From positions 1 to 64,000 of IMG/VR virus record IMGVR_UViG_3300045988_145627: a stretch of DNA of 64,000 nt; one strand, 5' to 3'. The notes under the pieces were generated by a model, which saw only the letters and a list, made by a program, of their open reading frames with translations, made no database searches and was not told where the DNA came from. This DNA is from a virus. Its lineage: Duplodnaviria; Heunggongvirae; Uroviricota; Caudoviricetes. Made by a program: the position numbers and the translations under genes. Below are positions 1 through 64,000 of this stretch, in pieces. How positions within the stretch are numbered: the stretch's first letter is position 1; every line of letters starts with the position of its first letter.

Positions 1-1
1 T

Positions 2-361
2 AAGCTACAGAAAGAGCTTGAGTCGCTTGTTCTGGACGATATCGAGGTTTTCGGCTTTGAAGAGCGTGAGTTGAATGTTCTCGTTGGCAGTATGACAGAA
101 GAAATGGACACCGATTCGCTAGTTATCGATCTTGGCGAAGAAACTAAACGACAGAAGGATGAACACACCGAGATCAGTCGTGAAGTTGCAGCGGAAGAAG
201 TACGTGTTGTCGACGTATTGGGCTTTAAAACGCTCCCTGCTGGCTCTGCCATTGTTGTTGGTGATTTGCTTGCCCACATGGAAGAAATGACGGGAGAAAG
301 CGGGGTAGACGCATTTGTGGCATATGCGGAGAAGATCTCTTCCGGGGAGATGGCTGCATGA
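2..361 (+). CDS. hypothetical acidic protein, 5' end probably outside window
   Basis: Reading frame is open from base 2 up to the ORF-track start at 71; stop overlaps next start (ATGA at 358-361); no recognisable motif. Confidence 0.4.
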   Translation, partial: KLQKELESLVLDDIEVFGFEERELNVLVGSMTEEMDTDSLVIDLGEETKRQKDEHTEISREVAAEEVRVVDVLGFKTLPAGSAIVVGDLLAHMEEMTGESGVDAFVAYAEKISSGEMAA

Positions 362-1023
362 GCAAATACATCATCAACGTATCGTTTCAGACACGCGTAA
401 ATAAAACCACGCGCACGTTGGAAATCGCTGAGTCGTTCGGGCTTGGCCTGGACGAAAAAGAGTGGACGCTTTACGACAATCTGGAGCTGGAAGTGAAGCA
501 GGGCGATGTGGTGTACATCACCGGCCAATCCGGTTCCGGCAAATCCGTTGTGCTGCGCGAGTTGCAACGCCAGATGAAGGATGAAGGGCTTTCTGTAGCC
601 TCCATCGATGATTTTACCTTCGATAATGAGGTTAACGTCATCGATCAGTTGGGCAAAACGACCAGTGATGCGCTTGGGTTGTTATCTATGGCTGGTCTGA
701 ACGATGCATATCTGTTTGTTCGCAAGCCTTCTGAAATGTCAGACGGCCAGAAATATCGTCTCAAGATTGCCAAACTGATTGAGTCAGGCGCTAAAGTATG
801 GGCTGCTGACGAGTTCGGCGCTGTTCTCGACCGTGTAACCGCTCAGGTTGTGGCGTCTAACCTCCAGCGTGCCGCTCGAAAGGTTGGTGCGACGGTAATG
901 GTGGCGACGACTCACGAAGACCTGAAGAACGCGCTGCGCCCGGATATGCAGATCACCAAGCACTACAAAGAACGCGTGAAGGTGGAATATCACAATGGTA
1001 GTCATGATGAGGTCCATTCATGA
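358..1023 (+). CDS. compact ABC-type ATPase (nucleotide-binding domain only)
   Basis: Walker A GQSGSGKS, signature-like MSDGQKYRL, Walker B VWAADEFG, H-loop-like ATTHED; start and stop overlap neighbours. Confidence 0.6.
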   Translation: MSKYIINVSFQTRVNKTTRTLEIAESFGLGLDEKEWTLYDNLELEVKQGDVVYITGQSGSGKSVVLRELQRQMKDEGLSVASIDDFTFDNEVNVIDQLGKTTSDALGLLSMAGLNDAYLFVRKPSEMSDGQKYRLKIAKLIESGAKVWAADEFGAVLDRVTAQVVASNLQRAARKVGATVMVATTHEDLKNALRPDMQITKHYKERVKVEYHNGSHDEVHS

Positions 1024-1910
1024 CGGACATCATCATTAAACGCTACCGCCCTGAAGAGTTTCCGCGTCATCTGGACTTTCTGGAGCGAATGACTGTTACA
1101 AAGGGAACTGTAGAGGACTGGCACGCTCTTAAGTCGCTTCACTACAAAACAGACGGCAAACCTTTCGCGCCAACTTACTATCGCTGCGAACTTGATGACC
1201 GTCTGGTGGGCGTCGTGGTTATGGCTTACCCGAAACTACTGTTGGCACCTCGCCACCGCATGTTTCCTAAGTTGAAACCAACCACTAATACCACCGTGGC
1301 TAACCAGTACTGGGGTCGGTACGTGAATAACAACTTTGCGGTGATCAGTCGCTCAGTTGTGGATACTCAGTATCGTGGCGTAGGCGTCTCTTATCGAATG
1401 ATTAACCTGGTTAGCAGGATGCATGACCGGCCAATCATTGAGATCCAGTCCTCGATGAGCAAATACAATCCCTTCGCCATGAAAGCAGGGTTTAAGTTCA
1501 TCCGCCCTGAGCGACCGAAGAGCTATGAAAGTGCACTGCGTGTGTTCCAGCGCCATTTCCGCTCCGACCCGGGTGATAACGAGGCGATCGTCAAAGAGTT
1601 GTTCGCTATGAGCGAGTCTCGTCGTCGCCGTGCGCTGCGCGATTTGGTGGCGGACTACCACAAGAACAGTTCTCTGGCAAAAGCTGGGCGGAATCGTGGC
1701 ACGACGATTCAGGACATTGCCGACAGTCTGGTGGACGAGGCCAGCATTGTGAAGCTGCTCAAGGACATTCACAACCTGAGCTTTACGTCTCCGTTGTATG
1801 GTGTGTACCGAAACCCTGACTTTGACCGTCGACTGCCTGACACGCTGCCACTGCTGGCATTCGACAAACAACCTTTGGATAAACCGTTAGAAATTGCTTT
1901 ACCGGCATAA
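1020..1910 (+). CDS. GNAT-fold acetyltransferase-like protein with C-terminal extension
   Basis: Motif-A-like QYRGVGVS after a hydrophobic strand and C-terminal NPFAMKAGFKFI resembling the GNAT N..A...Y.K.GF signature; start overlaps ATPase stop. Confidence 0.45.
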   Translation: MTDIIIKRYRPEEFPRHLDFLERMTVTKGTVEDWHALKSLHYKTDGKPFAPTYYRCELDDRLVGVVVMAYPKLLLAPRHRMFPKLKPTTNTTVANQYWGRYVNNNFAVISRSVVDTQYRGVGVSYRMINLVSRMHDRPIIEIQSSMSKYNPFAMKAGFKFIRPERPKSYESALRVFQRHFRSDPGDNEAIVKELFAMSESRRRRALRDLVADYHKNSSLAKAGRNRGTTIQDIADSLVDEASIVKLLKDIHNLSFTSPLYGVYRNPDFDRRLPDTLPLLAFDKQPLDKPLEIALPA

Positions 1911-1919
1911 GGATTTGCC

Positions 1920-2186
1920 ATGACGTTAACCGACAAACAAAAGGACATAATCAAAACGCTCAATCTCGGTTATGAGCGAGGTCATCTACTTGATCTGGAC
2001 GAATTGCTTGAAGTTTTGCCGTACAAGACAACCAAGCAAAGTATCCAGTTCTCAATTCGCGCTCTGATAAAAAAGGGGCTGGTGGAGAAAGGGCATACGC
2101 GCCAACGCAGTGACAATCGCTATCACCGCCGAACTCTTGGGTTAACCACTTTAGGTCGAGCCAAAGCGAAGTTACTGGTGATGTAA
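1920..2186 (+). CDS. small basic protein, possible winged-helix DNA binding
   Basis: 88 aa, basic C-terminus; begins 10 nt after previous stop; fold assignment is a guess. Confidence 0.35.
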   Translation: MTLTDKQKDIIKTLNLGYERGHLLDLDELLEVLPYKTTKQSIQFSIRALIKKGLVEKGHTRQRSDNRYHRRTLGLTTLGRAKAKLLVM

Positions 2187-2210
2187 TCGGTCTGGGAGCT
2201 TATTTAAAGA

Positions 2211-2265
2211 CCTGCATCTGTATATATAAATAATAAGTAACTTATTAAATATATACGGAAGCAGG
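2211..2265. promoter_or_regulatory. 55-bp imperfect palindromic element, copy A (CCTGC...TATATAAATAATAAGTAACTTATTAAATATATA...GCAGG)
   Basis: Near-identical copy at 34143-34197; outer CCTGC/GCAGG and inner AATAAGT/ACTTATT inverted arms. Confidence 0.6.
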
Positions 2266-2302
2266 CTTCGTAAGACATGCCAGATCTAATTAAACACACC
2301 AG

Positions 2303-2343
2303 AAAACAAGTTGGTTAGCAGATGCAGTAAACAAGTTGTTTTA
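2303..2343. promoter_or_regulatory. two AAACAAGTTGTTT-type palindromic operator-like sites upstream of terS
   Basis: aaaacaagttggtt and taaacaagttgtttta; same palindrome family at 31838, 35065 and 61081. Confidence 0.5.
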
Positions 2344-2381
2344 GAGCGCATGGACGCGCTCTGTGTGTTTTAGAGGGATCT

Positions 2382-3014
2382 ATGACGGTCGAAAAAGACG
2401 AGGTAAAAACTCGCCTGACACCAGCGGAGTGGGCCGAAGCTGAAGCCAAATGGACGTCAGGCGAATATACACTCTCAAAGCTGGAGGAAGAGTACGGCAT
2501 TCGTCGTGAAACACTCTCCAGACATTTCAAAAAGCGAGGATTAGAGAAAGGCGCGGACTCTGTTGGGAAGATGGTTCGTGAGTCTCTTAAATCTGACGCA
2601 GAGCTTCGCGCTAAAGCCCGTGCGGAAAAGATAGAAGAACGTCGTACACGTTATGACGGCTGGGCGTATGCGTTGGGGCAGATGGTGATGGTCGAAGTCA
2701 CTACGGCCAAACGTGAGGGTAAGCCTTTAGGGGCGATTGAGGATTCTCTCAAGAGCTTACAGAGAGCCAGTAATACCCTTGCAAAATGCTTTGAAGTTTC
2801 GTCCAAAGCATTGGGCATGGATCATGCGGAAAATGACGAGGAAGAAATTCCGAACCTGGTATTTGGTGAGCTTACGCCTTCCCAGGTGGCGAAATTACGT
2901 CAGGAAGACGACGAGCCTGAAATCATCGATGACGAATTGCTTGAGACGTTGGAAGAAGAAGCTCTAAGCGAATTTGATGCGACAGATGATGGAAGTGAAG
3001 GGGAGGACGAATAA
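2382..3014 (+). CDS. terS: terminase small subunit (putative)
   Basis: Immediately upstream of and abutting terL; N-terminal HTH-like segment TLSKLEEEYGIRRETLSRHFKKRG; acidic C-terminal tail. Confidence 0.5.
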   Translation: MTVEKDEVKTRLTPAEWAEAEAKWTSGEYTLSKLEEEYGIRRETLSRHFKKRGLEKGADSVGKMVRESLKSDAELRAKARAEKIEERRTRYDGWAYALGQMVMVEVTTAKREGKPLGAIEDSLKSLQRASNTLAKCFEVSSKALGMDHAENDEEEIPNLVFGELTPSQVAKLRQEDDEPEIIDDELLETLEEEALSEFDATDDGSEGEDE

Positions 3015-4270
3015 TGGCAATCCCGTCCTCACTCAGTCTTGTGCAACTGCATTCTGGACAGATGAAAGTCTTCCAGTCTCCGCATCGATTTAAAGTTGTT
3101 TGTGCTGGTCGACGCTGGGGAAAATCCCGGTTGTCGATCTCCACTATTATTCGTGCGGCGGCAAAGGAAAAAAAGCAAAGGGTCTGGTATGTCGCTCCTA
3201 CTTACCAGATGGCTCGCCAGATTTTGTGGGACGATCTACAGGAAGTTCTGCCTCGTAAGTGGGTTAGGAAAAAGAACGACACCACGATGACAATCGTGTT
3301 GAAGAACGGTTCGGAGATCGCCCTCAAAGGTGCTGATAAGCCTGACACTCTGCGCGGCGTAGCGTTGCATTTTGTAGTGCTTGATGAATTTCAGGATATG
3401 AAGGCTGACACCTGGTACAAGGTGTTACGACCTACTCTTTCATCGACACGCGGCGGTGCACTGATCATTGGTACGCCAAAAGGCTTCTCGGAATTTCACA
3501 AACTGTGGACGATAGGCCAGAACGTAGAGCTGCAAAGAAAGGGACAGTGGAAGAGCTGGCAGTTTGTAACTGCCGATTCTCCGTTTGTACCTACGGCGGA
3601 AATTGAAGCTGCTAAGAACGATATGGACCCCAAATCGTTCGCTCAGGAGTACCTGGCCAGCTTTGAGAACATGTCCGGGCGCGTTTACTACCCGTTCGAT
3701 CGTAACGTGCATGTAAAACCGCTTCAGTTCAACCCTCGGTTGCCTATATGGGTAGGGCAGGACTTCAACATTGACCCGATGTCTTCAGTAATTTTGCAAC
3801 CTCAGCCAAATGGTGAGCTATGGGCAATTGATGAATTGGTGCTCTTTTCCTCTAACACGGCAGAAGTTTGTGATGAGCTTGAGAGACGCTTCTGGCGCTG
3901 GAAATCACAGGTAACGGTATTTCCAGATCCGGCAGGTGCTTATCGCCAACATGCTCGTGGGGAGTCTGACGTAGACATATTCAAAGAGAAGGGATTCTTA
4001 CGTGTCGATTATTCGAAAAAGCACCCGCCAATTGCGGATCGTGTTAATGCTGTTAACCGAATGCTGATGTCCGCATCTGGAGATATCCGGCTGTATATCG
4101 ATCCGAAGTGCAAGCATTTGATTGATTCACTGGAAAAAGTCATCTACAAGCCTGGAACACGAGATATGGATAAGACAGGTGGCATTGAGCATAGTGCAGA
4201 CGCATTGGGCTATCCAGTACATCGTAGGTATCCAGTCAAAAACCGTGTTATTCTTGGTGGTTCTCGATAG
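3014..4270 (+). CDS. terL: terminase large subunit
   Basis: Walker A VVCAGRRWGKS, Walker B VVLDEFQDM; followed by portal gene. Confidence 0.8.
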   Translation: MAIPSSLSLVQLHSGQMKVFQSPHRFKVVCAGRRWGKSRLSISTIIRAAAKEKKQRVWYVAPTYQMARQILWDDLQEVLPRKWVRKKNDTTMTIVLKNGSEIALKGADKPDTLRGVALHFVVLDEFQDMKADTWYKVLRPTLSSTRGGALIIGTPKGFSEFHKLWTIGQNVELQRKGQWKSWQFVTADSPFVPTAEIEAAKNDMDPKSFAQEYLASFENMSGRVYYPFDRNVHVKPLQFNPRLPIWVGQDFNIDPMSSVILQPQPNGELWAIDELVLFSSNTAEVCDELERRFWRWKSQVTVFPDPAGAYRQHARGESDVDIFKEKGFLRVDYSKKHPPIADRVNAVNRMLMSASGDIRLYIDPKCKHLIDSLEKVIYKPGTRDMDKTGGIEHSADALGYPVHRRYPVKNRVILGGSR

Positions 4271-4296
4271 GTAAGTAATTATCTAAGGTTATTCAA

Positions 4297-5871
4297 ATGG
4301 AATTGAACGACAAACAAATTAAGGATCTGGTGGCGCGACGCCACCCGGAATACGAAAAGAAAAAAGAACATTGGGACTTCCTCGCCAGCACTTACGCTGG
4401 CGGGCGTGGTTGGTTTACAGACAATATCTTTCGTTACTTTAAAGAGGGAGATCAGGAGTTTAAGGAGCGAGTTGAACGTGCTTATCGCTTTAACCACACT
4501 CGTGAGGTGGTAAACCTCATCAACAAATATCTCTTTAAAGAAGACATTCATAGAAATATCGAAGAGGCACCAGAGCAGATCCGCAATTTCTGGAAACGTG
4601 CGACTCGCCAGAATGCCTCTATTGACTCATTTATGGCCGCTATTGATTTGCAGTCGTCTATTTACGGTCGCATATGGGTTGTTGTCGATAGCACGATGAG
4701 TGGTGATGTTGAGTCAGTAGCTGACGAGAAAAAGAAAGATGCTCGCGCCTACGCCTACTGGATTTCACCTCAGCAAATGCTGGATGTGGCATGGGACGAC
4801 GACGGGAATATGTTATGGGCGTTAATTGTGGAAGTCGCTCGCGATGACGCAGATCCTTTTACTTCTACAGGTCAGGAATACCAACGTTATCGTCTGTGGA
4901 CACAAAACGAGTGGTATCTGTTCCGTGAGGAAGTGAAGAAGGGCGCTGGTGGAGCAGGTCGCCGTCAGGCAAAAGTTATTTTAGAGGATAGCGGTGAGCA
5001 TAATCTCGGCGTAGTTCCTGTGTTTCCTGTTGATTGTATTGGAGAAAGTGAATCACCGTATTTCAGCCCATCGTTGATCGATGATATCGCTTATCTTGAT
5101 CGTGCGGTTGCAAACTATCTGTCAAACCTTGATGCCATTATTCAGGATCAGACATTTAGCCAGTTGGCTATACCAGTACAGTCGCTTTTACCTGGTGATG
5201 AAAACCACACTAAAGTGCTTGAAATGGGCACAAAGCGAGTCTTCACCTACGATTCTGAAGGTGGAAACCAGCCGTTTTATCTGTCACCAGACCCGAAACA
5301 AGCTCAGATGATCATCACTACGATTAAGACGGTGATTAACGAAATCTACCATTCAGTTGGTGTAGCTGGTGAGCGAACGAAGCAGGACAACGCACAGGGA
5401 ATCGATAACTCATCTGGTGCCGCAAAAATGTATGACTTCCAGCGTGTAAATAGCTTGCTTGTCACAAAAGCAGAGCGTCTGGAAAGGGCTGAACGCCAAA
5501 TCATGCTACTGGTTGCGAAATGGATGGGGGTAGATCTGGACGAAGACCACTCTTTAATTGCGTATCCAGAAAGTTTCGATATTCGTGGCCTTACTGATGA
5601 ATTTTCTGTTGCCGAGAAACTGTCATTACTTCAGGCACCGGACTCTGTACGTCGTCACCAGATGGAAATGCTTATTGAGAAGATTTTCCCGAACATTACT
5701 GAGGCGATGAAAAAGGAATTTGATAAAGATCTCTTGAATTTTCCTCCAAAAAATGATCTAAATACCCTTGAAAATAAGTCATCACTTACTTATGATCGTG
5801 GTGCAGCCCAAGAAAGCGGGCAAGATCAACCCCGAGGGAATGGGGACTCATCTACTCAAGAGAACGAGTGA
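4297..5871 (+). CDS. portal protein (putative)
   Basis: 524 aa ORF directly after terL with RBS aagg; size and position typical. Confidence 0.65.
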   Translation: MELNDKQIKDLVARRHPEYEKKKEHWDFLASTYAGGRGWFTDNIFRYFKEGDQEFKERVERAYRFNHTREVVNLINKYLFKEDIHRNIEEAPEQIRNFWKRATRQNASIDSFMAAIDLQSSIYGRIWVVVDSTMSGDVESVADEKKKDARAYAYWISPQQMLDVAWDDDGNMLWALIVEVARDDADPFTSTGQEYQRYRLWTQNEWYLFREEVKKGAGGAGRRQAKVILEDSGEHNLGVVPVFPVDCIGESESPYFSPSLIDDIAYLDRAVANYLSNLDAIIQDQTFSQLAIPVQSLLPGDENHTKVLEMGTKRVFTYDSEGGNQPFYLSPDPKQAQMIITTIKTVINEIYHSVGVAGERTKQDNAQGIDNSSGAAKMYDFQRVNSLLVTKAERLERAERQIMLLVAKWMGVDLDEDHSLIAYPESFDIRGLTDEFSVAEKLSLLQAPDSVRRHQMEMLIEKIFPNITEAMKKEFDKDLLNFPPKNDLNTLENKSSLTYDRGAAQESGQDQPRGNGDSSTQENE

Positions 5872-5892
5872 TAAGTAACAAAAGGAATTTTT

Positions 5893-6780
5893 ATGAATCT
5901 GTGGCAAATGCTTTTGGCCCGTCGTGGTCTGATGGATGTCGCTGAAGCGCATGAGCGTGGAGGCGCTGGCGGTGTAGCTGCTGATAATGAGCAGAGTACA
6001 CAAGATCCTGACAAACAGGGTGAACAAAAAGAGCAGCCGAAGGGCGATGACGAATACGCTGGCATGACTCAGGAAGAGTTACTGGCCGAACTTCGTAAAA
6101 CCAAGAAAGCTGGTGCTGAACTGCTGAAGGAGAACATGAAGCGCAAAGAGAAAGAGCGCACATTGGCCGATCAGCTTGCTCAGTACGGTGATATCGATCC
6201 GGCTCGTGCTCGCCAGCTTTTAGAAGCTGAACAGGCCGCAGAAAACGCACGTCGTGAGGCGGAGCAAGCTGAACTGGAGCGTCGTGGTGAGTTCGATGCT
6301 GTTAAAAAACAGATGATCGAAGCACACCAGGCAGAGCTGGCACAGCGTGACGAACGTTATGCAGCACTGGAAAGTGAAAACGCATCACTGAAATCTCAAT
6401 TAGTCGAGATGACCGTGGGCGCTTCCTTCAGTAACTCTCTCTTCCTACGTGACAAAGTTCTGATGACCCCGGCAAAAGCCCGCGTGATCTACGGTTCTCA
6501 TTTTGAAGTGGGTGAAGACGGTAGCGTAGTGGGTTATGACAAACCGGCAGGTCATAAAGAACGAGCTGTTCTGGTTGACGGTGAAGGTAAGCCGTTGCCG
6601 TTTGAATCCGCGATTGAACGCATTGTGCGGGCAGATCCGGAAGCTGACGCATTGATGCGTAGCGAAGCCAAGCAGGGTGTAGGCTCACATTCCAAATCGA
6701 CCTACACAATATCCCAACCGAAGAACAAGTCGACTATGGATAAGTTGGCCTCCGGTCTGGGGAAAATTGGACTTAAGTAA
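5893..6780 (+). CDS. scaffolding protein (putative)
   Basis: Charged, coiled-coil-like composition (AELLKENMKRKEKER..., EAEQAAENARREAEQAELERR) between portal and capsid genes. Confidence 0.5.
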   Translation: MNLWQMLLARRGLMDVAEAHERGGAGGVAADNEQSTQDPDKQGEQKEQPKGDDEYAGMTQEELLAELRKTKKAGAELLKENMKRKEKERTLADQLAQYGDIDPARARQLLEAEQAAENARREAEQAELERRGEFDAVKKQMIEAHQAELAQRDERYAALESENASLKSQLVEMTVGASFSNSLFLRDKVLMTPAKARVIYGSHFEVGEDGSVVGYDKPAGHKERAVLVDGEGKPLPFESAIERIVRADPEADALMRSEAKQGVGSHSKSTYTISQPKNKSTMDKLASGLGKIGLK

Positions 6781-6805
6781 CATCTAAATCAAAGGGAATT
6801 GATAG

Positions 6806-7681
6806 ATGCCATTACTGCGTGAAGAAGCTGAAAAGCTGTCTAACAACGAACTTGAACAGGGTGTGATCGAAACTATCATCGATCGCGATGACCTGTTTGC
6901 CATCCTGCCTTTTATGAAAATTAATTCAAAGGCATATCTGTACAACCGTGAAAAAACGCTGAGTGAAGCTACCTTCATCGACGTTAACGACACCATCCCT
7001 GAAGGTGCAGCAACCTTCGAAGAATGCGTTGCGAAACTGCGTATTCTGGCTGGTGACGTAGACGTTGATAAATTCCTGGCGACCACTATGGCCGACACCA
7101 ACAACCAGTTGGCTATTCAGGTTCGTCAGAAAGTTAAAGGTCTGGCTCGTGCGTTCCGTCGCAACCTGATTTTGGGTGACTCCAGCTCCAACAACAAGGC
7201 GTTTGACGGCATTCCACGCCTGATGCACGCAGATCAGAAGATCGATATCGCCGGTGCATCTATGACTTTCTCTATGTTCGACGAACTGGTCGATGCGGTG
7301 AAAGATCTTGGTGCTGACTGCATCATGATGCGTTCAGAGCACCTGCGTGCTTACCGTGCGCTGCTGCGTACAGTAAACGTAGGTCCGTCTGAAATCATGA
7401 TGGAGAACTTCGGTCGTCCGATGCTGTGTCATAACGGCGTTCCGTTCATCATCAACGACTTCATCCCGACCGATTCTGGCAAAGCAAGCATCTACTGCCT
7501 GCATCTGTCAGAAGAGAACGGCGTTACTGGTCTGTATGGCGGCGACAACGCAGGTATCGTTGTTGAAAACATTGGTACTGTACAGAACAAAGACGCAGTA
7601 CGTACCCGTGTGAAGTGGTACTGCTCTCTGGCGAATAAGCACGATAAGGCTATCGCTGCACTGACCAATGTAAAAATTTAA
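6806..7681 (+). CDS. major capsid protein (putative)
   Basis: 291 aa ORF after scaffold with RBS aggga; position in head module. Confidence 0.55.
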   Translation: MPLLREEAEKLSNNELEQGVIETIIDRDDLFAILPFMKINSKAYLYNREKTLSEATFIDVNDTIPEGAATFEECVAKLRILAGDVDVDKFLATTMADTNNQLAIQVRQKVKGLARAFRRNLILGDSSSNNKAFDGIPRLMHADQKIDIAGASMTFSMFDELVDAVKDLGADCIMMRSEHLRAYRALLRTVNVGPSEIMMENFGRPMLCHNGVPFIINDFIPTDSGKASIYCLHLSEENGVTGLYGGDNAGIVVENIGTVQNKDAVRTRVKWYCSLANKHDKAIAALTNVKI

Positions 7682-7715
7682 TCAGTGTAGTAGATAAGTA
7701 GTTATCTATGTTAAA

Positions 7716-7746
7716 GGGTGGGCTATACGCCCACCCTTTTTGTAGG
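7716..7746 (+). terminator. intrinsic terminator
   Basis: GGGTGGGC-tatac-GCCCACCC followed by TTTTT. Confidence 0.6.
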
Positions 7747-7754
7747 AGCAAGAA

Positions 7755-8675
7755 ATGCCAGAACAAAAGATGAAGATTACGGAAGAGGCATTTTCGGATT
7801 TTACGGGGCATATGTGCCGCGCCGGATTTACCAATTCTATCTCCGATGAACCTTTAACCGAGCGGCAACAAAGTCAGCTATCTGCTTGTTTGCAGGCGGT
7901 TCCCTTCTCCCAATCCGTAAACATAACTCCGGCTTCACCATCAGTTTTGGTTGGGAAAACTGTTCAACTTAGTGCAGGTATTAGTATGGGTAAGAGTGCC
8001 AGTTCATTCACCTGGAAGTCAGCCAATGACCAAATTGCAACCGTTAACGGCACTGGATTAGTAACTGGCGTAGCCCCAGGCAAAGTAAAAATTACTGCAA
8101 CTGATCAGGAAACCCAGCTTTCCGCTTCAGTGGAAGTCACCGTAAATCCGGTAGCCGTTCAATCCGTAACGGTAACGCCAGACTCAACCTCTGTTGAGAA
8201 AGGAAAATCAGTCAGTCTGAAAGCGAATGTTCAGCCGTCAAATGCGACGAATAAGGCTGTTACCTGGTCTTCCAAAAATGAAGATAAGGCAACGGTAGAC
8301 CAGAGCGGGAACGTAACTGGTGTAGAAGTTGGCACTGCGACGATTGAGATCGTTTCCCAAGATGGTAGCAAAAAGGCAACTGCAACGGTGGAAGTAACTG
8401 CGCCTGTTGTGGCTGTTACCGGCGTCGAAATCGACCCAAATAGCACAACCGTTGAGGCAAACAAAACTGTTCAGCTGACAGCAAATGTCGAGCCGGCAGG
8501 AGCCACAAATAAAACCGTTACTTGGGAATCTAAAAATACCGAGTTTGCAACGGTTGACAGCGAAACCGGTGTTGTAACTGGTGTTGCGGCTGGTACTGCC
8601 ACAATCGAGGTTACTACCCAAGATGGTAGCCACAAAGCGACAGCGACCGTAGAAGTCACTGCTGCACAGGAATAA
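7755..8675 (+). CDS. Ig-like (Big_2-type) repeat protein, probable head decoration protein
   Basis: Three tandem roughly 80-aa repeats VTVTPDSTSVEKGKSVSLKANVQPSNATNKAVTWSS...ATATVEVTA. Confidence 0.7.
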   Translation: MPEQKMKITEEAFSDFTGHMCRAGFTNSISDEPLTERQQSQLSACLQAVPFSQSVNITPASPSVLVGKTVQLSAGISMGKSASSFTWKSANDQIATVNGTGLVTGVAPGKVKITATDQETQLSASVEVTVNPVAVQSVTVTPDSTSVEKGKSVSLKANVQPSNATNKAVTWSSKNEDKATVDQSGNVTGVEVGTATIEIVSQDGSKKATATVEVTAPVVAVTGVEIDPNSTTVEANKTVQLTANVEPAGATNKTVTWESKNTEFATVDSETGVVTGVAAGTATIEVTTQDGSHKATATVEVTAAQE

Positions 8676-8719
8676 TCAATATTGGGCGGCGAAAGCCGCC
8701 CATGTAGAGAGAATGCGTT

Positions 8720-9154
8720 ATGAAACCAGCAAAAATTGTTTTATTAGAACCGCAATTTTCCGGTTATTCGGGAATGTTGTGCGGCGTTCAGTTCGAGAAC
8801 GGGGTGTCCGTAGCGGAGTTGCCTTTTATCGATCAGCAAAGGATTTGTGCCTCAATGCGAGCATCAACAGTCGAGGGCAAAAATGTTTCTCCGTCTGCCG
8901 CATACAGTGATCGTGGCGAGTTGACCGCAGACCTGATTACCGAGCCAGCAGCACCTGACATTGTGCCAATGAAACGTGGGACACCCGATGAACCGGCCAA
9001 ACAGATCCAGACTTTCACACGAGAAGAGTTGGAGTCAATTGCAGACAATGAAGGCATTGCCGGTCTACGTGTGATTGGTAATCAGGTTGGTGTCAAAGCG
9101 AAAGGAATTGTCGAGATGATTGAAGGCATCCTGAAAGCACAAGGCGGTGAGTAA
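8720..9154 (+). CDS. hypothetical head/neck protein
   Basis: ORF with RBS gagag in structural module. Confidence 0.4.
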   Translation: MKPAKIVLLEPQFSGYSGMLCGVQFENGVSVAELPFIDQQRICASMRASTVEGKNVSPSAAYSDRGELTADLITEPAAPDIVPMKRGTPDEPAKQIQTFTREELESIADNEGIAGLRVIGNQVGVKAKGIVEMIEGILKAQGGE

Positions 9155-9987
9155 TGGCGCAGATCGACTCGTATCGTAGCGGTGAAGCTGTTTCCCTTTC
9201 ATTTGCCTTCAACGTGCTGGATATCGAATCTGCTACCTACACAGTAAAGGACAGCACCGGGGCTATTCTCGTTGATGGCGAGCCGCTAGAAATTACCAGC
9301 GGTCAAATGTCGATTCCGGTTGTCGTGTCGGCTGAATATAACCAGCTCTCTGAGAAAGAACGCGATCTGCGGTACGTCATTGTGAAGGCGGTTGCATCGG
9401 GTCTGACGCATGAAGAGCGGCAAATGTATGTTCTGCTGAATAGTTTTGAACTGTCGATACCAGAACAGTCGTTTGCAACTGTCGCTGATGCTCAAATGCA
9501 GGCGATCGATATGCTGAATGGGGACACTTTGCTGTCGGATGGTGAAGGCTTAATGCGCAAGCGTCTCATTGAGGCTACCAGACGAATTAAAACTTTACCG
9601 TTCTCAATCCGCAAAATTCTACGTATCGACTTTGACCGATACGATCGCCCTCAAAATATGCTGAATGTGTATGACATTCCGTGGGGAGCAGATGGAGCGT
9701 ACCGGCATGATTTAGTCGATTGGGAAAAGATGACGCAGGAGAAGTTTGAAGAGTTCCCTGACTACTTCAAAGAAGCGTTGATGCTTGCCGTTGTCAACGA
9801 AGCGTGTGAGATCGCAAATGGCAATGATGTAGCCGCAGCACGAGAGGATGGCATTTTGTCAGAGTCCATCGGTGAAACAACCAACATGTACCGTACCGGT
9901 AAAGCTGCAAACGTGCATGTGGCTCGTAGTACCTGGCGCTTGCTGGTCAGTTACATCAACAACCGTATGATTGTTCGCCGTGCGTAA
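9154..9987 (+). CDS. hypothetical head-completion/neck protein
   Basis: Start overlaps previous stop (TAATG); position. Confidence 0.4.
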   Translation: MAQIDSYRSGEAVSLSFAFNVLDIESATYTVKDSTGAILVDGEPLEITSGQMSIPVVVSAEYNQLSEKERDLRYVIVKAVASGLTHEERQMYVLLNSFELSIPEQSFATVADAQMQAIDMLNGDTLLSDGEGLMRKRLIEATRRIKTLPFSIRKILRIDFDRYDRPQNMLNVYDIPWGADGAYRHDLVDWEKMTQEKFEEFPDYFKEALMLAVVNEACEIANGNDVAAAREDGILSESIGETTNMYRTGKAANVHVARSTWRLLVSYINNRMIVRRA

Positions 9988-10066
9988 CGCCAGTCGCATT
10001 ATTTACTTTTGGTCGAAAGGGTTTTTGGCCAGTAATGAGAGCGACCGACAACAACAGGGAGAGAGC

Positions 10067-10411
10067 ATGAATATTTCATGGCAAACAGAAATTGCGATCT
10101 ACCGCTTTGGCGCAAAGAACGTTTACGGCGAGGCGCAATTACAATTCGTCAGGAAGACGAATGTCGGCGTGGTTAAGTTCGAACAGAGTAATGAGAAATC
10201 GTCAGTTCGTGCTGATAGCTCTGGTAGTCGTGGTAAGGCGAGTCTGGAGCTGTTTGATGCTGTGTTAGTTGTCCCTTTAGAAGCGGCTGTACAACTTGAT
10301 GATGTGCTGATCCTTGAAGGTCAAAAATTAAAGGTGTCCAGTGTTCATCGCCGCTGGGGGCTACGAGGAAGACCTGGGCATCTTGAAGTGGGGGCGAATA
10401 TATGGGTCTGA
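10067..10411 (+). CDS. hypothetical head-tail joining protein
   Basis: Internal ATG with RBS gggagagag preferred over track start 9971, which overlaps the upstream gene. Confidence 0.35.
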   Translation: MNISWQTEIAIYRFGAKNVYGEAQLQFVRKTNVGVVKFEQSNEKSSVRADSSGSRGKASLELFDAVLVVPLEAAVQLDDVLILEGQKLKVSSVHRRWGLRGRPGHLEVGANIWV

Positions 10412-10875
10412 AATACGATGCGCATCAGTTCAAACGTGCGGGGAATAGACTCAATAACAGCCAGAAAGCATTTAAGCGATATCTTATTCGGGACATGGAA
10501 AAGCTGGCGCGTTTGGTTGAGCGTCTCAGCCGTGCAATGGCCCCGCTGGAAACCGGATCTCTGGAGATAGCCATCTTTGCCAGGGTGATTAAAGAAGGTT
10601 ATTCAGGGCTGCGCATTGAGCTTTCTGTGTCTGGAGCAAAACCACGTCAGGGGCATCCGGGCGTAGAAGTCGGTGACTATGCTAAGTACATGGAGCTGGG
10701 TAAATACCGACTCGGTTATCTTTCTCGAATGAAGAACGTGACAAACCCACCAATTGCCGGTGTTAAACCCCGTGTTGGGCCACACTTTCTGGAAAGAGCG
10801 GTGGAAATTAGCGAGAAGCAGTTCTCAGAAGCGATTCTTGAGGCTGCCAGAAAAGCCGGATTTACGAGAGGTTAA
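10402..10875 (+). CDS. hypothetical neck/tail-completion protein
   Basis: ORF with overlapping start; position. Confidence 0.4.
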   Translation: MGLKYDAHQFKRAGNRLNNSQKAFKRYLIRDMEKLARLVERLSRAMAPLETGSLEIAIFARVIKEGYSGLRIELSVSGAKPRQGHPGVEVGDYAKYMELGKYRLGYLSRMKNVTNPPIAGVKPRVGPHFLERAVEISEKQFSEAILEAARKAGFTRG

Positions 10876-10876
10876 T

Positions 10877-11260
10877 GTGTTTATCGAAGCGTTTGCAAGT
10901 TTGATGCAGAAGGCAAAGATTGGCACGGTCGGGACTGACATTTTCTGTCACTACTTGCCTGCCAATGTGAAATCTGGCGTCCTGCTTATTAACCCAAATA
11001 CCGGTATCAGCATCGATCATGAGCTACAGGGCTTTTATCACGAATCATTCACAATCATTGTGCGTGGTTCGTCAATTACTACGACGGTTGAGAAAGCCAA
11101 TAAAATCATTGAGATGTTTCCAGTAGAGGAAACGGAATCTGGTGGTGTTTATTTTCGACTTGTACGACCGATGGCGATGCCAATCATTTATCCCAAAAAT
11201 GATGGGGCATTAATAGAAGCAGGCATTCCTGTTGAATTTGCTGGCTATTTATTGAATTAA
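10877..11260 (+). CDS. hypothetical tail-completion protein
   Basis: GTG start with RBS gagagg just after previous stop preferred over track start 10754, which overlaps by about 120 nt. Confidence 0.35.
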   Translation: MFIEAFASLMQKAKIGTVGTDIFCHYLPANVKSGVLLINPNTGISIDHELQGFYHESFTIIVRGSSITTTVEKANKIIEMFPVEETESGGVYFRLVRPMAMPIIYPKNDGALIEAGIPVEFAGYLLN

Positions 11261-11334
11261 CTCAATTGGTAAGTATATACTTACTATTAGCGCAATGAAT
11301 GCGTAGAATTAACGGAAAAAGGAGTTTTCCATCA

Positions 11335-12081
11335 ATGTCTAATACCCATGTAAAAAACATCAAACTTGGTGCCTGTAAGGTGTCGTTTGGTGGTGTGGAT
11401 TTGGGTTACACCAAAGGTGGTGTTCAGGTTGAAGTAGCCACTGAAACGCTGAAAGTCACCGTCGATCAGTTGGGGCAGACCGTAATTTCCGAATTAGTTC
11501 AGGGGCGCAACATTACCATCACCGCGCCTCTGGCTGAGTCTGTACTCCAAAACATGGTTGACCTGATGCCTGGTTCTACTCTGAGCGAAGATGACAGCTC
11601 TGTCACGATCACATCTGCACAGGGCGTTAACCTGATTGATGTGGCGAAGGAGCTGGTTCTGACTCCGCAGGACACCACCGACTATGTGTTGACCATCCCG
11701 AAAGCGGCAACCGCGGGCAACTTCACTATGACCTACCAGTCTGATGATGTTCGTGTGTTCTCTGTTCAGTTCAGCGCATACCCGGATGATGAAGGCGTTC
11801 TGGGCAAAATGAGCGGTCCTAAACCGGTAAAAACCGTGTCGATCAAACAGGAATCTCCAACTGTAAAAGCAGGGGAGACTGTGCAACTGACAGTCGAAAT
11901 TACTCCAGCTGATGCCGCAGACAAAACCGGTGTTTGGGAATCCGAAGACCAGAAAAAGGCCACGGTAGATCAAACGGGTCTGGTACGTGGTGTGGCGCAG
12001 GGTTCTACAAATATCTCCTTCACCAGCAATAGCGGTGGTAAGAAGGCAACTAAGTCAGTAACAATTAACCCCGCAGATTAA
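11335..12081 (+). CDS. major tail protein with C-terminal Ig-like domain (lambda gpV-like architecture)
   Basis: ATG at 11335 with RBS aaggag; C-terminal Big_2-like segment TVKAGETVQLTVEITPADAADKTGVWESEDQKKATVDQTG. Confidence 0.65.
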   Translation: MSNTHVKNIKLGACKVSFGGVDLGYTKGGVQVEVATETLKVTVDQLGQTVISELVQGRNITITAPLAESVLQNMVDLMPGSTLSEDDSSVTITSAQGVNLIDVAKELVLTPQDTTDYVLTIPKAATAGNFTMTYQSDDVRVFSVQFSAYPDDEGVLGKMSGPKPVKTVSIKQESPTVKAGETVQLTVEITPADAADKTGVWESEDQKKATVDQTGLVRGVAQGSTNISFTSNSGGKKATKSVTINPAD

Positions 12082-12136
12082 TCAGTAATTAAGCAGAGGC
12101 TCAGGATGGGCCTCTCTTTTAAAAGGATTTTAACCA

Positions 12137-12454
12137 ATGACCAAATTACTCGATCTAGATTCCATTCTGCCTCCGAAGAAAAGCATCAAATTTGGCGGTC
12201 AGGAATATCCCATCGTTGAAATGACGGTAGGTCTGTTCGTTTCCATCAAGCAGATGGAAGGCAAAGATCTCATGAACATGTCTCCTGTTGAGCAAGTGAC
12301 AGCTTATGCAGATCTGGTTCGTAAGGTTATCCCTTCAGTACCTGACGAAGTTCTTGAAAAACTGACTGTTCCGCAACTCCAGCAGATCTTCACCTTCGCT
12401 ATGGAAGTGATTGATGAAGAAAACGAAAAAGCGGCTGGCGAAGGGGCAAAGTAA
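12137..12454 (+). CDS. tail assembly chaperone (G-like)
   Basis: Small acidic ORF between major tail and tape measure genes. Confidence 0.5.
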   Translation: MTKLLDLDSILPPKKSIKFGGQEYPIVEMTVGLFVSIKQMEGKDLMNMSPVEQVTAYADLVRKVIPSVPDEVLEKLTVPQLQQIFTFAMEVIDEENEKAAGEGAK

Positions 12455-12534
12455 TTTCCCGCGATGAATCCGGGACAAGGACCGTCTCAATAGATCTCGG
12501 ATTCTATTTCAGTCGTGTAGTTGCTCACTACGCC

Positions 12535-12804
12535 GTGTCGCCATTAGAGCTACTGAACGTTCCTCTCACGATGTTCTGGATGCTCAGTCGCAATATAGAC
12601 CGTCTGCGTGCGGAAGAGGATGTCCGCAACTTACAAGTCGCTCGTGCGTCCCAGGCGGATGGCGAGGCTGTGAAGGCGTTCATGGAGGGTTTGCAACTCA
12701 GGATTGGAAGACCAGTCGTAACAGATAAAGTCTACGATCCAAGCCAGGATAAGGCAGACCCTGACGCCAAAGAGCAACTGATGCAAATATTTGGCAGAGG
12801 ATGA
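12535..12804 (+). CDS. tail assembly chaperone frameshift extension (T-like), putative
   Basis: -1 frame relative to 12137 ORF stays open back through its 3' end; GAAAAAG run near 12425. Confidence 0.3.
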   Translation: MSPLELLNVPLTMFWMLSRNIDRLRAEEDVRNLQVARASQADGEAVKAFMEGLQLRIGRPVVTDKVYDPSQDKADPDAKEQLMQIFGRG

Positions 12805-12811
12805 CAAGGGA

Positions 12812-15800
12812 ATGTCACAAAACGTAGAGTTTATCCTGTCGCTGGAAGACAAACAGTTTACAGCGTCAATCGATCGTGCGGGGAAACTGCTTACTCGATT
12901 TGGTGAGCAGGTAACAAAGCCTGCTCAAAAAATCCAAACCTTTGAACGCTCTTTGGGTTCGGTCGCCCGTATCATTGGCGTTCTGGAAAGCAAGCTCGAT
13001 TCTACGGCAGATAAACTACAGGATGTAGCTGCCGGTTTTGAGCTTGCTTCAGATGCTACGCGTAAAATGCGTGGCAACATCACCAGCCTCAATTCTGGTC
13101 TTAAAGCCCTGATTGAGCGCGTCGATACGACAGCTTCTTCAGTAGATAAACTCACCGCGTCATTACGTAAAGTGCAATCAGAGCTAAATGATTTCTCTGA
13201 TTGGGCGACCTATGCAAGCAAAAGCGCAAGCCGCTTTGGTACGGAGGTCAAAGAAGCCTCTGCGTCCGTGAGTGGCATGAATACGCGCCTTAATACCACG
13301 ACGAAGCGACTCAGTAATTGGGGTGTCACAACGAGTCAGGCTGCCGAGGGACTGAAAAAGGTTCGTGAGCAGATGGACGAAGTTATCGGACGTCAGCAAC
13401 TGATTAGCAAGCCGGTACGCGTTCGTACATCTGGAAGTGGCGATGGTGGTAGCGAGCGGCGTAGCGGCGCTTCTGGCCATAGCGGTAAAAGTAACGAAGG
13501 AGGTATGTTCTCTGGCCTTCGTGGCAACATTTTCCTGCTTGGCGAGATCGGAGATGCAGCCAGAACGGTTACTGACATCATGTTTGGGTGGCAGAAGCCT
13601 ATTGTTGAAGCTGCGGCCGAAATGGAACGTATGCGGGTGATGCTTCGAGGGTTGAATAAGGAGAAGTCCAACCCTGGCCAGGCTGCCGCCGATGACATGA
13701 AGTACATCGTAGACATGGCTCAAAATGCGCCGTTCGCGATGCAGGCGTTAACAGACTCCTTCGTGAAGTTTCGTTCTGCTGGCTTAGATCCAACCGATGG
13801 TTCTCTGAAGGCGCTGGTGGACTCCGTTGCTCGTTTTGGTGGTGATAGTGAGCTGTTGAAACGTGCGGCTGTGGCCGTTCAGCAGATGTCCGGTAAGGGC
13901 GTTGTGTCAATGGAAGAGCTACGTCAGCAATTAGGTGAAGCCGTTCCTAACGCGATGCAGGCAATGGCAGACGCCGCAGGCATCACTATGGGGGAACTGA
14001 CTAAAGCCGTTGCCAGCGGTACGGTTGAGGCAAAACAGGCGTTGTCTCTGATGTTTGTTGGTCTGCGTGCGGAGAATGAGAACGCAGCGAAAGACATGAT
14101 GCAAACCTACACAGGTGCGCTGGCGCAACTTCAGACGTCATTCACGTTATTTGCTGATCGGGTTGGTCAGGCCGGATATCTGGATTCTCTATCGAAGGGG
14201 ATGAAAGAACTGGCTTCAATCATGAATAGCGCCGAAGGGATTTCGTTTGCCAATTCTTTAGGTTCGGGGTTAACAACGGCAATCGATGGGTTGCGTCAGC
14301 TTGCTCAATGGTTAGCAAAGAACCAAGAGCTGGTAATTAATCTCGGTAAGGTCGTGGCCGCGATGGTTGCGTTCAAACTGATGCGAGCAGGGATCATGGG
14401 GGTAGTTGGCGCTGGGAGCCAGATGGTTAGCACCTTTGCCACGATGGCGACCGCCATACAGACTCCATTTAACCTCGGCGCTACAGCAGTAACTCGATTC
14501 AATCGTGCGGCACGTATGGGGCTGGCTCCGATCCCCTCTCTTATTTTCGCCATCCGTGGGGCGATTACGGGGCTTAAAGGCGCTTTTGCTGGATTAACGG
14601 CGTTCATTGCAGCAAACCCTATAGGGGCAGCATTTACAGTTGCCACAGTAGCTGTTGCTGGCCTAATCACGTACATGACCATGCTCCGCAGCGAAACTTC
14701 AAAGGTCGTTGACGAGATTAGGAAAATACCAGAGGCGATGACGGCGGCCAAACGTGCACAGATGGCGGAGTATAAAGCGCGTCTTGAGCAACAAATCACG
14801 CAAAAGGAACAAGAGTTAAAATCTGGCGAAAAGGTGGTTTATGGGCCGGGTATGGCCGGAACTACAGTAAAGATTAATCAGGATGAACGTAAGCGTATAG
14901 AAAATGAGCTAAATGACCTTCGTAAGAAACGCGATAAAACTACTGGGGCAATTGAACGCGGAGACATTGCCGTAGCCAAACGTCTTGCAAAAGATGCGGC
15001 AGAATCACAGATAGAGAAAATACGGGAAGAGAATAGAGACTTTGCGGCAACATTCGCTAAAGCTCGTCAAGAGGCTCTGGAGAAGATCCAAAAAATCAAT
15101 GATGACGATTCACTTTCTGATGACGAAAAGAACAAACTATTGGCACCGTTACGTGAAACGGTAAACAAAAGCTATCTGAAACCAGCGCAAGAATTGGTTG
15201 ATTCACTTTCTTCTCGTAAGAATGCTGTCGAGAGGCAAATAGCGACCCTTAATGATCAGCTCGAAAAAGCCAAAAAGGATGGAAATACCGAGCAGATTCA
15301 GAAACTGCAAGGCAGTATTCGTGGTTATCAGGAGAATTTGGAAGTCGTTGCTCAGGAACTGACTCAGGCAGAGTTCGAGAGAGATAACGCGGTCAAAACT
15401 GGTAAGGGCGTAATGTCAAACCAGGGGACTGTTCTTGGGTTAGGTACAACTGATAAAGCTGCTCAGAAGGCGCTGGCGCAATATATGCGAAACCAGATGG
15501 ATTCTGCGACTTATCAGCGTACTTTGCCTGACGGCACTCCGATGATGGACTTCGAAGGTAAGCCGATTATTGGACCTAAACAACTCAAGACGCAGCTTAA
15601 TTTGCAGAAAGCATCCAGTGCCAGCTCTCTGGAGAAAATGAGCGATGAAGAGCGTGCCGCAGCCATTGCTGCACTGACTAAAGCTCGTGAACAGGATGCA
15701 GCAGCTGCCGAGAAAGCAGCCCAACGATCAGCTAACGCCTCGCAGCGTGCGGCCAAGAAGGAACAGGCAGCGCAACAGAAACTGGCAGCCGGATATCAGA

Positions 15801-17371
15801 AGGCTCTGGATAAAGCCGATCAGCTTATGGGGCAAATGGGTGAAAGCTCTAAGGCTACGGTATCGTTTGATCAGTCTCTTCGCGATACAACGAAATCGCT
15901 GACAGATTTGGCTAATGCGGTTCCTAACGAGTTCATCACTCAAGAGATGATCGACAAGGCGAAAAAACGTCTTGAAGACCTCAAAAATGCGACACCTGAA
16001 TATCGCGAGATGTTTAATCGCCGCAATGTTGAGCAGATGATCTCCACTTGGGCACCGGAGGCGGATTCCATTATTAGTGCTGGCTATACGCCGTCTCGCG
16101 AAGAGAAAGTTGCTGATTTCGAAGACACCTACAACCGCAATCTCAAAGCGTTGATAGAACTTCGTGATAAGGCGTCTGATCCTAAAGTTGTGGCGCTTTA
16201 TACAAAGAAAATCAATCAACTGATTGCTGCTGGCAATACCGCGCTTATTAAAGAGACAGGGACTGCGACGCAGAAGTTGGCACTGGAATACGAAAACCTG
16301 GCAGAGCAGATCGAAAGCACCTGGACTGATTTGTTTAGTGGCTTAACTGATGTCCTGACTGATTTCGTTATTAACGGGAAGATGAGCTTCTCCAGCCTAT
16401 CTCAGTCCATTTTGAAAGATATCACCAATATGGTCGTGAAGTCGCAGATCACGCTGCCTCTAATGAACATGTTGGGGATGGGAACCACCGCAGCTGGTAG
16501 TTCACAGAGTGGTAATTTGCTGACCGGGGTTGCTTCCGCCGTTGCCAATCAAGGGGTACGAATGGGCAACACTGTTAACGGCGACAAGTCGGTAGGAGAA
16601 GCCACGAAGGAGACGTCCAGTTCGGTAACTGGATTGGGGCAAACAACACAGCAGACCACCAGCGCAATTGGCACTGCAACAAATGCGATTGGTAGCTGGG
16701 TATCAGGGCTATTTGATAGCACTGAAGCCAAAGATGCCGAGACAAAAGCCGTGAAGGACTCCATCTTCTCGATGCAGAACCTCAGCTCTGTTACCGGCGC
16801 GCTGTCTGCCGCGTTTGCAATGCTTGGAGCTAATGCTTCCGGCTCTGGTAATAAGTGGTTGAGTTTTGGAGCAACGGTTGCATCTGGTCTTGTTTCAGCT
16901 TGGGCTGGCGGTGGTTTCGACAGCGTGACATCAAGCTCTGCTAAAACCGCAACCAGCAGTGTGGCTGACGGAACTAAAGGCATTCCTGCAATCCCGAAGT
17001 TTGCAAATGGAGGAATATTCGGAAAAGACGGCGTGATCCCGCTCCGGGCATACCAGAAAGGCGGTATTGCTAACTCGCCTCAATTAGCGTTGTTTGGGGA
17101 AGGTTCTATGAATGAGGCGTATGTTCCATTGCCTGATGGCCGAACAATCCCTGTAACGCTCAGTACCGATGGTATGAGTGGAGGCGGAAATGTTCTTTCT
17201 CCTGTATCAATTGAGATCAACGTCCATAGTGACGGTAGCACGACAGAATCCGGCGATACAGAAAGCATATGGAACAATGCCGCTCAACGGATGAAAGCAA
17301 TCGCGCTTGAGACTATCGCTCAAGAGAAACGCCCTGGCGGATCACTCAACCCAAACACTCAACGTAACTAA
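12812..17371 (+). CDS. tail tape measure protein
   Basis: About 1500 aa, helical, Gly/Ala-rich hydrophobic central segment; ATG at 12812 with RBS aaggga. Confidence 0.85.
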   Translation: MSQNVEFILSLEDKQFTASIDRAGKLLTRFGEQVTKPAQKIQTFERSLGSVARIIGVLESKLDSTADKLQDVAAGFELASDATRKMRGNITSLNSGLKALIERVDTTASSVDKLTASLRKVQSELNDFSDWATYASKSASRFGTEVKEASASVSGMNTRLNTTTKRLSNWGVTTSQAAEGLKKVREQMDEVIGRQQLISKPVRVRTSGSGDGGSERRSGASGHSGKSNEGGMFSGLRGNIFLLGEIGDAARTVTDIMFGWQKPIVEAAAEMERMRVMLRGLNKEKSNPGQAAADDMKYIVDMAQNAPFAMQALTDSFVKFRSAGLDPTDGSLKALVDSVARFGGDSELLKRAAVAVQQMSGKGVVSMEELRQQLGEAVPNAMQAMADAAGITMGELTKAVASGTVEAKQALSLMFVGLRAENENAAKDMMQTYTGALAQLQTSFTLFADRVGQAGYLDSLSKGMKELASIMNSAEGISFANSLGSGLTTAIDGLRQLAQWLAKNQELVINLGKVVAAMVAFKLMRAGIMGVVGAGSQMVSTFATMATAIQTPFNLGATAVTRFNRAARMGLAPIPSLIFAIRGAITGLKGAFAGLTAFIAANPIGAAFTVATVAVAGLITYMTMLRSETSKVVDEIRKIPEAMTAAKRAQMAEYKARLEQQITQKEQELKSGEKVVYGPGMAGTTVKINQDERKRIENELNDLRKKRDKTTGAIERGDIAVAKRLAKDAAESQIEKIREENRDFAATFAKARQEALEKIQKINDDDSLSDDEKNKLLAPLRETVNKSYLKPAQELVDSLSSRKNAVERQIATLNDQLEKAKKDGNTEQIQKLQGSIRGYQENLEVVAQELTQAEFERDNAVKTGKGVMSNQGTVLGLGTTDKAAQKALAQYMRNQMDSATYQRTLPDGTPMMDFEGKPIIGPKQLKTQLNLQKASSASSLEKMSDEERAAAIAALTKAREQDAAAAEKAAQRSANASQRAAKKEQAAQQKLAAGYQKALDKADQLMGQMGESSKATVSFDQSLRDTTKSLTDLANAVPNEFITQEMIDKAKKRLEDLKNATPEYREMFNRRNVEQMISTWAPEADSIISAGYTPSREEKVADFEDTYNRNLKALIELRDKASDPKVVALYTKKINQLIAAGNTALIKETGTATQKLALEYENLAEQIESTWTDLFSGLTDVLTDFVINGKMSFSSLSQSILKDITNMVVKSQITLPLMNMLGMGTTAAGSSQSGNLLTGVASAVANQGVRMGNTVNGDKSVGEATKETSSSVTGLGQTTQQTTSAIGTATNAIGSWVSGLFDSTEAKDAETKAVKDSIFSMQNLSSVTGALSAAFAMLGANASGSGNKWLSFGATVASGLVSAWAGGGFDSVTSSSAKTATSSVADGTKGIPAIPKFANGGIFGKDGVIPLRAYQKGGIANSPQLALFGEGSMNEAYVPLPDGRTIPVTLSTDGMSGGGNVLSPVSIEINVHSDGSTTESGDTESIWNNAAQRMKAIALETIAQEKRPGGSLNPNTQRN

Positions 17372-17413
17372 CTATCGACTGCCCCGGTCGGGGCAGTCTC
17401 ACAAGGATGTGAG

Positions 17414-17749
17414 ATGGAAAGACAAACGTTTAATTGGTATCCAGATTACGAATCTGAAAAAAGCGTAAAACCGAATGTAACGGTACTTAATTTTGGTGAT
17501 GACTACGAGCAGCGACAGGCTCAAGGTCTTAATCGTATTAAAGAAGAATGGTCGTTAACCTTTACCAGATCATACAACGAAATTAATGCAATCGATGACT
17601 TCCTGACTGAGCGAGCAGGCGTTGAGTCGTTCTATTGGGTTAATCCAAGAGGAAAACGGATTGTAGTTGTATGTGACAGTCATACGGTCAAGCGATATCA
17701 GGGGTACGCAGTATTAACCGCTCCATTCAGACAAGTATTTGAGGCTTAA
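17414..17749 (+). CDS. minor tail protein (lambda gpM-like)
   Basis: 111 aa directly after tape measure gene; order M-L-K-I-J follows. Confidence 0.6.
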   Translation: MERQTFNWYPDYESEKSVKPNVTVLNFGDDYEQRQAQGLNRIKEEWSLTFTRSYNEINAIDDFLTERAGVESFYWVNPRGKRIVVVCDSHTVKRYQGYAVLTAPFRQVFEA

Positions 17750-17831
17750 GTATCTGGATAAGTAAGTACTAATTTACTATCATTGTGGCGCTGACAGGAT
17801 GTTAGCGCCTACTTATTTCAAGGATGAAACA

Positions 17832-18530
17832 ATGGGAATTAAAGCTGATATTCAGAGCTTATCTCCCTCTGCACTCATTGAGTTGTTCGTACTGGATATG
17901 TCGAACACAACTTCAGGGGGGAAGCTATTCTTCCACGCCGGAACAAACGAACTGATGCAACCGGTCGTCTGGCAAGGAGTGACATACGAGCCGTGGCCAA
18001 TCAAAGCATCAGGCTTTGACAAAACGGGCCAGGGAACGTTGCCACGTCCAAAAATTCAGGTATCGAACTTTGCCGGAACCGTCTCTGCGGAAGTTCAGGC
18101 AAACGACGATCTTGTTGGCTGCCGCATTATTCGCAAGATGACGCTGGCTCGCTTCCTCGATGCCGTTAATTTTAAAGACGGTAATCCAACAGCAGATCCA
18201 AACCAACATTTCCCGGATGAAATGTGGTTTATCGAACAGAAAACGCTCGAAACTCATCAGGTTGTCGAGTTTGAGTTGTCCAGTGTGTTCGATTTGATGG
18301 GGGTGCAACTGCCGTATCGTCAGATCATTAAAAACACCTGCCCGTGGAAATACCGAGGGCCAGAATGCGGCTATACCGGTCCATATTTCGACAAAAATAA
18401 CCAGCAGACGTCTATGTCTGGTGCTGATTACTGCACAAAACGTTATGACGCCTGTAATGCGCGTCGGAATTATTTTGCCAACGGAGTGATCCATTTTGGC
18501 GGGTTTATTGGAGCTACGCGATATGGGTAA
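17832..18530 (+). CDS. minor tail protein (lambda gpL-like)
   Basis: C-terminal Cys cluster CPWKYRGPECGY...YCTKRYDACN; ATG at 17832. Confidence 0.65.
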   Translation: MGIKADIQSLSPSALIELFVLDMSNTTSGGKLFFHAGTNELMQPVVWQGVTYEPWPIKASGFDKTGQGTLPRPKIQVSNFAGTVSAEVQANDDLVGCRIIRKMTLARFLDAVNFKDGNPTADPNQHFPDEMWFIEQKTLETHQVVEFELSSVFDLMGVQLPYRQIIKNTCPWKYRGPECGYTGPYFDKNNQQTSMSGADYCTKRYDACNARRNYFANGVIHFGGFIGATRYG

Positions 18531-19320
18531 TAAAGCAATCCCTGAGCTTGGCTCTGATGTTATGCAGCAAATCTATCTCTGCGCCATAAATCGCTACCCT
18601 AATGAAGCGTGTGGCTTTCTGGTGAGAACTAATGGCGACAAATATCGCTTTATGGAAGCGCGAAATGTTTCGGAGAACCCGCAGAACACTTTTGTAATGC
18701 ACGTTGACGACATTATAGCGGCAGAGGATGCAGGTGACGTAATCGCAATCTGGCATTCACATACTGATGAATCAGCAGAAGCATCTGATGCCGATCGTGC
18801 AGGCTGTGAAGCGACGGAAGTTCCGTGGATGATTCTGGCTATTCGCAAGAATGTTGAGGGAGATGCCCCTTTCCATTTTAGCGAGATGAATGTGATCACA
18901 CCTGATGGTTTCGAAATGCCATACCTGGGTAGACCGTATGTATTTGGCGTATTCGATTGCTGGATGTTGTGTCGGGACTATTTGAAGCGTGAGTTTAACG
19001 TCGAGCTTAACCCGAACGCACACCTGCATATTCCATCGTGGTACACCGGCGATAACGACATTCTCGACCAGAACTACCGAAACGAAGGGTTGGTACGGCT
19101 TGCGCCTGGAACAGAGCCTCAACGTGGGGACGTCTTCTTTATTCAATACGGGAAAATGCCAGATCACTGCGCGGTTTATATCGGCGATGGAATGATTCTT
19201 CATCACCAGATCGACCGTCTTAGTTGTCGTGCTTATTACGGCGGAATGTATCAGAAACATACGACGCATCACTTGCGTCACAGAGACTTGCTCAAGGGAG
19301 ATGAGACGTGTCTGAGTTAG
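18523..19320 (+). CDS. tail tip protein (lambda gpK-like) with MPN/JAMM and NlpC/P60 motifs
   Basis: IWHSHTDESAEASDAD (HxH...D) and FDCWMLCRDY catalytic-Cys context. Confidence 0.7.
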   Translation: MGNKAIPELGSDVMQQIYLCAINRYPNEACGFLVRTNGDKYRFMEARNVSENPQNTFVMHVDDIIAAEDAGDVIAIWHSHTDESAEASDADRAGCEATEVPWMILAIRKNVEGDAPFHFSEMNVITPDGFEMPYLGRPYVFGVFDCWMLCRDYLKREFNVELNPNAHLHIPSWYTGDNDILDQNYRNEGLVRLAPGTEPQRGDVFFIQYGKMPDHCAVYIGDGMILHHQIDRLSCRAYYGGMYQKHTTHHLRHRDLLKGDETCLS

Positions 19321-19901
19321 TTCATGTGCAGCTTGGCGGACCTATGGCTAAACATTTTGGTCGCCACTGGCATCTAAAGGTGCGCAATACAAAACAGGCT
19401 CTGGATTTAATTGAAGCCAACAAGCCTGGGTTTAAAGCATGGATGAAGCGCAATATCAAAACCTATGACAGTTACCACATCCAGATCACCAATAAACAGG
19501 GCCACAAGTGGTCTGTTGACGAAAGTGAATATCAGATGATGGGGCAGTCTGACAACATTGCCAAAATCCGCATTACACCTGTTCCGCGAGGAAGCGGTGG
19601 ATCTGCTTTTGGGTGGTTTCAGACGGTAGTAGGGGCCGCTTTGTTGGTTGTATCGGCGGTAGTGATGCCTGCTTTAGCACCTCTCGGTTTGTCACTGATG
19701 ATGGGCGGCATATCACAAATCATATCGCCGCAAGCCACTAACGAAAGTGTGAGACAGGCAGATAACTCGAACTCTTATTATTTCGACGGCCCTCAAAATA
19801 CAGAAAACCAGGGCAACCCAGTACAACTTATCTATGGCGAGGAAATTCTGGTTGGCTCACAGGTTGTGAGTTCTTCAATCACGATTGACCAGCTAATGTA
19901 A
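19308..19901 (+). CDS. tail assembly protein (lambda gpI-like)
   Basis: GTG start overlapping K stop; hydrophobic C-terminal half; position before J. Confidence 0.55.
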   Translation: MSELVHVQLGGPMAKHFGRHWHLKVRNTKQALDLIEANKPGFKAWMKRNIKTYDSYHIQITNKQGHKWSVDESEYQMMGQSDNIAKIRITPVPRGSGGSAFGWFQTVVGAALLVVSAVVMPALAPLGLSLMMGGISQIISPQATNESVRQADNSNSYYFDGPQNTENQGNPVQLIYGEEILVGSQVVSSSITIDQLM

Positions 19902-19918
19902 ACAAGGATTTTTTGAAC

Positions 19919-22900
19919 ATGGAACAGTTCAAGAAGAAAAAGCTACCGCTGTTTATTGCCGGTGCGGGTGGTAAAAAAAGCAGCAAAAGCTCCAGCCGTA
20001 CACCGGTTGAAGCCGACGATACCGTAAATTCTCGTGCAATGGCCGCTATCCTCGATCTTCTTGGGGAAGGGGTAATTGGCGGCTTAGTAAATGGCGCAAG
20101 ATCTATTTTTATCGACGATCTGCCGATTGTAAATGAAGACGGTTCCTCCAACTTCAGCGGAATCACATGGGATTTTCGCGACGGTTCACAAGACCAGACT
20201 CCAATGTCTGGCTTTGATTTCGTTGAAACGCCTAAATCCGTCAATATCCAGTTAAAAAAAACACATTATGTAACGGTTTCAATCGATAACGATGAAGCTG
20301 ATCGGGTTCGTGTCATCATGAAGTTTCCTTCTTTGCGAAGCATAGATAAAAAAACTGGTGACACGAACGGTACGACTGTTGAGTACAAGTTCCAGATAGC
20401 AAATGGCGACTCAACATTTGTAGATGTGGTCGCGGAAGGTGAAAAAAGCGTTGGCATTAAGCTAACAGCAAAGAAGACCGGCGTTTATTACCGTAGCTAC
20501 GAGCTGAAGCTGCCTAAGCCTGGACGCGCATACAAGGTTCGTGTAGTCCGTATTACCGATGATAACAGTAGCCAGTATCTCTATAACGATACATGGGTGG
20601 ATTCAATCGGGGAAATTGTCGATACACCGATGAACTATCCAAACTCTGTTTTGGTTGGATTGAAGGTAAACTCTGAGCAATTCGGCAGCACCATGCCATC
20701 TCGCTCTTATCTGGTGCGTGGCCTAAAAATTCGAGTACCTTCAAACTATAACGAGTCAAGTAACACTTACGCTGGGGTATGGGATGGTACTTTTAAGCTG
20801 TTGTCTTCTTCGAACCCCGCGTGGATTCTCTTTGATTTGCTGACCAATGCTCGATATGGCCTTGGTCAGTATGTGTCGGAATCTATGATTGACCTTGGCC
20901 AGTTGTACCAGATTGGTCGATATTGTGACGAAGAGGTCGATGATGGCTTTGGTGGCAAAGAGAAACGCTTTGCAATCAATACGCAGATCACCAGTCGACA
21001 GGACGCATACCGGCTAATTCAGGATATTGCTGGAGCATTCCGCGGCATGGTGTTTTGGGCTGGTGGGATGGTTAACATCATGCAGGATAGCCCATCAGAT
21101 CCGGTAATGATGTTTACCAACTCTAACGTCAAAGATGGATTGTTTACCTATAAAGGTTCTGCGCGTAAAGATCGCCCATCCGTTGCGCTCGTAACCTACA
21201 ACAACAAGGAGGACGGTTATAAGCAAAACATCGAGTACGTTGAAGATCAGGACGCAATGCGCCGTTATGGTGAGCGTAAGACAGAAGTCGTAGCATTTGG
21301 CTGTACAAGCCGAGGGCAGGCTCACCGAGTTGGTTTATGGCTTTTATATACCGCCAGAATGGAGTCGGATGTAATTACATTTACTGCCGGCTTAGACGCG
21401 TCATTTCTGATGCCTGGTGAAACCGTTCTGATTCAGAACAAATATCGCGCAGGCAAACGTAACTCAGGTCGAATTGTGGCGTTTACCAAAAACAGCGTCA
21501 CACTCGATGCGCCTGTGTCGTTAGCCAAAGGCGGCTGCTTTATTCGAATACTGAATCAGGAAGGCAAAATCGTTGAACGCGATGTTCTTGAAACTGGCGA
21601 AAATATAACAAAAGTTACGTTTTCAAAAGCCCTGTCTTCGGCTGAAACGCCTGTTTTGAACGGCGTCTGGACTATTACAGAACCAGACCTCGAACCTATG
21701 CGCGTTCGCATCGTTAACATCGCGCAGGGGGAAACGCCGGGTAGCTTTGACATCACCGCTGTTGAGAACAATCCGTCTAAATATGAGGCGATCGACAATG
21801 GTGCAACGCTTATCCCGCAAAATACGACGGTATTGGACCCGACTTACTCCAAGCCGTCTAATTTGCAAATCACCGAAGGGACTTATCTCTCAAGCCCTGG
21901 CAACCTGTCAGTAAAACTGACTGCAACATGGGAAGGGAAATCTCCAGAGTATTGGATCAGTTGGCGACGTTCTGATGAAAACAATGTATCGAACTGGCAA
22001 TCGGCGCGTGTAACCGAAGAGCAATACGAAATCGTTAATGTTGCGGAGAATGGACGCTACGACTTCCAGCTGTATGCGGTTTCATTCAACGGTAAAAAAA
22101 CAGAGATTATCAGTACCGTTTATCAGGTGCTGGGCACAATGACACCGCCAGATGCCCCAACGTCATTAACGGCCGTTGGAGACTATCGTAATGTGATACT
22201 GAATTGGGTTAATCCAGATTCGGTAGACCTTGATCACATTAATGTTTACGCGTCCCAGACCAATAATCTGGATACGGCGAAACTGATCGCAGAGTCTGCA
22301 AGCACCACCTTTACACATGCTGGTCTTGGGGATAGCGAAACGTGGTATTACTGGGTTCGAGCATCGAACAAGCGAGGTATGTTAAGTCCTCCGAACTCAA
22401 ACTTGGGTACAGAGGCGACAACTCGCGATGTACTGTCGTTCCTGACTGGCAAAATTACATCTTCCGAGCTTGGTCAGGCTCTGCTTGAGGACATCAACAG
22501 CAAAGCCTCTCAAGAAGCCGTTGACGAGTTAAATGAGCATATCAACCAGAGCGTCGAATCTTTGGAGGGGGCGGTAAACGACGTTAAGGAAGATATAGCT
22601 GAATTAGATAAGCAGTTCAGCGATAACCTCGCGGATTTTGAAATAAAATTCAACGAGCGTAGCGATGCTTTGGAGAACGCACAAACCGAGCTTAAAGGTG
22701 AGGTTTCGGCAACGATCGACAAGGTCAATGAAGCGTTTGAAAAAATTGATGCTACTGATGCTGCAATTGTTGAAATCGAAAATACCGTATCTGAACACGA
22801 TAAAGCTCTCGCTAATACAGTCGAGGCAATAAAGGCTGCAAGAGATGAAGCGGCGGCTCTTATTGCTAAGGAAAGCGAGGCTCGTGTTGAAGGCGATGCT

Positions 22901-24646
22901 GCAAACGCTAAACAACTGGAAGTGTTGCAGTCAACGGTAGAGGAAAGCTCCGCTGCCGTTGAAGAAATGAAAAAGACGGTTGCAGAGGTCGATCGTGCAA
23001 GTGCAGAACTGACTACGAACATTGAGGCGTTAGCCAAAACAAATATTGACCTGGCTCTTCGTCAAGATGAAGACCAGCACAAGCAGATGGTCAATAACGC
23101 GAAGATCGCAACAACACAGAAAACCTTTGCTGATGATATGTCTGCAATGGCTACGAAGGTTGAAGAAATTCGCGTAGAAATTGGCGAAGACATTAAGGCC
23201 AGTATTCTGGAAGAGTCCACCGCTCGTGCCGATGGCGATGAAGCGTTGGCAAAGCGTGTCACTCAGCTGCAATCTAAGTTTGAAGGAGATATCAGCGCGG
23301 CGATTAGTACAGAACAGGAGGCTCGTACATCTGCCGATGAAGCTTTGACGAAACAAATAACTCAGCTTGAGTCGAAAGTAAGCAACGATATTGTCGCAGC
23401 CATTAAGGAAGAGCAAGAAGCCCGAGCAACGGAAGATTCGGCTCTGGCAAGCCAGATCACCCAACTTCAGGCAAAAGTTGATGATGATATTTCTGCTGCA
23501 ATACGCAGTGAGCAGGAGGCTCGTGCGAGCGGAGACTCTGCGTTAGCTAAACAAATAAACCAGCTTCAAGCAAAGGTTGACGGTGATATATCAGCCGCCA
23601 TCACTCAGGAGCAGGAGGCCAGAGCAAGTGCTGACGAGGCGCTCTCACGAGAAATTAACAGCCTGCGGGCGCAGACCGGAACTGACATTGCCGCAGCCGT
23701 TGCTGTAGAGACAAAGGCAAGGACTGACGCCGATAGTGCATTGTCCAGCCAGATTACATCTCTTACAGCAAAAGCTAATGATCTCGAGGCGTCTCTTGCC
23801 AAAGAAACAACGGCTCGTGCAGATGGTGATACCGCTTTAACAAAAGAGGTTTCAAGTTTAAAAGCACAGACTGCGAAAGATATTAGTGCGGCCGTTGCAG
23901 TGGAAACGCAGGCTCGAACTGATGCTGACTCGGCGTTATCATCTCAGATCACCAAGCTGACCTCTCAATACAAAGAGGATATTAAAGCGGCTGTGGCAAC
24001 CGAAACGAAAACGCGTACAGAGCAAGATGCGGCATTGGCGACCCAAATCACAAACTTAGAGTCTCAAACAGCAGCCAACATTTCTGCGGCGGTCACAACT
24101 GAAACGACAGCGAGAACGCAGGCAGATAATGCTCTAAGTGGGCGAATCGATACTCTGAAAGCAGAGGTGGATGGAAATACCGCGACAATTCAACAGCAGG
24201 CAACAGCTATTGCTGATACCAACAAAAAAGTGTCAACCGCGTGGACGTTGAAAATGGAGACTTCAACGAGCGGAGGGCAGAAGTATGTTGCCGGTATTGC
24301 GCTTGGTATTGACACCACTGGGCTATCTCAGTTTTTGGTTCAGGCGGACAGGTTTGGTTTGGTCAACTCTGTTAACGGGAAGATCACAACGCCATTTGTT
24401 ATCGAAAACAGTATCGCCTATATGAATGGAGCGTATATCAAGGATGGCACAATCACCAATGCAAAAGTAGGCGATCTGCAATCTACCAATTTTGTTAGCG
24501 GTAGATCTGGATGGCGGTTCGGCAAAAATGGAACGCTTGAGATCAACGGTAATAGCGGCGGCAATGGGCGATTGGTTATAAATGGTCAGCGGATTGACGT
24601 TTATGACGATAACAACGTCCTACGAGTAAGAATTGGCCGTCTGTGA
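19919..24646 (+). CDS. tail tip / host specificity protein (lambda gpJ-like)
   Basis: About 1575 aa ORF following M-L-K-I; C-terminal half holds 33-aa coiled-coil repeats. Confidence 0.85.
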   Translation: MEQFKKKKLPLFIAGAGGKKSSKSSSRTPVEADDTVNSRAMAAILDLLGEGVIGGLVNGARSIFIDDLPIVNEDGSSNFSGITWDFRDGSQDQTPMSGFDFVETPKSVNIQLKKTHYVTVSIDNDEADRVRVIMKFPSLRSIDKKTGDTNGTTVEYKFQIANGDSTFVDVVAEGEKSVGIKLTAKKTGVYYRSYELKLPKPGRAYKVRVVRITDDNSSQYLYNDTWVDSIGEIVDTPMNYPNSVLVGLKVNSEQFGSTMPSRSYLVRGLKIRVPSNYNESSNTYAGVWDGTFKLLSSSNPAWILFDLLTNARYGLGQYVSESMIDLGQLYQIGRYCDEEVDDGFGGKEKRFAINTQITSRQDAYRLIQDIAGAFRGMVFWAGGMVNIMQDSPSDPVMMFTNSNVKDGLFTYKGSARKDRPSVALVTYNNKEDGYKQNIEYVEDQDAMRRYGERKTEVVAFGCTSRGQAHRVGLWLLYTARMESDVITFTAGLDASFLMPGETVLIQNKYRAGKRNSGRIVAFTKNSVTLDAPVSLAKGGCFIRILNQEGKIVERDVLETGENITKVTFSKALSSAETPVLNGVWTITEPDLEPMRVRIVNIAQGETPGSFDITAVENNPSKYEAIDNGATLIPQNTTVLDPTYSKPSNLQITEGTYLSSPGNLSVKLTATWEGKSPEYWISWRRSDENNVSNWQSARVTEEQYEIVNVAENGRYDFQLYAVSFNGKKTEIISTVYQVLGTMTPPDAPTSLTAVGDYRNVILNWVNPDSVDLDHINVYASQTNNLDTAKLIAESASTTFTHAGLGDSETWYYWVRASNKRGMLSPPNSNLGTEATTRDVLSFLTGKITSSELGQALLEDINSKASQEAVDELNEHINQSVESLEGAVNDVKEDIAELDKQFSDNLADFEIKFNERSDALENAQTELKGEVSATIDKVNEAFEKIDATDAAIVEIENTVSEHDKALANTVEAIKAARDEAAALIAKESEARVEGDAANAKQLEVLQSTVEESSAAVEEMKKTVAEVDRASAELTTNIEALAKTNIDLALRQDEDQHKQMVNNAKIATTQKTFADDMSAMATKVEEIRVEIGEDIKASILEESTARADGDEALAKRVTQLQSKFEGDISAAISTEQEARTSADEALTKQITQLESKVSNDIVAAIKEEQEARATEDSALASQITQLQAKVDDDISAAIRSEQEARASGDSALAKQINQLQAKVDGDISAAITQEQEARASADEALSREINSLRAQTGTDIAAAVAVETKARTDADSALSSQITSLTAKANDLEASLAKETTARADGDTALTKEVSSLKAQTAKDISAAVAVETQARTDADSALSSQITKLTSQYKEDIKAAVATETKTRTEQDAALATQITNLESQTAANISAAVTTETTARTQADNALSGRIDTLKAEVDGNTATIQQQATAIADTNKKVSTAWTLKMETSTSGGQKYVAGIALGIDTTGLSQFLVQADRFGLVNSVNGKITTPFVIENSIAYMNGAYIKDGTITNAKVGDLQSTNFVSGRSGWRFGKNGTLEINGNSGGNGRLVINGQRIDVYDDNNVLRVRIGRL
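23189..24175 (+). repeat. about ten tandem 99-nt (33-aa) in-frame repeats within the J-like gene
   Basis: Units DISAAI..EQEAR.SADEAL.KQITQLQAKV.. recur with 99-nt period. Confidence 0.8.
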
Positions 24647-24739
24647 TGGTGGAAAAAAAATTTTATATCGGTAAAAATAGGTAAGTATTTACTTAATGGC
24701 GGGCAAGGATAACCCGCCAAATCAAGGAGCATATTCAAC

Positions 24740-27700
24740 ATGTGGTACAGGGAAGGTACTATCACATTTACACAGGGTAGCAATACTCTGGTTGGGGCAG
24801 GGACAGCCTGGAACGTAACAGCTAATGGTGTGTTGCCGGGGATGATCGTCATTGGCCCCGACAATAAGCTGTATGAGATCAAGCGCGTAATAAGCGATAC
24901 GAATATTGTTCTCTCAGAACCTTATACCGGCGAAACTCAGTCTGAGGTTCCGTGCCGAATCATTACGACCTATGAAGGCGACTTAACACAGTTTAGCGCG
25001 CGCTTTACAGCACTAATGTCGCGTATGTCGGCTGATTCCAAGTCTATGCGCAGTTGGTTGACTGCTCTGGATGAGGTGACAATCGAGCGTGAAGACGGTA
25101 CAGAAGTAACCGTTAAGCCGCTAATGCAGATCGTCAACGAGCACAACGAAAACGTTGAGTGGTATAAAAATAACACTGACGCGATTGATGCTGCTGGCGA
25201 CAAAGCTCGTGAGGCGGCGGCCAGTGCTGCCGCAGCAGCAGAAAGCGCCAATACCGCTGGAGAAAAAGCCTCTCAAGCGTCTCAAAGTGCATCCGCTGCG
25301 GCATCCTCACAAAGTGCCGCAAGTGCGAGTGCAACTGCTGCGAAAAAATCTGAAACGAATGCCGCAGCGTCACAACAATCAGCAGCCACTTCTGCATCCA
25401 CCGCGACCACGAAAGCGTCAGAAGCTGCCACCTCAGCCCGGGATGCGGCGGCCTCAAAAGAGGCAGCGAAATCATCAGAAACGAGCGCAGCCTCGAGCGC
25501 CAGTAATGCCGCTTCCTCGGCAACGGCGGCAGGAAATTCCGCGAAGGCGGCAAAAACGTCCGAGACGAACGCTAAGTCTTCTGAAACAGCAGCGGGACAG
25601 AGCGCCTCAACTGCGGCAGGTTCAAAAACAGCGGCTGCATTATCTGCCAGTGCCGCGTCAACAAGTGCCGGGCAGGCCTCAGCCAGTGCCACCGCCGCCG
25701 GAAAATCGGCAGAAAGTGCCGCATCGTCTGCTTCAACAGCCACAACGAAGGCTGGCGAAGCCACTGAACAGGCCAGCGCAGCAGCGAGGTCTGCTTCCGC
25801 AGCGAAGACATCCGAAACGAACGCGAAAGCGTCGGAAACCCGTGCAGAATCCTCAAAAACGGCAGCCGCATCGTCCGCCAGTTCGGCAGCGTCATCGGCA
25901 TCATCGGCGTCTGCTTCAAAAGATGAGGCGACCAGACAAGCGTCCGCAGCGAAGGGCAGCGCCACGACAGCATCCACGAAAGCAACAGAGGCGGCAGGCA
26001 GTGCGACGGCAGCATCTCAGAGCAAAACTGCTGCTGAATCCGCTGCGACCCGTGCGGAAGCTGCTGCTGATCGTGCTGAAGAGATTGCCGGTGCAGTTGC
26101 GATGGAAGACGCAAGCCTTACAACTAAAGGTGTTGTGAAACTTAGCAGTGCTGTCGATAGCACCAGTGAATCGCTGGCCGCAACGCCAAAAGCAGTTAAG
26201 GCCGCATATGATAATGCTGAAAAAAGACTACAGAAGGATCAGAATGGTGCTGATATCCCCGACAAGGGCCGCTTCCTGAATAACATTAATGTTTACAGCA
26301 AAGGTGAAGTGGATAAGAAAAAGGGGATGCGAAAATACACTTTCTCTGCTCCTGCAAATGCAGTAAGCGGTAAGTGGTATCCTGTAGTCTTTCGCCGAAC
26401 TGGTGGTGGCACAGATGAATTAGCCTCACGAGTGGTTATCACCACTTATTCCTCAGCTGGCGGATACGCTATGAATAATTGTGAGTTTAATGGTTTTGTT
26501 ATGCCGGGCGGTTGGTCTGATCGCGGTTCATATGCTGTTGGTTTTTTCTCAATATATTCAACCGTTGAACGATCTATACACTCGATTATCGCAAGCGTGA
26601 AAGATGATGATTTGTGTAGTGTATTTTACGTTGAGACAAGAGCATTCCCTATCCAGATTTTTGCTGAGGAAGGATTAAATGTGATTGTTCCAACGGCTGA
26701 TTATGCAGTTGGTCAAACCACTTATAAGTGGGGGGCAACTGATCCTTTATCAGAAAGTACGAATGCACAGATAATTTTGGACTTTAAAAATGGACGAGGT
26801 TATTACTGTTCACATCCATTTATTTCAAGTCTTTCAGGAAATGCTGCTACAGCAACGAAATTACAGACGGCAAGATCTATCGGTGGAGTTGGTTTCGACG
26901 GTTCTGCCAATATTAATCTTCCAGGTGTAAACACTACGGGTAATCAGAACACCACTGGTAATGCCGCAACTGCTACAAAACTACAGACGGCAAGAACTAT
27001 CGGCGGCGTGAGCTTTGATGGTACTGCAAATATTAATTTGCCAGGTGTTAATACGACTGGTAATCAGAATACAACAGGTAATGCGGCTACTGCTACGAAG
27101 TTGCAGACTGCGCGTACTATTAATGGGGTGTCGTTTGACGGTTCGGCAAATATTTCCTTGTCACCAGCAAATATAGGTTGCCCAGCATCTCCTACTGGTT
27201 GGTTAACTACAGGAAGTAATGGCGGAGCAATAACAACAGCCCAGTTAGTGACGTTATTGCAAAATAATGGAGCCTTTAACACAAAGGCATGGATTGCTCG
27301 ATGTGCGTGGGCCTATGCCAATAGCGCAACCATACCAAATAGTGAAACTGGTTGTGGCGTTATTCCATTGGCAGGAGCTGTTATAGAAGTATTTAATAAC
27401 GGTAGTAGTTCAAATAATTATACGATCCGCATAACAACGGCCACAACGACAAGTGTTTCCGGTGCTCTCACTAATGCGGAGTTTATCTATGTATTTAATG
27501 GCACAGATTATTCTCCAGGATGGCGAAGAGTATATAACACGAAAAACAAACCAACAGCCTCTGATGTCGGTGCATTACCTCTTACCGGTGGTACATTATC
27601 TGGAGGTTTGACATCTTCTGGCGAGATCATTTCAAAATATGCAAATGGTTTCCGCATTGCTTACGGTAGCTTTGGGTTCTTTATCCGTAATGATGGATCG

Positions 27701-28777
27701 AACACATATTTCATGCTAACAGCATCAGGAGACACATTAGGTTCATGGAACGGTTTGCGACCTATTACAATTAATAATACCAGCGGTGCTGTATCAATTG
27801 GTAATGGACTAAATGTGACTGGTGGCGTAAATGGTAGTTTGAACGGTAATGCTTCAACAGCTACGAAGTTGCAAACAGCGAGAAACATCAATGGTGTTAA
27901 GTTTGATGGTTCAGGCGATATCAATATTAATACATTGGTATCTCGTGGCCGAGTTACGGCGTTAAGCGGCTCTACTCAAGGCACTGCTGGCATTCAAATG
28001 TATGAGGCGTACAACAATAGCTACCCGACCATGTATGGCAACGTATTGCACATGAAAGGTGCGAGTGCTGCTGGTGAGGGAGAGTTGCTTATTGGCTGGA
28101 GTGGTACGAGCGGTGCACATGCGCCAGTTTTCATTCGCTCACGAAGAGATAACACAGGTGCGGCATGGTCAGCGTGGGCGCAGGTATATACCGCTAAGGA
28201 TTCAATCCCTGGTGTGAATACAACTGGTAATCAGAACACTACTGGTAATGCCGCAACCGCCACAAAATTGCAGACAGCAAGGAAAATTGCTGGTGTGGCG
28301 TTTGATGGCTCTGCCGATATAACTTTGACTGCGGCTAACCTTAATGCTTACACGAAAACAGAGGTAACAAACCTTCTAAGTTCCTATGTGAAGAGCAGTG
28401 CTCTTCCAAGCATGACTGTGCGAACTTCCTCTGTTTCAGGTGGGGATATGGGCATGAGCTTGTCCGCATTCATTAGCCACCTAAAATCAAATGGGGCGTT
28501 TAGCAAAAGTTATTGGATTGGCTTTGGCGATGCTATGGGATTCAATGCTGGCAGTATCAACAATATAACGGGATTTGGTGCTGTAGAATTAGCAGAATCT
28601 ATAATCGAAGTTTTTAATCTACCTAACGGTGATTATACAATTCGTTTAACAACGTCACATAAAGCTGACTACGGTGGAGTTACAAACGCAATCCTCGTTT
28701 ATCACTACCGTAGTAATAGAAGTCCGTCAGGTCAATGGCTGAAATTTGCAGGTACTGTTGGGGCAACAAGTAACTGA
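24740..28777 (+). CDS. side tail fibre protein
   Basis: 1345 aa; Ala/Ser-rich SETNA-type repeats and five copies of NAATATKLQTAR.I.GV.FDGSANI tail-fibre repeat. Confidence 0.85.
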   Translation: MWYREGTITFTQGSNTLVGAGTAWNVTANGVLPGMIVIGPDNKLYEIKRVISDTNIVLSEPYTGETQSEVPCRIITTYEGDLTQFSARFTALMSRMSADSKSMRSWLTALDEVTIEREDGTEVTVKPLMQIVNEHNENVEWYKNNTDAIDAAGDKAREAAASAAAAAESANTAGEKASQASQSASAAASSQSAASASATAAKKSETNAAASQQSAATSASTATTKASEAATSARDAAASKEAAKSSETSAASSASNAASSATAAGNSAKAAKTSETNAKSSETAAGQSASTAAGSKTAAALSASAASTSAGQASASATAAGKSAESAASSASTATTKAGEATEQASAAARSASAAKTSETNAKASETRAESSKTAAASSASSAASSASSASASKDEATRQASAAKGSATTASTKATEAAGSATAASQSKTAAESAATRAEAAADRAEEIAGAVAMEDASLTTKGVVKLSSAVDSTSESLAATPKAVKAAYDNAEKRLQKDQNGADIPDKGRFLNNINVYSKGEVDKKKGMRKYTFSAPANAVSGKWYPVVFRRTGGGTDELASRVVITTYSSAGGYAMNNCEFNGFVMPGGWSDRGSYAVGFFSIYSTVERSIHSIIASVKDDDLCSVFYVETRAFPIQIFAEEGLNVIVPTADYAVGQTTYKWGATDPLSESTNAQIILDFKNGRGYYCSHPFISSLSGNAATATKLQTARSIGGVGFDGSANINLPGVNTTGNQNTTGNAATATKLQTARTIGGVSFDGTANINLPGVNTTGNQNTTGNAATATKLQTARTINGVSFDGSANISLSPANIGCPASPTGWLTTGSNGGAITTAQLVTLLQNNGAFNTKAWIARCAWAYANSATIPNSETGCGVIPLAGAVIEVFNNGSSSNNYTIRITTATTTSVSGALTNAEFIYVFNGTDYSPGWRRVYNTKNKPTASDVGALPLTGGTLSGGLTSSGEIISKYANGFRIAYGSFGFFIRNDGSNTYFMLTASGDTLGSWNGLRPITINNTSGAVSIGNGLNVTGGVNGSLNGNASTATKLQTARNINGVKFDGSGDININTLVSRGRVTALSGSTQGTAGIQMYEAYNNSYPTMYGNVLHMKGASAAGEGELLIGWSGTSGAHAPVFIRSRRDNTGAAWSAWAQVYTAKDSIPGVNTTGNQNTTGNAATATKLQTARKIAGVAFDGSADITLTAANLNAYTKTEVTNLLSSYVKSSALPSMTVRTSSVSGGDMGMSLSAFISHLKSNGAFSKSYWIGFGDAMGFNAGSINNITGFGAVELAESIIEVFNLPNGDYTIRLTTSHKADYGGVTNAILVYHYRSNRSPSGQWLKFAGTVGATSN
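25200..26100 (+). repeat. low-complexity Ala/Ser/Thr-rich coding repeats inside tail fibre gene
   Basis: Repeated ...SETNAKSSETAAGQSAS... units; source of spurious alternate-frame ORFs. Confidence 0.65.
26843..27162 (+). repeat. tandem 120-nt (40-aa) tail-fibre repeats
   Basis: Three consecutive GNAATATKLQTAR(S/T)IGGV.FDGSANINLPGVNTTGNQNTT units; further copies near 27849 and 28205. Confidence 0.7.
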
Positions 28778-28979
28778 TTTAGACATTATTTATATGGCTG
28801 TGAGGTTTAAAATGCGATCTCACAGCCGCAATCATAGGGATATATTAGTGAGTTACTAGATACGAATTTGAACAGCCGTTAAACGGCATATGCATAGATA
28901 GGTAAGTATATACCTATAATTGAAAGGAGAAGTGTGATATAAATCCGCCATCCCGATTTGACTTTTCATGGAGGAAAAC

Positions 28980-29303
28980 ATGTCGAACGAGATGGCGGGC
29001 GTTACAACAGAGCAAGTTGAGCGTATTGCCGCGATCGTTGCTCGGGAGGTTGTTGGCAAATTAGGTAAAGAGCTACGTGAAGAAATTGGCCAGGAGGTCA
29101 ATGATCAGCTGAAAACCTACTTTGGTGATATGACCCCGGCGCAACATAGTATTCAACACTCCAATCTGGACAAACTCCTTAACCGGTTAGATTCCATCTC
29201 AAGTGGGTTCTTTGGCGGCATTGTTTCTAAAATAACGTCGTTCATTATTACCGCACTGCTTTTGGGGTTAGCCGCGTATGGCGTAAAAAGTGGACTGCAA
29301 TAA
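28980..29303 (+). CDS. small membrane-anchored protein, holin/antiholin candidate
   Basis: ATG at 28980 with RBS ggagg; single C-terminal TM ITSFIITALLLGLAAYGV; heads lysis-cassette position. Confidence 0.35.
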   Translation: MSNEMAGVTTEQVERIAAIVAREVVGKLGKELREEIGQEVNDQLKTYFGDMTPAQHSIQHSNLDKLLNRLDSISSGFFGGIVSKITSFIITALLLGLAAYGVKSGLQ

Positions 29304-29316
29304 CAGGAGATCAAGG

Positions 29317-30009
29317 ATGAAGACTCCGAGAGGCATTCGTAATAATAACCCCGGTAATCTTGATAAAGGATCACCGTGGCAAGGTCTGGTTGCGAATCCA
29401 GACGAACCGCGCTTTTGCACGTTTAAAGACCCTGTTTGGGGGATTCGTGCGCTGGCGGTGACTCTAATTACCTACCACGATAAACGTCGCGCAAAAGACG
29501 GCACAAGTATCGATACCATTCGTGAAGTTATTGAACGCTGGGCACCGCCGAATGAAAACAATACTGACGCCTACATTAATGAGGTGTCTAAAGCCGTTGG
29601 TGTAACCGCAGACATGATCATCGATCTGCATGATTACGACATCCTTCGACCTTTGGTTGAGGCAATCATTCGCCACGAGAATGGCCGAGGCCCGCTAAAA
29701 ACGCTGAACACCTGGTATGCGGCAGAAGTTATTGAGGAAGGTCTGCGTCGAGCTGGCGTTGTTAAGCCGGTGAAAACCGTGAAGGCTGTTCCTGTAACTA
29801 AAGAAACTGCAGGCGCAACTGTTACAGCAGGTATTGGTCTGGCGCAGCTGGCCGATGTTATGCCGCAGGTTTCCGCTGCTATGGATAAGGCACAAGGTCA
29901 TATCTCTAGCGGGGATACAGTACGCATCATCTTCGGCATTGCCACTATTGTTGTGGCTGGATTCATTGCCTGGTCGCAGGTAAGAAGACACCAGAAAGGG
30001 ATGGTCTAA
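29317..30009 (+). CDS. putative endolysin/peptidoglycan hydrolase with C-terminal membrane anchor
   Basis: ATG at 29317 with RBS aggag; N-terminal RNNNPGNL motif; sits between membrane protein and spanins; enzymatic class not established. Confidence 0.4.
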   Translation: MKTPRGIRNNNPGNLDKGSPWQGLVANPDEPRFCTFKDPVWGIRALAVTLITYHDKRRAKDGTSIDTIREVIERWAPPNENNTDAYINEVSKAVGVTADMIIDLHDYDILRPLVEAIIRHENGRGPLKTLNTWYAAEVIEEGLRRAGVVKPVKTVKAVPVTKETAGATVTAGIGLAQLADVMPQVSAAMDKAQGHISSGDTVRIIFGIATIVVAGFIAWSQVRRHQKGMV

Positions 30010-30010
30010 T

Positions 30011-30262
30011 ATGCTAGGCAGCCTGATGACAAAGCTAAAAGTTGCTTTGATTACGCTGGCTGCCGTTCTTTTCGTTCTGGTCGGCGCTTACACGATGGGC
30101 GGAAATGCGGCGCGACGAGCAATGGAAGAGAAGGCAAAACAGGAAGACAGGAAACGACTTCAAAGCACATTGGACGTCAAAAATGAAACACTTGATGAGT
30201 TACGGAGCAAGGATGCTTCTACTGTTCATCATGAGTTGCACAATAAATGGTTGCGTGATTAA
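30011..30262 (+). CDS. i-spanin (Rz-like)
   Basis: N-terminal TM LKVALITLAAVLFVLVGAY followed by charged helical periplasmic segment. Confidence 0.6.
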   Translation: MLGSLMTKLKVALITLAAVLFVLVGAYTMGGNAARRAMEEKAKQEDRKRLQSTLDVKNETLDELRSKDASTVHHELHNKWLRD

Positions 30263-30413
30263 GCCTCAACCCGCTGGTGTGCTTTTCTGCGATGCGGCTA
30301 CACCGCTATACATCAGCCGTGATGATCTCATGACCGAAGAGACTGAAAGAGAGGTGCTTTTTCACAATATGATAGGGGAGCGATTGTGTGGATGGGGCAG
30401 AAAAGTACCATAA
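30183..30413 (+). CDS. o-spanin (Rz1-like), overlapping the i-spanin in +1 frame
   Basis: Signal peptide with candidate lipobox Cys (MLLLFIMSC or TINGC), proline-rich mature part with Cys residues; start uncertain (30183/30195/30213). Confidence 0.5.
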   Translation: MKHLMSYGARMLLLFIMSCTINGCVIKPQPAGVLFCDAATPLYISRDDLMTEETEREVLFHNMIGERLCGWGRKVP

Positions 30414-30590
30414 CAGAAGAGGACTTTTCTAACATAAAATTTGCATATTATTAGAGCACAAGGTAGATTTGGCACATGGATGTCAAGTAAATCATCCCTT
30501 GCATTAATGCTGCGACGCATACTCGTAGCCTCTAAACCCTGACAAGGGTCGCCGCTATGACATTAAGTTAATACCGGCTAAGGTGGACAC

Positions 30591-30974
30591 ATGCTGAACG
30601 AAAAACGTTCTATACAAACAATTCGCGATTGCACGAGTGTTATCGCAACTCATGTGCTGAATAAGCGCAAACTTGAGGTGCGTAAACTTAACAACGATGC
30701 GACTGCGCCAAAAGACACTCGCTTCATCGTAACTTTCAAAGACGATGTTGAGAATGCTGGTGCCAGTGTAAAACCGTTGGCTGAAGCGATTTTCCTGAAC
30801 GATCGTGTTCGTTTCATTGTGAAGCCAGCAAAACAATACCCTGAATTAGCACGGTTTAGTGACCAATTCTCTGAAATTATTGAGAGTGCAATTCGCCGCT
30901 TTCTTAATACTCATGGTAGCATTGTCAGCAATACAACTGCTGATGGTACTGCTCTAAGATGGCACCTACACTAG
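30591..30974 (+). CDS. hypothetical protein
   Basis: ORF with RBS aaggtgg. Confidence 0.4.
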   Translation: MLNEKRSIQTIRDCTSVIATHVLNKRKLEVRKLNNDATAPKDTRFIVTFKDDVENAGASVKPLAEAIFLNDRVRFIVKPAKQYPELARFSDQFSEIIESAIRRFLNTHGSIVSNTTADGTALRWHLH

Positions 30975-31711
30975 AACGCACATACTCTAAAAATCTTTAT
31001 GAGTTTCCTCACCGTGGGGAAACTCGCGTTTCACGTTTTGGCTACCTCATCAACGAAGCATCGCTTTTCAAAATATCTGAAATAACCATTATCGAGCCTG
31101 ATGATGATATCTGTCTGTATATCCTGATGGAGAAAGTTGGAGCACGAGATCAGGGTGAACTGATGGACTTCATTCTGGACAGAGGCGAAGATGGAATGTC
31201 TGATTCGGACATTATTCAAGCAATTCTGCGTTCCGACATGCTCGATCAGAGCAGAAACACGATAGCAGGCAGAATTGCCTTGCGTGAATACACATTCATC
31301 GAGGATGGGGTAGAGATTGACTGCTATCAGATTGCAGGTGTTGAAACAGAAAGAGCAATAAGGCAAAGGGGACTGTGCAACCTCACGTATCGCTTCCTCC
31401 TTCATTGGTACGAACATCTTGTCTGTGATTACAATCAGACCATTCCTGGCGCAAAAATCTGGGCCGGTCCATTAATGCGAACAGGTGATGTAAGAATTTA
31501 CAACGCAAAAACTGAGACGTTCGAGGATGTGTTAGGCGAATATGGGATGGGAAAAGAAACCGGCTTTTTGCCGTGGAACAGAGGATTGTTACTTGATCCA
31601 GAATTAAGCTCTTGGTTTCCAAATAAGGTGCAAGTTAACGTTGAGAAATTTATCGTACTTATCATCTCCCGCAAAACAAGAACCCCAGTTGGTTTATATC
31701 TAAAAGATTAA
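30959..31711 (+). CDS. hypothetical protein
   Basis: 250 aa ORF overlapping previous stop; followed by terminator. Confidence 0.45.
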   Translation: MAPTLERTYSKNLYEFPHRGETRVSRFGYLINEASLFKISEITIIEPDDDICLYILMEKVGARDQGELMDFILDRGEDGMSDSDIIQAILRSDMLDQSRNTIAGRIALREYTFIEDGVEIDCYQIAGVETERAIRQRGLCNLTYRFLLHWYEHLVCDYNQTIPGAKIWAGPLMRTGDVRIYNAKTETFEDVLGEYGMGKETGFLPWNRGLLLDPELSSWFPNKVQVNVEKFIVLIISRKTRTPVGLYLKD

Positions 31712-31716
31712 CAATT

Positions 31717-31742
31717 AGGCGACTTCGGTCGCCTTTTTTGTT
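31717..31742 (+). terminator. intrinsic terminator
   Basis: AGGCGAC-ttcg-GTCGCCT followed by TTTTTT. Confidence 0.7.
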
Positions 31743-31887
31743 AACAGCCATTGATTCTCGCCTAAAAATTCTAAGGCAGCACCTACCATTTAACCTTTAC
31801 ACCGCAGCCGTAGGCATTTAGGCTATATCACATATAAGAAAACAAGTTGTTTCAGACAATAATAATAGACGCAAAGGGAACTCTCCA

Positions 31888-32556
31888 ATGACCAAGATCT
31901 TTGTGGTTGGCGGCACAAAGGGCGGGCCTGGCAAATCCACCGTTGCCCAGCAAATTGCCGTTTGCCTGAAAGTCAAAAAGAAGAAGAAGGTTTATATCAC
32001 TGATATAGATATTCAGCGCACGACAACAAGCTGGTGTGAAGACCGTCGACAGAACGAAGACCTTGAGCTGATTCCTTTTGCATACGTTCAGGATGACATC
32101 ATTAAGCACCTAAAATCGCTTCAGGGTAGAGCTGAGTTTGTAGTGGTAGATGCTGGTGGCTTTGACTCCGAAATTCAGCGACAAGCGATGCTGATGGCCG
32201 ACGTTATCATTATCCCGCTTCGTCCTAAGCGTCGTGATTTGAAATCTCTGCGTGACATCGATCCTATTATCGACAATGTTCGTAATGTAAACGATAAAGT
32301 GAAGGTCCGCGCGGTCATGAACCAGTGCCCGGCTTTGCCATCACAAGTGTCTCGCATTCTGGCGGCTAAAGAGATTGTCGAGACGTTTGGCATCGAGTCT
32401 GCGCCAGTCAATCTATATAACCGCAACGTCTACGATGATGCGGAAGAGTCTGGTCGTTCTATCTTTGAAATGACCGGTAGCGAGCGCGACAAAAAGGCGG
32501 AAGCCGAGTTTGAAGAATTTGTAGATTATCTGTTGAGTCTGGAGGAAGAAGAATAA
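31888..32556 (+). CDS. parA: ParA/Soj-family partition ATPase
   Basis: Deviant Walker A GGTKGGPGKST, Walker B-like FVVVDAGG; RBS aaggga. Confidence 0.85.
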   Translation: MTKIFVVGGTKGGPGKSTVAQQIAVCLKVKKKKKVYITDIDIQRTTTSWCEDRRQNEDLELIPFAYVQDDIIKHLKSLQGRAEFVVVDAGGFDSEIQRQAMLMADVIIIPLRPKRRDLKSLRDIDPIIDNVRNVNDKVKVRAVMNQCPALPSQVSRILAAKEIVETFGIESAPVNLYNRNVYDDAEESGRSIFEMTGSERDKKAEAEFEEFVDYLLSLEEEE

Positions 32557-32915
32557 TGTCCATGAAAATGGGTGACCTAGCAAAGCGCAAAGAGCCTGAT
32601 GCACCGGCCAAGAACACAACTCCTTTGCGCCAACCAGTCAGACCACAGGGACGCCCGACTCGTGGCAAAGAGAAAATTAAAAGCCGCACAATGTCACTGG
32701 AAGACGAATACTTCGAACTGCTGGAGATGATGAAGTTCATCCCTCGCTTCGAGAAATTCACCCGCTCTGATGTGATTCGTGCTGCTATTTTCCATCTTGC
32801 GGAGAAGACACCGCAGGAAATCGAGGACATCGTAAAGCTGAACGAGGCGATCACAGCTGCCGATGTCACGATGCGTACCGATGAAATTAAACGCGAGTTG
32901 ATGAAGAAAGGTTAA
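32556..32915 (+). CDS. small partition/centromere-binding protein (ParG/RHH-like), putative
   Basis: Start overlaps parA stop (TAATG); basic disordered N-terminus and short helical C-terminus. Confidence 0.45.
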   Translation: MSMKMGDLAKRKEPDAPAKNTTPLRQPVRPQGRPTRGKEKIKSRTMSLEDEYFELLEMMKFIPRFEKFTRSDVIRAAIFHLAEKTPQEIEDIVKLNEAITAADVTMRTDEIKRELMKKG

Positions 32916-32966
32916 TAATGTGGGCTGTCTAGCCCACATTATTTTAATTAAAGTGGAGTGATAATT

Positions 32967-33719
32967 ATGCATTCGTTAGTATTTGCATTTAAAAACATAC
33001 TCAAGAATGTTATAAACATACTAGGGATGTTAAATATTTTTTTGTCTGTGAGGGTGAGGAGAAAAGATATAAAAGATAAAATAAAGGAACTTAACAAAGA
33101 AAAAGAACAATTAAAAAGCGAAGAAATTATTATTGATTTATACAAGAAAAAACTCGCATCTAGCAAGGGGAAAGCTAATGATAAAATCAAAGGAAAAATT
33201 ATTCACTATATTATTGCTAGAGAGTTGGGGAATGATCCTGATAATGAAGATTTTCGACATAATCTTTTTACAAAGATAAAAGAATCAGAAGAACAGGTTG
33301 AAGTTCTGGTTCATCAAAGAGAAGTAAGTGAGCAGGCGAACAAAAAAGAAACGGTTGTCAATTTGTTTTTATTGTATGAAAAAAATAAATTGTTTAAAGC
33401 TAAGGGGTTGGCTGTGTTTCTTATAGTTATAAACTTAATTATAGTTGCGACTCTCGATCTTCCAGCTTGGTCATTGATTATAAGTTTTTTTATTCTCTCT
33501 TTGATTATGTTGAAAGATCAGATACTTACTATTCGTGTCTCTAAAGGATATTTTGGCACAAGTGCGTATGAAGCGGTTCAATTGCTTAAATTCATCAGAG
33601 AAAATTCAGACAAATTTGACTCAGATGATAATGACGGTAGCCCACGACGGATATTGAATCCGAAGGGAACAACAAAAAAATCAGACAACCTATTCGATAA
33701 AGGGTGGCAAAATGTTTGA
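32967..33719 (+). CDS. A+T-rich membrane protein of unknown function
   Basis: ATG at 32967 with RBS aagtggag; N-terminal hydrophobic segment, Lys/Glu-rich helix, two adjacent TM helices (LAVFLIVINLIIVATL, SLIISFFILSLIML). Confidence 0.5.
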   Translation: MHSLVFAFKNILKNVINILGMLNIFLSVRVRRKDIKDKIKELNKEKEQLKSEEIIIDLYKKKLASSKGKANDKIKGKIIHYIIARELGNDPDNEDFRHNLFTKIKESEEQVEVLVHQREVSEQANKKETVVNLFLLYEKNKLFKAKGLAVFLIVINLIIVATLDLPAWSLIISFFILSLIMLKDQILTIRVSKGYFGTSAYEAVQLLKFIRENSDKFDSDDNDGSPRRILNPKGTTKKSDNLFDKGWQNV

Positions 33720-34134
33720 CCTTGACGCCATCACTAAGTTCTTAAATCAGTGTTTTGATCTACTTTTGCTCAAGCAGCCTTTAAGAACTGTTTTCGGAAT
33801 ACTGATTGGTTTCATTATTTTTGTTTTTGTTTACACGTTTAGGTTTGCGATAGCTCAAGATTTTTATGAAATAGATGGCGTGCATTACGCTGCATGTTTC
33901 GTCATCGGTGTTTTAGTTGTTCACACAAGAACATTTTTTGACGTTATCAAGGGCACCGCAGTTGATGAAGAAATAGATAGTATGATCAGAGTTATTACGA
34001 AGCAGCCACACCTATCTAACCATCAAAAAAACATAATGATTGCTGAAATACTTCAAAAAGAAATTGCAGCCATAAGTCAAAAGAGATTGGATAAAGTTGC
34101 ACAAGAAATGACGGAGAAAAAGACAACTGATTAA
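33712..34134 (+). CDS. A+T-rich membrane protein of unknown function
   Basis: Start overlaps previous gene by 8 nt; two TM helices (VFGILIGFIIFVFVYTF, AACFVIGVLVVHT). Confidence 0.5.
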   Translation: MFDLDAITKFLNQCFDLLLLKQPLRTVFGILIGFIIFVFVYTFRFAIAQDFYEIDGVHYAACFVIGVLVVHTRTFFDVIKGTAVDEEIDSMIRVITKQPHLSNHQKNIMIAEILQKEIAAISQKRLDKVAQEMTEKKTTD

Positions 34135-34142
34135 TTTAATTA

Positions 34143-34197
34143 CCTGTTTCTGTATATAAATAATAAGTAACTTATTAAATATATATACGGAAGCAGG
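34143..34197. promoter_or_regulatory. 55-bp imperfect palindromic element, copy B
   Basis: Near-identical to 2211-2265. Confidence 0.6.
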
Positions 34198-34314
34198 TCT
34201 TTTAAAAGACACCCACCAGAACAACTCCCTTCCGTTTCCACTTCCAAAAACTGCCACCAGTCGCTATCATCCGCTCATTGTGATAAGTAAGTAACTACCT
34301 ACTAGGTGAGCCAC

Positions 34315-35055
34315 ATGAGCCAAATCTTTTTCGATACCATCGACAACAACCAGTACGACTTCATGACAGAGTGGAATACCGCTGTTATGGACAAGTGGGT
34401 TGCTGAAAACATTGGTTTGTCGCGCTGCAAAGACGAGGCTGAACTCTTCGAGACGAAGTGGTTTGATTACCGCGACATGCATCCTCTCATGGCCACCTGC
34501 CTTTTTACGGAGGCATACAAACGTCAGTACTCAAATATCATGCTGACGCACGGTCGCGAACACTTTGAAACAGCTCCGTTCACCACCGGGTTAAAACGCC
34601 TGCCTTATCAGGAGTTGTCGACTGCCAATAAAACGTCTCTATGGAAAGCACGCCAGTTTGCTGACCGCTATTGCTGCTCATACGACTACTTTATCTCCAC
34701 CGTTCTTTCCGCAGCTGCACGACGGCTGTGGGACAAGCTGCCGCGCCCACAGCATTTATGGCAGCCAGAACTGATTGAGATATTTGAAGAGAAATTAGCC
34801 AGACGCGCAACAACCCGTCTGGATGACTCTCTGGTTAGCTTTAAGTATATGGGAGACATGCAGTTCAACCCGATTCAGGAAAGCTATTTTGAGTGGATTC
34901 TGGAGCGTTTGCGCACCATCCCTCGCAGTAAGCGCATACGCGCAATTTTCTCCGCTATCTGGCTAATGGAAATCGTTCCAGAGCGCCTTATTTCCGCCCA
35001 CTTTCCAGAAGAACTGGAAGAAGCACGGCGGTTTATTGATCCCCTATCTAATTAA
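34315..35055 (+). CDS. hypothetical protein upstream of helicase
   Basis: ATG at 34315 (track GTG 34306); no motif recognised. Confidence 0.45.
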   Translation: MSQIFFDTIDNNQYDFMTEWNTAVMDKWVAENIGLSRCKDEAELFETKWFDYRDMHPLMATCLFTEAYKRQYSNIMLTHGREHFETAPFTTGLKRLPYQELSTANKTSLWKARQFADRYCCSYDYFISTVLSAAARRLWDKLPRPQHLWQPELIEIFEEKLARRATTRLDDSLVSFKYMGDMQFNPIQESYFEWILERLRTIPRSKRIRAIFSAIWLMEIVPERLISAHFPEELEEARRFIDPLSN

Positions 35056-35098
35056 CTAATACTAGAAAACAATTTGTTTAAAAAACAAAGGAAAGCAC

Positions 35099-36439
35099 AT
35101 GACCGAACTTTGCCATACAGGACGCGGGCTGTCCGAAGAGTTTGATGAAGATTTCCAGAACAGACTGACGGCATATTTTTGTCGTGATCACGAGTTTCTT
35201 ACTCGTGCGGGAGATCTGGTTGTGCCTAGCCAATTTGCCAATGCGGCCAATGCCATATTGGTTAATATGGTTTCGGGCTATTACCGTATGTACAAGAGCG
35301 CGCCCTCTTCATCTGCAATTCTGGATATGCTTAAGCGTGCGAAACGCGATAAGACTATCCGTGAGGAACTATTCGCCGATGTTGTTGCTGCGTTTAAGCG
35401 CATCCTTGCAGAAAAATTGTCCGATACCTCGTACATGGTTGACCAGGTATCAACCTTCGCAAAAAGCGTAGCGTTTGATGATGCTCTGATTAAGGCTGCT
35501 GAACTGAAAGAGAAGGGCGACTTTCAGGGGGCGATGGCAATCATGGCCAAGGTTCAGCAGATAGGCTCGAACGAAGCAACCGGAATCTATGACTACTACA
35601 TCTCAGCAAGTGAGCGACTGAAAGCGCGTGAATATGAGGCCTCAGAGGAGTATGTGCCAAACAGCATTACAACTGGACTCCCTCTGCTCGATAGGTTGCT
35701 GTACCAAAAAGGCTGGGCGAAGCGTGAAATGGTGCTCTTCATGGGGTTCGCTAAATCCGGTAAATCGACCGCAATGGGTGAGTTTTCCATAAACGCAACG
35801 CTTGCTGGCTACAATGTTCTGTATCTCTCGCTGGAGGTTCACACCACCATTTTATCCGACCGTTTTGATGCAAGATTGTCGGAGACAGAAATGTCCAAGC
35901 TGGTGGAACGGCGCGATGAGGTTCATCGTAAGTTGGCAGAGTTGGGAGCCACGAAGGGGATTGGTAGTTTGTGGGTGGTTGAGCGTCCGTCAGGAAGTAT
36001 GTCACCGGCAGATCTGGACCGTATGCTTAACAGCATGAAAGCCAACGGCATGGTGCCTGACATGGTTGTTGTCGACTACGCAGATTTGATGCGTGCCAGT
36101 TATGACCTTCGTGATGATCGCGCCAACATTCGTAGTATCTACACCGATTTACGTGCTCTTTATGACAAACATAACGTTGCTGGAATCACGGCATCGCAGA
36201 CAAACCGTGAAGGTGGCGCGTCAGAAGTTGCCACAATGATGCACGCCGCCGACAACATCGAAAAAGTACGTATTGCTGACCTGGTAATAACGATCAACAA
36301 AACCGAAGAAGAAGAAGCGAAAGGAGAGGCTCGTCTCTACTTTGCTGGTTCACGTAACCAGCAGGGAGGGATCAGCATTCGTGTTAAACAAAACCTCGAA
36401 CAAATGCGCTTCATTGAGCGAATCTTAGACGTTACCTAA
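35099..36439 (+). CDS. replicative DNA helicase (DnaB/T7 gp4 helicase-like)
   Basis: Walker A GFAKSGKST, Walker B VVVDYADLM, ITASQTNR motif; RBS aaagga. Confidence 0.8.
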   Translation: MTELCHTGRGLSEEFDEDFQNRLTAYFCRDHEFLTRAGDLVVPSQFANAANAILVNMVSGYYRMYKSAPSSSAILDMLKRAKRDKTIREELFADVVAAFKRILAEKLSDTSYMVDQVSTFAKSVAFDDALIKAAELKEKGDFQGAMAIMAKVQQIGSNEATGIYDYYISASERLKAREYEASEEYVPNSITTGLPLLDRLLYQKGWAKREMVLFMGFAKSGKSTAMGEFSINATLAGYNVLYLSLEVHTTILSDRFDARLSETEMSKLVERRDEVHRKLAELGATKGIGSLWVVERPSGSMSPADLDRMLNSMKANGMVPDMVVVDYADLMRASYDLRDDRANIRSIYTDLRALYDKHNVAGITASQTNREGGASEVATMMHAADNIEKVRIADLVITINKTEEEEAKGEARLYFAGSRNQQGGISIRVKQNLEQMRFIERILDVT

Positions 36440-36448
36440 AAAATAAGC

Positions 36449-37702
36449 GTGGAGAACACCTCCACGCTTGATTCATTGGTGAAACAACTTTTCTTTTGCC
36501 AAACCACAAAAGAAAAACACATGAGCCTTTATGTTATATCAACATTTAGGTTGGTCACAATATTGCCTGTTAAAAGTGGAATTATCGTGAGCGAGCTGAA
36601 AGAGATAATTACCGAATTAGATTTTGAACAATGGTTGGACACTGAAGGTATCGTTTATCGACGTGGAGGCGTGAGTTCTCGCGGTCGTGAAGTGAATATC
36701 AAAGAGTGTCCGGTATGCGGCAGCTCCAACTGGAAGGTATATTTCAATCTGACCAGTGGCGTCGGCAAATGCTTTGCTGGTGATCATCCCGAAGAGATTC
36801 AGTTCAATAAGCTGGTCTTCCTCAAGCACTACAGCGGTAAATCACGACGACAGTTCGAGGAATATGTGCAGAACGCTCTTCTTTCCCAGGGGTGGGCACC
36901 AAAGAAAGAAGAGATAGTGCTTACAAGCACAGTCGAGTTAGAGGGACCACTTGCACTCCCTCGTCATTACGAACTTCCTATAGATGGCCGTCTTCCAGAC
37001 TATCTGGTTGAACGAAACATATCGCCTGAAATGGCAAAGTATTTTGACCTACGATACTGCGTCGAAGGCAAGCACGCTTATGTAGATCCGTATACAGATC
37101 AGGTAAAAGGACAGATATTCGATATGCGAGTACTGATACCGGTTTACGATCTGGATGGGGTAATGAAGACATTTCAGGGACGAGACATTACCGGTACAGC
37201 AGACCGCCGCTACCTCTTTCCTATGCAGCTTCCAGCTTCAGGTAAGTTTCTCTACAACGGCCATAATGCAGTTGGCAAACAGACTGTAGTTGTCTGTGAG
37301 GGGGCGTTCGATGTTATGGGAGTTAAACGAGCTATTTTTGATGAAGAAACATTACGTGATTACGTGGAACCGATAGGAACGTTCGGGATGCATCTATCTG
37401 GTAACACCACTCAGGATGCAGAAGATCAGTTAGGCGCGTTCCTGACGCTCAAGGCGCGTGGGTTACGTAATGTGATCATGATGTGGGATAGTGAAAAGCA
37501 AGCTATACGCAACACGATGGCCGCAGCCAGGCGATTGACCAGTATTGGTCTTAATGTCAAAGTTGCGTGTTTGGGCGAGGAAGGACTCGACCCCGGCGAT
37601 GCGACACCGGGGCAGATTATCAAAGCCTACTATTGCGCAAAACCTTACTCACGACAGCTTGAACTTTTAAGCAAGGTAAAAGGTATAGCAGCATTAGTTT
37701 GA
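36449..37702 (+). CDS. DNA primase (zinc-ribbon plus TOPRIM)
   Basis: CPVCGSSNWKV...GKCFAGDH zinc ribbon; TOPRIM VVVCEGAFDVMG and MMWDSE; true start uncertain. Confidence 0.7.
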   Translation: MENTSTLDSLVKQLFFCQTTKEKHMSLYVISTFRLVTILPVKSGIIVSELKEIITELDFEQWLDTEGIVYRRGGVSSRGREVNIKECPVCGSSNWKVYFNLTSGVGKCFAGDHPEEIQFNKLVFLKHYSGKSRRQFEEYVQNALLSQGWAPKKEEIVLTSTVELEGPLALPRHYELPIDGRLPDYLVERNISPEMAKYFDLRYCVEGKHAYVDPYTDQVKGQIFDMRVLIPVYDLDGVMKTFQGRDITGTADRRYLFPMQLPASGKFLYNGHNAVGKQTVVVCEGAFDVMGVKRAIFDEETLRDYVEPIGTFGMHLSGNTTQDAEDQLGAFLTLKARGLRNVIMMWDSEKQAIRNTMAAARRLTSIGLNVKVACLGEEGLDPGDATPGQIIKAYYCAKPYSRQLELLSKVKGIAALV

Positions 37703-38731
37703 ACCAGTATTAGTCACGTAAACATTGACCGAAAATGATTTAACTTCTGTGTTGAAGTTGTCAGTCATTACCGCGAGGTAGGCATTCTTGGTATCTCTGA
37801 ATTGCTTCAGGATGATTTGAACGTTATCGGTGCAAACAAACGAGGTAGCCAGATTGCCTCCTTTCTCTGAAAAATCCTTTAGGAAAGTGCAGTCAATTTT
37901 GCCATCATTAGCGGTGAAGGTGGCATCATCACCCTGCCAGGTAAATGTTGCGTTAACGCCTTTATCAATGGATTTAGCAATAAGTCGTTGAGTGGAGGAT
38001 TTTGCTTTAGATCTTGCAGCTGATGGTTGGTATTTACCGCTTTCTTTTAGTTCTGCAATGTAATCACAGCCATTTTTATCTTCTTTATCGCAAGCTGCCT
38101 GATAAAGCTCAGCTGCTTTTTTATAATCTTTTTTAACCCCTTCACCATACTCATACATAATGCCAAGATTCGCCAATGCAGATGCACTGCCTAGTTCGAT
38201 TCCTTTTTTATAATACTCTATTGCCTTTTTGTAGCTTTTTGGCACGCCTGCGCCAACATAATATAACTGTCCTAAATATGACGCAGATTCAGGGTCGCCA
38301 GCCTCTACTGCAAGTTTGTGATATTTCAGGGAAAGTTTTTGGTCTTTCTTACCCGCAAGTCCTTTATGATAAATAACACCCAGATTGTGATAAGAGTTGC
38401 CTCCAGCTGCATCACCAGCTTTCTTAAAGAGTTCCTCTGCCTTTTTGAAATTTTTATCAACCCCATACCCAAGGGCATACATTATACCTAGAGCATTAAA
38501 CGCTTCTTTGTTCCCCTTAGAAGTCGCCAGTTCAAGCCATTTTCTGGCTTCATCGTAGTTTTTTTCGACACCATGAATACCTTTCATATAGTCGATACCT
38601 AAAGCACTCTGTGACTCAACGTCGCCTGCTTTTGCCGCATCGATCAGCTTTTGTATTTCATAGGCATGTGCACTCCCCGAAACAAGTAATAGCGACAACA
38701 TAAAGAAAGATATTGGTTTGAAATGTTTCAT
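37694..38731 (-). CDS. secreted Sel1-repeat (TPR-like) protein
   Basis: Signal peptide MKHFKPISFFMLSLLLVSGSAHA; repeated Sel1-like units ending ...YYKKA/ELYQ.. Confidence 0.75.
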   Translation of the reverse strand: MKHFKPISFFMLSLLLVSGSAHAYEIQKLIDAAKAGDVESQSALGIDYMKGIHGVEKNYDEARKWLELATSKGNKEAFNALGIMYALGYGVDKNFKKAEELFKKAGDAAGGNSYHNLGVIYHKGLAGKKDQKLSLKYHKLAVEAGDPESASYLGQLYYVGAGVPKSYKKAIEYYKKGIELGSASALANLGIMYEYGEGVKKDYKKAAELYQAACDKEDKNGCDYIAELKESGKYQPSAARSKAKSSTQRLIAKSIDKGVNATFTWQGDDATFTANDGKIDCTFLKDFSEKGGNLATSFVCTDNVQIILKQFRDTKNAYLAVMTDNFNTEVKSFSVNVYVTNTGSN

Positions 38732-38912
38732 TTTTGGATTTTCACAAGATGGTTAGGTGGTTGTGGCTACTCGGTGTAAGGCTTTGTAATCACCGATTGG
38801 TAAGGTTACTTCAATTTAGCTTAACTGTCAGCATACCCAATCGCCGAAAAGATAAGTAGATGATTACTTATTAGTGTGTAAGAATACTGCCATCTGTTAG
38901 CTAGGAGTTGGT

Positions 38913-39695
38913 ATGAAAGACGAAATTCAGAAATTAGCCTGCGACATCATTGATAAAACTGGTTTAGAAATCAGCGAGAGCAATCGGCTAGACATCATTG
39001 AAAAAGCCGTCAATACGGCAATGGATCATATCGCCACTCGTTTAGTCGAGATCCCGCTACCGGGGCTACCTTATCTGAAGGTTAAGTTGCGCGTATGGGG
39101 CGAACCTGCACATGCACGACGTTCTGCATTAGTTGTTTTTGTACGCAAAGAAAACTTACGAACTCTAAAAGTGCAGGTTGGGGCGTGGTTTGATGGCAGA
39201 GTCATCTATACAGATACCATTATCTGTCCTCCAGGTGACGAACATATTGAAGCCGTCATTCGAGAATCAATTCGAGCTATGCGCAGTTTAGCTTTGCTGG
39301 AAGACAAGCAAAACTTTGAAGATTACTTGCTGTCGGTAAAAGCTGAACCAACATTGTCTCTGAAAGCCGATTTCGTCACCCCGACAAATCTGTTGGAGGT
39401 TTTGATTAATAAAGGGGCTAATGATGCTGTAAACCTAATCAGGGAGAGCGAATATTCGACTCTTTGCGACATGTGCAAAAGCCAGTTGGATCTTGTGCAT
39501 ATCATTGTTGATGCGGGGAAGGCGTGTGATGGCGTAATGGCGGAATTTGCTGGGAAGATGGTCAGGATTGCTAACGAATTACCGATGATAGAGCAAGAGG
39601 CCAAATCATACGCCACCAATCATGTCACAGAGCTTCTTGCCCCCTATCGCTTAGAAAGCGATCAGCGCAAGATGATTAGCTGGGGAAGTTGGTAA
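38913..39695 (+). CDS. hypothetical protein
   Basis: 260 aa ORF with RBS aggag. Confidence 0.45.
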   Translation: MKDEIQKLACDIIDKTGLEISESNRLDIIEKAVNTAMDHIATRLVEIPLPGLPYLKVKLRVWGEPAHARRSALVVFVRKENLRTLKVQVGAWFDGRVIYTDTIICPPGDEHIEAVIRESIRAMRSLALLEDKQNFEDYLLSVKAEPTLSLKADFVTPTNLLEVLINKGANDAVNLIRESEYSTLCDMCKSQLDLVHIIVDAGKACDGVMAEFAGKMVRIANELPMIEQEAKSYATNHVTELLAPYRLESDQRKMISWGSW

Positions 39696-39762
39696 GCTCT
39701 CTGTGTGTCGTTTTTTACGCAAATAATGATAGGTAAGCACAAGATTATTTCTGGCGGTAATT

Positions 39763-40233
39763 GTGAAAGCTGATTTGTCAAAAATCCCTTCTATTTCAGG
39801 AAATAACGGTTATTCACTTCGTTGTGAGGAAGTAAAGATAAACGGTGAGTCGGCATATTGCAGCTATTCCGTTTGCCAGCACACCATTCTTGCCTTCAAA
39901 GAAAACCGTCTTCCTCGAACTTCTTTCCAGTCGTGCGCAACCGCTATTAAAGCAGGCAAATGTAAGGCGTTAAAAATGATGGTTGAAGAGATTCGTAAAG
40001 GAGAATCTCTGTATTTCGCAGATATGACCGCACTCATTAAGGAGGTTGAAGAACGGAATAAACAAGCCAGATCTATAAAACGAAAACGTGACAGTGTAAC
40101 GATTAATAGCATGGTTAAGAAGAGCGCCACATCACAAACAGCGATCACTGACGTGTATGCGGCGTTGCTTGAAGAAACAACAAAAGAAACACATGAGCAA
40201 ATCGATCAACATATGGAGGCAAAACAACAATGA
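39763..40233 (+). CDS. hypothetical Cys-containing protein
   Basis: GTG start; N-terminal Cys cluster C..C..C....C; stop overlaps ligase start. Confidence 0.4.
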   Translation: MKADLSKIPSISGNNGYSLRCEEVKINGESAYCSYSVCQHTILAFKENRLPRTSFQSCATAIKAGKCKALKMMVEEIRKGESLYFADMTALIKEVEERNKQARSIKRKRDSVTINSMVKKSATSQTAITDVYAALLEETTKETHEQIDQHMEAKQQ

Positions 40234-41552
40234 AAAAGTTGATCGCACTTAAGCATAAGCTGGACGAAATGAAAGCTATGGGAACCAATGCAAAAAAAGA
40301 GGCATTGGCCAACATGGATGACTTTGAACAAAGCATGGTTTCATTGATGCTCAACCCTTTCATCCGTTTTGGGGTAAAGAAATACAAAGTGGCAGAGCCG
40401 CTTAGTGAGTCCGTCCCAAGTGACGAAAAAGCCATTGATGTACTGAATAAGCTGGCCTCTCGCGAGCTGACGGGGAACGCAGCAATAGCTGCTGTTGAGT
40501 CTATCGTGGCGTCAATGTGCGCCGATGGGCAGGACGTGTTCCGTCGTTTCCTCTTAAAAGACCCGAAAGCGGGTGTTGGGATTAGCCTATGCAACAAGGT
40601 TTTTGAAAATCCCATTCCGAAATTCGAGGTGCAGCTGGCGTCACCGTATAAAGAAAAAGGCGACAAATACCCCTTCAAGCCAAACCCTAAAGCAAAATGG
40701 CCGATGATTGGCAGCCTTAAGCTCGATGGTTTGCGAGTAATTTGCGAGGTTATTGTTGACGAAGAAGAGGTTAACTTCCTTTCTCGTACTGGTAATCCAA
40801 TCACGTCTCTCGATCACCTAAAGCCAGCCATGCTCGAATTAGGCAAACTTTCAGGCCACAAACACATCTTCTTCGATGGTGAAGGCACAGCCGGTTCATT
40901 TAACCAGTCCGTATCTGCATTGCGCAAAAAGAACGTGCAGGCAATTGGCGCTATTTATCATGTTTTCGACTTCTTCCTACCGGAATGGCGAGCACAGGCT
41001 AAATCCAAAGAGTATGCAAAGACATGTATGAAGCTGAAAGAGCGCCTGGCTATGCTCGTGGCGTTGTTCAAAAACGATCGCAGTGAAGGCTACGCACAAG
41101 ACATTCACCTGCATCCGTTCTACATCATCCATAGCCACGAAGACTTCATCGAACGCTTCATGAAACGCCTGGACGATAACGAAGAAGGGGAGATGGGCAA
41201 AGATCCGAACTCTGTTTACGAGTTTAAACGTACCCGCAGCTGGTGGAAGTTAAAAGACGAAGATTCAGAAGATGGTGAAATTATCGATTTTGAGCCGGGC
41301 GACCCGGACTCTGGTTTTGCCAACACGCTTGGAAAAATTGTTATTCGTCTTGAAAACGGCGTCATCGTTCGTGCGAGCGGCATTAAGCATAAATATCTGG
41401 ACGAGATCTGGAACAACAAAGAGAAGTACCGTGGTCGCATTGTCGAGGTTCATTGTCACGAGAAAACACCTGATGGCAGCTTACGCCACCCACGACTGAA
41501 ATGGCCGCGTTGCTTACGCGATACCGAAGATCGAATCGGAGATAAAGAATGA
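40230..41552 (+). CDS. ATP-dependent DNA ligase (phage type)
   Basis: Adenylation motif KLDGLR, FFDGE, WWKLK, C-terminal LRHPRLKW. Confidence 0.8.
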   Translation: MKKLIALKHKLDEMKAMGTNAKKEALANMDDFEQSMVSLMLNPFIRFGVKKYKVAEPLSESVPSDEKAIDVLNKLASRELTGNAAIAAVESIVASMCADGQDVFRRFLLKDPKAGVGISLCNKVFENPIPKFEVQLASPYKEKGDKYPFKPNPKAKWPMIGSLKLDGLRVICEVIVDEEEVNFLSRTGNPITSLDHLKPAMLELGKLSGHKHIFFDGEGTAGSFNQSVSALRKKNVQAIGAIYHVFDFFLPEWRAQAKSKEYAKTCMKLKERLAMLVALFKNDRSEGYAQDIHLHPFYIIHSHEDFIERFMKRLDDNEEGEMGKDPNSVYEFKRTRSWWKLKDEDSEDGEIIDFEPGDPDSGFANTLGKIVIRLENGVIVRASGIKHKYLDEIWNNKEKYRGRIVEVHCHEKTPDGSLRHPRLKWPRCLRDTEDRIGDKE

Positions 41553-41764
41553 TCGTATTAAGTAAACGGGAGAAAGAAACGCTTCATGAAATTAGTAAGT
41601 GGCCGGAGTTCCCTGAGTACTGGAAGCCTAAAACGCGAGCTAAGTTAGAGCGTTTAGGGTTGGTTGCAAACGTTTCTGAAACGTGGTGCTCGGCCAACTA
41701 CCAGTTAACTGATAAAGGGAAATTATTGCTACAGCAATTAGTAGAATCAAGAGCCTTTAAATGA
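41549..41764 (+). CDS. hypothetical small protein
   Basis: 71 aa, start overlaps ligase stop. Confidence 0.35.
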   Translation: MIVLSKREKETLHEISKWPEFPEYWKPKTRAKLERLGLVANVSETWCSANYQLTDKGKLLLQQLVESRAFK

Positions 41765-41910
41765 TTCCATACATCTCATTGGCTTTTATGGCTGGCTTCC
41801 TTATCGGCTTCGGCATCTGTCGTGATTTGATTAAGCAGGAACTTAAAACCAAAACACTGTGCATCGGGAAGCGTGTGTATCGGGTAGTTCATGAAACAAA
41901 GGTGAGAACA
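41761..41910 (+). CDS. small hydrophobic protein (49 aa), putative
   Basis: ATGA overlap at both ends; below track size cutoff; hydrophobic MIPYISLAFMAGFLIGFGIC. Confidence 0.3.
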
Positions 41911-42200
41911 TGAGCAATTTAACTTCTTGGGACTGGTGGTTGGTACACTATTTCTTAGCGGCCGGAGTCGCATTCGCCTTTTACGTAGGTCAGTTAGTCG
42001 TAAAACTGTTGCTGATTAAATTTGCTAGTCATAAACGTATCGATGATGGTCTGTGGCGTCTTGGCACCCTGGTGGAAACTCGCTACGGGCAACTTAAGGA
42101 GAACGAAACCATTACTATCCAAGCGAAACGATTCACTGCCACCATCACAAGAACACCTAGTCGTAGAGTGGCCTTGATCAAAAAAGTCACAACCGAATAA
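41910..42200 (+). CDS. small membrane protein
   Basis: N-terminal TM WWLVHYFLAAGVAFAFYV. Confidence 0.35.
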   Translation: MSNLTSWDWWLVHYFLAAGVAFAFYVGQLVVKLLLIKFASHKRIDDGLWRLGTLVETRYGQLKENETITIQAKRFTATITRTPSRRVALIKKVTTE

Positions 42201-42978
42201 AAACACAAAGATAAGTATTTACTTACTTATCTTTTATGTATAAGATGACTTTGTTTTCGTTGAGACGCGACTGTTTGAACTTAAATACAAGTGCAAACGA
42301 AGAAGTCTATCTGGCAGTAGCCTAATAAGCCAAACACCAGCGAGGTCAGTTTCCAGCCTCGTTACCGAAATGGGACACACTGAGCGAGTGTGATTGCAGA
42401 ACGCAGGAGGGAACATTCATGTTCCCTCCGATGAAGTAACAGAATGGGCGGTTGGTATATTTTCAACTCCATATGACTCCCGGATTCTTAGCCACTGACC
42501 GCCCATCCTGTTACGTCATTTTGTTCAATTATGTCGTTTATACTGGGTTAAAAAGCGGCGACGTAGCCCGGCTGGTATGGTTAGCCAGCACACAACGTTG
42601 AGGCCATTACATTTTTATTAATTCTAAGGTTCTATTCACAGAGATACCGGCGAGCGTTGATATGTAACATGTTGGGCAAACATTCAATCGGAGTAGTGGC
42701 CTCAACGTTGTGAAGACAGGATTGTTGTGTAGGTTTAACCACTGTTGCCATTGGTGCCTGTTTTCACAACAAATGATTCCATACATCACATTGTATAAAT
42801 TACAAAGTAGGTGCTGTCCTCAGAAACATCATCTACTTAAAGATTTTGCCTTCTACTATTGAGCGAAGTCGAAAGCGTCTGGCACTAACGAAAAGTGCAA
42901 GTAGCGGTGCGTTTCCTGGCAGAAACTAAACCGTCGCGATTGGCACTGTTGAGTAATAAATACTGGCAGTGCCGAATT

Positions 42979-43053
42979 GATGGTGTAGCTCAGCGGTAGA
43001 GCAGTTGGCTGTTAACCAACTGGTCGGTGGTTCGAATCCGTTAACCGGCACCA
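42979..43053 (+). tRNA. tRNA-Asn(GTT)-like, non-canonical T/acceptor stems (possible pseudogene or fragment)
   Basis: Canonical D arm GCTC-AGCGGTA-GAGC, anticodon arm GTTGG-CTGTTAA-CCAAC, T loop TTCGAAT, 3' CCA; T and acceptor stems need wobble pairs and mismatches. Confidence 0.45.
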
Positions 43054-43266
43054 ACACAACAGGAAAGAGCATTGAGAACCGCCGAGACTGCACTGTTTGA
43101 AGCGTAAGTCCGTGCAAACGTCATACAGTGCTCTTTTCGTTGTGGTGAATGCGGCTAAGCGCACGCGGGGAAATGGTTATATTGATCCTTTGTGATGTCT
43201 ATTGGCTCCGTCCACGGTGGATAACCAGCCAAAGGACACCGGGAAGCACCCGGCACCATAACAATT

Positions 43267-43353
43267 GGAGAGTAGGGAGCATGGTGCTCAAGCGGTCTTG
43301 AAAACCGTCCCATTGCGCAAGCGATGATGGTTCGATTCCATTACTCTCCGCCA
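43267..43353 (+). tRNA. tRNA-Ser (anticodon TGA), type II with long variable arm
   Basis: Acceptor GGAGAGT/ACTCTCC, anticodon loop CTTGAAA, T arm GATGG-TTCGATT-CCATT, 3' GCCA. Confidence 0.8.
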
Positions 43354-43508
43354 GACACAGCGTTGAGCGGTTTGGCCTTTTAATCAACTCGATTAAGACT
43401 CCGCTAACATAAACCAGACCGCTCAACGCTGTGATAGACAATTACGGCAGACGTTCTTAACCATAGCTTGCTAACATCCTAGCAACACTTTTTTTCAGCG
43501 CAAAATTC

Positions 43509-43532
43509 AAAGGGGCTTCGGCCCCTTTTTTG
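43509..43532. terminator. bidirectional intrinsic terminator
   Basis: AGGGGC-ttcg-GCCCCT flanked by A-run upstream and T-run downstream; between convergent tRNA locus and minus-strand gene. Confidence 0.7.
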
Positions 43533-43548
43533 AAAGCAATGGGCAAGT

Positions 43549-44883
43549 TCATGCCAAATTATCCAGATTTCTTTTCTTTTGTTCAATTATATTTCTCGCG
43601 CCAGAAAAAATTTTACTCAAAATAATTGATTTGCTTGCTCTATTATTAAGATGTAACAACGCGCTATAAAATACATAGTTATCTATTTTACTATTTAAAG
43701 TATTCCCAAGCTTCCCGTCATATATGCTATTAATAGTATTAAAATATACATGTTCAGGACCTATATTACAAATACCCCTATCAACTCGCTTTAAATAATG
43801 TTTAACTAAAGAAATAGCATCTTCCTTATCATTAATAACATAAAGTCCTGAGCGTTTACCCAGTTTGCTGTTCGAGAGCAATTTACAACCTACAAGCTCA
43901 CTTAACGTATCTTCAAAATTTTTCAACTCTTTGTCGGCGTTTTCCAGATAATGCTCAATCTCTTTCTCCATATTACTTATTAGAGAATTAAATTCTGCTC
44001 GTAACAAATCACCACCAGGTGATTTATAACTCCATAAAATTGAATTGGTAATACGTACTACGTCAGATACTTCTGGTTTCTCTGAATAGTTTTTGTATCT
44101 AGTGCAAATAATGCTGTGCTTTATATATTCTCTAACTAATGATCGATAATCCCTTTCGAAAAGGGTTTTGACATCTAGTCTTCCATTGCTTGTTGTTATT
44201 AGTGTGGTATTTAAAACTGGGTCGCCTTCAAAAAAATTATATTTATTTAGTAATCGTTTTAGCTTGTGTGAATTATGTGATGTTTCGCCATAATAATTTA
44301 GCCCAAAAATAGCAATTATTAGCATAACATCAGGAGTGATGAAATGTCGTAATTGCTCGGCATAAACTTTTTTCTCTTCGATTTTCGAAGATGGAGAGTA
44401 AAAACCTTTGTCTATATATTCTAATATTGAAACAATATTACTAACATAACGTATAAAAACTTGATTCATTACAACGGAACCATAAACCTGATGCAAATAA
44501 TCTACTCTCAAGTTGTTTTTTATTTTTTCCCCTGTGCTAGATGATAACTCTTCTTTTACCTGCCCAAGTAGCTTTTCGTGGTGCTCCAGCAATGTTTTAA
44601 ACCATTGTTCAAATGATGATTTTCTTGCCTCAGTTAATGAATCTGATGTTATCTGGACAGCTTTCATAGCTGCTTTCGCACTTTTCTTTGCTTCATAAGC
44701 GTTCCATGCTGTAGCACAAAAAGCTGCCGCCGTGATGCAACTGGTAAAAATAGAAATCCTATCTGCAACATTCAAGCTCCAGAACCAATCAGACGATGAA
44801 ATCAAAACCACAGATATTACGGGAACAATGAAAATCAAAACAGGCATGTATGTACTCGCTCTAATAGTTATTAGTCGAGGCAA
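43549..44883 (-). CDS. A+T-rich membrane-anchored protein of unknown function (candidate exclusion/abortive-infection factor)
   Basis: 444 aa; N-terminal TM helices (MPVLIFIVPVISVVLISS, ISIFTSCITAAAFCATAW), large soluble C-terminal domain; composition differs visibly from flanks. Confidence 0.55.
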   Translation of the reverse strand: MPRLITIRASTYMPVLIFIVPVISVVLISSSDWFWSLNVADRISIFTSCITAAAFCATAWNAYEAKKSAKAAMKAVQITSDSLTEARKSSFEQWFKTLLEHHEKLLGQVKEELSSSTGEKIKNNLRVDYLHQVYGSVVMNQVFIRYVSNIVSILEYIDKGFYSPSSKIEEKKVYAEQLRHFITPDVMLIIAIFGLNYYGETSHNSHKLKRLLNKYNFFEGDPVLNTTLITTSNGRLDVKTLFERDYRSLVREYIKHSIICTRYKNYSEKPEVSDVVRITNSILWSYKSPGGDLLRAEFNSLISNMEKEIEHYLENADKELKNFEDTLSELVGCKLLSNSKLGKRSGLYVINDKEDAISLVKHYLKRVDRGICNIGPEHVYFNTINSIYDGKLGNTLNSKIDNYVFYSALLHLNNRASKSIILSKIFSGARNIIEQKKRNLDNLA

Positions 44884-45025
44884 ATATTATATAAATCTCG
44901 TTATGATTTACAGACATGTATACGTATTGCTAATTATCACCAACAAATGATAGGTGTGTACATATTTATCATTTGTTGTAAAATTAATGTATACGCTATG
45001 AATACACTAATAATATGAGGTAATC

Positions 45026-45271
45026 ATGACTATCGTTATCTACGGACGAGATAACTGTTCATACTGCAAACGTGCGGTCGAGCTGGCGAAGCAACTAAAG
45101 GGACATGGCTACGGTGATTATGAGTACATCGACATCACCACTGCTGGTATCGACAAGGAAAAACTTAGTGAAATTGTTGGTAAACCGGTAGAGACTATCC
45201 CCCAGGTACTGATCGATGGCCAACCGATTGGCGGATACACAGAACTGGCTGCATACGTCAGCACCCTCTGA
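45026..45271 (+). CDS. glutaredoxin-like protein (NrdH/Grx)
   Basis: CSYC active-site motif near N-terminus, about 80 aa; RBS gaggt. Confidence 0.8.
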   Translation: MTIVIYGRDNCSYCKRAVELAKQLKGHGYGDYEYIDITTAGIDKEKLSEIVGKPVETIPQVLIDGQPIGGYTELAAYVSTL

Positions 45272-45276
45272 TTTTA

Positions 45277-45300
45277 ACGGCTCACAGGAGCCGTTTTTTA
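45277..45300 (+). terminator. intrinsic terminator
   Basis: CGGCTC-acag-GAGCCG followed by TTTTTT. Confidence 0.7.
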
Positions 45301-45482
45301 TTCCCACCAAACTCACACCTGTTTCCCTTAAAATTCAAAAAACAACATCTAAATGATTCCATACCTACTATGTATGGAATCATTACTGAAAATGAGTTAC
45401 TTTTACTCTTGATCCTATAAGAATCTATGCCTAATATACTGTTTACTTATACAGTGCATCGGCGTAACTCGGTGATTGTCAT

Positions 45483-46586
45483 ATGAAAAATAGCTTTGAC
45501 AGAGCACGCGCTGCGGAGAACACCTCAAAAGAGGCGATTGAGTATCTCGAAAGAGCATCTCAAATGCAGGCCGTTATGATCTCCCAGGTCAGCAATGACA
45601 TGAGATTCTCGGACGCATTCATGTTATTCACTCGCTTATCTCTGCTGATAACAAGACGTCGGCCAGAGATCGCTGTTCATTGTATTTTGATACATGTTTT
45701 GCCGCACATTGCCGATGTAAAAGTAAGTGATATTAATAGGTTCATGGTGAACCAACTGGTCAACCCACTAATACTGGATGGCAAAATTGTTATGGGTCGC
45801 CGCGTTTTCTCTCTGATGAAGCAGTTCCTCAGCTGGTGCGCCTTCCAGGGGATGATCGACGTGTCACCGTTAAACGATATGTCACTTAACAAAGTTGCCG
45901 GTGGCGCAAAGCCCACACCTCGCGAGCGGAAGCTAACCGACGCAGAGGTATGGGTGTTCTGGAATATATGGGACTACTTCAATGTGTGTGCTGGTACAAA
46001 ATGGGCGGCCAGGCTATGTCTTGTATCCGCAAGACGACCTGACGAAGTACTGCGGGCTAAAAAAAGTGAGTTCAACCTCCAGCGTGGGGTTTGGAATCAA
46101 GGCAAGAGAAACAAATCAGCCCGTGAGCATTCTCTGCCTTTAAGCACATTAATGCGCACATGCATTGAAGAGTTATTCGAATATGGTAAAGGCAGCCAGT
46201 GGCTTGTGCCTTCGAATAAAAAAATCGGGAAAGATCTTCCGATGTCTAAAGTGGCAATAGCCCAGGCATTACGCCGTATCCTGGAACGACCAGAACTGAT
46301 GGAGCTTGAGCCATTTACACCACGAGATTTGCGTCGTACTGCGCGTAGTTACTTCCCAGCATTAGGCATAAGCCAGGAGGTATCACGTAAAATCATGAAC
46401 CACAGTCTTGAGGGGATAGATCGGGTCTACGACCGGCACGATTATATGGACGAGATGCGAGACGCCTTAGAAAGTTTCTCGACGTACATCGCATCAATCG
46501 TAGAGCAACCGGATTTAGACGAAATTGACCACAAATTCAAGGGAGATCGTCTATCGACAGAGCTTATTCGTGTAAATTTTTCATAG
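45483..46586 (+). CDS. tyrosine recombinase (integrase/resolvase family)
   Basis: C-terminal catalytic region with RRPDE..., FTPRDLRRTARS, NHSLEG..RVYDRHDY (Tyr nucleophile context). Confidence 0.7.
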   Translation: MKNSFDRARAAENTSKEAIEYLERASQMQAVMISQVSNDMRFSDAFMLFTRLSLLITRRRPEIAVHCILIHVLPHIADVKVSDINRFMVNQLVNPLILDGKIVMGRRVFSLMKQFLSWCAFQGMIDVSPLNDMSLNKVAGGAKPTPRERKLTDAEVWVFWNIWDYFNVCAGTKWAARLCLVSARRPDEVLRAKKSEFNLQRGVWNQGKRNKSAREHSLPLSTLMRTCIEELFEYGKGSQWLVPSNKKIGKDLPMSKVAIAQALRRILERPELMELEPFTPRDLRRTARSYFPALGISQEVSRKIMNHSLEGIDRVYDRHDYMDEMRDALESFSTYIASIVEQPDLDEIDHKFKGDRLSTELIRVNFS

Positions 46587-46967
46587 AGACTTTATGGCCT
46601 CAACAACCTTTTGTGATGCGCCTTTCTCTTTACCGAATCGCTCGTTATATGCAGCAAGAACCTGTTTTTCGTCCTCGTTAAGAGGAGCAGTGCCTTCTTT
46701 GTATAAAAATGCTGCGAGTTCGGGTTGGCGTTCTTCCAGCACCATCATCATAAGACGACTTGGCTCAATACCCAGTGCCAGCGCCAGCGGACGAACCTTA
46801 TCGATAGGCAAAGGAATTTTGCCGCTTTTAATTAAAGAAAGGTTGTTGGCGTTTTTATACCCAATTGTTTTGGCTATCTGGGCCTGGCTCATAGGTGAGG
46901 ATTCAATCAACCCTGCGATAAAAGCAGCGTAGCGACTTTCTATAAATTCAATCTTGTTGTCAGACAT
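46581..46967 (-). CDS. XRE-family HTH transcriptional regulator (repressor-like)
   Basis: HTH MSQAQIAKTIGYKNANNLSLIKSGK; divergent from downstream plus-strand operon. Confidence 0.7.
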   Translation of the reverse strand: MSDNKIEFIESRYAAFIAGLIESSPMSQAQIAKTIGYKNANNLSLIKSGKIPLPIDKVRPLALALGIEPSRLMMMVLEERQPELAAFLYKEGTAPLNEDEKQVLAAYNERFGKEKGASQKVVEAIKSL

Positions 46968-47218
46968 TGTTACAACCTTTGCGCGTTCAATTCTCTCTGG
47001 TAAGTGCTTACCGATATTACATCAAAGGTTAGGGTTGTAAAGCTATTATCATTTTTTTCGGCAGGCACTTTAAAGACCGGACAAAGACCAATGCATGGTG
47101 AAAAACTAGCCCCAAATAGGTAAGAAAATTAACTTGCATCTAATATGGATGTATTCAGTATTGATATAAATTTTAGTAGTATTCCTTACAATAGTATAAG
47201 TAAGAATGGATTGATTGA

Positions 47219-47431
47219 ATGAACACCACTATTTCCAGCCTAATAGCTCTTGAGATCGGACACGTACAAAAATTAGCTGATGAGTGTGTAGCTGACATCC
47301 TCACCGAGCTACCGAATGAGCAGATTGAGGTTGGTGTGAATGACACAACTGGCTTTATATTCGAACTTAACAACAAACGCTTCACGCTTATCAATACCGG
47401 CTCCGGGTCTTTAGCCGTCAGAACCTGTTAA
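47219..47431 (+). CDS. hypothetical small protein
   Basis: 70 aa ORF in divergent promoter region. Confidence 0.3.
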   Translation: MNTTISSLIALEIGHVQKLADECVADILTELPNEQIEVGVNDTTGFIFELNNKRFTLINTGSGSLAVRTC

Positions 47432-47529
47432 TCCCTCTTCTACCTGCGCGAATGGCTTAGTTCCCTGTTCGCGCAGTGCTACATTAAACACACTAGTAAA
47501 TAATTTGTTTTCATAACAAAGGATTAGCC

Positions 47530-49638
47530 ATGTCCAAAAAACGTTCCATCAAAGAGGTTCAGGACTTCCGTGACAGTGTAAAACGAGTAGTCGCTCTCCT
47601 TTCAGGTAAAAACATCCCTGTTGCAGAACGAGGGGACGACGCTTATGTACGCTATAACGATGATGGAGAGCCAATTCTCGTAAACATCCCATCAATCCCA
47701 GATAACGCAACACCGGCATTGATGAATGCAGTACGCGGATTTCTAGATCATGAAGTTGCTCACATTTTGTTTACCGATATTCATGTGTCCAACAAAATGA
47801 GAGAAAAAGGACACGTCCCTTCCTGGTCACTATGGAATGCCTTAGAAGACGTGTTCATCGAGCGAAAAATGGGGCAGGTCTTTAACGGAACAAGACGTAA
47901 TCTGATGGCAACTCAGCGCCTGATAATCGAAAAAGTCTTTAAACCAAAGGCTTCAGAGGCTATTACTTATTGTGGCAAAGATCAGCGCGCGCTTTTTCTA
48001 AACTTCTTTCTCTGTCCGGTTGTAAGAGCCTGGGATGGCCAAGCACCGTTCGTAGATTTCATGGATGAATACTGGCCTGTCATTGAGAAACCAATTTCAT
48101 TATTAAAAGAACATGGTATCGATGTGGCCGTGCGTAACATGTCTTGCACGGAGGATTGTTTAAAGGTGGCTGCGACCATAGCTAAGATCCTCAAAGACAC
48201 AGAAAGTGAAAGCAAAGGTAAGGAGTCAGCTCCGGGAAAAACTCCCGATCCTTCAGACGCTGACCAAGCGGATTCCTCTGGAGAAAGTAATGAAGACAAT
48301 GAAGATCACAAGACACATGAGATGCTAGATAATCACATATCTATAGATGATGAGTCACACGGTAAGTACATACATGATGATAACGATAGTGATGATTCAG
48401 ATAATTCTGAATCATCAGAAACAATATTCGATGATACAAAAAATGATAAAGAGGTATTAGATTCTGATACTTCCAATAGCGCGACGACAGAAGCAACTAC
48501 CTCGGATCACGAAAAAAGAAAAACGGCAGAAGACGGCTCTTCAGACATTCCCACTCCGTCCAAAATGAGTCTGGAAGAGGCTTTAGAGGAGCTTGATAGC
48601 ATGGAAGATGAAGTCGGAGGCATGACAGAAGATGCACTATCCGAAACGATTAAAAGCGAGTTAACAGAAAGCTCGAAAAGCGAATACAGGCCATACAATC
48701 GCTCATACGACTTCATCGGTTCGATTGATCAGGCAGAAGCCCATATCAAACGGCTTATTAAAACATTCTCCGATATTGATTTAGGTGGATATCCAATCAG
48801 CCGTTATCGCATCGTTCCTGAAGGCAACCAACTCTTCGACAAATATATTGAAAAGCATCTTTCGTCAGGTGTTTCGTCGACGCTGGCAAAAGACCTGGAG
48901 CGTGCAATTGCAAGCAGAAACAGAGTTCAGTTTATACCGGGCCAGCGTCGGGGGCGCATTCATGGTTCTAGTATCTACAGATTAGCAATGAATGATGATC
49001 GCGTGTTTCGTAAAAAAGAAGAATCTAAGGCCGTTAACGCCTGTGTTCAACAAGTGATTGATTTATCAGGTTCAATGAGCGGCGAAACGATTAAACTGGC
49101 TCTTGCAAGTGCATATACCATCGCCGATGCGCTTGATCGAATAAATGTTCCCAACATTATCACCGGCTTCACAACATTTGGTAGTCATATGGCAGCAGGA
49201 GAGCTTAAGGCAATCAAGTATGAGTTCTCTCGCTTTGAATCTTTAATGCTACCTATCATCAAAAATTGGAATGAAAAGGCAAATTCTCGCGAAGTTCGCT
49301 CACGTATGGGGTGCGTAGGCTACACATTCCCACTTCTTAATAACGTGGATGGTGAAAGCATAGCCAGCCTTGCATCGTTATTTTCTGGTCGCATGGAGGA
49401 CAAGAAGATCATGCTTGTTCTAAGCGATGGCGCGCCGTGGGCTGTTGGGAGAGGTTTTGACGCTCATTTGCGTTCGGTTGCGAAGCAAATTGAAACGCAG
49501 ACTGACATTGATTTGATGGCAATTGGCATCATGACTGACGCACCGGAGAGATTTTACGCAAACCATGCCCTAGTAACGAGCGTTGATAGTCTTGGTTCAT
49601 CTGTAGTTACTGAACTATCTCGTATCATTTTGAAGTGA
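47530..49638 (+). CDS. von Willebrand factor A domain protein (CobT-like) with acidic low-complexity insert
   Basis: MIDAS motif IDLSGSMSGE; Asp/Ser/Glu-rich stretch DDNDSDDSDNSESSE. Confidence 0.75.
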   Translation: MSKKRSIKEVQDFRDSVKRVVALLSGKNIPVAERGDDAYVRYNDDGEPILVNIPSIPDNATPALMNAVRGFLDHEVAHILFTDIHVSNKMREKGHVPSWSLWNALEDVFIERKMGQVFNGTRRNLMATQRLIIEKVFKPKASEAITYCGKDQRALFLNFFLCPVVRAWDGQAPFVDFMDEYWPVIEKPISLLKEHGIDVAVRNMSCTEDCLKVAATIAKILKDTESESKGKESAPGKTPDPSDADQADSSGESNEDNEDHKTHEMLDNHISIDDESHGKYIHDDNDSDDSDNSESSETIFDDTKNDKEVLDSDTSNSATTEATTSDHEKRKTAEDGSSDIPTPSKMSLEEALEELDSMEDEVGGMTEDALSETIKSELTESSKSEYRPYNRSYDFIGSIDQAEAHIKRLIKTFSDIDLGGYPISRYRIVPEGNQLFDKYIEKHLSSGVSSTLAKDLERAIASRNRVQFIPGQRRGRIHGSSIYRLAMNDDRVFRKKEESKAVNACVQQVIDLSGSMSGETIKLALASAYTIADALDRINVPNIITGFTTFGSHMAAGELKAIKYEFSRFESLMLPIIKNWNEKANSREVRSRMGCVGYTFPLLNNVDGESIASLASLFSGRMEDKKIMLVLSDGAPWAVGRGFDAHLRSVAKQIETQTDIDLMAIGIMTDAPERFYANHALVTSVDSLGSSVVTELSRIILK

Positions 49639-49733
49639 TTAGAATAGCCTTAATGATAAGTAATCACTTACGATATTTGATGGTATATTTATATAAGAAG
49701 TTGAAAGCTCATTAGAAAACAAAGGAAAAACGC

Positions 49734-50969
49734 ATGACTACTACTGCACTGCAAAATGAAAAAAATCCTTCTGATTACCTTGTTTGCAAGTGGTGCGGAA
49801 AATCATTTCACTATTTTAAGTCCCATGTAGCCAATGGTAATTGCGAGGGCATTCCTGAGTCAGTAAAAGATGCCGATCCTGACACCGTACTGAAAATGTA
49901 CACAACGCAGTTTCCAGATGAGCCAACGCTATCGAAAAAGGCACTTGATGCAATTCAAGCTAAACGTGCCGAGCAAAAAAGCGAAATGGCCAAATCATCT
50001 GGCGTGACCAATAGCCCAGGCTATACAGGCACAGTTGAGTACAAGACAGATCTGGTCGCAGCTCACGAACTGCTAAATGTAACGGTGAAAGAACTCGGAA
50101 CAAAACGTGGGACGCCGCTCATGGTTAGCGTCAACGTCAATACGCCGTTTCCAGAGTTCGTTCCAGAAGTGAAGAAGGGATACGTATATGGCGACTTCGA
50201 ACTGATCAAAGACATTTTCATGATGCTTGAACTTGGCATACCAGGCTATTTGTGGGGTCATGCAGGAACAGGCAAATCTTCATTGCCTACACAACTATGT
50301 GCTTTGCTCAATCGTCCGTTAATCCGTGCCCAACATACAGCATCAATGGAAGAGGCTCATGTTACGGGACAAATTCTGGCGCGTGATGGCTCTACGTATT
50401 TCGAGCCTGGCTTGCTTGCGCTCGCAATGAAGCATGGCTGGGTTTACCTCGCGGATGAATACGACTTTGCGTTTCCACAGATTCTTGGCGTGTATCAGCC
50501 AGTGCTGGAAGGTGAAGCGTTGGTCATCAAAGAGGCGACTCCAGAATGGCGTCGCATTACTCCGCATGAACGGTTTGCTTTCATTGGCACTGGCAACACG
50601 AACGGATCTGGTGATGAAACCGGCTTGTACCAGGGTACAAACATCCAGAACGCCGCTAACTTTTCGCGTTTTGGCATCGTTTCGAATGTGAAATACATGA
50701 GCAAAGAGGCAGAGATCAGCATGTTGATAAATGCTGGCATCGTGGATGAATACGCTGAAAAGATGGTTAAGTTTGCCGGTATCGTTCGCGATGGATACGA
50801 AGAACACCTGATCAGTCAGCCGATTGGCCCTCGTGAACTTTTGTTGTCGGCCAAGATTGGAATGATGCGAGGCGACTTTGTGACAGGTATTGAGCGTTCT
50901 TTCATTAACAAACTCCCTTCAGCTTCTGCGCAAGCGGCACGTGAAGTTGTTCAAAAAATATTTGGTTAA
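49734..50969 (+). CDS. AAA+ ATPase (MoxR/CobS-like) with N-terminal Cys cluster
   Basis: Walker A GHAGTGKSSL, Walker B YLADEYDF; CKWCGKSFHYFKSH...C. Confidence 0.75.
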   Translation: MTTTALQNEKNPSDYLVCKWCGKSFHYFKSHVANGNCEGIPESVKDADPDTVLKMYTTQFPDEPTLSKKALDAIQAKRAEQKSEMAKSSGVTNSPGYTGTVEYKTDLVAAHELLNVTVKELGTKRGTPLMVSVNVNTPFPEFVPEVKKGYVYGDFELIKDIFMMLELGIPGYLWGHAGTGKSSLPTQLCALLNRPLIRAQHTASMEEAHVTGQILARDGSTYFEPGLLALAMKHGWVYLADEYDFAFPQILGVYQPVLEGEALVIKEATPEWRRITPHERFAFIGTGNTNGSGDETGLYQGTNIQNAANFSRFGIVSNVKYMSKEAEISMLINAGIVDEYAEKMVKFAGIVRDGYEEHLISQPIGPRELLLSAKIGMMRGDFVTGIERSFINKLPSASAQAAREVVQKIFG

Positions 50970-50971
50970 TC

Positions 50972-51175
50972 GTGCGTAAAGGATGTTTCGGCTCTCTTAT
51001 CGCTGCTTCTGAAACTGGCAAGGCTTGCCTGGTGTGTCCAGACAAGCCCGATTGTCACCAATCAGCAAAAGAAGTTGCGATTTCGATGTATGGGAAGTTC
51101 GTAGGCTTCCCCAATGACAAAATCAAAAAAACCAGAAAGGTAAAAACACATGAAGGCTCTGATGGTTCGAACTGA
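50972..51175 (+). CDS. small Cys-rich protein, putative
   Basis: 67 aa ORF with CxxC pairs; overlaps start of polymerase gene. Confidence 0.3.
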   Translation: MRKGCFGSLIAASETGKACLVCPDKPDCHQSAKEVAISMYGKFVGFPNDKIKKTRKVKTHEGSDGSN

Positions 51176-54100
51176 CTTCTCTCTTGGGGAGTCGGCTCTA
51201 AAAGCAGAAAACGCGGTGAAGATTGCCAGAGAAGCTGGCTACACCGCTGTAATTTCGGCAGATAGCATGAATATTGCGAGTGTTATTCCACTACAACGTG
51301 CCGCTGGTGACGACATGGCGGTTATTTGTGGTGTGAAACTAAACATTGTTGATGATCCCACATACGAGCACCGGGCTAAACTTGCTAAAGAGTCTATGGG
51401 ATGTATGGAATCATTAGAGCGTGGGCGGAACTACTCCTTTACCGCTCTAATTAAAAATGAGCAGGGATATCGAGACATCTGCGAACTAATGACGGCGGCC
51501 AACACACGAGAACAGTTCTACTTTGTACCGCGTCTCTCGCTCGAACAGTTGGTTTCTACATATGCCAAAGGCAACATCATCCTGCTCACTGCCGACATCG
51601 GTAGCGTGTTCCAACGCAACGATTTTGCAAAAATCATAAGCTCACTGATTACAGCGGGTGGAAAAGACAACTTCTATAGTGTGGTTTATCCGCACCCTAC
51701 CCCATTCTACGACCAGATTAACGTCCGGGCGATGAAAGTCGCCAGCGCACTGAAAATAGAGCCAGTAGCGTTCTATCCCGCTTATTACGAATCGATCGAC
51801 GATGCAGACATTAAAGACATTGCGCACATGGTTACGAACAACATCAAAATCGACCAGCCGCATCGTCTGCGTATCCCCCACCAGCGAGATAACGCCGTCA
51901 ATGGTCGCCGCCATCTCCTTGAGGCGCTGAAAGCCTTCTCCGTTCGCATGGATGTGCCGGTAACAGCTGCAATGGCCTCAACAACGCAGGATACCATTAT
52001 CGATGCCTGCACATGGCGCTGGCATGAATTGCCACCAGCACTGCCAAAGATGGCAGACGACGAGCCTGCAACGCTGATGAAACTGGCCGTTGCTGGGCTG
52101 CGTAAACGTCTTACCACAAAAGAGTTTGGCTACACACCACCGGCTTCTGAGAACAGGGTTTATGTTGAGCGACTTAAGTACGAAATGGACACGCTTACTC
52201 GCCTGGGATTTTGTGGTTACTTCCTGATGGTACGCGATCTGATGAATCACAGCCGTGAAACTGGCATTCCTGTCGGGCCTGGTCGTGGTTCCTCCGCTGG
52301 CTCTTTGGTGGCATGGTGCATAGGCATAACCAACGTCGACCCTATCCGTCACGGTCTTCTGTTTGAACGTTTCATCAACCCTGAGCGTCTCGACTTGCCA
52401 GATGCGGACTTGGACTTCAGCCAGGCACGTCGCCATGAGGTGATCGAGTATCTGAATGAACGCTACGGCGAAGATTACGTTGCAGGCATTCCGAACTTCA
52501 CCTACCTGGGCGCGGCCTCTGCACTACGTGACACCGCTCGTATTTATGGTGTGGAGTCCGCAGATATGGCGGTATCAAAAGAACTGAAGAACGTCGAGGA
52601 TGATAGCCTTCCATTGGAAGAGCTGCGCGAACAACTGGCAAGCCTCGACAAATACGCGACAAAATATCCTGATGCATTCAATGCAGCCTGCAAGTTACAA
52701 AGCCTTATGCGTGGCTATGGTAGACATGCGGCAGGGATGATCGTAGCAGGTGTTCCTCTGACAGAACGAACACCGGTTGAACGACGTGGTGACGCGCGTT
52801 GTATCGCATTTGACAAGCGTTACTGCGAGGCTATGGGCCTAATTAAGCTGGACGTACTTGGCCTGGCGACTCTCGATTTGCTCGATAGTGCAAAACGCTA
52901 CATTAAAGAGAACACAGGTGAGGATATCAATCTTGATGCCATTTCTCTTGAAGATCGCAAGGTGCTGGATGGTTTTGCTGCTGGGTACACTCAAGGTGTT
53001 TTCCAGCTTGAATCAGGCCCAATGCGCAAGCTGCTTAAAGATTTAGGTGGTGGAATTGAGCCAATGAGCTTTAAAACGGTCGTTGCTACGACTGCGCTCT
53101 TCCGGCCGGGGCCAATTCAGTCAGGCATGTTGGATGATTATGTTTCTGTCGCCAAAGGCTTTATGACGCCGGAATCATTACACCCCGTTCTTGATGAACT
53201 TACCGCAGAAACAAATGGCGTGATTCTTTATCAGGAACAGACGATGAACGCGACTCGATTGCTTGCGGGCTTCACAATGGCTGAAGCTGACGGCGTTCGT
53301 AAAGCGATCGGCAAAAAAGACATGGAGAAAATGAAGAGCATGGGTGAGAAGTTCATCGTTCAGGCTCAAGCTGGCTGGATAGACGTTGAGCTGGAAGATT
53401 GCACTACACAGCGCATTCACCGTGCGGAACATTTTAAATGCGAAGACGGAACACTGAAAACTGTCGAAGAGGCGCTTGAACACGGCGCAAAACTACCTAT
53501 AAACGCAGTACGCGTGACAGCGTCACACCCAGGGCTATCAGAGATGAAAGCGAAGGAGATCTGGACCGCATTCGAAAAAAATGGTGCCTACCAGTTCAAC
53601 AAATCACACTCTGTTGCTTACTCCTTGATCAGTTATCAATCTATGTGGTTGAAAACTCATTATCCCGCAGAGTTTTTCGCTGCTGCTCTCACTATTCTTG
53701 GCGAAGATAAACACCAGGGGCTGGTTAAAGATGCGCTGACCTATGGTATTCGCGTATTGCCACCAGACGTTAACGTGTCATCCAACCGAATCGAGATCCG
53801 CACGCTTGAAGATGGCAGCCAGGTGCTGTATGCGCCCTTCTCTGCTGTGAAGGGGTGTTCTGAGAATGGCTGCCAAGCCATCATGAGAGCGCGAGAAAAA
53901 GTTGGCGGCAAATTCGAGTCACTGGCGCAATTCGAAGAAGCTGTCGAGAAACGTGCCTGTAATAGTCGAGTGCGCGAATCGCTGCAAAAAGTAGGGGCGT
54001 TTGCATCCATCGAGCCAGGTAGTCTGCCAGCAACTGATCCAGAGCGCCTACGCGACCAGGCTGAATTGATGGGAAACCTTGTCATAGACGCAGTTAAAGC

Positions 54101-54668
54101 CTCACGTCCGTTTGAGATGAACCCCAAACGTTCGGCTGAGATTAACGTGCTCATGACACGGATGGCGGCTGAAATGGGCTTAGGTGATGAACTAATCCGC
54201 CCCAGCATTGGTATTAAGCCGAAAATCATGATCATTCTGGACAATGCGAACGGCAATGATGCTCGAACCGGTTACTTTATGGAGAACGGATACGACGATT
54301 TTAAGGCCAAGCTATTGACGGCTGGAGATTTACGCATGGGCGATCTCTATGTCACAGGCGTTTGCAAGAAGGTTAAAGACAAAGAAAAAGACTACACCAA
54401 AGACGAGATCGGCCAGTTCACCGACTTTATGCGTGAAGAGATCAATCTGGTGCGTCCAACCTATGTGCTGACGTGTGGCAGCCGGGCGACATCGCTCTTC
54501 AACAACAAGAGCAAACCATCCGACCTGGTTGGACGCAAAGAGTATCTGCCGGAGCTGGATGTGACTGTTTTCTACGGATTTAACCCGAATATTTTGTACT
54601 TTCACCCAGAGGAAGGCGAAAAGCTGGAAGCAATTCTTGCAGAGGTAGCGGAGACTATTAGCAAATGA
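51150..54668 (+). CDS. dnaE: DNA polymerase III alpha subunit-like replicative polymerase (DnaE family)
   Basis: 1172 aa; palm-region motif GPGRGSSAGSLVAWCIGITNVDP. Confidence 0.85.
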   Translation: MKALMVRTDFSLGESALKAENAVKIAREAGYTAVISADSMNIASVIPLQRAAGDDMAVICGVKLNIVDDPTYEHRAKLAKESMGCMESLERGRNYSFTALIKNEQGYRDICELMTAANTREQFYFVPRLSLEQLVSTYAKGNIILLTADIGSVFQRNDFAKIISSLITAGGKDNFYSVVYPHPTPFYDQINVRAMKVASALKIEPVAFYPAYYESIDDADIKDIAHMVTNNIKIDQPHRLRIPHQRDNAVNGRRHLLEALKAFSVRMDVPVTAAMASTTQDTIIDACTWRWHELPPALPKMADDEPATLMKLAVAGLRKRLTTKEFGYTPPASENRVYVERLKYEMDTLTRLGFCGYFLMVRDLMNHSRETGIPVGPGRGSSAGSLVAWCIGITNVDPIRHGLLFERFINPERLDLPDADLDFSQARRHEVIEYLNERYGEDYVAGIPNFTYLGAASALRDTARIYGVESADMAVSKELKNVEDDSLPLEELREQLASLDKYATKYPDAFNAACKLQSLMRGYGRHAAGMIVAGVPLTERTPVERRGDARCIAFDKRYCEAMGLIKLDVLGLATLDLLDSAKRYIKENTGEDINLDAISLEDRKVLDGFAAGYTQGVFQLESGPMRKLLKDLGGGIEPMSFKTVVATTALFRPGPIQSGMLDDYVSVAKGFMTPESLHPVLDELTAETNGVILYQEQTMNATRLLAGFTMAEADGVRKAIGKKDMEKMKSMGEKFIVQAQAGWIDVELEDCTTQRIHRAEHFKCEDGTLKTVEEALEHGAKLPINAVRVTASHPGLSEMKAKEIWTAFEKNGAYQFNKSHSVAYSLISYQSMWLKTHYPAEFFAAALTILGEDKHQGLVKDALTYGIRVLPPDVNVSSNRIEIRTLEDGSQVLYAPFSAVKGCSENGCQAIMRAREKVGGKFESLAQFEEAVEKRACNSRVRESLQKVGAFASIEPGSLPATDPERLRDQAELMGNLVIDAVKASRPFEMNPKRSAEINVLMTRMAAEMGLGDELIRPSIGIKPKIMIILDNANGNDARTGYFMENGYDDFKAKLLTAGDLRMGDLYVTGVCKKVKDKEKDYTKDEIGQFTDFMREEINLVRPTYVLTCGSRATSLFNNKSKPSDLVGRKEYLPELDVTVFYGFNPNILYFHPEEGEKLEAILAEVAETISK

Positions 54669-54807
54669 ACAAAGCGAACACCATGAAGGTGGCCAAAGAG
54701 CAAAGAGTTTATGGAAGTAAACAAGATTGGCGATGTGAGACAGTACAGGCTGAAGCGCCAGACCAGAGTCACGCTATCCAATATTTTTGGTAAGAAAGTC
54801 GCCTAAT

Positions 54808-54836
54808 GAAAAGCTCGTCAATTGACGAGCTTTTCA
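54808..54836. terminator. bidirectional intrinsic terminator between convergent genes
   Basis: GAAAAGCTCGTC-aatt-GACGAGCTTTTC. Confidence 0.7.
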
Positions 54837-54841
54837 TTTGA

Positions 54842-55840
54842 CTATCTTGAATTAGGGGCTTTCTCTATAATTATTCGATTCAGAATATGATTACGATCAC
54901 TGTATGGTTCGAAATGTTCTGCAATCGAGTATGAACCGACACTACGTGCGACCACATCTTCAAAATATTCAAGGATTTTAGGTAGATACTTTTCATAATT
55001 TTGTGAACAAATCGACACTACAGGATCGAATTCTACTAATCGACGCTTTACACGTATATGGTTATTTATTTTTTCATATTCATTCATCATAGAGTTCAAG
55101 TCTGGTACTACCCGCTCAGGGCTACACAGGTAGGTGCTGCGGTCATACTCGTCTCCGAATTTATCAAGAGGAACACCTATCTCTAGCAACGTCTTGTTTA
55201 CTCGCTTTGCAAGCTCAATTATCTCTTTATCTTCTTCTGTAAGCCACATGTCGACCCACTTTTGTTTGTCTGCCCATTCAGACAGATAATCATCCTTATT
55301 GAAAGTTACAGGAGCACATCCAGAGTCACTTCTTAATGCTTTATCCTTTATTTTAGAAATTGTTTTTTTATCTAAATGCTTCCAATAAATAGCAGGTTCG
55401 TCTAATTCATTATCATCGTGTAGGCATATCAAAACAATTACCACAGGAAAATCACAACTTCCCCAATAGGTTATATTTTTATAAGGTATTTGTACGCTTA
55501 ACCTTCTCTTCATTTTGCGTGAGGTGGTTTTTATCTGAACGCCGATAAAAAAACCTGTCGAAAGATTATTTTCATATATTTCAACCTGAGCATCCAATCC
55601 CATATCAATATCTAGCAATCGACAAGGCCATCTGAAATAACGAGAAATCCAATAGGCAAACAAGTACTCTCCAGCGTGTCCATCCGCACTGGTTTTCGGA
55701 TATGTCATACCTTCAGTTTTATTCTTTTCTGCCGCTGGCTTTACAGACTTAGCTTTTGGGGGGAGGGCTGTTTTTTTAGTCGGCACTGACTTTGTTGCTT
55801 TGACTTGTTTGTTAGCCTTATCCATTGGTTTTATTCTCAA
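54842..55840 (-). CDS. A+T-rich protein with Lys-rich N-terminus and PD-(D/E)xK-like nuclease-fold motifs (DUF4365-like, from memory)
   Basis: GHAGEYLFAYWISRYF...LDIDMGLDAQVEIYENN...GFFIGVQIKT pattern; opposite strand to flanking replication genes. Confidence 0.45.
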   Translation of the reverse strand: MRIKPMDKANKQVKATKSVPTKKTALPPKAKSVKPAAEKNKTEGMTYPKTSADGHAGEYLFAYWISRYFRWPCRLLDIDMGLDAQVEIYENNLSTGFFIGVQIKTTSRKMKRRLSVQIPYKNITYWGSCDFPVVIVLICLHDDNELDEPAIYWKHLDKKTISKIKDKALRSDSGCAPVTFNKDDYLSEWADKQKWVDMWLTEEDKEIIELAKRVNKTLLEIGVPLDKFGDEYDRSTYLCSPERVVPDLNSMMNEYEKINNHIRVKRRLVEFDPVVSICSQNYEKYLPKILEYFEDVVARSVGSYSIAEHFEPYSDRNHILNRIIIEKAPNSR

Positions 55841-55968
55841 TTTGCTTTGCTCGGTGTGCCTCCTGATTCTGCACCTTAGCGCCGATACTGTCTACCGCCA
55901 ATCATGACAGTAAAGCTCTATTTGTTTGATATAATCAGATACACGAAAGTAAGTTTGAGCATATCAAT

Positions 55969-56400
55969 ATGAACACCGATATTTACGAGAAAATAATGTC
56001 TGATCTCGAGTTTGACAGAGACAATCTGGAAGACGTCTGGCGTAAACAACCTCGCCTGTTGATGGAGTATGGTTCAAAGCTCGCCCATGCAGAAAGAAGT
56101 GTCGCAGAGGCAAAACTTAACCTTGAAGCTGTTGAAGCAAAGCTATACGACACAGAGCGTAAAAACTTGAGTATGAACGGCATTAAGTTTAACGAATCTG
56201 TACTAGACGCTAAGGTTAAAACAAACCCACAGTATCTGTCTAAACGGCAAAAGTTGGATGAAGCACGGCACATCGCAGACATATACAAACATGCTGTCGC
56301 CGCCTTTTCGCATCGCCGAGACATGATCGTTCAGGCGTCGAAGATGGCTATCGTTGAATTAGAGCGATTAGGCTCTGAACGCTTTATTACTCCCCGTTGA
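55969..56400 (+). CDS. hypothetical coiled-coil protein
   Basis: 143 aa ORF. Confidence 0.4.
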   Translation: MNTDIYEKIMSDLEFDRDNLEDVWRKQPRLLMEYGSKLAHAERSVAEAKLNLEAVEAKLYDTERKNLSMNGIKFNESVLDAKVKTNPQYLSKRQKLDEARHIADIYKHAVAAFSHRRDMIVQASKMAIVELERLGSERFITPR

Positions 56401-56517
56401 TTTTTGATAGATAATAAGTAAGTACTGATCTATCATTTAACAGCTCGAAAGAGCCACGAATGAACGAAAGCCCAACGCGCATAGCGCCATCGGCCAAATC
56501 ACAACAAGGAGAAACAC

Positions 56518-57546
56518 ATGTCTAAGACATTACTTGATTTGCTTAACAAAACTCGTGAAGACATTGCCGCCAAACGTGGCAACAACGTTGATCTGACTCG
56601 TTTAAAAGACGGCGTCAACTATATCCGCATCTTCCCGAATAAAGACGACCCAAACGGTAAGTTCTTCCAGACTTTCGGTATGCACTACGTTAAGTATCAG
56701 AACGAGGAAGGTAAAGAAGCAACCAACGCTTATATTTGTGAGCAACATACTCACGGTCGCGCTTGTCAGCTATGCGAAATGGTGATGGAAGGTCGCGCTC
56801 GTCACAAGGGTAACAAAGCAATGGAAGAACGCATCGGTCAAATGCGTGCCACTCCTCGCTACCTGGTCAACGGCATTCTTTCTGCTCGTGAGGATTTCGC
56901 AGATGCTGAGAAATGCCAGTTAATCGAGCTGCCGTCTACTGTATTCGATGATATCTGCAAAGCAATCACCGAAGACATCGCTGATGATATCGGCAATCCA
57001 CTGAGCAAAGAGGAAGGCTACGCATTCCTGATTAAACGTACTGGCTCTGGTCGCGATACCAAATATGACGTCTCGCCTAAGCGTAAAGTCTACAAAGGCG
57101 ATATCGAAGATAAATTCTGGAACACCCAGCATGATCTGATCGCATACGCAAATCAGGCTGATGAAACTCGTCTTCTGTCGACAGTTCGCACTATGGGTCG
57201 TCTGATTGGCATCGCTGCACCAACTGCCGCAGCATCTGCACCAGCAATTTCCTCAACCGCGAAAACATCGGCTGCGGCACTACCTGGATTTGGCTCTGTC
57301 ACTGGTCATACAGAAGGAGCGACGGCTGTAGCAACCGCGCACACACCGGCTTCTGAACCAACCAGTCTGGTTGATGAAGAAATCCTCCGTGCCGTTGAAA
57401 CTGAATTTAAACCAGAGGCAAGTTCCGCTGCCGTTGCCGTATCAGTCAAAGAGTCTGAAGCAGTCGCAGCGACATCTGTAGCAACCGCATCTGCGACGGA
57501 AGATGAAGGTCTGGATGACCTACTGAGAGAGCTGGACTCTCTGTAA
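56518..57546 (+). CDS. ssDNA-binding protein (T4 gp32-like)
   Basis: IRIFPNKDDPNGKFFQTFGMHYVK and H...C..C zinc motif (CEQHTHGRACQLC); acidic C-terminal tail DEGLDDLLRELDSL. Confidence 0.7.
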   Translation: MSKTLLDLLNKTREDIAAKRGNNVDLTRLKDGVNYIRIFPNKDDPNGKFFQTFGMHYVKYQNEEGKEATNAYICEQHTHGRACQLCEMVMEGRARHKGNKAMEERIGQMRATPRYLVNGILSAREDFADAEKCQLIELPSTVFDDICKAITEDIADDIGNPLSKEEGYAFLIKRTGSGRDTKYDVSPKRKVYKGDIEDKFWNTQHDLIAYANQADETRLLSTVRTMGRLIGIAAPTAAASAPAISSTAKTSAAALPGFGSVTGHTEGATAVATAHTPASEPTSLVDEEILRAVETEFKPEASSAAVAVSVKESEAVAATSVATASATEDEGLDDLLRELDSL

Positions 57547-57562
57547 TCCCATTACGTGACCA

Positions 57563-57591
57563 GTAAGGCGTCTACGGACGCCTTACTTTTT
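57563..57591 (+). terminator. intrinsic terminator (GGCGTC/GACGCC family)
   Basis: GTAAGGCGTC-tacg-GACGCCTTAC followed by TTTTT. Confidence 0.65.
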
Positions 57592-57606
57592 GGAAGGAAT
57601 GTACCG

Positions 57607-58551
57607 GTGAATTATCTCTTCGTAGATGGCAATAGCCTGGGTTATTACCACCAACAATCTGACAAATTGCACAACGGCGAAATGGAAGTACAGGCTGCTT
57701 TCGGCTTTGTTAAGAACGTCCGTCGTTATGCCTCCATCCTCCATGCCCGACCTATGATTCTTTGGGATGGATTTAGTGACAAGCGTCGCGACTTTTACCC
57801 GGACTACAAAGCAAATCGCGACGACGATCCTGATATGAAAAAGATGAAGGAAGGCTTTGCTATCCAGAAGCCATACATCCTCAAAATGATGACCGCGCTT
57901 GGTATTAACCAAATCATTGCAAAAGATGCAGAAGCGGATGATCTGGCCGGGCTGCTGGTATCCCGCATGGCACCGCAGCCAACCGTTGAACACATCTATC
58001 TGTTAACAGGCGATAGCGACTGGCTTCAGTTAGTTCGCGAAAACGTAAGCTGGGTAAGCCTGCGTGAAGACGCCAAAAACAAGCAGGTTAATTTTGAGCA
58101 ATTTGCGGAGCTGACAGGATTCGCCACGCCTCGCGCATTTTTGGAAGCAAAAGCATTACAAGGCGATAACTCGGACAACATTAGCGGTGTTGGTGGCATT
58201 GGTGCTGGCGGTGCGAAAGAGCTGCTGCATGAATGGGGAAGTGTCGCAACGATGGTACGCGGCATCAACGACGGCTCAATCGTGGTTAATAAAGGGCGTC
58301 ATAAGACCGCCTTCAACAAACTAGCGAAGAATGCCTTCAACGAGAAAACAGGCTGTCGAATGCTCGAAGCGTTCAAGAGAAACATCACGCTAATGAACCT
58401 GATTGAGACGAAGTTTCCGCCTACCGAAATCGAAACAATCAAAGGCAATCGTGACGTGAAAGCATTCGAGCAACTGTGCTACGAGCTGAATTTCCGTTCG
58501 TTCCTTGAAGACCTTGAAGTGTTTGTTCTTCCATTCGAAAGGTATTGCTAA
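57607..58551 (+). CDS. 5'-3' exonuclease / flap endonuclease (RNase H-like)
   Basis: LFVDGNSLGY, YLLTGDSDWLQLV, GIGAGGAKELL (H3TH); GTG start at 57607 after RBS ggaagg preferred because track start 57556 lies inside the terminator hairpin. Confidence 0.7.
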   Translation: MNYLFVDGNSLGYYHQQSDKLHNGEMEVQAAFGFVKNVRRYASILHARPMILWDGFSDKRRDFYPDYKANRDDDPDMKKMKEGFAIQKPYILKMMTALGINQIIAKDAEADDLAGLLVSRMAPQPTVEHIYLLTGDSDWLQLVRENVSWVSLREDAKNKQVNFEQFAELTGFATPRAFLEAKALQGDNSDNISGVGGIGAGGAKELLHEWGSVATMVRGINDGSIVVNKGRHKTAFNKLAKNAFNEKTGCRMLEAFKRNITLMNLIETKFPPTEIETIKGNRDVKAFEQLCYELNFRSFLEDLEVFVLPFERYC

Positions 58552-58817
58552 TGCTTAAATCGATTATCAATGGCGCTACAACCACCCCTGCCCAACTGGC
58601 AAAAGAGATTGTCTTTTATCACGGTGAGTACGCTGTCATCGCACTGCCGTCAATTCTAGGCGCTGCCGGAATGAAAGCGACAGATCGCGAGTTTGGATTA
58701 GTCAGCGAGCAGGTCGTAAAAATCCTCGCTCGTGTATCCAGACTCCTTAACCACGATGCGATTGTATTCGATGAATCCGCCGCTTTAAAACGAATCAACG
58801 AAACAAAAGGAGCCTGA
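58545..58817 (+). CDS. hypothetical protein
   Basis: 90 aa, start overlaps exonuclease stop. Confidence 0.35.
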   Translation: MLMLKSIINGATTTPAQLAKEIVFYHGEYAVIALPSILGAAGMKATDREFGLVSEQVVKILARVSRLLNHDAIVFDESAALKRINETKGA

Positions 58818-58819
58818 TC

Positions 58820-59893
58820 ATGGCAAAAGGAAAATCCGCACTGGCACTTGCTCTGAAAAAGAAAATCGGTAGCAACGACGAAATTCAGAAAGTAACTCAT
58901 TGGATTGATACAGGCTTTCCACCGTTAAACAAAGCTATTTCTGGTCGTTACGATGGCGGCTTCCCATGTGGTCGTATCGTCGAAGTATTCGGTCCTCCAA
59001 GTGCAGGGAAAACGTTCCTTGCAACAGCAGCGATGATCTCCGCTCAAAAACAAGATGGTCTGGCGGTATTCCTCGATCATGAAAACAGTTTTGACGTTGG
59101 CCTGGCTGTAGCCAATGGCCTGAACGCAGATGAGGATGACGGTCAGTGGGTATACAAGCAGCCTGACACCTTCGAAGACTCTGTAGAGTTGATCGGCACA
59201 ATACTTAAATTGGTACGTGATGAAGAGCTTATCCCTGAATCAGCACCTATCTGTATCGTGGCTGACTCACTTGCGTCTATGGTTCCGAACTCCAAAGCCG
59301 AGAAGTTCGAAAAGATGGCTGAAGGCACTGCCAAAGACAAAGATCAGCTAAACATGAACGACAATACGGCACTGGCTCGTGCGACAAGTGCGAACTTCCC
59401 TACTCTGGCTTTGTGGGCACGCAAATACAACGCCTGCATCATCTTCTTGAATCAGGTTCGCACAAAAATCGGTGTAATGTTTGGCGACCCTACTACGTCG
59501 CCAGGTGGAGATTCACCGAAGTTCTACGCTTCTGTACGTATCCGTCTTGGTGCATCGGTGATGAAGGATGGTAAAGAGAAGATCGGCCAGGACGTAGGCG
59601 CAGAATGCATCAAAAACAAAGTTGCACCACCGTATGGCAAATGCACCTGGAAATTCTACTTCGATCCTACTCGTGGCCTCGACGTTATCGAATCGCTCGT
59701 CGAGTACATGCTGGAAGAAGGATACCTGCCAAAGAACGCCAGCGGGCGAGTTGAAATTGGTGACAAGAAATACACCAAATCGCAGATCGTCGAGATGTAT
59801 CGGGAGAAGCCACTGGCTGAAATCATTGCGGCTTTGCAGGCAATCGACGACCGAAGAGCAAAAGACAACCCCACCGAGTCAGTAGAAGAGTAA
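58820..59893 (+). CDS. RecA-family recombinase
   Basis: Walker A region RIVEVFGPPSAGKTFLA; RBS aaaggag. Confidence 0.75.
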   Translation: MAKGKSALALALKKKIGSNDEIQKVTHWIDTGFPPLNKAISGRYDGGFPCGRIVEVFGPPSAGKTFLATAAMISAQKQDGLAVFLDHENSFDVGLAVANGLNADEDDGQWVYKQPDTFEDSVELIGTILKLVRDEELIPESAPICIVADSLASMVPNSKAEKFEKMAEGTAKDKDQLNMNDNTALARATSANFPTLALWARKYNACIIFLNQVRTKIGVMFGDPTTSPGGDSPKFYASVRIRLGASVMKDGKEKIGQDVGAECIKNKVAPPYGKCTWKFYFDPTRGLDVIESLVEYMLEEGYLPKNASGRVEIGDKKYTKSQIVEMYREKPLAEIIAALQAIDDRRAKDNPTESVEE

Positions 59894-59898
59894 ACACA

Positions 59899-59923
59899 AG
59901 GCGTCCACAGGACGCCTTTTTTA
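59899..59923 (+). terminator. intrinsic terminator (GGCGTC/GACGCC family)
   Basis: AGGCGTCC-acag-GACGCCT followed by TTTTTT. Confidence 0.75.
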
Positions 59924-59985
59924 TCTCTTGAAAATATATAAGCACTTACTTATTATTTTCGCATAACAACCACATAGGAAAACAC

Positions 59986-60186
59986 ATGATCAAAATCTAT
60001 CTATTGGCAGTAGCCACAGGCCTTTCAGTGGCTCTCATCTACGGTTTACTGGTTCCGTCGCTGATTTCTACCAAGAGTGATTTAGCCGTCATGTTTGGAG
60101 TTATCGTTGGTTTTGGTGCTCCTGTAATCGGTCTTATTGCTGGTCGTAAGTTTATCAACTCATTAATCAAAGCAAAGGGGAAATAA
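59986..60186 (+). CDS. small two-TM membrane protein with basic C-terminus
   Basis: IYLLAVATGLSVALIYGLLV and VMFGVIVGFGAPVIGLIAG helices, C-terminal RKFINSLIKAKGK. Confidence 0.45.
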   Translation: MIKIYLLAVATGLSVALIYGLLVPSLISTKSDLAVMFGVIVGFGAPVIGLIAGRKFINSLIKAKGK

Positions 60187-60189
60187 GTA

Positions 60190-61020
60190 ATGAAGAAAGG
60201 TTTACTTGCAGTTGCTCTGGCGGCTATTTGCACAATGGGTCTTACTGGCTGTGATCGCGTGGAGCCTGGATACGTTGGCATCAAAGTAAACAAATTAGGT
60301 GAAGACAAAGGGATTGGTGAAGTGGTTGGCGTTGGTCGCCAATGGACAGGTCTTAACACCGAACTTTACGTATTCCCGACCTTCAAACAAATGAAGACCT
60401 ACGACGAGCCGTTCACATTCCAGATGAGTGACGGTACTGCTATTGGTCACAAAATTGGCGTTGCGTATCTGGTTAATCGTGACAAGGTAACGACGGTGTT
60501 CCAGACCTATCGCAAAGGCGTAGACGATATCACCGAATCAGATCTGCGTCAGAAAATTGCCGACTCTCTAAACCGTTTGGCCAGCCGTATGACCACTGAC
60601 TCATTTATCGACGGTGGTAAGGCACAATTGCTGGACAACGCACTGAAAGATATTCAGAAAGAGATGTCTCCGGTTGGTATTGAGGTACTGAGCCTGTCAT
60701 GGGTTGGAAAGCCTGATTACCCAAAAACTGTCATTGAATCTATTAACGCCAAAGTAACGGCTAACCAGCGTACTCTGCAACGTCAGCAGGAAGTTGAACA
60801 ACGTAAAGCTGAGGCGAATATGCTACGTGAACAGGCTAATGGTGAAGCTGATGCTATCCGTGCTCGTGCGCAAGCAGAAGCAGACGCCATTCGTCTGCGC
60901 GGTGAAGCTCTGCGTCAAAACCCGAACGTTATGGAACTGGAAGCCATCAATAAATGGAATGGCCAGTTACCGCAGTACATGACTCAAGGGGCTAACACTC
61001 CTTTCATTACAGTGAAATAA
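60190..61020 (+). CDS. SPFH/Band-7 domain lipoprotein
   Basis: Lipoprotein signal ...MGLTGC; SPFH-like VEPGYVGIKV start; C-terminal coiled coil QRKAEANMLREQANGEADAIRARAQAEADAIR. Confidence 0.65.
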   Translation: MKKGLLAVALAAICTMGLTGCDRVEPGYVGIKVNKLGEDKGIGEVVGVGRQWTGLNTELYVFPTFKQMKTYDEPFTFQMSDGTAIGHKIGVAYLVNRDKVTTVFQTYRKGVDDITESDLRQKIADSLNRLASRMTTDSFIDGGKAQLLDNALKDIQKEMSPVGIEVLSLSWVGKPDYPKTVIESINAKVTANQRTLQRQQEVEQRKAEANMLREQANGEADAIRARAQAEADAIRLRGEALRQNPNVMELEAINKWNGQLPQYMTQGANTPFITVK

Positions 61021-61036
61021 CTCCCCTAAAAAGTTC

Positions 61037-61062
61037 AGGCGTCCAGTTGGACGCCTTTTTTA
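61037..61062 (+). terminator. intrinsic terminator (GGCGTC/GACGCC family)
   Basis: AGGCGTCCA-gt-TGGACGCCT followed by TTTTTT. Confidence 0.75.
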
Positions 61063-61111
61063 TCGCAATTATCTTATTAAGAAAACAATTTGTTTAAAAG
61101 AATAAGAAAAC

Positions 61112-61537
61112 ATGACAGCTATTAAGAAACTCTACGATGCCGCAAACGTGGCTCTGGATGTTATTGATGATGAAGCAGCAAAAGGCTTTCCTGAACCTGA
61201 TTGGGCGCATCAGCTACGAAACGCTATCGCCGAAATGAATCCACCAGATCCGAGCACCGACGAGACAGACTGGCAGCGATTTATCCGTATGTACGCTCAG
61301 GAAATAGGTCCAACGCCAACGGCAGAGCAAGCAATGCTGCTGAAATACTTCAAAGAGGCGGGAGAGGATTTACCAATTGATGACTCAGCATATTGGTTCC
61401 ACTGCGCATGGCGTAAGTATGACGTGATATTCACACAAGGCATGGGGAGCAAAGATATGGTTGTGTGGCATCTACTCCATATAGACACAGCCGTTGACAG
61501 AGTTATTGAACAGTTTTTCCCTAAACAAGAAGATTGA
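61112..61537 (+). CDS. hypothetical protein
   Basis: 141 aa ORF preceded by AAACAATTTGTTT palindrome. Confidence 0.4.
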   Translation: MTAIKKLYDAANVALDVIDDEAAKGFPEPDWAHQLRNAIAEMNPPDPSTDETDWQRFIRMYAQEIGPTPTAEQAMLLKYFKEAGEDLPIDDSAYWFHCAWRKYDVIFTQGMGSKDMVVWHLLHIDTAVDRVIEQFFPKQED

Positions 61538-61592
61538 TCGCCTATTCATAACTAACAAAATAAGTAAACACTAACCACAAAAGGAAAAACAC

Positions 61593-61868
61593 ATGAGAGT
61601 TTTAGTTCGAATCGTTACCAGCACTGTCTATGACGTGTTTCCGCTTTTTATGGTCAAAGCCGATGGCCTTAACGACGAAGAAACTGACGCGCTGATCCAG
61701 CGTATTCTCGTTGAATATACAGGTCATGACGCTGATTCAGTGATGGTTGATGATGATGGTGTTTGTTGGCATAACGGCAACTGTTGGTACGTAGAAGAGA
61801 CTCAACAAATCAGTGATGAAGATGCCGCACATCTTGAGCGTATTTTAAGCATCAGCACTTTTGAGTGA
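61593..61868 (+). CDS. hypothetical acidic protein
   Basis: 91 aa ORF with RBS aaagga. Confidence 0.4.
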   Translation: MRVLVRIVTSTVYDVFPLFMVKADGLNDEETDALIQRILVEYTGHDADSVMVDDDGVCWHNGNCWYVEETQQISDEDAAHLERILSISTFE

Positions 61869-61910
61869 GTTTACAGTAAATTTATATAAATAAGTTAGTA
61901 TCTACCTATC

Positions 61911-62090
61911 ATGAAGATTTTTATTGAATACTTGTTACTCATCGTTTCAATAGCTTTTGTCATCGACTGCATTTTCACCGGTGTCATTCGTAAAGTCTTT
62001 TCCCCGGTGAACGACGTAGTCATAAACGCTTTGGCTATCGTGCTCGTATTTAATTCAGCATTTGATGTAATCAAAGAGGTGGCAGCATGA
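61911..62090 (+). CDS. small hydrophobic protein (59 aa), putative
   Basis: Below track cutoff; hydrophobic IEYLLLIVSIAFVIDCIF; stop overlaps next start (ATGA). Confidence 0.3.
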   Translation: MKIFIEYLLLIVSIAFVIDCIFTGVIRKVFSPVNDVVINALAIVLVFNSAFDVIKEVAA

Positions 62091-62422
62091 AGGCCATCCC
62101 ATTCGCGCTGTTGTTCCTTTCTTCGATCGTTGTGGCCGACACCACTGTTTATCAGTGTGAAATGTCTGTAGCCGACGTTAAGAATGGCGCTCTTACCGAC
62201 GTCATAAAAGCACCATATGGAGCGATGGTCGTAGACAGCGGCGACCAGTTCTATGTTGTGCGTGACGATCGAGTGTTGTCATCCCCATATCTCACAAATC
62301 GTAATGGCAAATTAACCGGCGTCGGAGAAGACCACTTCGTATACAACAAATACAAGGGCTTCTATGGTGTTCACGCTTCTCAGCAAAGCTACCTTTTCGA
62401 TGACTGCAAGGAGGTTGGATAA
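62087..62422 (+). CDS. small secreted protein
   Basis: Signal peptide MKAIPFALLFLSSIVVADT, two Cys. Confidence 0.4.
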   Translation: MKAIPFALLFLSSIVVADTTVYQCEMSVADVKNGALTDVIKAPYGAMVVDSGDQFYVVRDDRVLSSPYLTNRNGKLTGVGEDHFVYNKYKGFYGVHASQQSYLFDDCKEVG

Positions 62423-62634
62423 TGGCATTAACACTGGCAGGTCTGGAAATCGAGAAAACAAGCGGCTACTGGCGTGCTAAGGGTTTCAAGCAGCCTGGCA
62501 TTCTTGAGCGTCTGGAACGTGAAGATGGGTATATCGTCCACCAGCGGCGTGAATGGCGTATGTACGATCCAGAAACAGGAAAACTGACTACAAAAGCCGG
62601 AACACTTTGGGGTCTGTTAAAGAAAATACACTAA
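62422..62634 (+). CDS. hypothetical small protein
   Basis: 70 aa, start overlaps previous stop. Confidence 0.35.
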   Translation: MALTLAGLEIEKTSGYWRAKGFKQPGILERLEREDGYIVHQRREWRMYDPETGKLTTKAGTLWGLLKKIH

Positions 62635-62682
62635 ATGCAAACTGACTGCGGCACGTTCCGCAGTCATATTTCATAGTCGTCA

Positions 62683-63214
62683 CCGCTGACAGCATACACA
62701 ATCAACTACCGCTGATAGCATATCGAGAGTCTATCTCACCGCTCACAGCATACTTTACTCGATTTTTTACCGCTGACAGCATACTTAAGACATTGCATGA
62801 ATAATGTGTACCGGTATGGGTATAACCAGAACAAAATTACCGCTGGCAGCATACGAAGGTCTGACATATACCATTAATTACCGCTGATAGCATATCCAAA
62901 CAAAAATTCCTCAATAAAACACCGCTGACAGCATACGTTCTATCAGGGAGCAGCAGGCAATAAATGCCTTTCACTACAAGCAATCAGCGCAATAGCAATA
63001 GAATGTTAGTGAGCGCAAACCTATATGGAATGCACTCTTCGAGGTTAGTAACCACTGGGGAGGTATGACAGAGCATTGAGTGGTGATAGATGATTTACCG
63101 CCCACAGCATACGTTCATCTCACTATACCGCTGGTAGCATATCTTTAACCGTTCACAGCATACTTTTCAGAAAAATAGCCGCTGATAGCATACATTTCAC
63201 CGCTGACAGCATAT
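62683..63214. repeat. iteron array: 12 direct copies of 15-bp CCGCTGA(C/T)AGCATA(C/T), putative plasmid replication origin
   Basis: Copies at 62683, 62709, 62739, 62770, 62840, 62881, 62922, 63098, 63128, 63149, 63179, 63200 in two clusters; adjacent to rep-like gene. Confidence 0.85.
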
Positions 63215-64000
63215 CAAAGCAGTTTGAGACTATTGGAAAGGATCTCAATCATCTTGATATTTTCAGGCGTCAAATTCTGCGAAAGTTCGGTTATCTTGTT
63301 GATAATGTTCTGTTTGGCATCAATTTCCCCAGCTTTCTCATCTAGTTTTTTGGGTTCGATGTCTTCAGGTTTTGGCGGTGCGACTTTGAGTTTTGGATTG
63401 CGGCTGTGAATCTGGATATAGATCGACCGCCCTCGTTTAATCTCGCTGTATTCGAGATAACCCAAATCTTGGAGAGCTTTTAAGCCGTTGCGTATAGTCT
63501 GATTCTGCGAGCTGACATTCCTGCTACTCAAATTGAGTCGCGCACGCAATCGAGCAAGCGACACCGGCGCAGGCTTGGTTGGAAGACTTTCGATGAAGGT
63601 GTACAGAGCCTGTGCTGTTTCTTTGCGTGGTAGCTTATTGATAACCTTTAACTGCAAAAGAACCTTATGGTCAAAGCGATATAGTTCGGCCAGCTTCGGT
63701 TCTGCATAGAACACCACCGTATCTTTCTGCTCGTTGTAGTCCACGCTATTGATGAGGTGCACCATCAGAAGCGAGATCTTGTTAGAGCCGTCGACGTTCT
63801 TTTCTTCATACGTTCTCTGGAAAGACAGAGTTGTACGCATGATCTTCAAAAGACTGTTTGTAAGCCGGTCGCGGAGTGTTTTGCGGATCTGTGACGATGG
63901 ATAGCCACAAAACTTCGCAAATTTCGTGATGCTTAACTCGACACGACCGTTAGGTTCGCCGTATTCTGCCAGCGAACGCACAACGCCCACCCACGTTTTG
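63214..64000 (-). CDS. replication initiator (iteron-binding Rep-like, winged helix), 5' end may lie beyond window
   Basis: ORF open to window edge; basic Lys-rich N-terminus and helix-rich LPRKETAQALYTFIESL segment; abuts iteron array. Confidence 0.6.
   Translation of the reverse strand, partial: KTWVGVVRSLAEYGEPNGRVELSITKFAKFCGYPSSQIRKTLRDRLTNSLLKIMRTTLSFQRTYEEKNVDGSNKISLLMVHLINSVDYNEQKDTVVFYAEPKLAELYRFDHKVLLQLKVINKLPRKETAQALYTFIESLPTKPAPVSLARLRARLNLSSRNVSSQNQTIRNGLKALQDLGYLEYSEIKRGRSIYIQIHSRNPKLKVAPPKPEDIEPKKLDEKAGEIDAKQNIINKITELSQNLTPENIKMIEILSNSLKLL

Follow-up and report, generated by a model that had tools for sequence, protein, structure and literature searches.

A conserved palindrome upstream of a phage-plasmid tyrosine recombinase gene, with isolated copies of its arm facing it from both sides

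Described recombinase-site systems and the phage-plasmid setting

The Cre/loxP system of phage P1 and the single-recombinase Xer systems (XerH/difH) use inverted arms of 12-13 bp around a short asymmetric centre, which in loxP is 8 bp long, and the locus described here is built in the same way. As in Cre/loxP-type systems, a low-copy phage-plasmid carries the site directly ahead of the recombinase gene, the protein is predicted to have two domains without an arm-binding domain, and the role to be expected is multimer resolution or circularization; unlike in loxP, the centre is 7 rather than 8 bp, and the putative lone half-sites have no counterpart in Cre/lox. Extra recombinase-binding motifs accompany an inverted-repeat core at the Tn4430 TnpI site and at integron attI1 (DR1/DR2 in both), but there the repeats are all on the same side of the core and no more than about 100 bp from it, whereas the copies here stand 0.7-6 kb off, on both sides, mirrored and partly inside essential genes. 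The sfx shufflon sites of R64 Rci combine a single conserved 12-bp arm with a 7-bp spacer; here, in contrast, there are no inversions, spacers are not shared between copies, and a symmetric site coexists with the lone copies. In the temperate phage SPbeta, MrpR (YopR), a protein of tyrosine-recombinase fold, recognizes a 15-bp element that recurs throughout the phage genome (PMC10516654), but its catalytic residues are lost and the sites lie in promoter regions, whereas putative active-site motifs are retained in the protein encoded here, a palindromic core is present, and most lone copies are inside genes. Finally, XerD of Bacillus subtilis is reported to unload SMC complexes at XerD-only dif-like sites (XDS) before they arrive at dif (PMC11840125). 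The likeness is one of extra recombinase sites around a main recombination site, put to a non-crossover use, and the difference is that XDS belong to a chromosomal replication terminus and to the host two-recombinase Xer system.

The window, that is, the whole 64-kb stretch of DNA analysed here, comes from a phage-plasmid of the SSU5/pHCM2 type, the complete element being roughly 108 kb in size, and the genes here are all transcribed rightwards. About 585 plasmids in one public collection carry this region. Phage-plasmids of the SSU5/pHCM2/pMT1 type are frequent in clinical Enterobacterales, and resistance genes are found on some of them, such as CTX-M-15 on pECOH89 (PMC3999498). In the literature searched, we came across neither a maintenance site nor a recombination site of this group, nor the motif in any paper in this context.

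The original prediction singled out a 13-mer, AATGATTCCATAC, as a recurrent element of the window (Table 1). The repeat is real, with five exact matches as compared with 0 in each of 100 dinucleotide-preserving shuffles, and allowing up to two mismatches gains no extra copy. Besides these five and a degenerate sixth copy (S5), there are no further copies elsewhere in the 64-kb window, and the motif was not found in bases 55000-104999 of the close relative Cyrano. Two of the copies form a palindrome, whose reverse arm had been placed at 45371-45383 and whose spacer had been given as 6 bp; both values are corrected in Table 1. Identity was also said to extend beyond the 13-mer, and it extends further than claimed, a 15-mer being common to all three lone copies.

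Table 1. Features around the palindrome, in window coordinates
Feature	Position	Strand	Remarks
Exact 13-mer AATGATTCCATAC	41760-41772; 42772-42784; 45352-45364; 45372-45384; 51403-51415	+; +; +; -; -	Five exact copies
15-mer ATGATTCCATACATC	41761-41775; 42773-42787; 51400-51414	+; +; -	Lone copies
S1, AATGATTCCATACATC	41760-41775	+	ATG is start codon of a 50-aa hydrophobic ORF (41761-41913)
S2, AATGATTCCATACATC	42772-42787	+	Conserved non-coding stretch, ~190 bp upstream of tRNA-Asn (42979-43053)
Variable cargo	43533-45351		Right-hand limit is the palindrome
AbiC-like gene	43549-44883	-	Pfam match; in cargo
Glutaredoxin gene	45026-45271		Pfam match; in cargo
A/T-rich flank, AAAATTCAAAAAACAACATCTA	45330-45351		Immediately left of the palindrome
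Palindrome, probable core site	45352-45384		Left arm AATGATTCCATAC (45352-45364), right arm GTATGGAATCATT (45372-45384)
Palindrome central region	45365-45371		CTACTAT, 7 bp between the two arms
Putative recombinase promoter	45409-45455	+	TTGATC (45409-45414), 17 bp, TAATAT (45432-45437); downstream of the palindrome
LexA-box-like sequence, TACTGTTTACTTATACAGT	45437-45455		Sole such box in the window
Tyrosine recombinase gene (Int, 367 aa)	45483-46586	+	Product is presumed binder of the 13-mer arm
S5, TTGATTCCAAACCCC	46086-46100	-	Degenerate sixth copy, 11/15 bases; inside the recombinase gene
S4, AATGATTCCATACATC	51400-51415	-	Inside dnaE (51150-54668), codons 84-89 (G C M E S L)

The palindrome and the adjacent recombinase

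The palindrome has a 13-7-13 arrangement, a simple inverted repeat in the range of 11-13 bp for the arms and 6-8 bp for the centre, and is placed 99 bp before the start codon of the recombinase gene, after the glutaredoxin terminator and ahead of the putative recombinase promoter. The promoter block and CTGT-N8-ACAG are both kept in right flanks of the E. coli, Klebsiella and Salmonella types, and we infer that they serve as promoter and LexA box for the recombinase gene.

The recombinase matches Pfam PF00589 (Phage_integrase) with 39.5 bits (cut-off 27.1; E 6.3e-10) and PHROG 1, integrase (E 1e-46). A single-sequence search of solved structures gave no match and a profile search only a marginal domain match. 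The best Foldseek match of its AlphaFold2 model (mean pLDDT 80.6) is to the core-binding and catalytic domains of lambda Int (1z1b, E 1.1e-7, probability 1.00), followed by Tn1549 Int, XerA, XerD and XerH (probability 1.00, E 1e-7 to 1e-4), and the model shows the two-domain fold of core-binding plus catalytic domains. Cre chains match far behind lambda Int and Xer (E 0.03-0.3), and we rejected assignment to the Cre/loxP family proper on this ground and on that of a 7-bp centre as opposed to 13-8-13 sites. Because the N-terminal 56 residues, which are poorly conserved, are helical in the model, the protein appears to have no arm-binding domain of the lambda type; a lambda-type integrase, with arm-type sites that differ from the core sites and cluster within about 250 bp, was rejected given this N-terminus and lone copies that are identical to the core arm and stand 0.7-6 kb off. 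The ARRPDE, NKS, RDLRR and NH motifs and Y316, assigned by motif position rather than by structural superposition, are kept in 16 homologues, all of which have Arg at the first catalytic His position, and the protein is presumed to be active as a recombinase.

We surveyed homologues of the recombinase (43-100% identity) on phage-plasmids and ordinary plasmids, and each one with a defined site, at about 135 loci, has a 12-7-12 palindrome in the corresponding position; one count of loci with this geometry gave 143. The palindrome stands 76-285 bp ahead of the gene at nearly all of the ~65 genome loci and at every viral-contig locus that extends to the site, and it is also present on non-phage plasmids of Erwinia, Pantoea, Rahnella and Ewingella. 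Within a recombinase clade, the arms are invariant and the central 7 bp vary. Across clades, the position is kept and the arm sequence switches, the arms being TGATTCCATAC with recombinases that share at least 57% identity with that of the window and TGACTCCAGAC with those that share at most 52%, with hybrid palindromes at four loci (L111, L139, L142, L146). Since the placement is conserved and the arms change with the recombinase clade, the palindrome is very probably the cognate core (crossover) site of the adjacent tyrosine recombinase, in keeping with its original reading as a recombination site; the site-enzyme covariation is thin, the arm switch being essentially one evolutionary event plus a few hybrids. 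An XRE repressor had also been named as a protein that might bind the motif, but a link between the XRE-type protein and the palindrome is not supported, as the palindrome is kept on non-phage plasmids, two of which were inspected and have no XRE gene beside the recombinase gene. Left flanks that are otherwise unrelated share a (C)AGA(A)TTT...AAA-like element at equal distance from the palindrome, and the A/T-rich left flank may be an accessory site.

Exchange of cargo to the left of the palindrome

Alignment blocks shared with 80 relatives stop near 43039 or 43532 and restart at 45014-45353, and when relatives are compared with one another, many lineages share homology from 45347-45353 onwards. 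It is the interval from the tRNA genes to the palindrome that varies, the distance from S2 to the palindrome ranging from 1192 to 6253 bp among relatives. In a set of 36 E. coli-type loci, right flanks fall into a single cluster of 96-100% identity and left flanks into seven unrelated ones, divergent from the first 30 bp. Judging from where these alignments break, the palindrome is a recurrent breakpoint for cargo swapped to its left. The motif copies had been thought to delimit a tRNA/accessory island, and this holds for the palindrome, the right boundary of the variable cargo, but not for the lone copies, given that the 42772 copy sits within a conserved block reaching tRNA-Asn at about 43039. 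The layout is not that of integron-like cassettes, which would lie beside an attI-type site and each end in a recombination site; in all relatives, the stretch from the tRNA genes to the palindrome is free of motif copies.

We propose that the 13-mer is the DNA arm recognized by the recombinase. A recombinase dimer would assemble on the palindrome, two palindromes would pair, and strands would be exchanged within the 7 bp between the arms. Recombination of this kind would resolve plasmid multimers and could circularize incoming DNA, while crossover with other replicons bearing an identical site would swap the cargo to the palindrome's left; such crossovers would be the reason that the left cargo differs among otherwise near-identical relatives.

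Isolated copies of the arm and their possible readers

The lone copies are conserved far beyond their surroundings, with column entropies of 0.01-0.11 in the motif vs 0.56-1.41 in the flanks. S1, which overlaps the stop codon of a preceding 71-aa ORF and encodes MIPYI, has the exact 12-mer in 52/54 relatives and the 15-mer in 51/54 (mean entropy 0.04 vs 0.70 in each flank). The non-coding copy S2, at which no conserved ORF is present in relatives, has the exact 12-mer in 57 of 60 (entropy 0.11 vs 1.41 and 1.17). For S4, the exact 12-mer is found in all 74 relatives and the 15-mer in 73 of them; dnaE codons 85-88 read TGT ATG GAA TCA in 51/51 distinct sequences, with synonymous positions fixed, and codon 84 alternates between Gly and Arg (GGA/AGA) with the motif bases kept regardless, as compared with an entropy of ~1 bit at adjoining third positions. 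Distant DnaE proteins have unrelated residues at this place, their length being unchanged. S5 is less constrained than the other copies (0.34 vs about 0.7 in the flanks), and the conserved residues W-x-Q-G go part of the way towards explaining it; its sequence in most relatives of the Klebsiella, Salmonella and Serratia types is TTGATTCCATACATC (one mismatch) or TTGATTCCATACATT (two). Taken from these substitution patterns, the lone copies are under nucleotide-level selection. The idea that a duplicated gene start lies behind them does not hold, as a conserved ORF opens at the 41761 copy alone, no frame is conserved in relatives at the 42773 copy, and the dnaE copy is antisense.

The lone copies are identical to the SSU5-clade palindrome arm. 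S1 and S2 lie on the left of the palindrome and the degenerate S5 and S4 on its right, each oriented like the arm on its own side, such that all face inward. Distant phage-plasmids of a Providencia/Xenorhabdus/Morganella clade have an analogous inward-facing pair of an exact 12-mer, TGACTCCCGATC, which matches the arm of its own clade at 9/11 positions, including both positions that differ between the arms of the two clades. A whole 103-kb plasmid has exactly two copies of this 12-mer, 3.2 kb to the left (+) and 6.0 kb to the right (-) of the palindrome; in five genomes, a hypervariable CobT linker is conserved solely at one of them (GAT CGG GAG TCA). All six sites in the two clades face the palindrome, for which the chance would be (1/2)^6 = 0.016 if the sites were independent, and the layout, with isolated arm-like sites around a main site, is like that of XDS. 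Non-phage plasmids have no lone copies within 10 kb of the palindrome.

The frozen synonymous codons in dnaE, the mirrored layout and the independent second clade suggest a job other than recombination for a tyrosine recombinase. We infer that the copies at 41761, 42773 and 51400, together with the decayed copy at 46086, are isolated half-sites that single recombinase molecules would bind and that cannot serve in crossover because they have no partner arm. That the palindrome is the core site and the lone copies are recombinase half-sites, both together, is somewhat better than an even bet. What the half-sites do is a more tentative matter: they may be outposts of the palindrome, at which the recombinase would show its outer face to a DNA-travelling machine nearing the palindrome (a replisome, translocase or condensin being candidates), to stop it, unload it or signal to it ahead of the palindrome. 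It is an equally speculative proposition, which we would not expect to be true on balance, that phage-plasmids evolved such polar outposts twice, with different sequences, as half-sites in the essential replication genes dnaE and cobT that flank and face the recombination site. A simple replication-terminus picture does not fit, because the plasmid replication gene is about 15-20 kb away from the palindrome, and not opposite to it, in both phage-plasmid clades.

The lone copies share a signature that is absent from the palindrome (in the SSU5 clade, the arm is followed by ATC; in the distant clade, the signature is C8/T11), and this could reflect a different binding mode or a different reader. 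In the latter case, the copies would be operators of another phage-plasmid protein with a specificity overlapping that of the arm, either the XRE-type protein, whose gene is convergent with the recombinase gene, or the 71-aa protein encoded beside S1. Lone copies and an XRE-type gene do co-occur in both phage-plasmid clades, the two non-phage plasmids inspected having no adjoining XRE gene, and the P1 C1 repressor, with its asymmetric operators scattered over a phage-plasmid, offers a precedent. We nonetheless consider this unlikely: it leaves unexplained why the copies mimic the arm and track its two clade-specific changes, most copies are within coding sequence and far from promoters, the palindrome persists where no XRE gene adjoins, and the window has better-placed candidate operators, AAACAAnTTGTTT, upstream of operons.

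Two further explanations are more improbable still, to about the same degree. With all genes running rightwards, S1 and S2 are complementary in RNA to S4 and S5 over 15-20 nt, the distant-clade copies are also exact complements in sense transcripts, and S2 lies in a conserved non-coding stretch; S1/S2 transcripts might pair with the dnaE and recombinase mRNAs to control replication genes, in the manner of c4 of P1 immI. Pairing would not account for identity with the recombinase arm or for a palindrome placed between terminator and promoter, positions 16-18 of S2 and S4 occur in all four combinations and hence do not co-vary, and Rfam covariance models found no family at the copies (tRNAs only, plus a sub-threshold STnc100-like match elsewhere), with a weak consensus fold around S2 (-1.66 kcal/mol). 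The other explanation makes the lone copies asymmetric, sfx-like crossover sites, each an arm with a 7-bp spacer and a free second arm, and inversion of the 9.6-kb segment between them could then act as a switch or in 2-micron-style concatemer formation. A conserved 12-bp arm followed by conserved ATC does resemble the sfx layout, left and right copies are mutually inverted, S1 and S4 of Cyrano are followed by the same seven bases (ATCTCAT), and the recombinase promoter has a LexA-like box; yet the bases after ATC are usually unlike between copies of one genome, and inversion would disrupt dnaE (in the distant clade, cobT). Neither an S1xS4 nor an S2xS4 inversion junction, the two tested, was found in any of 194 E. 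coli/Shigella plasmids, and all 55 loci with S1, S2 and a right-hand copy are collinear, which tells against the recombination between lone copies that had been envisaged and led us to reject a shufflon or invertible segment.

That the copies are passive, through chance, coding constraint, gene-start duplication or scars of past insertions at the palindrome, is scarcely credible even with S5 partly due to W-x-Q-G and S1 coding for MIPYI, as shuffles predict zero copies, synonymous sites are fixed although a neighbouring amino acid varies, the non-coding S2 is conserved as well as the others, DnaE has no indel at S4, insertion scars would leave outward- and not inward-pointing arms, and an analogous pair evolved at other places in a second clade.

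In conclusion, our analysis defines a probable recombinase-site pair that is conserved across many genera and comes with two natural arm specificities. As the palindrome marks the place of cargo exchange, the pair could be of use as an orthogonal tool in genome engineering and for tracking cargo swaps. If the recombinase does act at the lone copies as we tentatively propose, binding there and catalysing exchange at the palindrome, the polar outposts would be a plasmid- or phage-scale counterpart of Ter or XDS sites, made from a tyrosine recombinase.

Motif copies and their genomic setting

The window belongs to a phage-plasmid of the SSU5/pHCM2 type. Its nearest records are the Escherichia phages CMS-2020a and Cyrano; relatives from Klebsiella and Salmonella are more distant. 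Recurrence of the 13-mer AATGATTCCATAC beyond chance, as proposed in the original prediction, is real: the window holds five exact copies, all 100 dinucleotide-preserving shuffles held none, and no extra copies appeared in the window at up to two mismatches. The predicted coordinates were also right save for those of the reverse palindrome arm, and the spacer between the arms, given as 6 bp, is 7 bp (CTACTAT). Identity beyond the 13-mer was likewise borne out, with the 15-mer ATGATTCCATACATC common to all three lone copies (S1, S2, and S4) and the palindrome arms agreeing with it over the first 12–13 bases only. A sixth, decayed copy (S5) lies inside the recombinase gene. With no other occurrence in the window and none in bases 55000–104999 of the close relative Cyrano, the cluster is local, covering 9.6 kb of a ~108-kb genome. 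An exact 15-mer scan of viral contigs returned many matches in other contigs, beside known phage-plasmid loci.

Coordinates of motif copies and other features in the window and, in the last six rows, of inward-facing TGACTCCCGATC copies in second-clade loci (L numbers denote collected related loci)
Feature	Position	Strand	Remarks
ATP-dependent ligase gene	40230–41552		First in gene order
71-aa ORF			After ligase gene
S1, lone copy	41760–41775	+	13-mer from 41760; its ATG starts the 50-aa ORF
50-aa hydrophobic ORF			After 71-aa ORF
96-aa ORF			After 50-aa ORF
Conserved noncoding stretch	42200–42980		~780 bp; holds S2
20-nt inverted repeat	42591–42610 / 42693–42712		In noncoding stretch
S2, lone copy	42772–42787	+	13-mer from 42772
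tRNA-Asn, tRNA-Ser			After S2 stretch
STnc100 match	43121–43289		Between the tRNA genes
GGCCTCAACGTTGTG-like motif	43356–43433; 46580–46604
AbiC-like gene, then glutaredoxin gene			Between tRNA genes and palindrome
(C)AGA(A)TTT...AAA element	45330–45351		Left of palindrome
Left palindrome arm	45352	+	Start of 13-mer
Right palindrome arm	45372–45384	−
Putative recombinase promoter with LexA-box-like sequence	45409–45455		Promoter TTGATC-17-TAATAT
Tyrosine recombinase gene	45483–46586	+	367 aa; right of palindrome
S5, degenerate copy	46086–46100	−	TTGATTCCAAACCCC
XRE-type gene	46581–46967	−	Convergent; 6-bp overlap, 46581–46586
cobT-like and AAA-type genes			Between XRE-type gene and dnaE
dnaE	51150–54668
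S4, lone copy	51400–51415	−	13-mer from 51403; dnaE codons 84–89, antisense strand
Iteron-like ACCGCTGACAGCATAC, eight copies	62675–63216		Next to repA
A/T-rich hairpins, GATAAGTAAGTA...TACTTATC	4266, 7689, 11265, 17757, 24676, 28897, 34282, 38847, 42203, 56407, 59927
AAACAAnTTGTTT palindromes	2326, 31837, 35064, 47495, 61080
Coding repeats	26801–28338		120-bp period
L084	481, 13086
L085	6584, 13132
L107	12980
L132	2748, 13109
L133	13091
CP096299	12906, 22158

The window contains several further repeats. The iteron-like copies are probably the plasmid replication origin, and the A/T-rich hairpins, of which the one checked against the ORF map (42203–42235) lies at an operon end, may represent a common type of terminator or regulator site. 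As candidate operators for a phage repressor or activator, the AAACAAnTTGTTT palindromes, one of them (47495–47525) directly upstream of cobT, outrank the 13-mer. The coding repeats (GGTAATGC.GC.AC.GC.AC.AA..T.CAGAC...) look like repeated domains of a tail-fiber-type gene. Between the two tRNA genes, the match to the STnc100 sRNA family scores 43.4 bits against a gathering score of 47, and the same region resembles phage P1; the noncoding stretch around S2 has no Rfam match.

The palindrome and the adjacent recombinase

Relatives were gathered through CobT (77) and through the recombinase itself (~70 loci). In nearly all recombinase homologues, the remotest at 43% identity, a 12-7-12 palindrome precedes the gene by 76–285 bp; those without a regular one are L151 and L152, the two most distant or partial matches, and a Photorhabdus element with imperfect arms (L158). 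Homologues also occur on non-phage plasmids of Erwinia, Pantoea, Rahnella, Ewingella, Hafnia, and Chimaeribacter. Each clade has a fixed arm sequence around a variable 7-bp center (variants include CTACTAT, CTATTAA/TTAATAG, TTGGTAG, and TTGTAAG). Recombinases with 57% or more identity to that of the window go with the arm TGATTCCATAC, a Chimaeribacter plasmid without phage genes included, and those at 52% or lower with TGACTCCAGAC; a few hybrid sites occur (L111, L139, L142, L146).

In many independent lineages, the segments that align with the window begin at the left edge of the palindrome (45347–45353). Among 36 E. coli-type loci sharing the CTACTAT center, the right 60 bp form one cluster at 96–100% identity and the left 60 bp form seven; on the left, pairwise identity is down to 0.69 over the initial 30 bp and to ~0.4 from 60 bp outward. 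Variable cargo fills the interval from the tRNA genes to the palindrome, and among relatives S2 and the palindrome lie 1.2–6.3 kb apart. The suggestion that the motif copies delimit this island therefore survives in part: the palindrome is one boundary, and S2 is not, as it lies within a block conserved to ~43039. These sequence comparisons show both a coupling of site to enzyme and a recombination footprint, and the palindrome is very probably the core site of the adjacent recombinase. An element common to otherwise unrelated left flanks ((C)AGA(A)TTT...AAA, 10–27 bp from the arm; L001–L150) and, in some Pantoea plasmids, AGAATGGC flanking the site to left and right were also observed; elements flanking the palindrome may be the site of an accessory protein.

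Pfam assigns the gene product to the tyrosine recombinases, and its AlphaFold2 model (mean pLDDT 80.6) is closest to the core-binding and catalytic part of lambda Int, followed by Tn1549 Int and Xer proteins, with Cre ranking far behind. The 56 N-terminal residues form helices and show little conservation, so the protein lacks a lambda-type arm-binding domain. The usual active-site motifs are kept except at the first-histidine position, which is Arg throughout the family; sequence searches against solved structures gave nothing usable for mapping catalytic residues. Taken together, these features describe a simple recombinase paired with a core site of the inverted-repeat type, predicted to work like Cre/lox or single-recombinase Xer systems, although the protein is not a Cre-family member.

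The putative recombinase promoter has a LexA-box-like sequence, TACTGTTTACTTATACAGT, overlapping its −10 element, the only such box in the window. E. coli-, Klebsiella-, and Salmonella-type relatives retain the box, which is missing from the Nissabacter, Providencia, Xenorhabdus, and non-phage plasmid sequences inspected, and it suggests that the recombinase may be under SOS control; in a promoter and terminator scan, matches were no commoner than in shuffles. In both phage-plasmid clades, the recombinase gene converges with the XRE-type gene, which encodes a putative repressor. Under SOS control, recombinase transcripts would extend antisense into the repressor gene, and this could constitute an induction switch.

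Conservation and polarity of the lone copies

The 12-mer is exact at S4 in all 74 loci, at S2 in 57 of 60, and at S1 in 52 of 54 (15-mer: 73, 54, and 51, respectively), and mean column entropy in motif vs flanks is 0.01 vs 0.56 at S4, 0.11 vs 1.41 and 1.17 at S2, and 0.04 vs 0.70 at S1. Within dnaE, codons 85–88 read TGT ATG GAA TCA in 51 of 51 distinct sequences and codon 84 encodes either Gly or Arg (GGA/AGA) with the motif bases kept, where neighboring third positions have ~1 bit of entropy. Distant DnaE proteins are of equal length, with unrelated residues at these codons, so the motif was written into an existing loop and not inserted. At S2, relatives show no conserved reading frame, so the idea of a duplicated gene start fails. 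By these alignments, the lone copies are shown to be selected as DNA, at the nucleotide level.

Phage-plasmids of Providencia, Xenorhabdus, and Morganella, a second and distant clade, preserve the gene order (recombinase, XRE-type gene, cobT, dnaE). Their palindrome arm is TGACTCCAGAC, of which they have no exact lone copies; they carry instead the exact 12-mer TGACTCCCGATC directly following the helicase gene (+) and within cobT (−), in fully diverged flanks. This 12-mer, which contains a GATC (Dam) site, matches the second-clade arm at 9 of 11 positions, including both positions that separate the arms of the two clades. A complete 103,352-bp Providencia plasmid has it exactly twice, 3.2 kb to the left (+) and 6.0 kb to the right (−) of the palindrome. 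In five genomes, the cobT copy, encoding DRES with fixed codons, is the sole conserved island of a hypervariable CobT linker. All six lone sites of the two clades point to the palindrome, each oriented as the arm on its own side (chance (1/2)^6 = 0.016, if independent), and no lone copies were seen within 10 kb of the site on non-phage plasmids. The comparison of clades shows this polarity and, over that 10-kb range, a restriction of lone sites to phage-plasmids.

Candidate role of the lone copies

Because they are identical or nearly identical to the arm and follow its clade-specific bases, the lone copies would be bound by the recombinase as monomers, and we lean slightly toward regarding them as recombinase half-sites; inspection found no second arm at the right spacing beside them. 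That they act as outposts of the palindrome is a more doubtful, tentative proposal, in which something tracking along the DNA would meet the bound protein from a defined side; tracking would fit better than passive looping, since orientation matters even at kilobase distances.

Of the other readings, a simple replication-terminus picture is weakened by the plasmid replication gene lying only ~15–20 kb from the palindrome in both clades. GC skew does not switch at the site. Lone copies as crossover partners that leave a trace are disfavored, as no S1×S4 or S2×S4 inversion junction was found in a search of 72,556 plasmids (0 of 194 E. coli/Shigella plasmids) and all surveyed loci are collinear. 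Nor do the copies resemble known or pairing RNAs: Rfam returned no family at any copy at gathering or permissive thresholds, the bases after the 15-mer do not co-vary between copies of one genome, and a structured RNA at S2 is unsupported, since folding eight diverged S2 regions to a consensus yielded just a weak helix of 8 pairs, located upstream of the motif (−1.66 kcal/mol). Nor are the lone copies the tip of a genome-wide skewed motif, as 7–9-mers from the arm showed no KOPS-like skew across the window.

The reference Salmonella phage SSU5 (L003, 15942–16358) keeps the lone copies, its S2 copy with a point change (ATGATTCCGTAC), and lacks the cargo, palindrome, recombinase, and XRE-type gene. 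Its tRNA-Asn/cobT deletion junction occurs in 0 of 585 related plasmids, so the loss is recent and survival of the copies there says nothing about independence from the enzyme. The absence of these elements probably explains the virulent-phage behavior of SSU5.

The two nearest precedents for the lone copies are the XerD-only, dif-like sites of the replication terminus, at which XerD unloads SMC complexes on their way to dif (PMC11840125), and the dispersed 15-bp element bound by MrpR, a phage protein with a recombinase fold (PMC10516654). Literature searches with the motif strings returned only coincidental primer matches and none in this context. The recombinase–site pair is new, though of familiar type, and inward-facing lone half-sites within essential genes, apparently evolved in two clades, would be without a described plasmid or phage counterpart.

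Follow-up and report, generated by a model that had tools for sequence, protein, structure and literature searches.

The transfer-messenger RNA (tmRNA; SsrA, 10Sa RNA), ~360 nt in length, is defined by a tRNA and an mRNA joined in one molecule. In the Escherichia coli tmRNA, U85 and A86 (positions -5 and -4) set the resume frame, the resume codon GCA follows AUAGUC at the end of an A/U-rich stretch, the tag ANDENYALAA is closed by a double stop, and pseudoknots flank the message domain, PK1 upstream and PK2-PK4 downstream. The tRNA-like domain can be charged with alanine, and the RNA binds SmpB and EF-Tu and enters stalled ribosomes. In the two-piece (permuted) tmRNAs of alphaproteobacteria, cyanobacteria and others, the coding part is separate from the 3' CCA part, bears the 5' acceptor strand and pairs with the acceptor piece encoded just upstream. 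The CDS-less tmRNA of mycobacteriophage DS6A, a type also found in some plastids and mitochondria, is a phage-borne partial tmRNA and a precedent for half-tmRNAs interfering with trans-translation. Phage tRNA clusters can also contain other stable RNAs, such as the species 1 and 2 RNAs of phage T4. Finally, the prophage Hfq-associated sRNAs STnc100/PasD (RF02076) are typical of lambdoid late-leader regions (bioRxiv 10.64898/2026.05.13.724894).

The window analysed here, a 64,000-nt stretch of phage DNA, is by sequence an SSU5-like E. coli phage-plasmid, with 99% identity to phage Cyrano, pLF82 and CMS-2020a. With moderate confidence, we read the locus around its tRNA genes as a plus-strand RNA-gene island in which the first gene is like the message body of a tmRNA and the tRNA-like half is absent. 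This gene probably spans ~42253 to 42392 and may continue to ~42526. It is preceded by a putative promoter of its own, and its structured RNA is derived from, or closely mimics, the tmRNA message body. Our comparison is built on observations of sequence anatomy, conservation, covariation, a coding-type substitution pattern and genomic contexts. The element shares with tmRNA a resume GCA after an A/U-rich stretch (A at -6 and -4, mostly U at -5), a 10-codon tag of the pattern AN[DE]xx[YF]LAVA, a double stop in a helix-5-like loop and H-type pseudoknots directly downstream. It differs in being without a tRNA-like domain or a detectable PK1, in having two post-tag pseudoknots instead of three, in a tag that ends LAVA instead of ALAA, in its length of ~140 nt, and in being embedded in phage tRNA/sRNA islands, where a longer transcript often includes it as one module. 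The DS6A type is its mirror image, since DS6A keeps the tRNA-like half and loses the message half, whereas the phage-plasmid module keeps the message half and pseudoknots. As in the two-piece tmRNAs, the coding part is separate from a 3' CCA part, and the tag region has a weak local match to the Rfam model tmRNA_permuted, but the phage module is without an acceptor partner or pairing strand. Compared by description only, it also resembles the RNAs of phage tRNA clusters, small structured RNAs of unknown or regulatory function that are co-transcribed with tRNAs and released by processing.

Putative promoter and tag-like frame of the tmRNA-like gene

The features of the first gene, all on the plus strand, are listed with the evidence for each in brackets.

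42207 to 42235, plus strand: AT-rich hairpin, 11 bp and perfect, followed by a T run (repeat search, fold)
42218 to 42223 and 42241 to 42246, plus strand: putative sigma-70 promoter of the tmRNA-like RNA, -35 TTTACT, 17-nt spacer, -10 TAAGAT (lineage comparison)
42253 to 42392, plus strand: core of the tmRNA-like RNA (comparison across lineages)
42293 to 42328, plus strand: tag-like frame (local alignment to E. coli ssrA, Rfam, ARAGORN on a homologue)
42311 to 42340, plus strand: helix-5-like hairpin, CUGG...CCAG or alternatively UGGC...GCCA (structure comparison)
42341 to 42375, plus strand: pseudoknot a (covariation)
42376 to 42392, plus strand: stem 1 of pseudoknot b, CACACU/AGUGUG with loop GAGCG (covariation)

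The core opens with an invariant 5' GUUUUCG and continues through an A/U-rich stretch, the tag frame, the helix-5-like hairpin, pseudoknot a and stem 1 of pseudoknot b. The tag frame, which the earlier note on this DNA had missed, reads GCA AAC GAA GAA GTC TAT CTG GCA GTA GCC TAA TAA and encodes ANEEVYLAVA followed by two stops, compared with ANDENYALAA and two stops in E. coli. It is 10 codons long and has no conserved start codon. Judged by its sequence it has the make-up of a tmRNA message domain, a start-less frame that begins at an Ala codon, ends in a hydrophobic C-terminus and has both stop codons in the loop of the 42311-42340 hairpin. A local alignment to E. coli ssrA spans the frame, and sub-threshold Rfam matches to tmRNA_permuted (16.2 bits, gathering score 47) and beta_tmRNA (14.4 bits, gathering score 84, E 0.012) coincide exactly with the resume and tag region, with no other tmRNA-family matches. 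These weak matches emerge only with 300 nt searched; at E-value thresholds over 1.5 kb no tmRNA family was found, and at gathering thresholds the window gave tRNA only. In a Felix-like homologue, ARAGORN reports a 'resume consensus aataaatgcaaacgataa' and the tag ANDNVFLAVA with two stops.

The copies of the module carry 13 tag variants of the pattern AN[DE]xx[YF]LAVA, part of which is fixed by the search pattern and gives no independent support. Synonymous pairs occur among the tags (GAT/GAC, GAA/GAG, CAA/CAG, TAT/TAC and TTC/TTT), the codon entropy is 5.3 at the third position versus 2.6 and 2.8 at the other positions, and the remaining two frames are either not conserved or contain stops. 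Directly before the resume codon, the bases are conserved in a manner consistent with a tmRNA: positions -6 and -4 are A in 33 of 33 distinct cores and position -5 is U in 30 of the 33, the window having C. In-frame stops are found 5 to 12 codons upstream of the tag, and in most lineages ATG, GTG and TTG are absent from the interval.

The putative promoter has 8 of 12 consensus matches. Its -35 box lies in the loop and 3' arm of the 42207-42235 hairpin, which resembles a terminator for the 96-aa ORF located upstream (41910-42200). The conserved GTTTTCG begins 7 nt downstream of the -10 box, and a TAnnnT hexamer is located 6 nt before GTTTTCG in every promoter-bearing lineage (TAAGAT, TATGAT, TATAGT, TAAAAT or TAAGGT), with TTGACA-17-TAAGAT in Felix-like phages. 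A consensus scan for promoters and terminators reported no plus-strand promoter, this one included, and neither of the two terminators at 43464-43531; the promoter and terminators were instead assigned from comparative evidence and direct reading. We infer transcription and processing of the RNA, as well as any contact with SmpB, S1 or ribosomes, and expression is read from promoter conservation and context only.

The functional product could in principle be a small protein or leader peptide, from the MFPPMK mini-ORF to which the earlier note drew attention or from a 26-codon ORF that runs from ATG 42246 into the tag frame, but this is very improbable. The AGGAGG and the mini-ORF ATG-TTC-CCT-CCG-ATG-AAG-TAA are present as described, because the sequence reads CAGGAGGGAACATTCATGTTCCCTCCGATGAAGTAA, and AGGAGG stands 7 nt before the ATG; in the E. 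coli lineage the in-frame ATG 42246 yields MTLFSLRRDCLNLNTSANEEVYLAVA. However, this ATG falls inside the -10 box, and the Klebsiella, SSU5, Felix and lambdoid lineages are without a start codon in frame, with the same stops 5 to 12 codons upstream. Nor is sequestration of the AGGAGG and mini-ORF supported as a conserved feature, since the hairpin that contains them (hairpin c, below) changes sequence and length with compensation in relatives; MFPPMK is not kept and is incidental.

Pseudoknots and the search for a tRNA-like half

The helix-5-like structure is plausible, although covariation adds nothing to it, each of its pairs being either invariant or imposed by the search pattern. The pseudoknots were examined in 78 distinct sequences, 76 of which were parsed. 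Stem 1 of pseudoknot a (CGAGG 42341-42345 with CCUCG 42357-42361) is fully paired in 75 of the 76, in seven sequence variants, and stem 2 (loop UUCCA 42351-42355 with UGGGA 42371-42375) is paired in all 76, with the variants CCGA/TCGG, CCAG/CTGG, CCAA/TTGG, TTCCA/TGGGA, TTCCA/TGGAA and CTCCA/TGGAG. Helices 3 and 4, which belong to pseudoknot a, are 99.5% and 100% paired in a set of 40 sequences, with 3 and 2 covarying pairs, respectively. All variants of stem 1 of pseudoknot b pair as well (CGCAC/GTGTG, CGCAT/ATGTG, CGTAC/GTATG, CGCAG/CTGTG, CGGAT/ATCTG, CACACT/AGTGTG and CAGACT/AGTCTG). In other lineages, its loop pairs downstream to give a second H-type pseudoknot, the stem 2 of which co-varies together with indels (GCCC/GGGC, GCCCTGA/TCAGGGC, ACCCTGA/TCAGGGT and GCCCAC/GTGGGC). 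This stem was counted from the parsed table, as MAFFT misaligns the indel-bearing loops, which rules out a column-based count. In the window type the downstream partner of the loop is uncertain and may be CGC at ~42401. Overall, the 40 sequences are 98.5% paired and contain 67 compensatory cells versus 19.1 in shuffles (0 of 500 shuffles reach 67, and slid controls give 0-1). Set against tmRNA, the element has two covariation-backed H-type pseudoknots downstream of the tag and none conserved upstream, where RNAalifold predicts neither a PK1-like pseudoknot nor other 5'-domain structure.

The invariant 5' end invites another explanation, in which GUUUUCG(U) is an antisense seed that blocks codons 3-5 of the host tmRNA tag (ACGAAAAC) and the remaining RNA is a scaffold. 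We give this little credence. GUUUUCG is invariant while the element's own tag codons vary, and no covariation by eye links the two; complementarity to host ssrA amounts to 9 to 11 bp, extending in different directions by lineage, and the tag region is the best ssrA duplex site for 16 of 24 distinct 5' ends. The duplexes are, however, no better than those of shuffled 17-mers (mean -13.4 kcal/mol versus mean -13.0, sd 2.4), GUUUUCGG subtypes favour other ssrA sites, and, the element tag being homologous to the host tag, the match may arise as a side effect of an internal helix between the 5' end and the tag. When the whole module is paired with E. coli ssrA, the duplex gives no signal (-76.4 kcal/mol versus -77.8 on average for shuffles).

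A tag conserved in a coding-type manner, with A-6 and A-4 conserved before the resume codon, is what would be expected of a complete working tmRNA, one-piece or two-piece/permuted, which adds ANEEVYLAVA to stalled products and the tRNA-like domain of which was overlooked. Genome notes for Felix O1 and Moogle report 'ssrA', and ARAGORN calls a 'permuted tmRNA' in one Felix-like contig. We nevertheless regard a working tmRNA as quite improbable. The two 'tRNA domain' halves in that lone call come from ordinary tRNA genes nearby, at distances of 290 to 570 nt and with two whole tRNAs between. In the window, and at the module in ~126 of 127 contexts scanned, ARAGORN detects no tmRNA. The Rfam tmRNA models match the tag region only. 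Neither a T arm nor a CCA was found in the module flanks inspected in four lineages, and the lambdoid and siphovirus copies are bounded by spacer-hairpin boxes. The four genomic contexts have nothing in common outside the module, and a G3-U70 pair is impossible at the 5' end because the RNA begins GUU. As far as its sequence can be read, the element thus has none of the G3-U70 acceptor stem, T arm and 3' CCA that mark a tmRNA tRNA-like domain. Hairpin f, just downstream, was considered as a T arm and rejected, as its loop AUGGUUA is not a T loop. No SmpB homologue was detected within the window (best tblastn E 3.4, with a query checked against the smpB 3' end).

Hairpins, tRNAs and an STnc100-like element downstream

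The remainder of the island, also on the plus strand, contains the following features.

42406 to 42429, plus strand: hairpin c, GGAGGGAACAU/AUGUUCCCUCC (repeat search, alignment, covariation)
42431 to 42526, plus strand: hairpin d, 22-bp stem 42431-42452/42498-42519, 45-nt variable top, then UUUUGUU
42529 to 42589, plus strand: conserved stem UUAUGUCGUU/GGCGACGUAG (42529-42538/42557-42566) and hairpin f (42571-42589)
42591 to 42712, plus strand: long hairpin I2, ~20-bp stem with an 82-nt variable interior (repeats, covariation)
42772 to 42787, plus strand: 16-nt block AATGATTCCATACATC (alignment)
42942 to 42973, plus strand: leader hairpin GGCACUG...CAGUGCC (fold)
42979 to 43053, plus strand: chimeric Asn/Thr pseudo-tRNA (alignment with Cyrano tRNA-Asn and tRNA-Thr)
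43055 to 43144, plus strand: spacer hairpin CACAACAGGAAAGAGCAUUG...CAGUGCUCUUUUCGUUGUG, ~20 pairs (repeats, fold)
43121 to 43262, plus strand: STnc100/PasD-like sRNA element (RF02076)
43267 to 43353, plus strand: regular tRNA-Ser(UGA) with encoded CCA (ARAGORN, Rfam)
43356 to 43433, plus strand: trailer hairpin I3, 20-bp stem 43356-43375/43414-43433 with a 38-nt loop
43464 to 43495 (UUGCUA...UAGCAA and U7) and 43509 to 43531, plus strand: two intrinsic-terminator-like hairpins (direct reading, fold)

The earlier note had described the stretch before the tRNAs as free of ORFs of 60 aa or more and rich in inverted repeats. It is indeed ORF-poor, and gene annotation is absent in Cyrano and the RefSeq E. 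coli records listed, but the minus strand has two mechanical ORFs of exactly 60 aa (42234-42416 and 42607-42789). All the repeats named in the note exist, and relatives preserve them by means of compensatory changes. They are also non-random, with fold z-scores of -5 to -8: z = -5.0 for 42201-42440, -7.95 for 42400-42980 and -6.9 for 43054-43540, with no shuffle folding as well in any of the three. The repeat of hairpin c (I17, 42406-42416/42419-42429) is perfect over 11 nt with a 2-nt loop, as had been reported. The pair 42591-42606/42697-42712 is a 16-nt perfect core that extends further, to 20 nt at 95% (42591-42610/42693-42712), and the 20-bp hairpin 3' of tRNA-Ser exists with its first arm shifted by one (true position 43356-43375). 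The shared core, CACARCGTTGAG, occurs four times in 64 kb, at repeat arms only, versus 0.69 expected (0 of 100 shuffles reach four). The longest repeat, I1 (42431-42452/42498-42519, 22 nt), and the third long hairpin (43055-43144) had gone unnoticed.

Hairpin c is conserved in position and variable in sequence and length, with 7 of its 11 pairs changed on both sides. The stem of hairpin d (I1) has 25 pairs, is 99.3% paired and is mostly invariant or altered on one side into G-U; its U tract is weaker in relatives. Hairpin d may act as a leaky terminator or form the 3' end of the tmRNA-like RNA. The stem at 42529-42538/42557-42566 has three invariant U-G pairs, helices 4 and 5 of the downstream region (42529-42589) are 100% paired, and inspection suggests a possible interleaved pairing, CUGGGUU/AGCCCGG (42543-42549/42565-42571). 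I2 begins 1 nt after hairpin f with the base CACAAC...GUUGUG, and of its 19 pairs, 98.2% paired, 3 are changed on both sides. Taken together, the downstream hairpins are paired in 98.5% of cells in SSU5-like relatives, and 12 pairs are changed on both sides versus 5.3 in shuffles (0 of 500 shuffles reach 12, and slid controls give 0-2). The block AATGATTCCATACATC is nearly invariant across all SSU5-like relatives, the most divergent included. The leader hairpin, which ends 6 nt before the tRNA, is found in E. coli-type relatives only.

These compensatory changes agree with the proposal in the earlier note of a structured ncRNA, as does the direction of folding: many invariant G-U pairs are possible on the plus strand only, and the plus strand folds 21.5 kcal/mol better than the minus strand. 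A role of the palindromes at the DNA level, either as the lytic origin that the note also suggested or as a site bound by protein, is hardly credible. The long repeats are perfect and the island lies among replication genes, with primase and DNA ligase upstream, but iterons are absent (short two-copy direct repeats only), DnaA-box-like sites are not in excess (50 in the window versus 61 expected, with 3 one-mismatch sites in the locus), and there is no AT-rich dip, the GC content being 41-52%. Moreover, the conserved G-U pairs would read as A-C mismatches in the opposite strand. The hairpins also preserve their pairing despite free drift in sequence.

The three ~20-bp hairpins (I2, 43055-43144 and I3) share the base CACARC/GYUGUG and have stems of 20 to 23 pairs. 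Each begins 1-2 nt beyond an RNA module's 3' end, which supports the earlier proposal of a processing/terminator set for the tRNA transcript. I3, with the base CACAGC...GCUGUG, begins 2 nt after the CCA of tRNA-Ser, SSU5-type relatives have a related trailer hairpin after tRNA-Asn, and the boxes of the 43055-43144 hairpin also flank the tmRNA-like module in its lambdoid and siphovirus versions. The three are probably processing or 3'-protecting hairpins, which would serve as RNase III-type double-stranded processing sites and/or 3'-end protectors and so free the modules from one precursor; RNase III processing is suggested by stem length alone. In such a precursor, the tmRNA-like gene would be followed by the conserved hairpins, a broken Asn/Thr tRNA, the STnc100-like sRNA element and tRNA-Ser, in that order. 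The operon likely ends at the two terminator-like hairpins, the second of which, GGGGCUUCGGCCCC, lies between an A run and a U run and is bidirectional.

The element that the earlier note called Asn-like is so in its 5' two thirds, from tRNA-Asn(GUU), but it is joined at the T loop (GGTTCGAATCC) to a tRNA-Thr 3' end identical to that of Cyrano tRNA-Thr. Its acceptor stem (GAUGGUG/AACCGGC) has two mismatches and its T stem (GGUGG/CCGUU) three G-U pairs, and it scores 52.1 bits with non-standard pairs versus 74.5 bits for the intact P1 tRNA-Asn. From its sequence, 42979-43053 would not fold into a regular tRNA cloverleaf. The place of the Cyrano tRNA-Thr is occupied by the STnc100-like element, which aligns to the whole RF02076 model (E 1e-7), including GGUGAAU...CACCGGGARGCACCCGGCACCA, and is filed as 'STnc100-like' only because its 43.4 bits fall below the gathering score of 47. 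Unlike STnc100, it sits on a phage-plasmid, between two tRNA genes. It shares ~88% identity with a stretch of phage P1 that has no annotation (70068-70196), and P1 has a dicF-like region, tRNA-Asn, tRNA-Thr and this STnc100-like stretch in one operon. At the gathering score, STnc100 was found in none of 13 related loci, the P1 locus included. Identity with the lambdoid Pas sRNAs was considered and rejected: PasA is an 84-nt sRNA ending in a terminator, so a different thing.

The tRNA broken by a deletion, which shows that the island decays, could be taken to mean that the tag frame is likewise a decaying, functionless relic of a captured ssrA fragment and the hairpins mere leader, spacer or terminator structures of a tRNA operon. 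The locus adjoins tRNA genes and the three long hairpins resemble inter-module spacers. This explanation is improbable, however. In a relic one would not find a 10-codon frame still open, with synonymous-type variation, across four unrelated phage lineages, nor two pseudoknots maintained by compensatory changes and matched indels, nor a promoter of its own with a conserved TAnnnT at a fixed distance.

Spread of the module and its possible roles

The module was found in more than 120 viral contigs, in three species-representative genomes (Buttiauxella, Kluyvera and Pseudocitrobacter), and in 258 of 5426 complete E. coli genomes, where 256 of 270 places are on plasmids. Its carriers comprise Felix O1-like tRNA arrays, lambdoid late leaders (HK620), Klebsiella siphoviruses, and Yersinia pestis pMT1 with other enterobacterial SSU5-like plasmids. 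The context is always a tRNA or late transcript, on the sense strand. In Y. pestis pMT1, the module adjoins the caf1 capsule genes, and the HK620-type late-leader region that holds the module is the type of region in which STnc100 occurs. The module is unannotated in all records examined. The only earlier notice consists of 'ssrA' entries from ARAGORN, mentioned in passing for Felix O1-like phages; the literature searched contained no tmRNA-like element in SSU5-like, HK620-like or Klebsiella phages, and the supplementary data of a tmRNA database paper had nothing on these phages. A tmRNA-like gene without a tRNA-like half is a form that has not been described.

As to function, the tmRNA-like RNA would engage the ribosome-rescue machinery of the host in the same way as a tmRNA message part. 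It is quite possible, though tentative, that it is a competitive mimic that modulates trans-translation. That the tag frame is truly decoded as an alternative tag template, by some further route, is a more doubtful possibility, and we think it somewhat unlikely that these RNAs are a phage family with a tmRNA message half only that is nonetheless decoded, as a tag template not covalently linked to a tRNA-like domain. In that case the tRNA-like domain would come from a partner RNA or, in trans, from the host tmRNA-SmpB complex. Finally, it is unlikely that the element is an unrelated regulatory RNA with its origin in a tmRNA fragment. The evidence points in two directions as to mechanism: there is no known decoding route without a tRNA-like domain, yet the substitutions look coding.

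These phage RNA islands are built as modules set apart by ~20-bp hairpins with a common base, which should aid the annotation of prophage sRNA/tRNA cassettes. The carriers of the tmRNA-like module include medically relevant replicons (Y. pestis pMT1, the SSU5-like plasmids of Salmonella, Klebsiella and Enterobacter, and pLF82/Cyrano) as well as Felix O1-type therapeutic phages and lambdoid prophage late leaders. A conserved RNA with the mRNA half only, under coding-type constraint, is unexpected under the current model of trans-translation, and would imply either a new route that feeds a template to rescued ribosomes or a jamming or retuning of ribosome rescue by phages. If the frame is decoded, phages could re-write the degradation tag on stalled products, with LAVA instead of ALAA.

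The RNA island of an SSU5-like phage-plasmid

Positions 42000-43600 of the window are 98-99% identical to Escherichia phage CMS-2020a and phage Cyrano (plasmid pLF82), and about 80% identical to Salmonella phage SSU5, Klebsiella and Enterobacter phage-plasmids and Yersinia pestis pMT1; on these identities, the window is assigned to an SSU5-like phage-plasmid of E. coli. Genes for a primase and an ATP-dependent DNA ligase (PF01068) precede the RNA-gene island, along with small ORFs; after it come an AT-rich gene whose product has a weak AbiC-like domain, as well as genes for a glutaredoxin and an integrase. The AbiC-like gene, a 444-aa ORF converging on the island (43549-44883, minus strand), matches PF16872 (putative phage abortive-infection protein AbiC) at 22 bits, a borderline score level with the cutoff. 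It lies within a stretch of 30-33% GC, at a position where Cyrano is annotated with small genes alone (117 aa, glutaredoxin), and looks like an inserted defence cargo gene. In pMT1 (KIM10+ pMT-1, comparison locus L008), the tmRNA-like core of the island (hereafter the module) and its downstream hairpins are retained to the 3' arm of the long hairpin (1501-2013). Homology ends 14 nt before caf1R (2027-2932), indicating that the F1 capsule locus abuts the island and has replaced its tRNA part.

Features of the RNA island (window coordinates, strand, description)
42341-42345/42357-42361, plus, pseudoknot a stem 1
42351-42355/42371-42375, plus, pseudoknot a stem 2
42376-42381/42387-42392, plus, pseudoknot b stem 1
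42406-42429, plus, hairpin c, recovered by RNAalifold in 12 relatives
42431-42519, plus, hairpin d, recovered likewise
42529-42566, plus, 10-bp stem, recovered likewise
42571-42589, plus, hairpin f, recovered likewise
42591-42712, plus, long hairpin, recovered likewise
43055-43144, plus, spacer hairpin directly after the chimeric tRNA
43267-43353, plus, tRNA-Ser(UGA), 3' of the STnc100-like element
43356-43433, plus, trailer hairpin after tRNA-Ser(UGA)
43464-43495 and 43509-43531, two terminator-like hairpins after the trailer hairpin

The earlier note described an ORF-poor locus dense in inverted repeats. It is ORF-poor, save for two mechanical ORFs of exactly 60 aa, both on the minus strand, and no gene is annotated in this stretch in Cyrano or the RefSeq E. 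coli records listed. The repeats are present at 42406-42416/42419-42429 (11 nt, perfect), 42591-42610/42693-42712 (20 nt) and 43356-43375/43414-43433 (20 nt, the first arm having been placed one nucleotide off), and their shared core CACARCGTTGAG is restricted to four arms in 64 kb (0.69 occurrences expected). The longest repeat (42431-42452/42498-42519, 22 nt) and the third long hairpin (43055-43144) had been overlooked.

The proposed structured RNA is supported by folding (z = -5.0 for 42201-42440, -7.95 for 42400-42980 and -6.9 for 43054-43540) and by compensatory changes among 12 SSU5-like relatives (E. coli, Salmonella, Yersinia, Klebsiella, Buttiauxella and metagenomic viral contigs). 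In this alignment 98.5% of 852 cells are paired, and 12 pairs changed on both sides vs 5.3 in shuffles (0 of 500 reach 12) and 0-2 with slid partners. The pairs include several invariant G-U or U-G ones, whose counterparts on the opposite strand would be A-C mismatches, and the plus-strand fold is 21.5 kcal/mol better than that of the minus strand; the hairpins are conserved as plus-strand RNA. Hairpin c varies freely in sequence and length with 7 of 11 pairs compensated, so the 6-codon mini-ORF MFPPMK and the AGGAGG to which attention had been drawn are incidental. Nor is the suggested lytic origin supported, the locus having no iterons, no excess of DnaA boxes and no AT-rich dip. Just 3' of hairpin d, interleaved complementarities AUGUCG/CGACGU and CUGGGUU/AGCCCGG (42529-42571) could form a further H-type pseudoknot, whose first stem is 100% paired with little variation. 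The stretch AATGATTCCATACATC (42772-42787), for which no convincing promoter geometry or pairing partner was found, is kept almost unchanged throughout the SSU5-like relatives, even in the two most divergent contigs, which have different surroundings.

The presumed tRNA-Asn (42979-43053) derives from tRNA-Asn only in its 5' part: it follows Cyrano tRNA-Asn up to the T loop and continues as the 3' end of Cyrano tRNA-Thr, with the junction in the T loop GGTTCGAATCC common to both. Its acceptor stem has two mismatches and its T stem three G-U pairs, and it scores 52.1 bits vs 74.5 for the intact P1 tRNA-Asn. Cyrano carries Asn, Thr and Ser tRNA genes in a row; the element is a deletion chimera, so this plasmid no longer has either the Asn or the Thr gene intact. 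An STnc100-like element (43121-43262) scores 43.4 bits over the whole length of the STnc100 model, short of its gathering score of 47, and is 88% identical to an unannotated P1 stretch between upl and tciA (locus L004, 2001-2129). STnc100 and PasD are sRNAs of lambdoid late leaders (bioRxiv 10.64898/2026.05.13.724894). The ends of the element are closed by a 9-bp stem, beside a hairpin CCGGG-AAGCA-CCCGG, and it finishes in ...GGCACCA, resembling the 3' end of the adjacent tRNA-Thr; it may have arisen from a tRNA by degeneration. The base CACARC...GYUGUG occurs in the window only in the long hairpins 42591-42712, 43055-43144 and 43356-43433 (20-23 pairs), each starting 1-2 nt after the 3' end of a module of the island. 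These may act as inter-module processing and 3'-protecting hairpins, and their stem length would make RNase III the obvious candidate for cutting them. The plain GGGGCTTCGGCCCC-T6 hairpin at 43509-43531 was not listed by the terminator scan.

A tmRNA-like tag frame followed by pseudoknots

Alignment of three of the distant module copies revealed a frame at 42293-42328, GCA AAC GAA GAA GTC TAT CTG GCA GTA GCC TAA TAA, encoding ANEEVYLAVA and two stops. The best local alignment of E. coli ssrA, the tmRNA gene, whose tag GCAAACGACGAAAACTACGCTTTAGCAGCTTAATAA reads ANDENYALAA and two stops, falls exactly on this stretch. The tag is ANEEMYLAVA with one stop in HK620 and ANDNVFLAVA with two in phage Michonne, and the 13 tags among the matches listed are all AN[DE]xx[YF]LAVA save single AKDDQFLAVA and ANSDQYLAVA. 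Outside the search pattern, six codons have an entropy of 5.3 bits at the third position vs 2.6 and 2.8 at the first and second, with synonymous pairs GAT/GAC, GAA/GAG, CAA/CAG, TAT/TAC and TTC/TTT; the other two frames are unconserved or contain stops. ATG, GTG and TTG are absent from the frame in most lineages, with an in-frame stop 5 to 12 codons upstream; an in-frame ATG at 42246 in the E. coli lineage is unconserved and falls inside the -10 box. In E. coli tmRNA, U85 and A86 set the frame. Every one of the 33 distinct module cores has A at positions -6 and -4 before GCA, and 30 of them have U at -5, matching E. coli tmRNA (AUAGUC, then GCA).

The stops fall within the loop of a hairpin (CUGG...CCAG, or UGGC...GCCA), an arrangement shared with tmRNA helix 5; these pairs are invariant, so covariation is uninformative here. 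Two tandem H-type pseudoknots (a and b) follow, and 76 of the 78 distinct sequences could be parsed. Pseudoknot a shows seven variants of stem 1, six fully paired (TGAGG/CCTCA, CGAGG/CCTCG, CAAGG/CCTTG, CAGGG/CCCTG, CGGGG/CCCTG, CGCGG/CCGTG) and one with a mismatch (CAAGT/CCTTG). Its loop-to-downstream stem is paired in all 76 parsed sequences (CCGA/TCGG, CCAG/CTGG, CCAA/TTGG, TTCCA/TGGGA, TTCCA/TGGAA, CTCCA/TGGAG). Stem 1 of pseudoknot b is paired in each of its seven variants, and stem 2 tracks indels on both sides (GCCC/GGGC, GCCCTGA/TCAGGGC, ACCCTGA/TCAGGGT, GCCCAC/GTGGGC). Counted formally in 40 sequences of lambdoid, siphovirus and Felix type, pairing reaches 98.5%, and 67 cells are compensatory, vs 19.1 in shuffles (0 of 500 reach this) and 0-1 with slid partners; the pseudoknot stem is paired throughout (100%) and contains two covarying pairs. 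The module matches the message half of tmRNA in detail, with two pseudoknots after its tag where tmRNA has three.

In lineages with a stand-alone module (SSU5-like, Felix-like), a TAnnnT hexamer (TAAGAT, TATGAT, TATAGT, TAAAAT, TAAGGT) stands 6 nt before an invariant GTTTTCG. A putative -35 box lies 17 nt upstream of it (TTTACT in the window, 42218-42223; TTGACA in Felix-like phages), and the module RNA probably starts at G42253. Some of the transcripts could end at hairpin d with the following UUUUGUU (to 42526); since relatives have a weak U tract, transcription probably runs on into the tRNAs.

Distribution of the module

By distant BLAST, about 100 nt of the locus (42241-42395) recur, unannotated, in three unrelated settings:

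Felix O1-like myoviruses: within the tRNA array, between tRNA-Ile and tRNA-Arg
HK620 and HK633: late leader, flanked by qut and the late terminator
Klebsiella siphoviruses (Carvaje, for example): flanked by the capsid gene and a tRNA-Ser

A pattern scan found the module in at least 120 IMG/VR contigs, in Buttiauxella, Kluyvera and Pseudocitrobacter when one genome per species was searched, and in 258 of 5426 complete E. coli genomes, where 256 of 270 places are on plasmids. It always lies in tRNA arrays or late transcripts, in the sense orientation. An STnc100-like 5' motif GTGGTGAATG occurs at most 330 nt after the module in 24 of 55 distinct lambdoid, siphovirus and Felix-type contexts, often after a spacer hairpin (...ACAACAGGTAAGAGCATTG ... 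CAGTGCTCTTTCCGTTGTG) and before tRNA Ser/Arg/Met. The order module, spacer hairpin, STnc100-like motif, tRNA looks like a recurring cassette (lambdoid and siphovirus loci L013, L016, L040, L086, L094, L098, L103 and others).

Nothing is annotated under the module in the records examined, which cannot exclude a tmRNA feature in phage records, since annotation tables seem to omit them: ssrA is absent from the E. coli K-12 table at 2755300-2756200.

The missing tRNA-like half and candidate functions

In the window ARAGORN reports no tmRNA, and none at the module in about 126 of 127 contexts. In a Felix O1-like contig (L096) it called a permuted tmRNA with 'resume consensus aataaatgcaaacgataa' and tag ANDNVFLAVA with two stops. 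This call is an artefact joining a real tag frame to the 3' half of one ordinary tRNA gene and part of another, with two complete tRNAs between these and the tag. Passing statements of 'ssrA' in Felix O1 and Moogle (PMC4319497, PMC4392139) probably stem from it, and our literature search found no paper on the module beyond such mentions. Restricted to 300 nt, Rfam searches surface beta_tmRNA (14.4 bits, E 0.012) and tmRNA_permuted (16.2 bits) on the resume and tag region, weak local matches far below the gathering score, as expected for a fragment. Lambdoid and siphovirus copies are bounded by boxes CAGTGCTCTTTCC and ACAACAGGTAAGAGCATTG, strands of adjacent spacer hairpins, and have neither a T arm nor CCA in their flanks. 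No pseudoknot was found upstream of the tag, and no SmpB homologue is encoded in the window. Judged from sequence, the module lacks the tRNA-like domain that defines tmRNA, and so falls outside that family; it would be a tmRNA derivative previously undescribed beyond the 'ssrA' mentions. Mycobacteriophage DS6A presents the mirror image: its tmRNA, reported to inhibit host tmRNA (PMC11915505), keeps only the tRNA-like half, whereas the module keeps the message half.

The invariant 5' end GUUUUCG(U) (42253-42262) gives a lead to another function, as an antisense seed on the host tmRNA tag. It is complementary to ACGAAAAC, codons 3-5 of the E. coli ssrA tag (locus L005, nt 94-106), and the match is lengthened in different directions by lineage to 9-11 bp, but shuffles reach duplex energies just as good.

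We infer that the module RNA is transcribed and encounters the trans-translation machinery. Its coding-type pattern of conservation, together with the retained frame-setting bases, speaks for its recognition as a tag template by SmpB and the ribosome, whereas the lack of a tRNA-like half argues that the known route into the ribosome is closed to it. That the frame is truly decoded, by a route beyond those known, seems somewhat less likely than the mimicry proposed next. Because the template-like frame and the missing half pull in different directions, we tentatively favour a mimic of the tmRNA message body, which would compete for its binders: the SmpB tail, S1 and the mRNA channel.

Follow-up and report, generated by a model that had tools for sequence, protein, structure and literature searches.

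AbiC and AbiP were first found in dairy lactococci decades ago, and the AbiC/P group is now about 30 years old. AbiC lowers capsid protein output, and to our knowledge neither its mechanism nor its fold is known yet. A review grouped AbiC, with two transmembrane (TM) helices, and AbiP, with one, as AbiC/P, with no fold assigned (PMC13064643). AbiP prefers RNA over single-stranded DNA, requires its TM segment, and is triggered by a major tail protein (PMC13064643). Homology to these proteins is no guarantee of activity, since a lactococcal AbiC-like homologue that is 38% identical to AbiC gave no resistance to the phages assayed (PMC11381338). In a DefenseFinder screen of phage-plasmids, other systems but no AbiC were listed for the SSU5 group (10.1101/2025.09.12.675607).

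Here we describe a gene in a 64-kb stretch of phage-plasmid DNA (the window) that is most likely an unrecognised anti-phage gene, a variant of this known Abi group and not a new kind of system.

Gene boundaries and composition

The open reading frame list of the window contains a minus-strand frame at 43549-44883, which encodes 444 amino acids when counted from a TTG codon at 44883. This was the gene as given in an earlier, sequence-only reading of the window; frame and strand were borne out, and the length had to be corrected to 432 amino acids. The true start is almost certainly the ATG at 44847, because 10 of 10 homologues begin with the residues MP at this position, the adjacent DNA is conserved, and the PGAP annotation is a 1299-bp coding sequence (WP_021533200.1, hypothetical protein). 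The DNA around this ATG, ACATACATGCC, is kept even beside alleles of 30% identity and is one of only two such patches. The predicted coding sequence of the AbiC/P-like protein would run over 43549-44847 on the minus strand, with its stop codon at 43549-51, and the first 12 codons from the TTG are very probably untranslated.

GC content is 0.329 in the gene and 0.462 in the window as a whole, and a value this low is found in only 0.3% of windows of the same size, in keeping with its first description as visibly A+T-rich. Both of its neighbours, tRNA-Asn/tRNA-Ser on one side and grxA with the tyrosine recombinase gene on the other, are on the plus strand, so the opposite orientation noted for a gene between a tRNA locus and a glutaredoxin/recombinase block is real. 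A hairpin of the intrinsic-terminator type (GGGGC-TTCG-GCCCC between A and T runs, 43506-43533) starts 16 nt past the stop codon and belongs to the conserved left flank. Its sequence suggests that it is able to end transcription from both sides.

Upstream palindrome

The spacer upstream of the gene, which also serves as promoter region for the divergent grxA, holds a 38-bp near-palindrome (44941-44978). Its outer part is a perfect 12-bp inverted repeat, CAACAAATGATA at 44941-44952 and TATCATTTGTTG at 44967-44978, exactly as the sequence-only reading had reported, and its core in the window is TGATAGGTGTGTACATATTTATCA. A comparable repeat occurred in about 0.4% of Markov shuffles of the 178-bp spacer, and the 64 kb contain 5 loci with such a repeat versus 0.07 expected.

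A palindrome is found at the homologous upstream position in all alleles, across five genera, with either grxA or phoH as the divergent neighbour. It reads GATAGGTGTGTGCATACTTATC in the E. coli element L004, AGATAGGTAAGTGTGTACCTATCT in L014, and AAATAGGTAAGTCATTACCTATTT in both Enterobacter (L012) and Salmonella (L013). We did not find it in a relative that lacks the gene, nor did we find a second copy in the 64-kb window, which would hint at a regulon. Because its position is kept in all alleles, and because it is unique in the window and absent without the gene, the palindrome behaves as a dedicated candidate operator. A first candidate for its binding protein would be the HTH protein encoded at 46581-46967. 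The suggestion of dedicated regulation thus gains support from its conservation across divergent alleles and genera.

The palindrome overlaps promoter-like hexamers on both strands. On the minus strand these include a -35/-10 pair, TGTACA-18-GATAAT, at 44933-44962, which is a consensus match only. The half-site common to the alleles is ATAGGTA/TACCTAT, and judged by eye it fits none of the LexA, CRP, and Fur boxes.

A variable slot on SSU5/pHCM2-like phage-plasmids

Around the gene, the DNA matches E. coli plasmids of about 110 kb, as well as 'Escherichia phage CMS-2020a', Cyrano, and PhiR41_1, at 95 to 98% identity. A DnaB-like helicase gene is followed by those for a primase-like protein and an ATP-dependent ligase, then by tRNAs, and these by glutaredoxin, tyrosine recombinase, an HTH regulator, CobT/CobS-like proteins, and dnaE. 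This region is the replication arm of an SSU5/pHCM2-type E. coli phage-plasmid.

Flanks of about 97% identity stop at 43535, just past the terminator, and restart at 45014, 12 nt before grxA. The sequence between, an exchangeable cassette at 43536-45013 that holds this gene alone, is absent from otherwise about 97%-identical phage-plasmids, and the content at this place varies from plasmid to plasmid. The accessory hotspot proposed earlier is therefore evident in the alignments. A comparison of presence and absence in related genomes, which had been put forward as a check, gave the exact allele in 11 of the 233 PLSDB plasmids that carry the left flank and, among complete E. coli genomes with that flank, in 6 of 211. 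In p4_0.2 and some other relatives the gene is absent and a Gp49-family gene adjoins grxA instead, and many others carry a homologue of 27 to 51% identity. The same variable region in relatives also holds a YafO toxin and a colicin-E1-type immunity gene.

By tblastn, the family occurs in 133 PLSDB plasmids from six named genera (Escherichia, 67; Klebsiella, 37; Enterobacter, 18; Salmonella, 6; Citrobacter, 2; Pantoea, 2; uncultured, 1), mostly 105 to 115 kb in size and non-mobilizable. In E. coli, E. albertii, Klebsiella, Enterobacter, Salmonella, and one metagenomic contig, the homologue occupies this same slot between the tRNA cluster and a phoH/gp49/grxA block, in every case on the opposite strand. 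The gene is best explained as an accessory gene ('moron') that stands alone in a sharply bounded variable cassette, on the conserved backbone of an SSU5/pHCM2-like E. coli phage-plasmid.

The P2 old/tin/fun locus and the P4 hotspots are fixed-slot defence cassettes of temperate phages and satellites. The slot described here resembles them in its conserved backbone and in its sharply bounded, A+T-rich, opposite-strand cargo that differs between close relatives. Unlike those hotspots, it mostly contains deep alleles of one family or nothing, and not unrelated systems. Between the window and L004, GrxA is 98% identical and the recombinase (integrase) 99%, whereas the protein of interest, 420 amino acids long in L004, is 32% identical. 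There are at least four allele groups, with mutual differences of 62 to 69%.

Remote homology to AbiC and AbiP

The sole meaningful Pfam match of the protein is to putAbiC (PF16872, 'putative phage abortive infection protein'), with 22.1 bits against a gathering cutoff of 22.0 and an E value of 2.2e-4. The match spans residues 132 to 207 (44227-44454, minus strand) on profile positions 7 to 73 of 80, and it scored 22.8 bits when the isolated N-terminal cytoplasmic part was the query. Six of 11 close relatives match the same profile. The large soluble domain had been described as having no motif that could be assigned; that statement needs revision, as putAbiC is assignable, at threshold.

The wider family makes the same connection. 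Among its 64 full-length representatives, 51 matched putAbiC (best 1.4e-11), 9 matched the PADLOC AbiC model (1.3e-6), and 6 matched the PADLOC AbiP model (1e-4), and NCBI names some members 'putative phage abortive infection protein'. With a cutoff relaxed to E<=10, PADLOC still matched neither the window protein nor any of its 10 closest relatives. The search of defence profiles suggested in the sequence-only reading was thus positive in Pfam, for the protein at threshold and for its wider relatives, and negative in PADLOC for the protein itself. An exhaustive search of 1.84 billion representatives with the profile of the close family (A1) recovered only 84 relatives, and 12 clusters were found for the family in a search of 5.8 billion proteins.

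For comparison with the lactococcal proteins, we used a set (A3) consisting of the AbiC-like gene of Lactococcus lactis plasmid p275A and its relatives as a stand-in for pTN20 AbiC. In hhalign, the wider family (A2) aligned to this p275A-based proxy with a probability of 73% and an E value of 3e-5; the 61 aligned core columns are equivalent to residues 129 to 187 of the window protein. The close family gave no significant alignment to the same proxy.

Other searches of the protein returned little. NCBIfam gave noise only, a PDB sequence-profile search gave no match, no solved structure was matched, and the C-terminal 229 amino acids alone had no Pfam match at E<=10. No enzymatic fold was recognisable for the window protein. 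The PHROGs matches were 18168 (1e-185) and 38218, both families of unassigned function. A tblastn search of 50,697 phage records, SSU5-like phages included, found no relative; the entries of PHROG 18168 presumably come from prophage- or plasmid-derived sequences. Clear homology to a structural or replication protein, which would have spoken against a defence role, was also looked for in these searches, and none was found.

Like AbiC (Prf, pTN20), AbiC-like proteins, and PF16872 proteins, the window protein is the product of a single gene on a mobile element and has two predicted N-terminal TM helices, the second of which runs into a very long helix. It is also predicted to share with lactococcal AbiC an all-helical cytoplasmic domain with a putAbiC core, and neither has a recognisable enzymatic fold. 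In contrast, the similarity is confined to about 60 to 75 residues, at the Pfam threshold, and the core starts at residue 132 instead of about 190. The protein is also longer, with 432 amino acids versus about 340, and its approximately 225 extra C-terminal residues are without counterpart. Moreover, the gene resides on a Gram-negative phage-plasmid and is missed by the PADLOC AbiC model. AbiP is likewise a membrane-anchored helical protein, but it is much shorter, has one TM helix, and its model does not match the window protein itself. We conclude that the protein is probably a distant and divergent enterobacterial relative of lactococcal AbiC/AbiP, with a link to AbiC that is thin for the window protein itself.

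The Abi_C/AbiJ HEPN domain (PF14355; SadR) is similar in name only, as Abi_C is an unrelated HEPN RNase domain. Staphylococcus aureus SadR 'Abi_C' was rejected as a lead because it is a different, HEPN domain (PMC13590631). The window protein has no Pfam HEPN match, and neither a conserved R-x4-6-H motif nor an Arg/His pair is found among the family invariants.

The sequence-only reading had proposed a candidate abortive-infection or exclusion factor, and the remote but consistent homology to the AbiC/P group (putAbiC and the family-level PADLOC matches) is in agreement with this. We put the probability of an AbiC/P-type defence gene, predicted to encode a single-gene, membrane-anchored abortive-infection protein, at roughly 55%. 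Our confidence is lower for the details.

Protein architecture and predicted membrane anchoring

Two N-terminal hydrophobic segments, followed by a moderately hydrophobic core helix, are common to the window protein and the lactococcal family. Kyte-Doolittle values are 2.4 to 2.7 for residues 1 to 19 and 1.7 for residues 31 to 47, and the AlphaFold model (mean pLDDT 82.9, pTM 0.71) has helices at residues 2 to 18 and 27 to 101, the latter 75 residues long, followed by a helical bundle. The N-terminal TM helices noted earlier are thus supported by both hydropathy and structure prediction, and their absence, which would have weighed against the proposal, was not observed. The AlphaFold model of a lactococcal member has helices at 14 to 40 and 54 to 119, with a TM2 helix of about 65 residues, and then a bundle that holds the core. 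The two proteins therefore share a plan of TM1, TM2 fused to a long stalk helix, and a helical bundle.

TM1 (residues 1 to 19; 44791-44847, minus strand) is strongly hydrophobic, and its sequence is poorly conserved. TM2 (residues 30 to 50; 44698-44760, minus strand) is Ala/Thr-rich and runs on as a long basic stalk helix to about residue 101; T39, A42, F43, A45, T46, A47, W48, and A50 are invariant among homologues. Identity between alleles is 47 to 54% in TM2, the stalk, and the putAbiC core, compared to about 22% in the linker and the whole C-terminal half. The C-terminal variable domain (residues 208 to 432; 43552-44226, minus strand) matches no family or fold. Y134, F205, and F206 are invariant in the wider family, and its alignment contains no conserved catalytic or nucleic-acid-binding motif and no conserved polar or catalytic residues. 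The protein is basic, with a pI of about 9.

The interhelix loop is short and acidic and TM2 is followed by Lys-rich sequence, which suggests an N-in/C-in topology. The two helices would form a hairpin, with a poorly conserved periplasmic loop of about 10 residues and a large helical domain of about 380 residues in the cytoplasm. The size of the protein and its large predicted cytoplasmic domain led us to reject a holin or lysis protein.

This topology also bears on superinfection exclusion, a direct form of defence in which the protein would act at the membrane to keep out the DNA of incoming phages or of rival phage-plasmids, and the cell would survive. Exclusion would suit a membrane-anchored protein best conserved in TM2 and the juxtamembrane segment, whose gene belongs to a temperate element, runs opposite to the replication genes, and has a promoter and a terminator of its own. 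The deep allelic diversity in a fixed slot also fits rivalry among phage-plasmids. We nevertheless consider exclusion unlikely, given how little of the protein is predicted to be periplasmic, and given that its sole detectable homology is to Abi proteins, which act after DNA entry. In addition, no known Sie or Imm family was matched in Pfam, NCBIfam, or PHROGs.

Relatives outside the slot

Some relatives of the gene lie elsewhere. One is at the int/xis end of a lambdoid prophage, and another adjoins HNH, umuDC, and integrase genes. A Pantoea-type clade on plasmids adjoins Mrr-like (Mrr_cat), HEPN_Toprim_N, PARIS-like AAA_15+DUF4435, and Fic/Phd genes. An IS-flanked fragment has carried one copy of the gene, along with tRNA-Ser, to an unrelated plasmid, where an AIPR gene is also present. 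The settings beyond the phage-plasmids are defence-island or moron positions, and on the phage-plasmids the gene is variable mobile-element cargo.

These settings argue against a non-defence role, in which the protein would be a membrane-tethered factor for the phage-plasmid itself, acting in lysogeny/lysis control, in replication or partition at the membrane, or in lysis timing. Such a role would account for a position, strand, and palindrome kept across five genera of SSU5-like elements, and for a location among the replication genes (ligase, primase/helicase, CobT/CobS-like, and dnaE). However, the gene is dispensable: many phage-plasmids of otherwise about 97% identity lack it, as do all 50,697 phage records, and 32% identity beside flanks of 98 to 99% is unlike a housekeeping function. 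Together with the relatives in defence islands and on the IS-flanked fragment, this makes a function for the element's own benefit improbable.

Proposed mechanism

For the favored reading, an abortive-infection protein of the AbiC/P type, we propose the following sequence of events. The gene would have its own transcript, starting from the promoter in the grxA-divergent spacer under the control of the palindromic operator and ending at the hairpin. The two-helix hairpin would anchor the protein in the inner membrane, placing both ends and the domain of about 380 residues in the cytoplasm. The variable C-terminal half may be a sensor or specificity module for a late or structural product of the infecting phage, and the conserved N-terminal half (TM2, basic stalk, and putAbiC core) may be the effector. 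The effector could work in one of two ways: the Ala/Thr-rich TM2 could oligomerise and disturb the membrane, or the protein could bind nucleic acid at the membrane, as AbiP does. Under either option, infection would be halted before progeny are formed. We infer sensing, effector action, and the abortive outcome from the AbiP and AbiC precedents and from the conservation pattern; AbiP is the only mechanistic precedent, with its nucleic-acid binding, TM requirement, and phage structural-protein trigger. The deeply divergent alleles, with their sharp boundaries, may be swapped in the one slot when the conserved flanks recombine.

A role unrelated to phage, as the membrane toxin of an addiction or competition module or as a host-modulating (envelope-stress or virulence) moron, is very unlikely. 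The YafO toxin and colicin-E1-type immunity gene in the same variable region of relatives, the conserved TM helices, and the basic pI would fit such a function, but no antitoxin-like partner ORF travels along in this one-gene cassette, Pfam and NCBIfam searches tie the family to no virulence or toxin family, and the family-level matches are Abi models.

An extended form of the AbiC/P reading is more tentative, and we regard it as possible but doubtful. In this form, the slot would be a polymorphic recognition locus of SSU5-type phage-plasmids, occupied by an unrecognised enterobacterial AbiC/P branch. A C-terminal domain of novel fold would read a structural protein of the incoming phage, rival phage-plasmids included, and TM2 with the stalk would then form a membrane-damaging oligomer. 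Frequency-dependent selection would maintain the diversity of alleles, and the dedicated operator would switch the gene on.

Implications for defence surveys and AbiC/P studies

What appears to be new here is an unannotated enterobacterial AbiC/P branch that is invisible to PADLOC, has a new C-terminal domain, and occurs as deep alleles in a fixed, operator-equipped slot. Defence surveys probably under-count the defence cargo of phage-plasmids, because this clade, present in 133 PLSDB plasmids, is labelled only 'hypothetical protein', is missed by PADLOC, and is absent from the DefenseFinder list for the SSU5 group. Phage-plasmids of this type occur widely among clinical E. coli, Shigella, Klebsiella, and Salmonella, and the gene could therefore influence phage therapy as well as competition between plasmids.

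With a related clade present on phage-plasmids common in Enterobacteriaceae, the AbiC/P mechanism would also become open to study in E. coli by means of standard phage panels. Each natural allele combines a conserved N-terminal half with a variable C-terminal one, so that the set offers ready-made domain swaps. If the polymorphic-locus reading is true, the AbiC/P group would gain its first genetically tractable model in E. coli.

Differences between close alleles

Between close alleles, dN/dS was 0.07 and 0.45. Positive selection on these alleles was rejected based on both values and on dS, which is also high at residues 299 to 326. The pEc631_2 allele differs by 21 changes, and 13 of them fall in this mosaic patch (43870-43953, minus strand). 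Because synonymous divergence is raised there as well, the cluster indicates a recombination patch.

A lox/FRT-like site and variable intervals around grxA

Downstream of grxA and ahead of the gene for the tyrosine recombinase (45483-46586), a lox/FRT-like site at 45352-45384 consists of 13-bp inverted arms separated by a 7-bp spacer (AATGATTCCATAC-CTACTAT-GTATGGAATCATT). In Klebsiella, Enterobacter, and Salmonella relatives the site is 91 to 94% conserved, whereas its flanks are only ~74% identical. This site is probably the target on which the recombinase acts, with multimer resolution as one example of the role it would then probably serve.

The interval from grxA to the recombinase gene is also variable among relatives, as seen at three loci from Klebsiella, Enterobacter, and a metagenome (L011, L012, and L016). 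There it encodes a toxin of the YafO family together with a partner open reading frame (ORF), and in the Klebsiella relative a colicin-E1-type immunity gene is present as well. On the other side of grxA, between it and the AbiC/P-like gene, the same three loci hold phoH, a Sequestin-domain gene, and gp49.

The tRNA cluster at 42979-43353 differs in content among near-identical elements (the window and the related loci L001 and L002). The window encodes tRNA-Asn and tRNA-Ser, while pLR-48_2 has Asn, Thr, and Ser, and p4_0.2, a related plasmid, has Asn, Tyr, Thr, and Ser. The cluster is in parts 86 to 94% identical to tRNA regions of the phages P1, P7, and D6. Between the two tRNA genes of the window, Rfam gave an STnc100-like small RNA match on the plus strand (43121-43289; E value of 2.4e-7) that scored 43.4 bits, slightly under the gathering score of 47.

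Other genes and inverted repeats in the window

A second low-GC (~0.38), opposite-strand accessory gene is located just after dnaE (54842-55840, minus strand) and adjoins a perfect inverted repeat at 54805-54838. Its 332-aa product has a DUF4365 domain (E value of 9.6e-16) and matches the PADLOC model Aga_REase-PNTD (1.7e-10). Based on these two profile matches, the gene likely encodes a defense protein with a restriction endonuclease fold.

GC content reaches its minimum for any kilobase of the window (0.33) directly after the ParA/ParB-like partition genes, in a stretch that contains two overlapping plus-strand ORFs of 253 and 140 aa (32958-34134), with a perfect inverted repeat just upstream (32914-32943). 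Both predicted proteins have hydrophobic segments, and neither had a match in a Pfam search.

The minus-strand gene at 37694-38731, also of lower GC, encodes a 345-aa Sel1-repeat protein (Pfam Sel1, 1e-37) with a signal peptide. Its distribution in related phage-plasmids is patchy: it was found at L004 (another E. coli element) and L008 and is missing from L005 to L007.

Another perfect inverted repeat, 12 bp long (TGATGATTCAGA with a 4-nt loop; 48390-48417), falls within the CobT-like gene, in its acidic, low-complexity central part.
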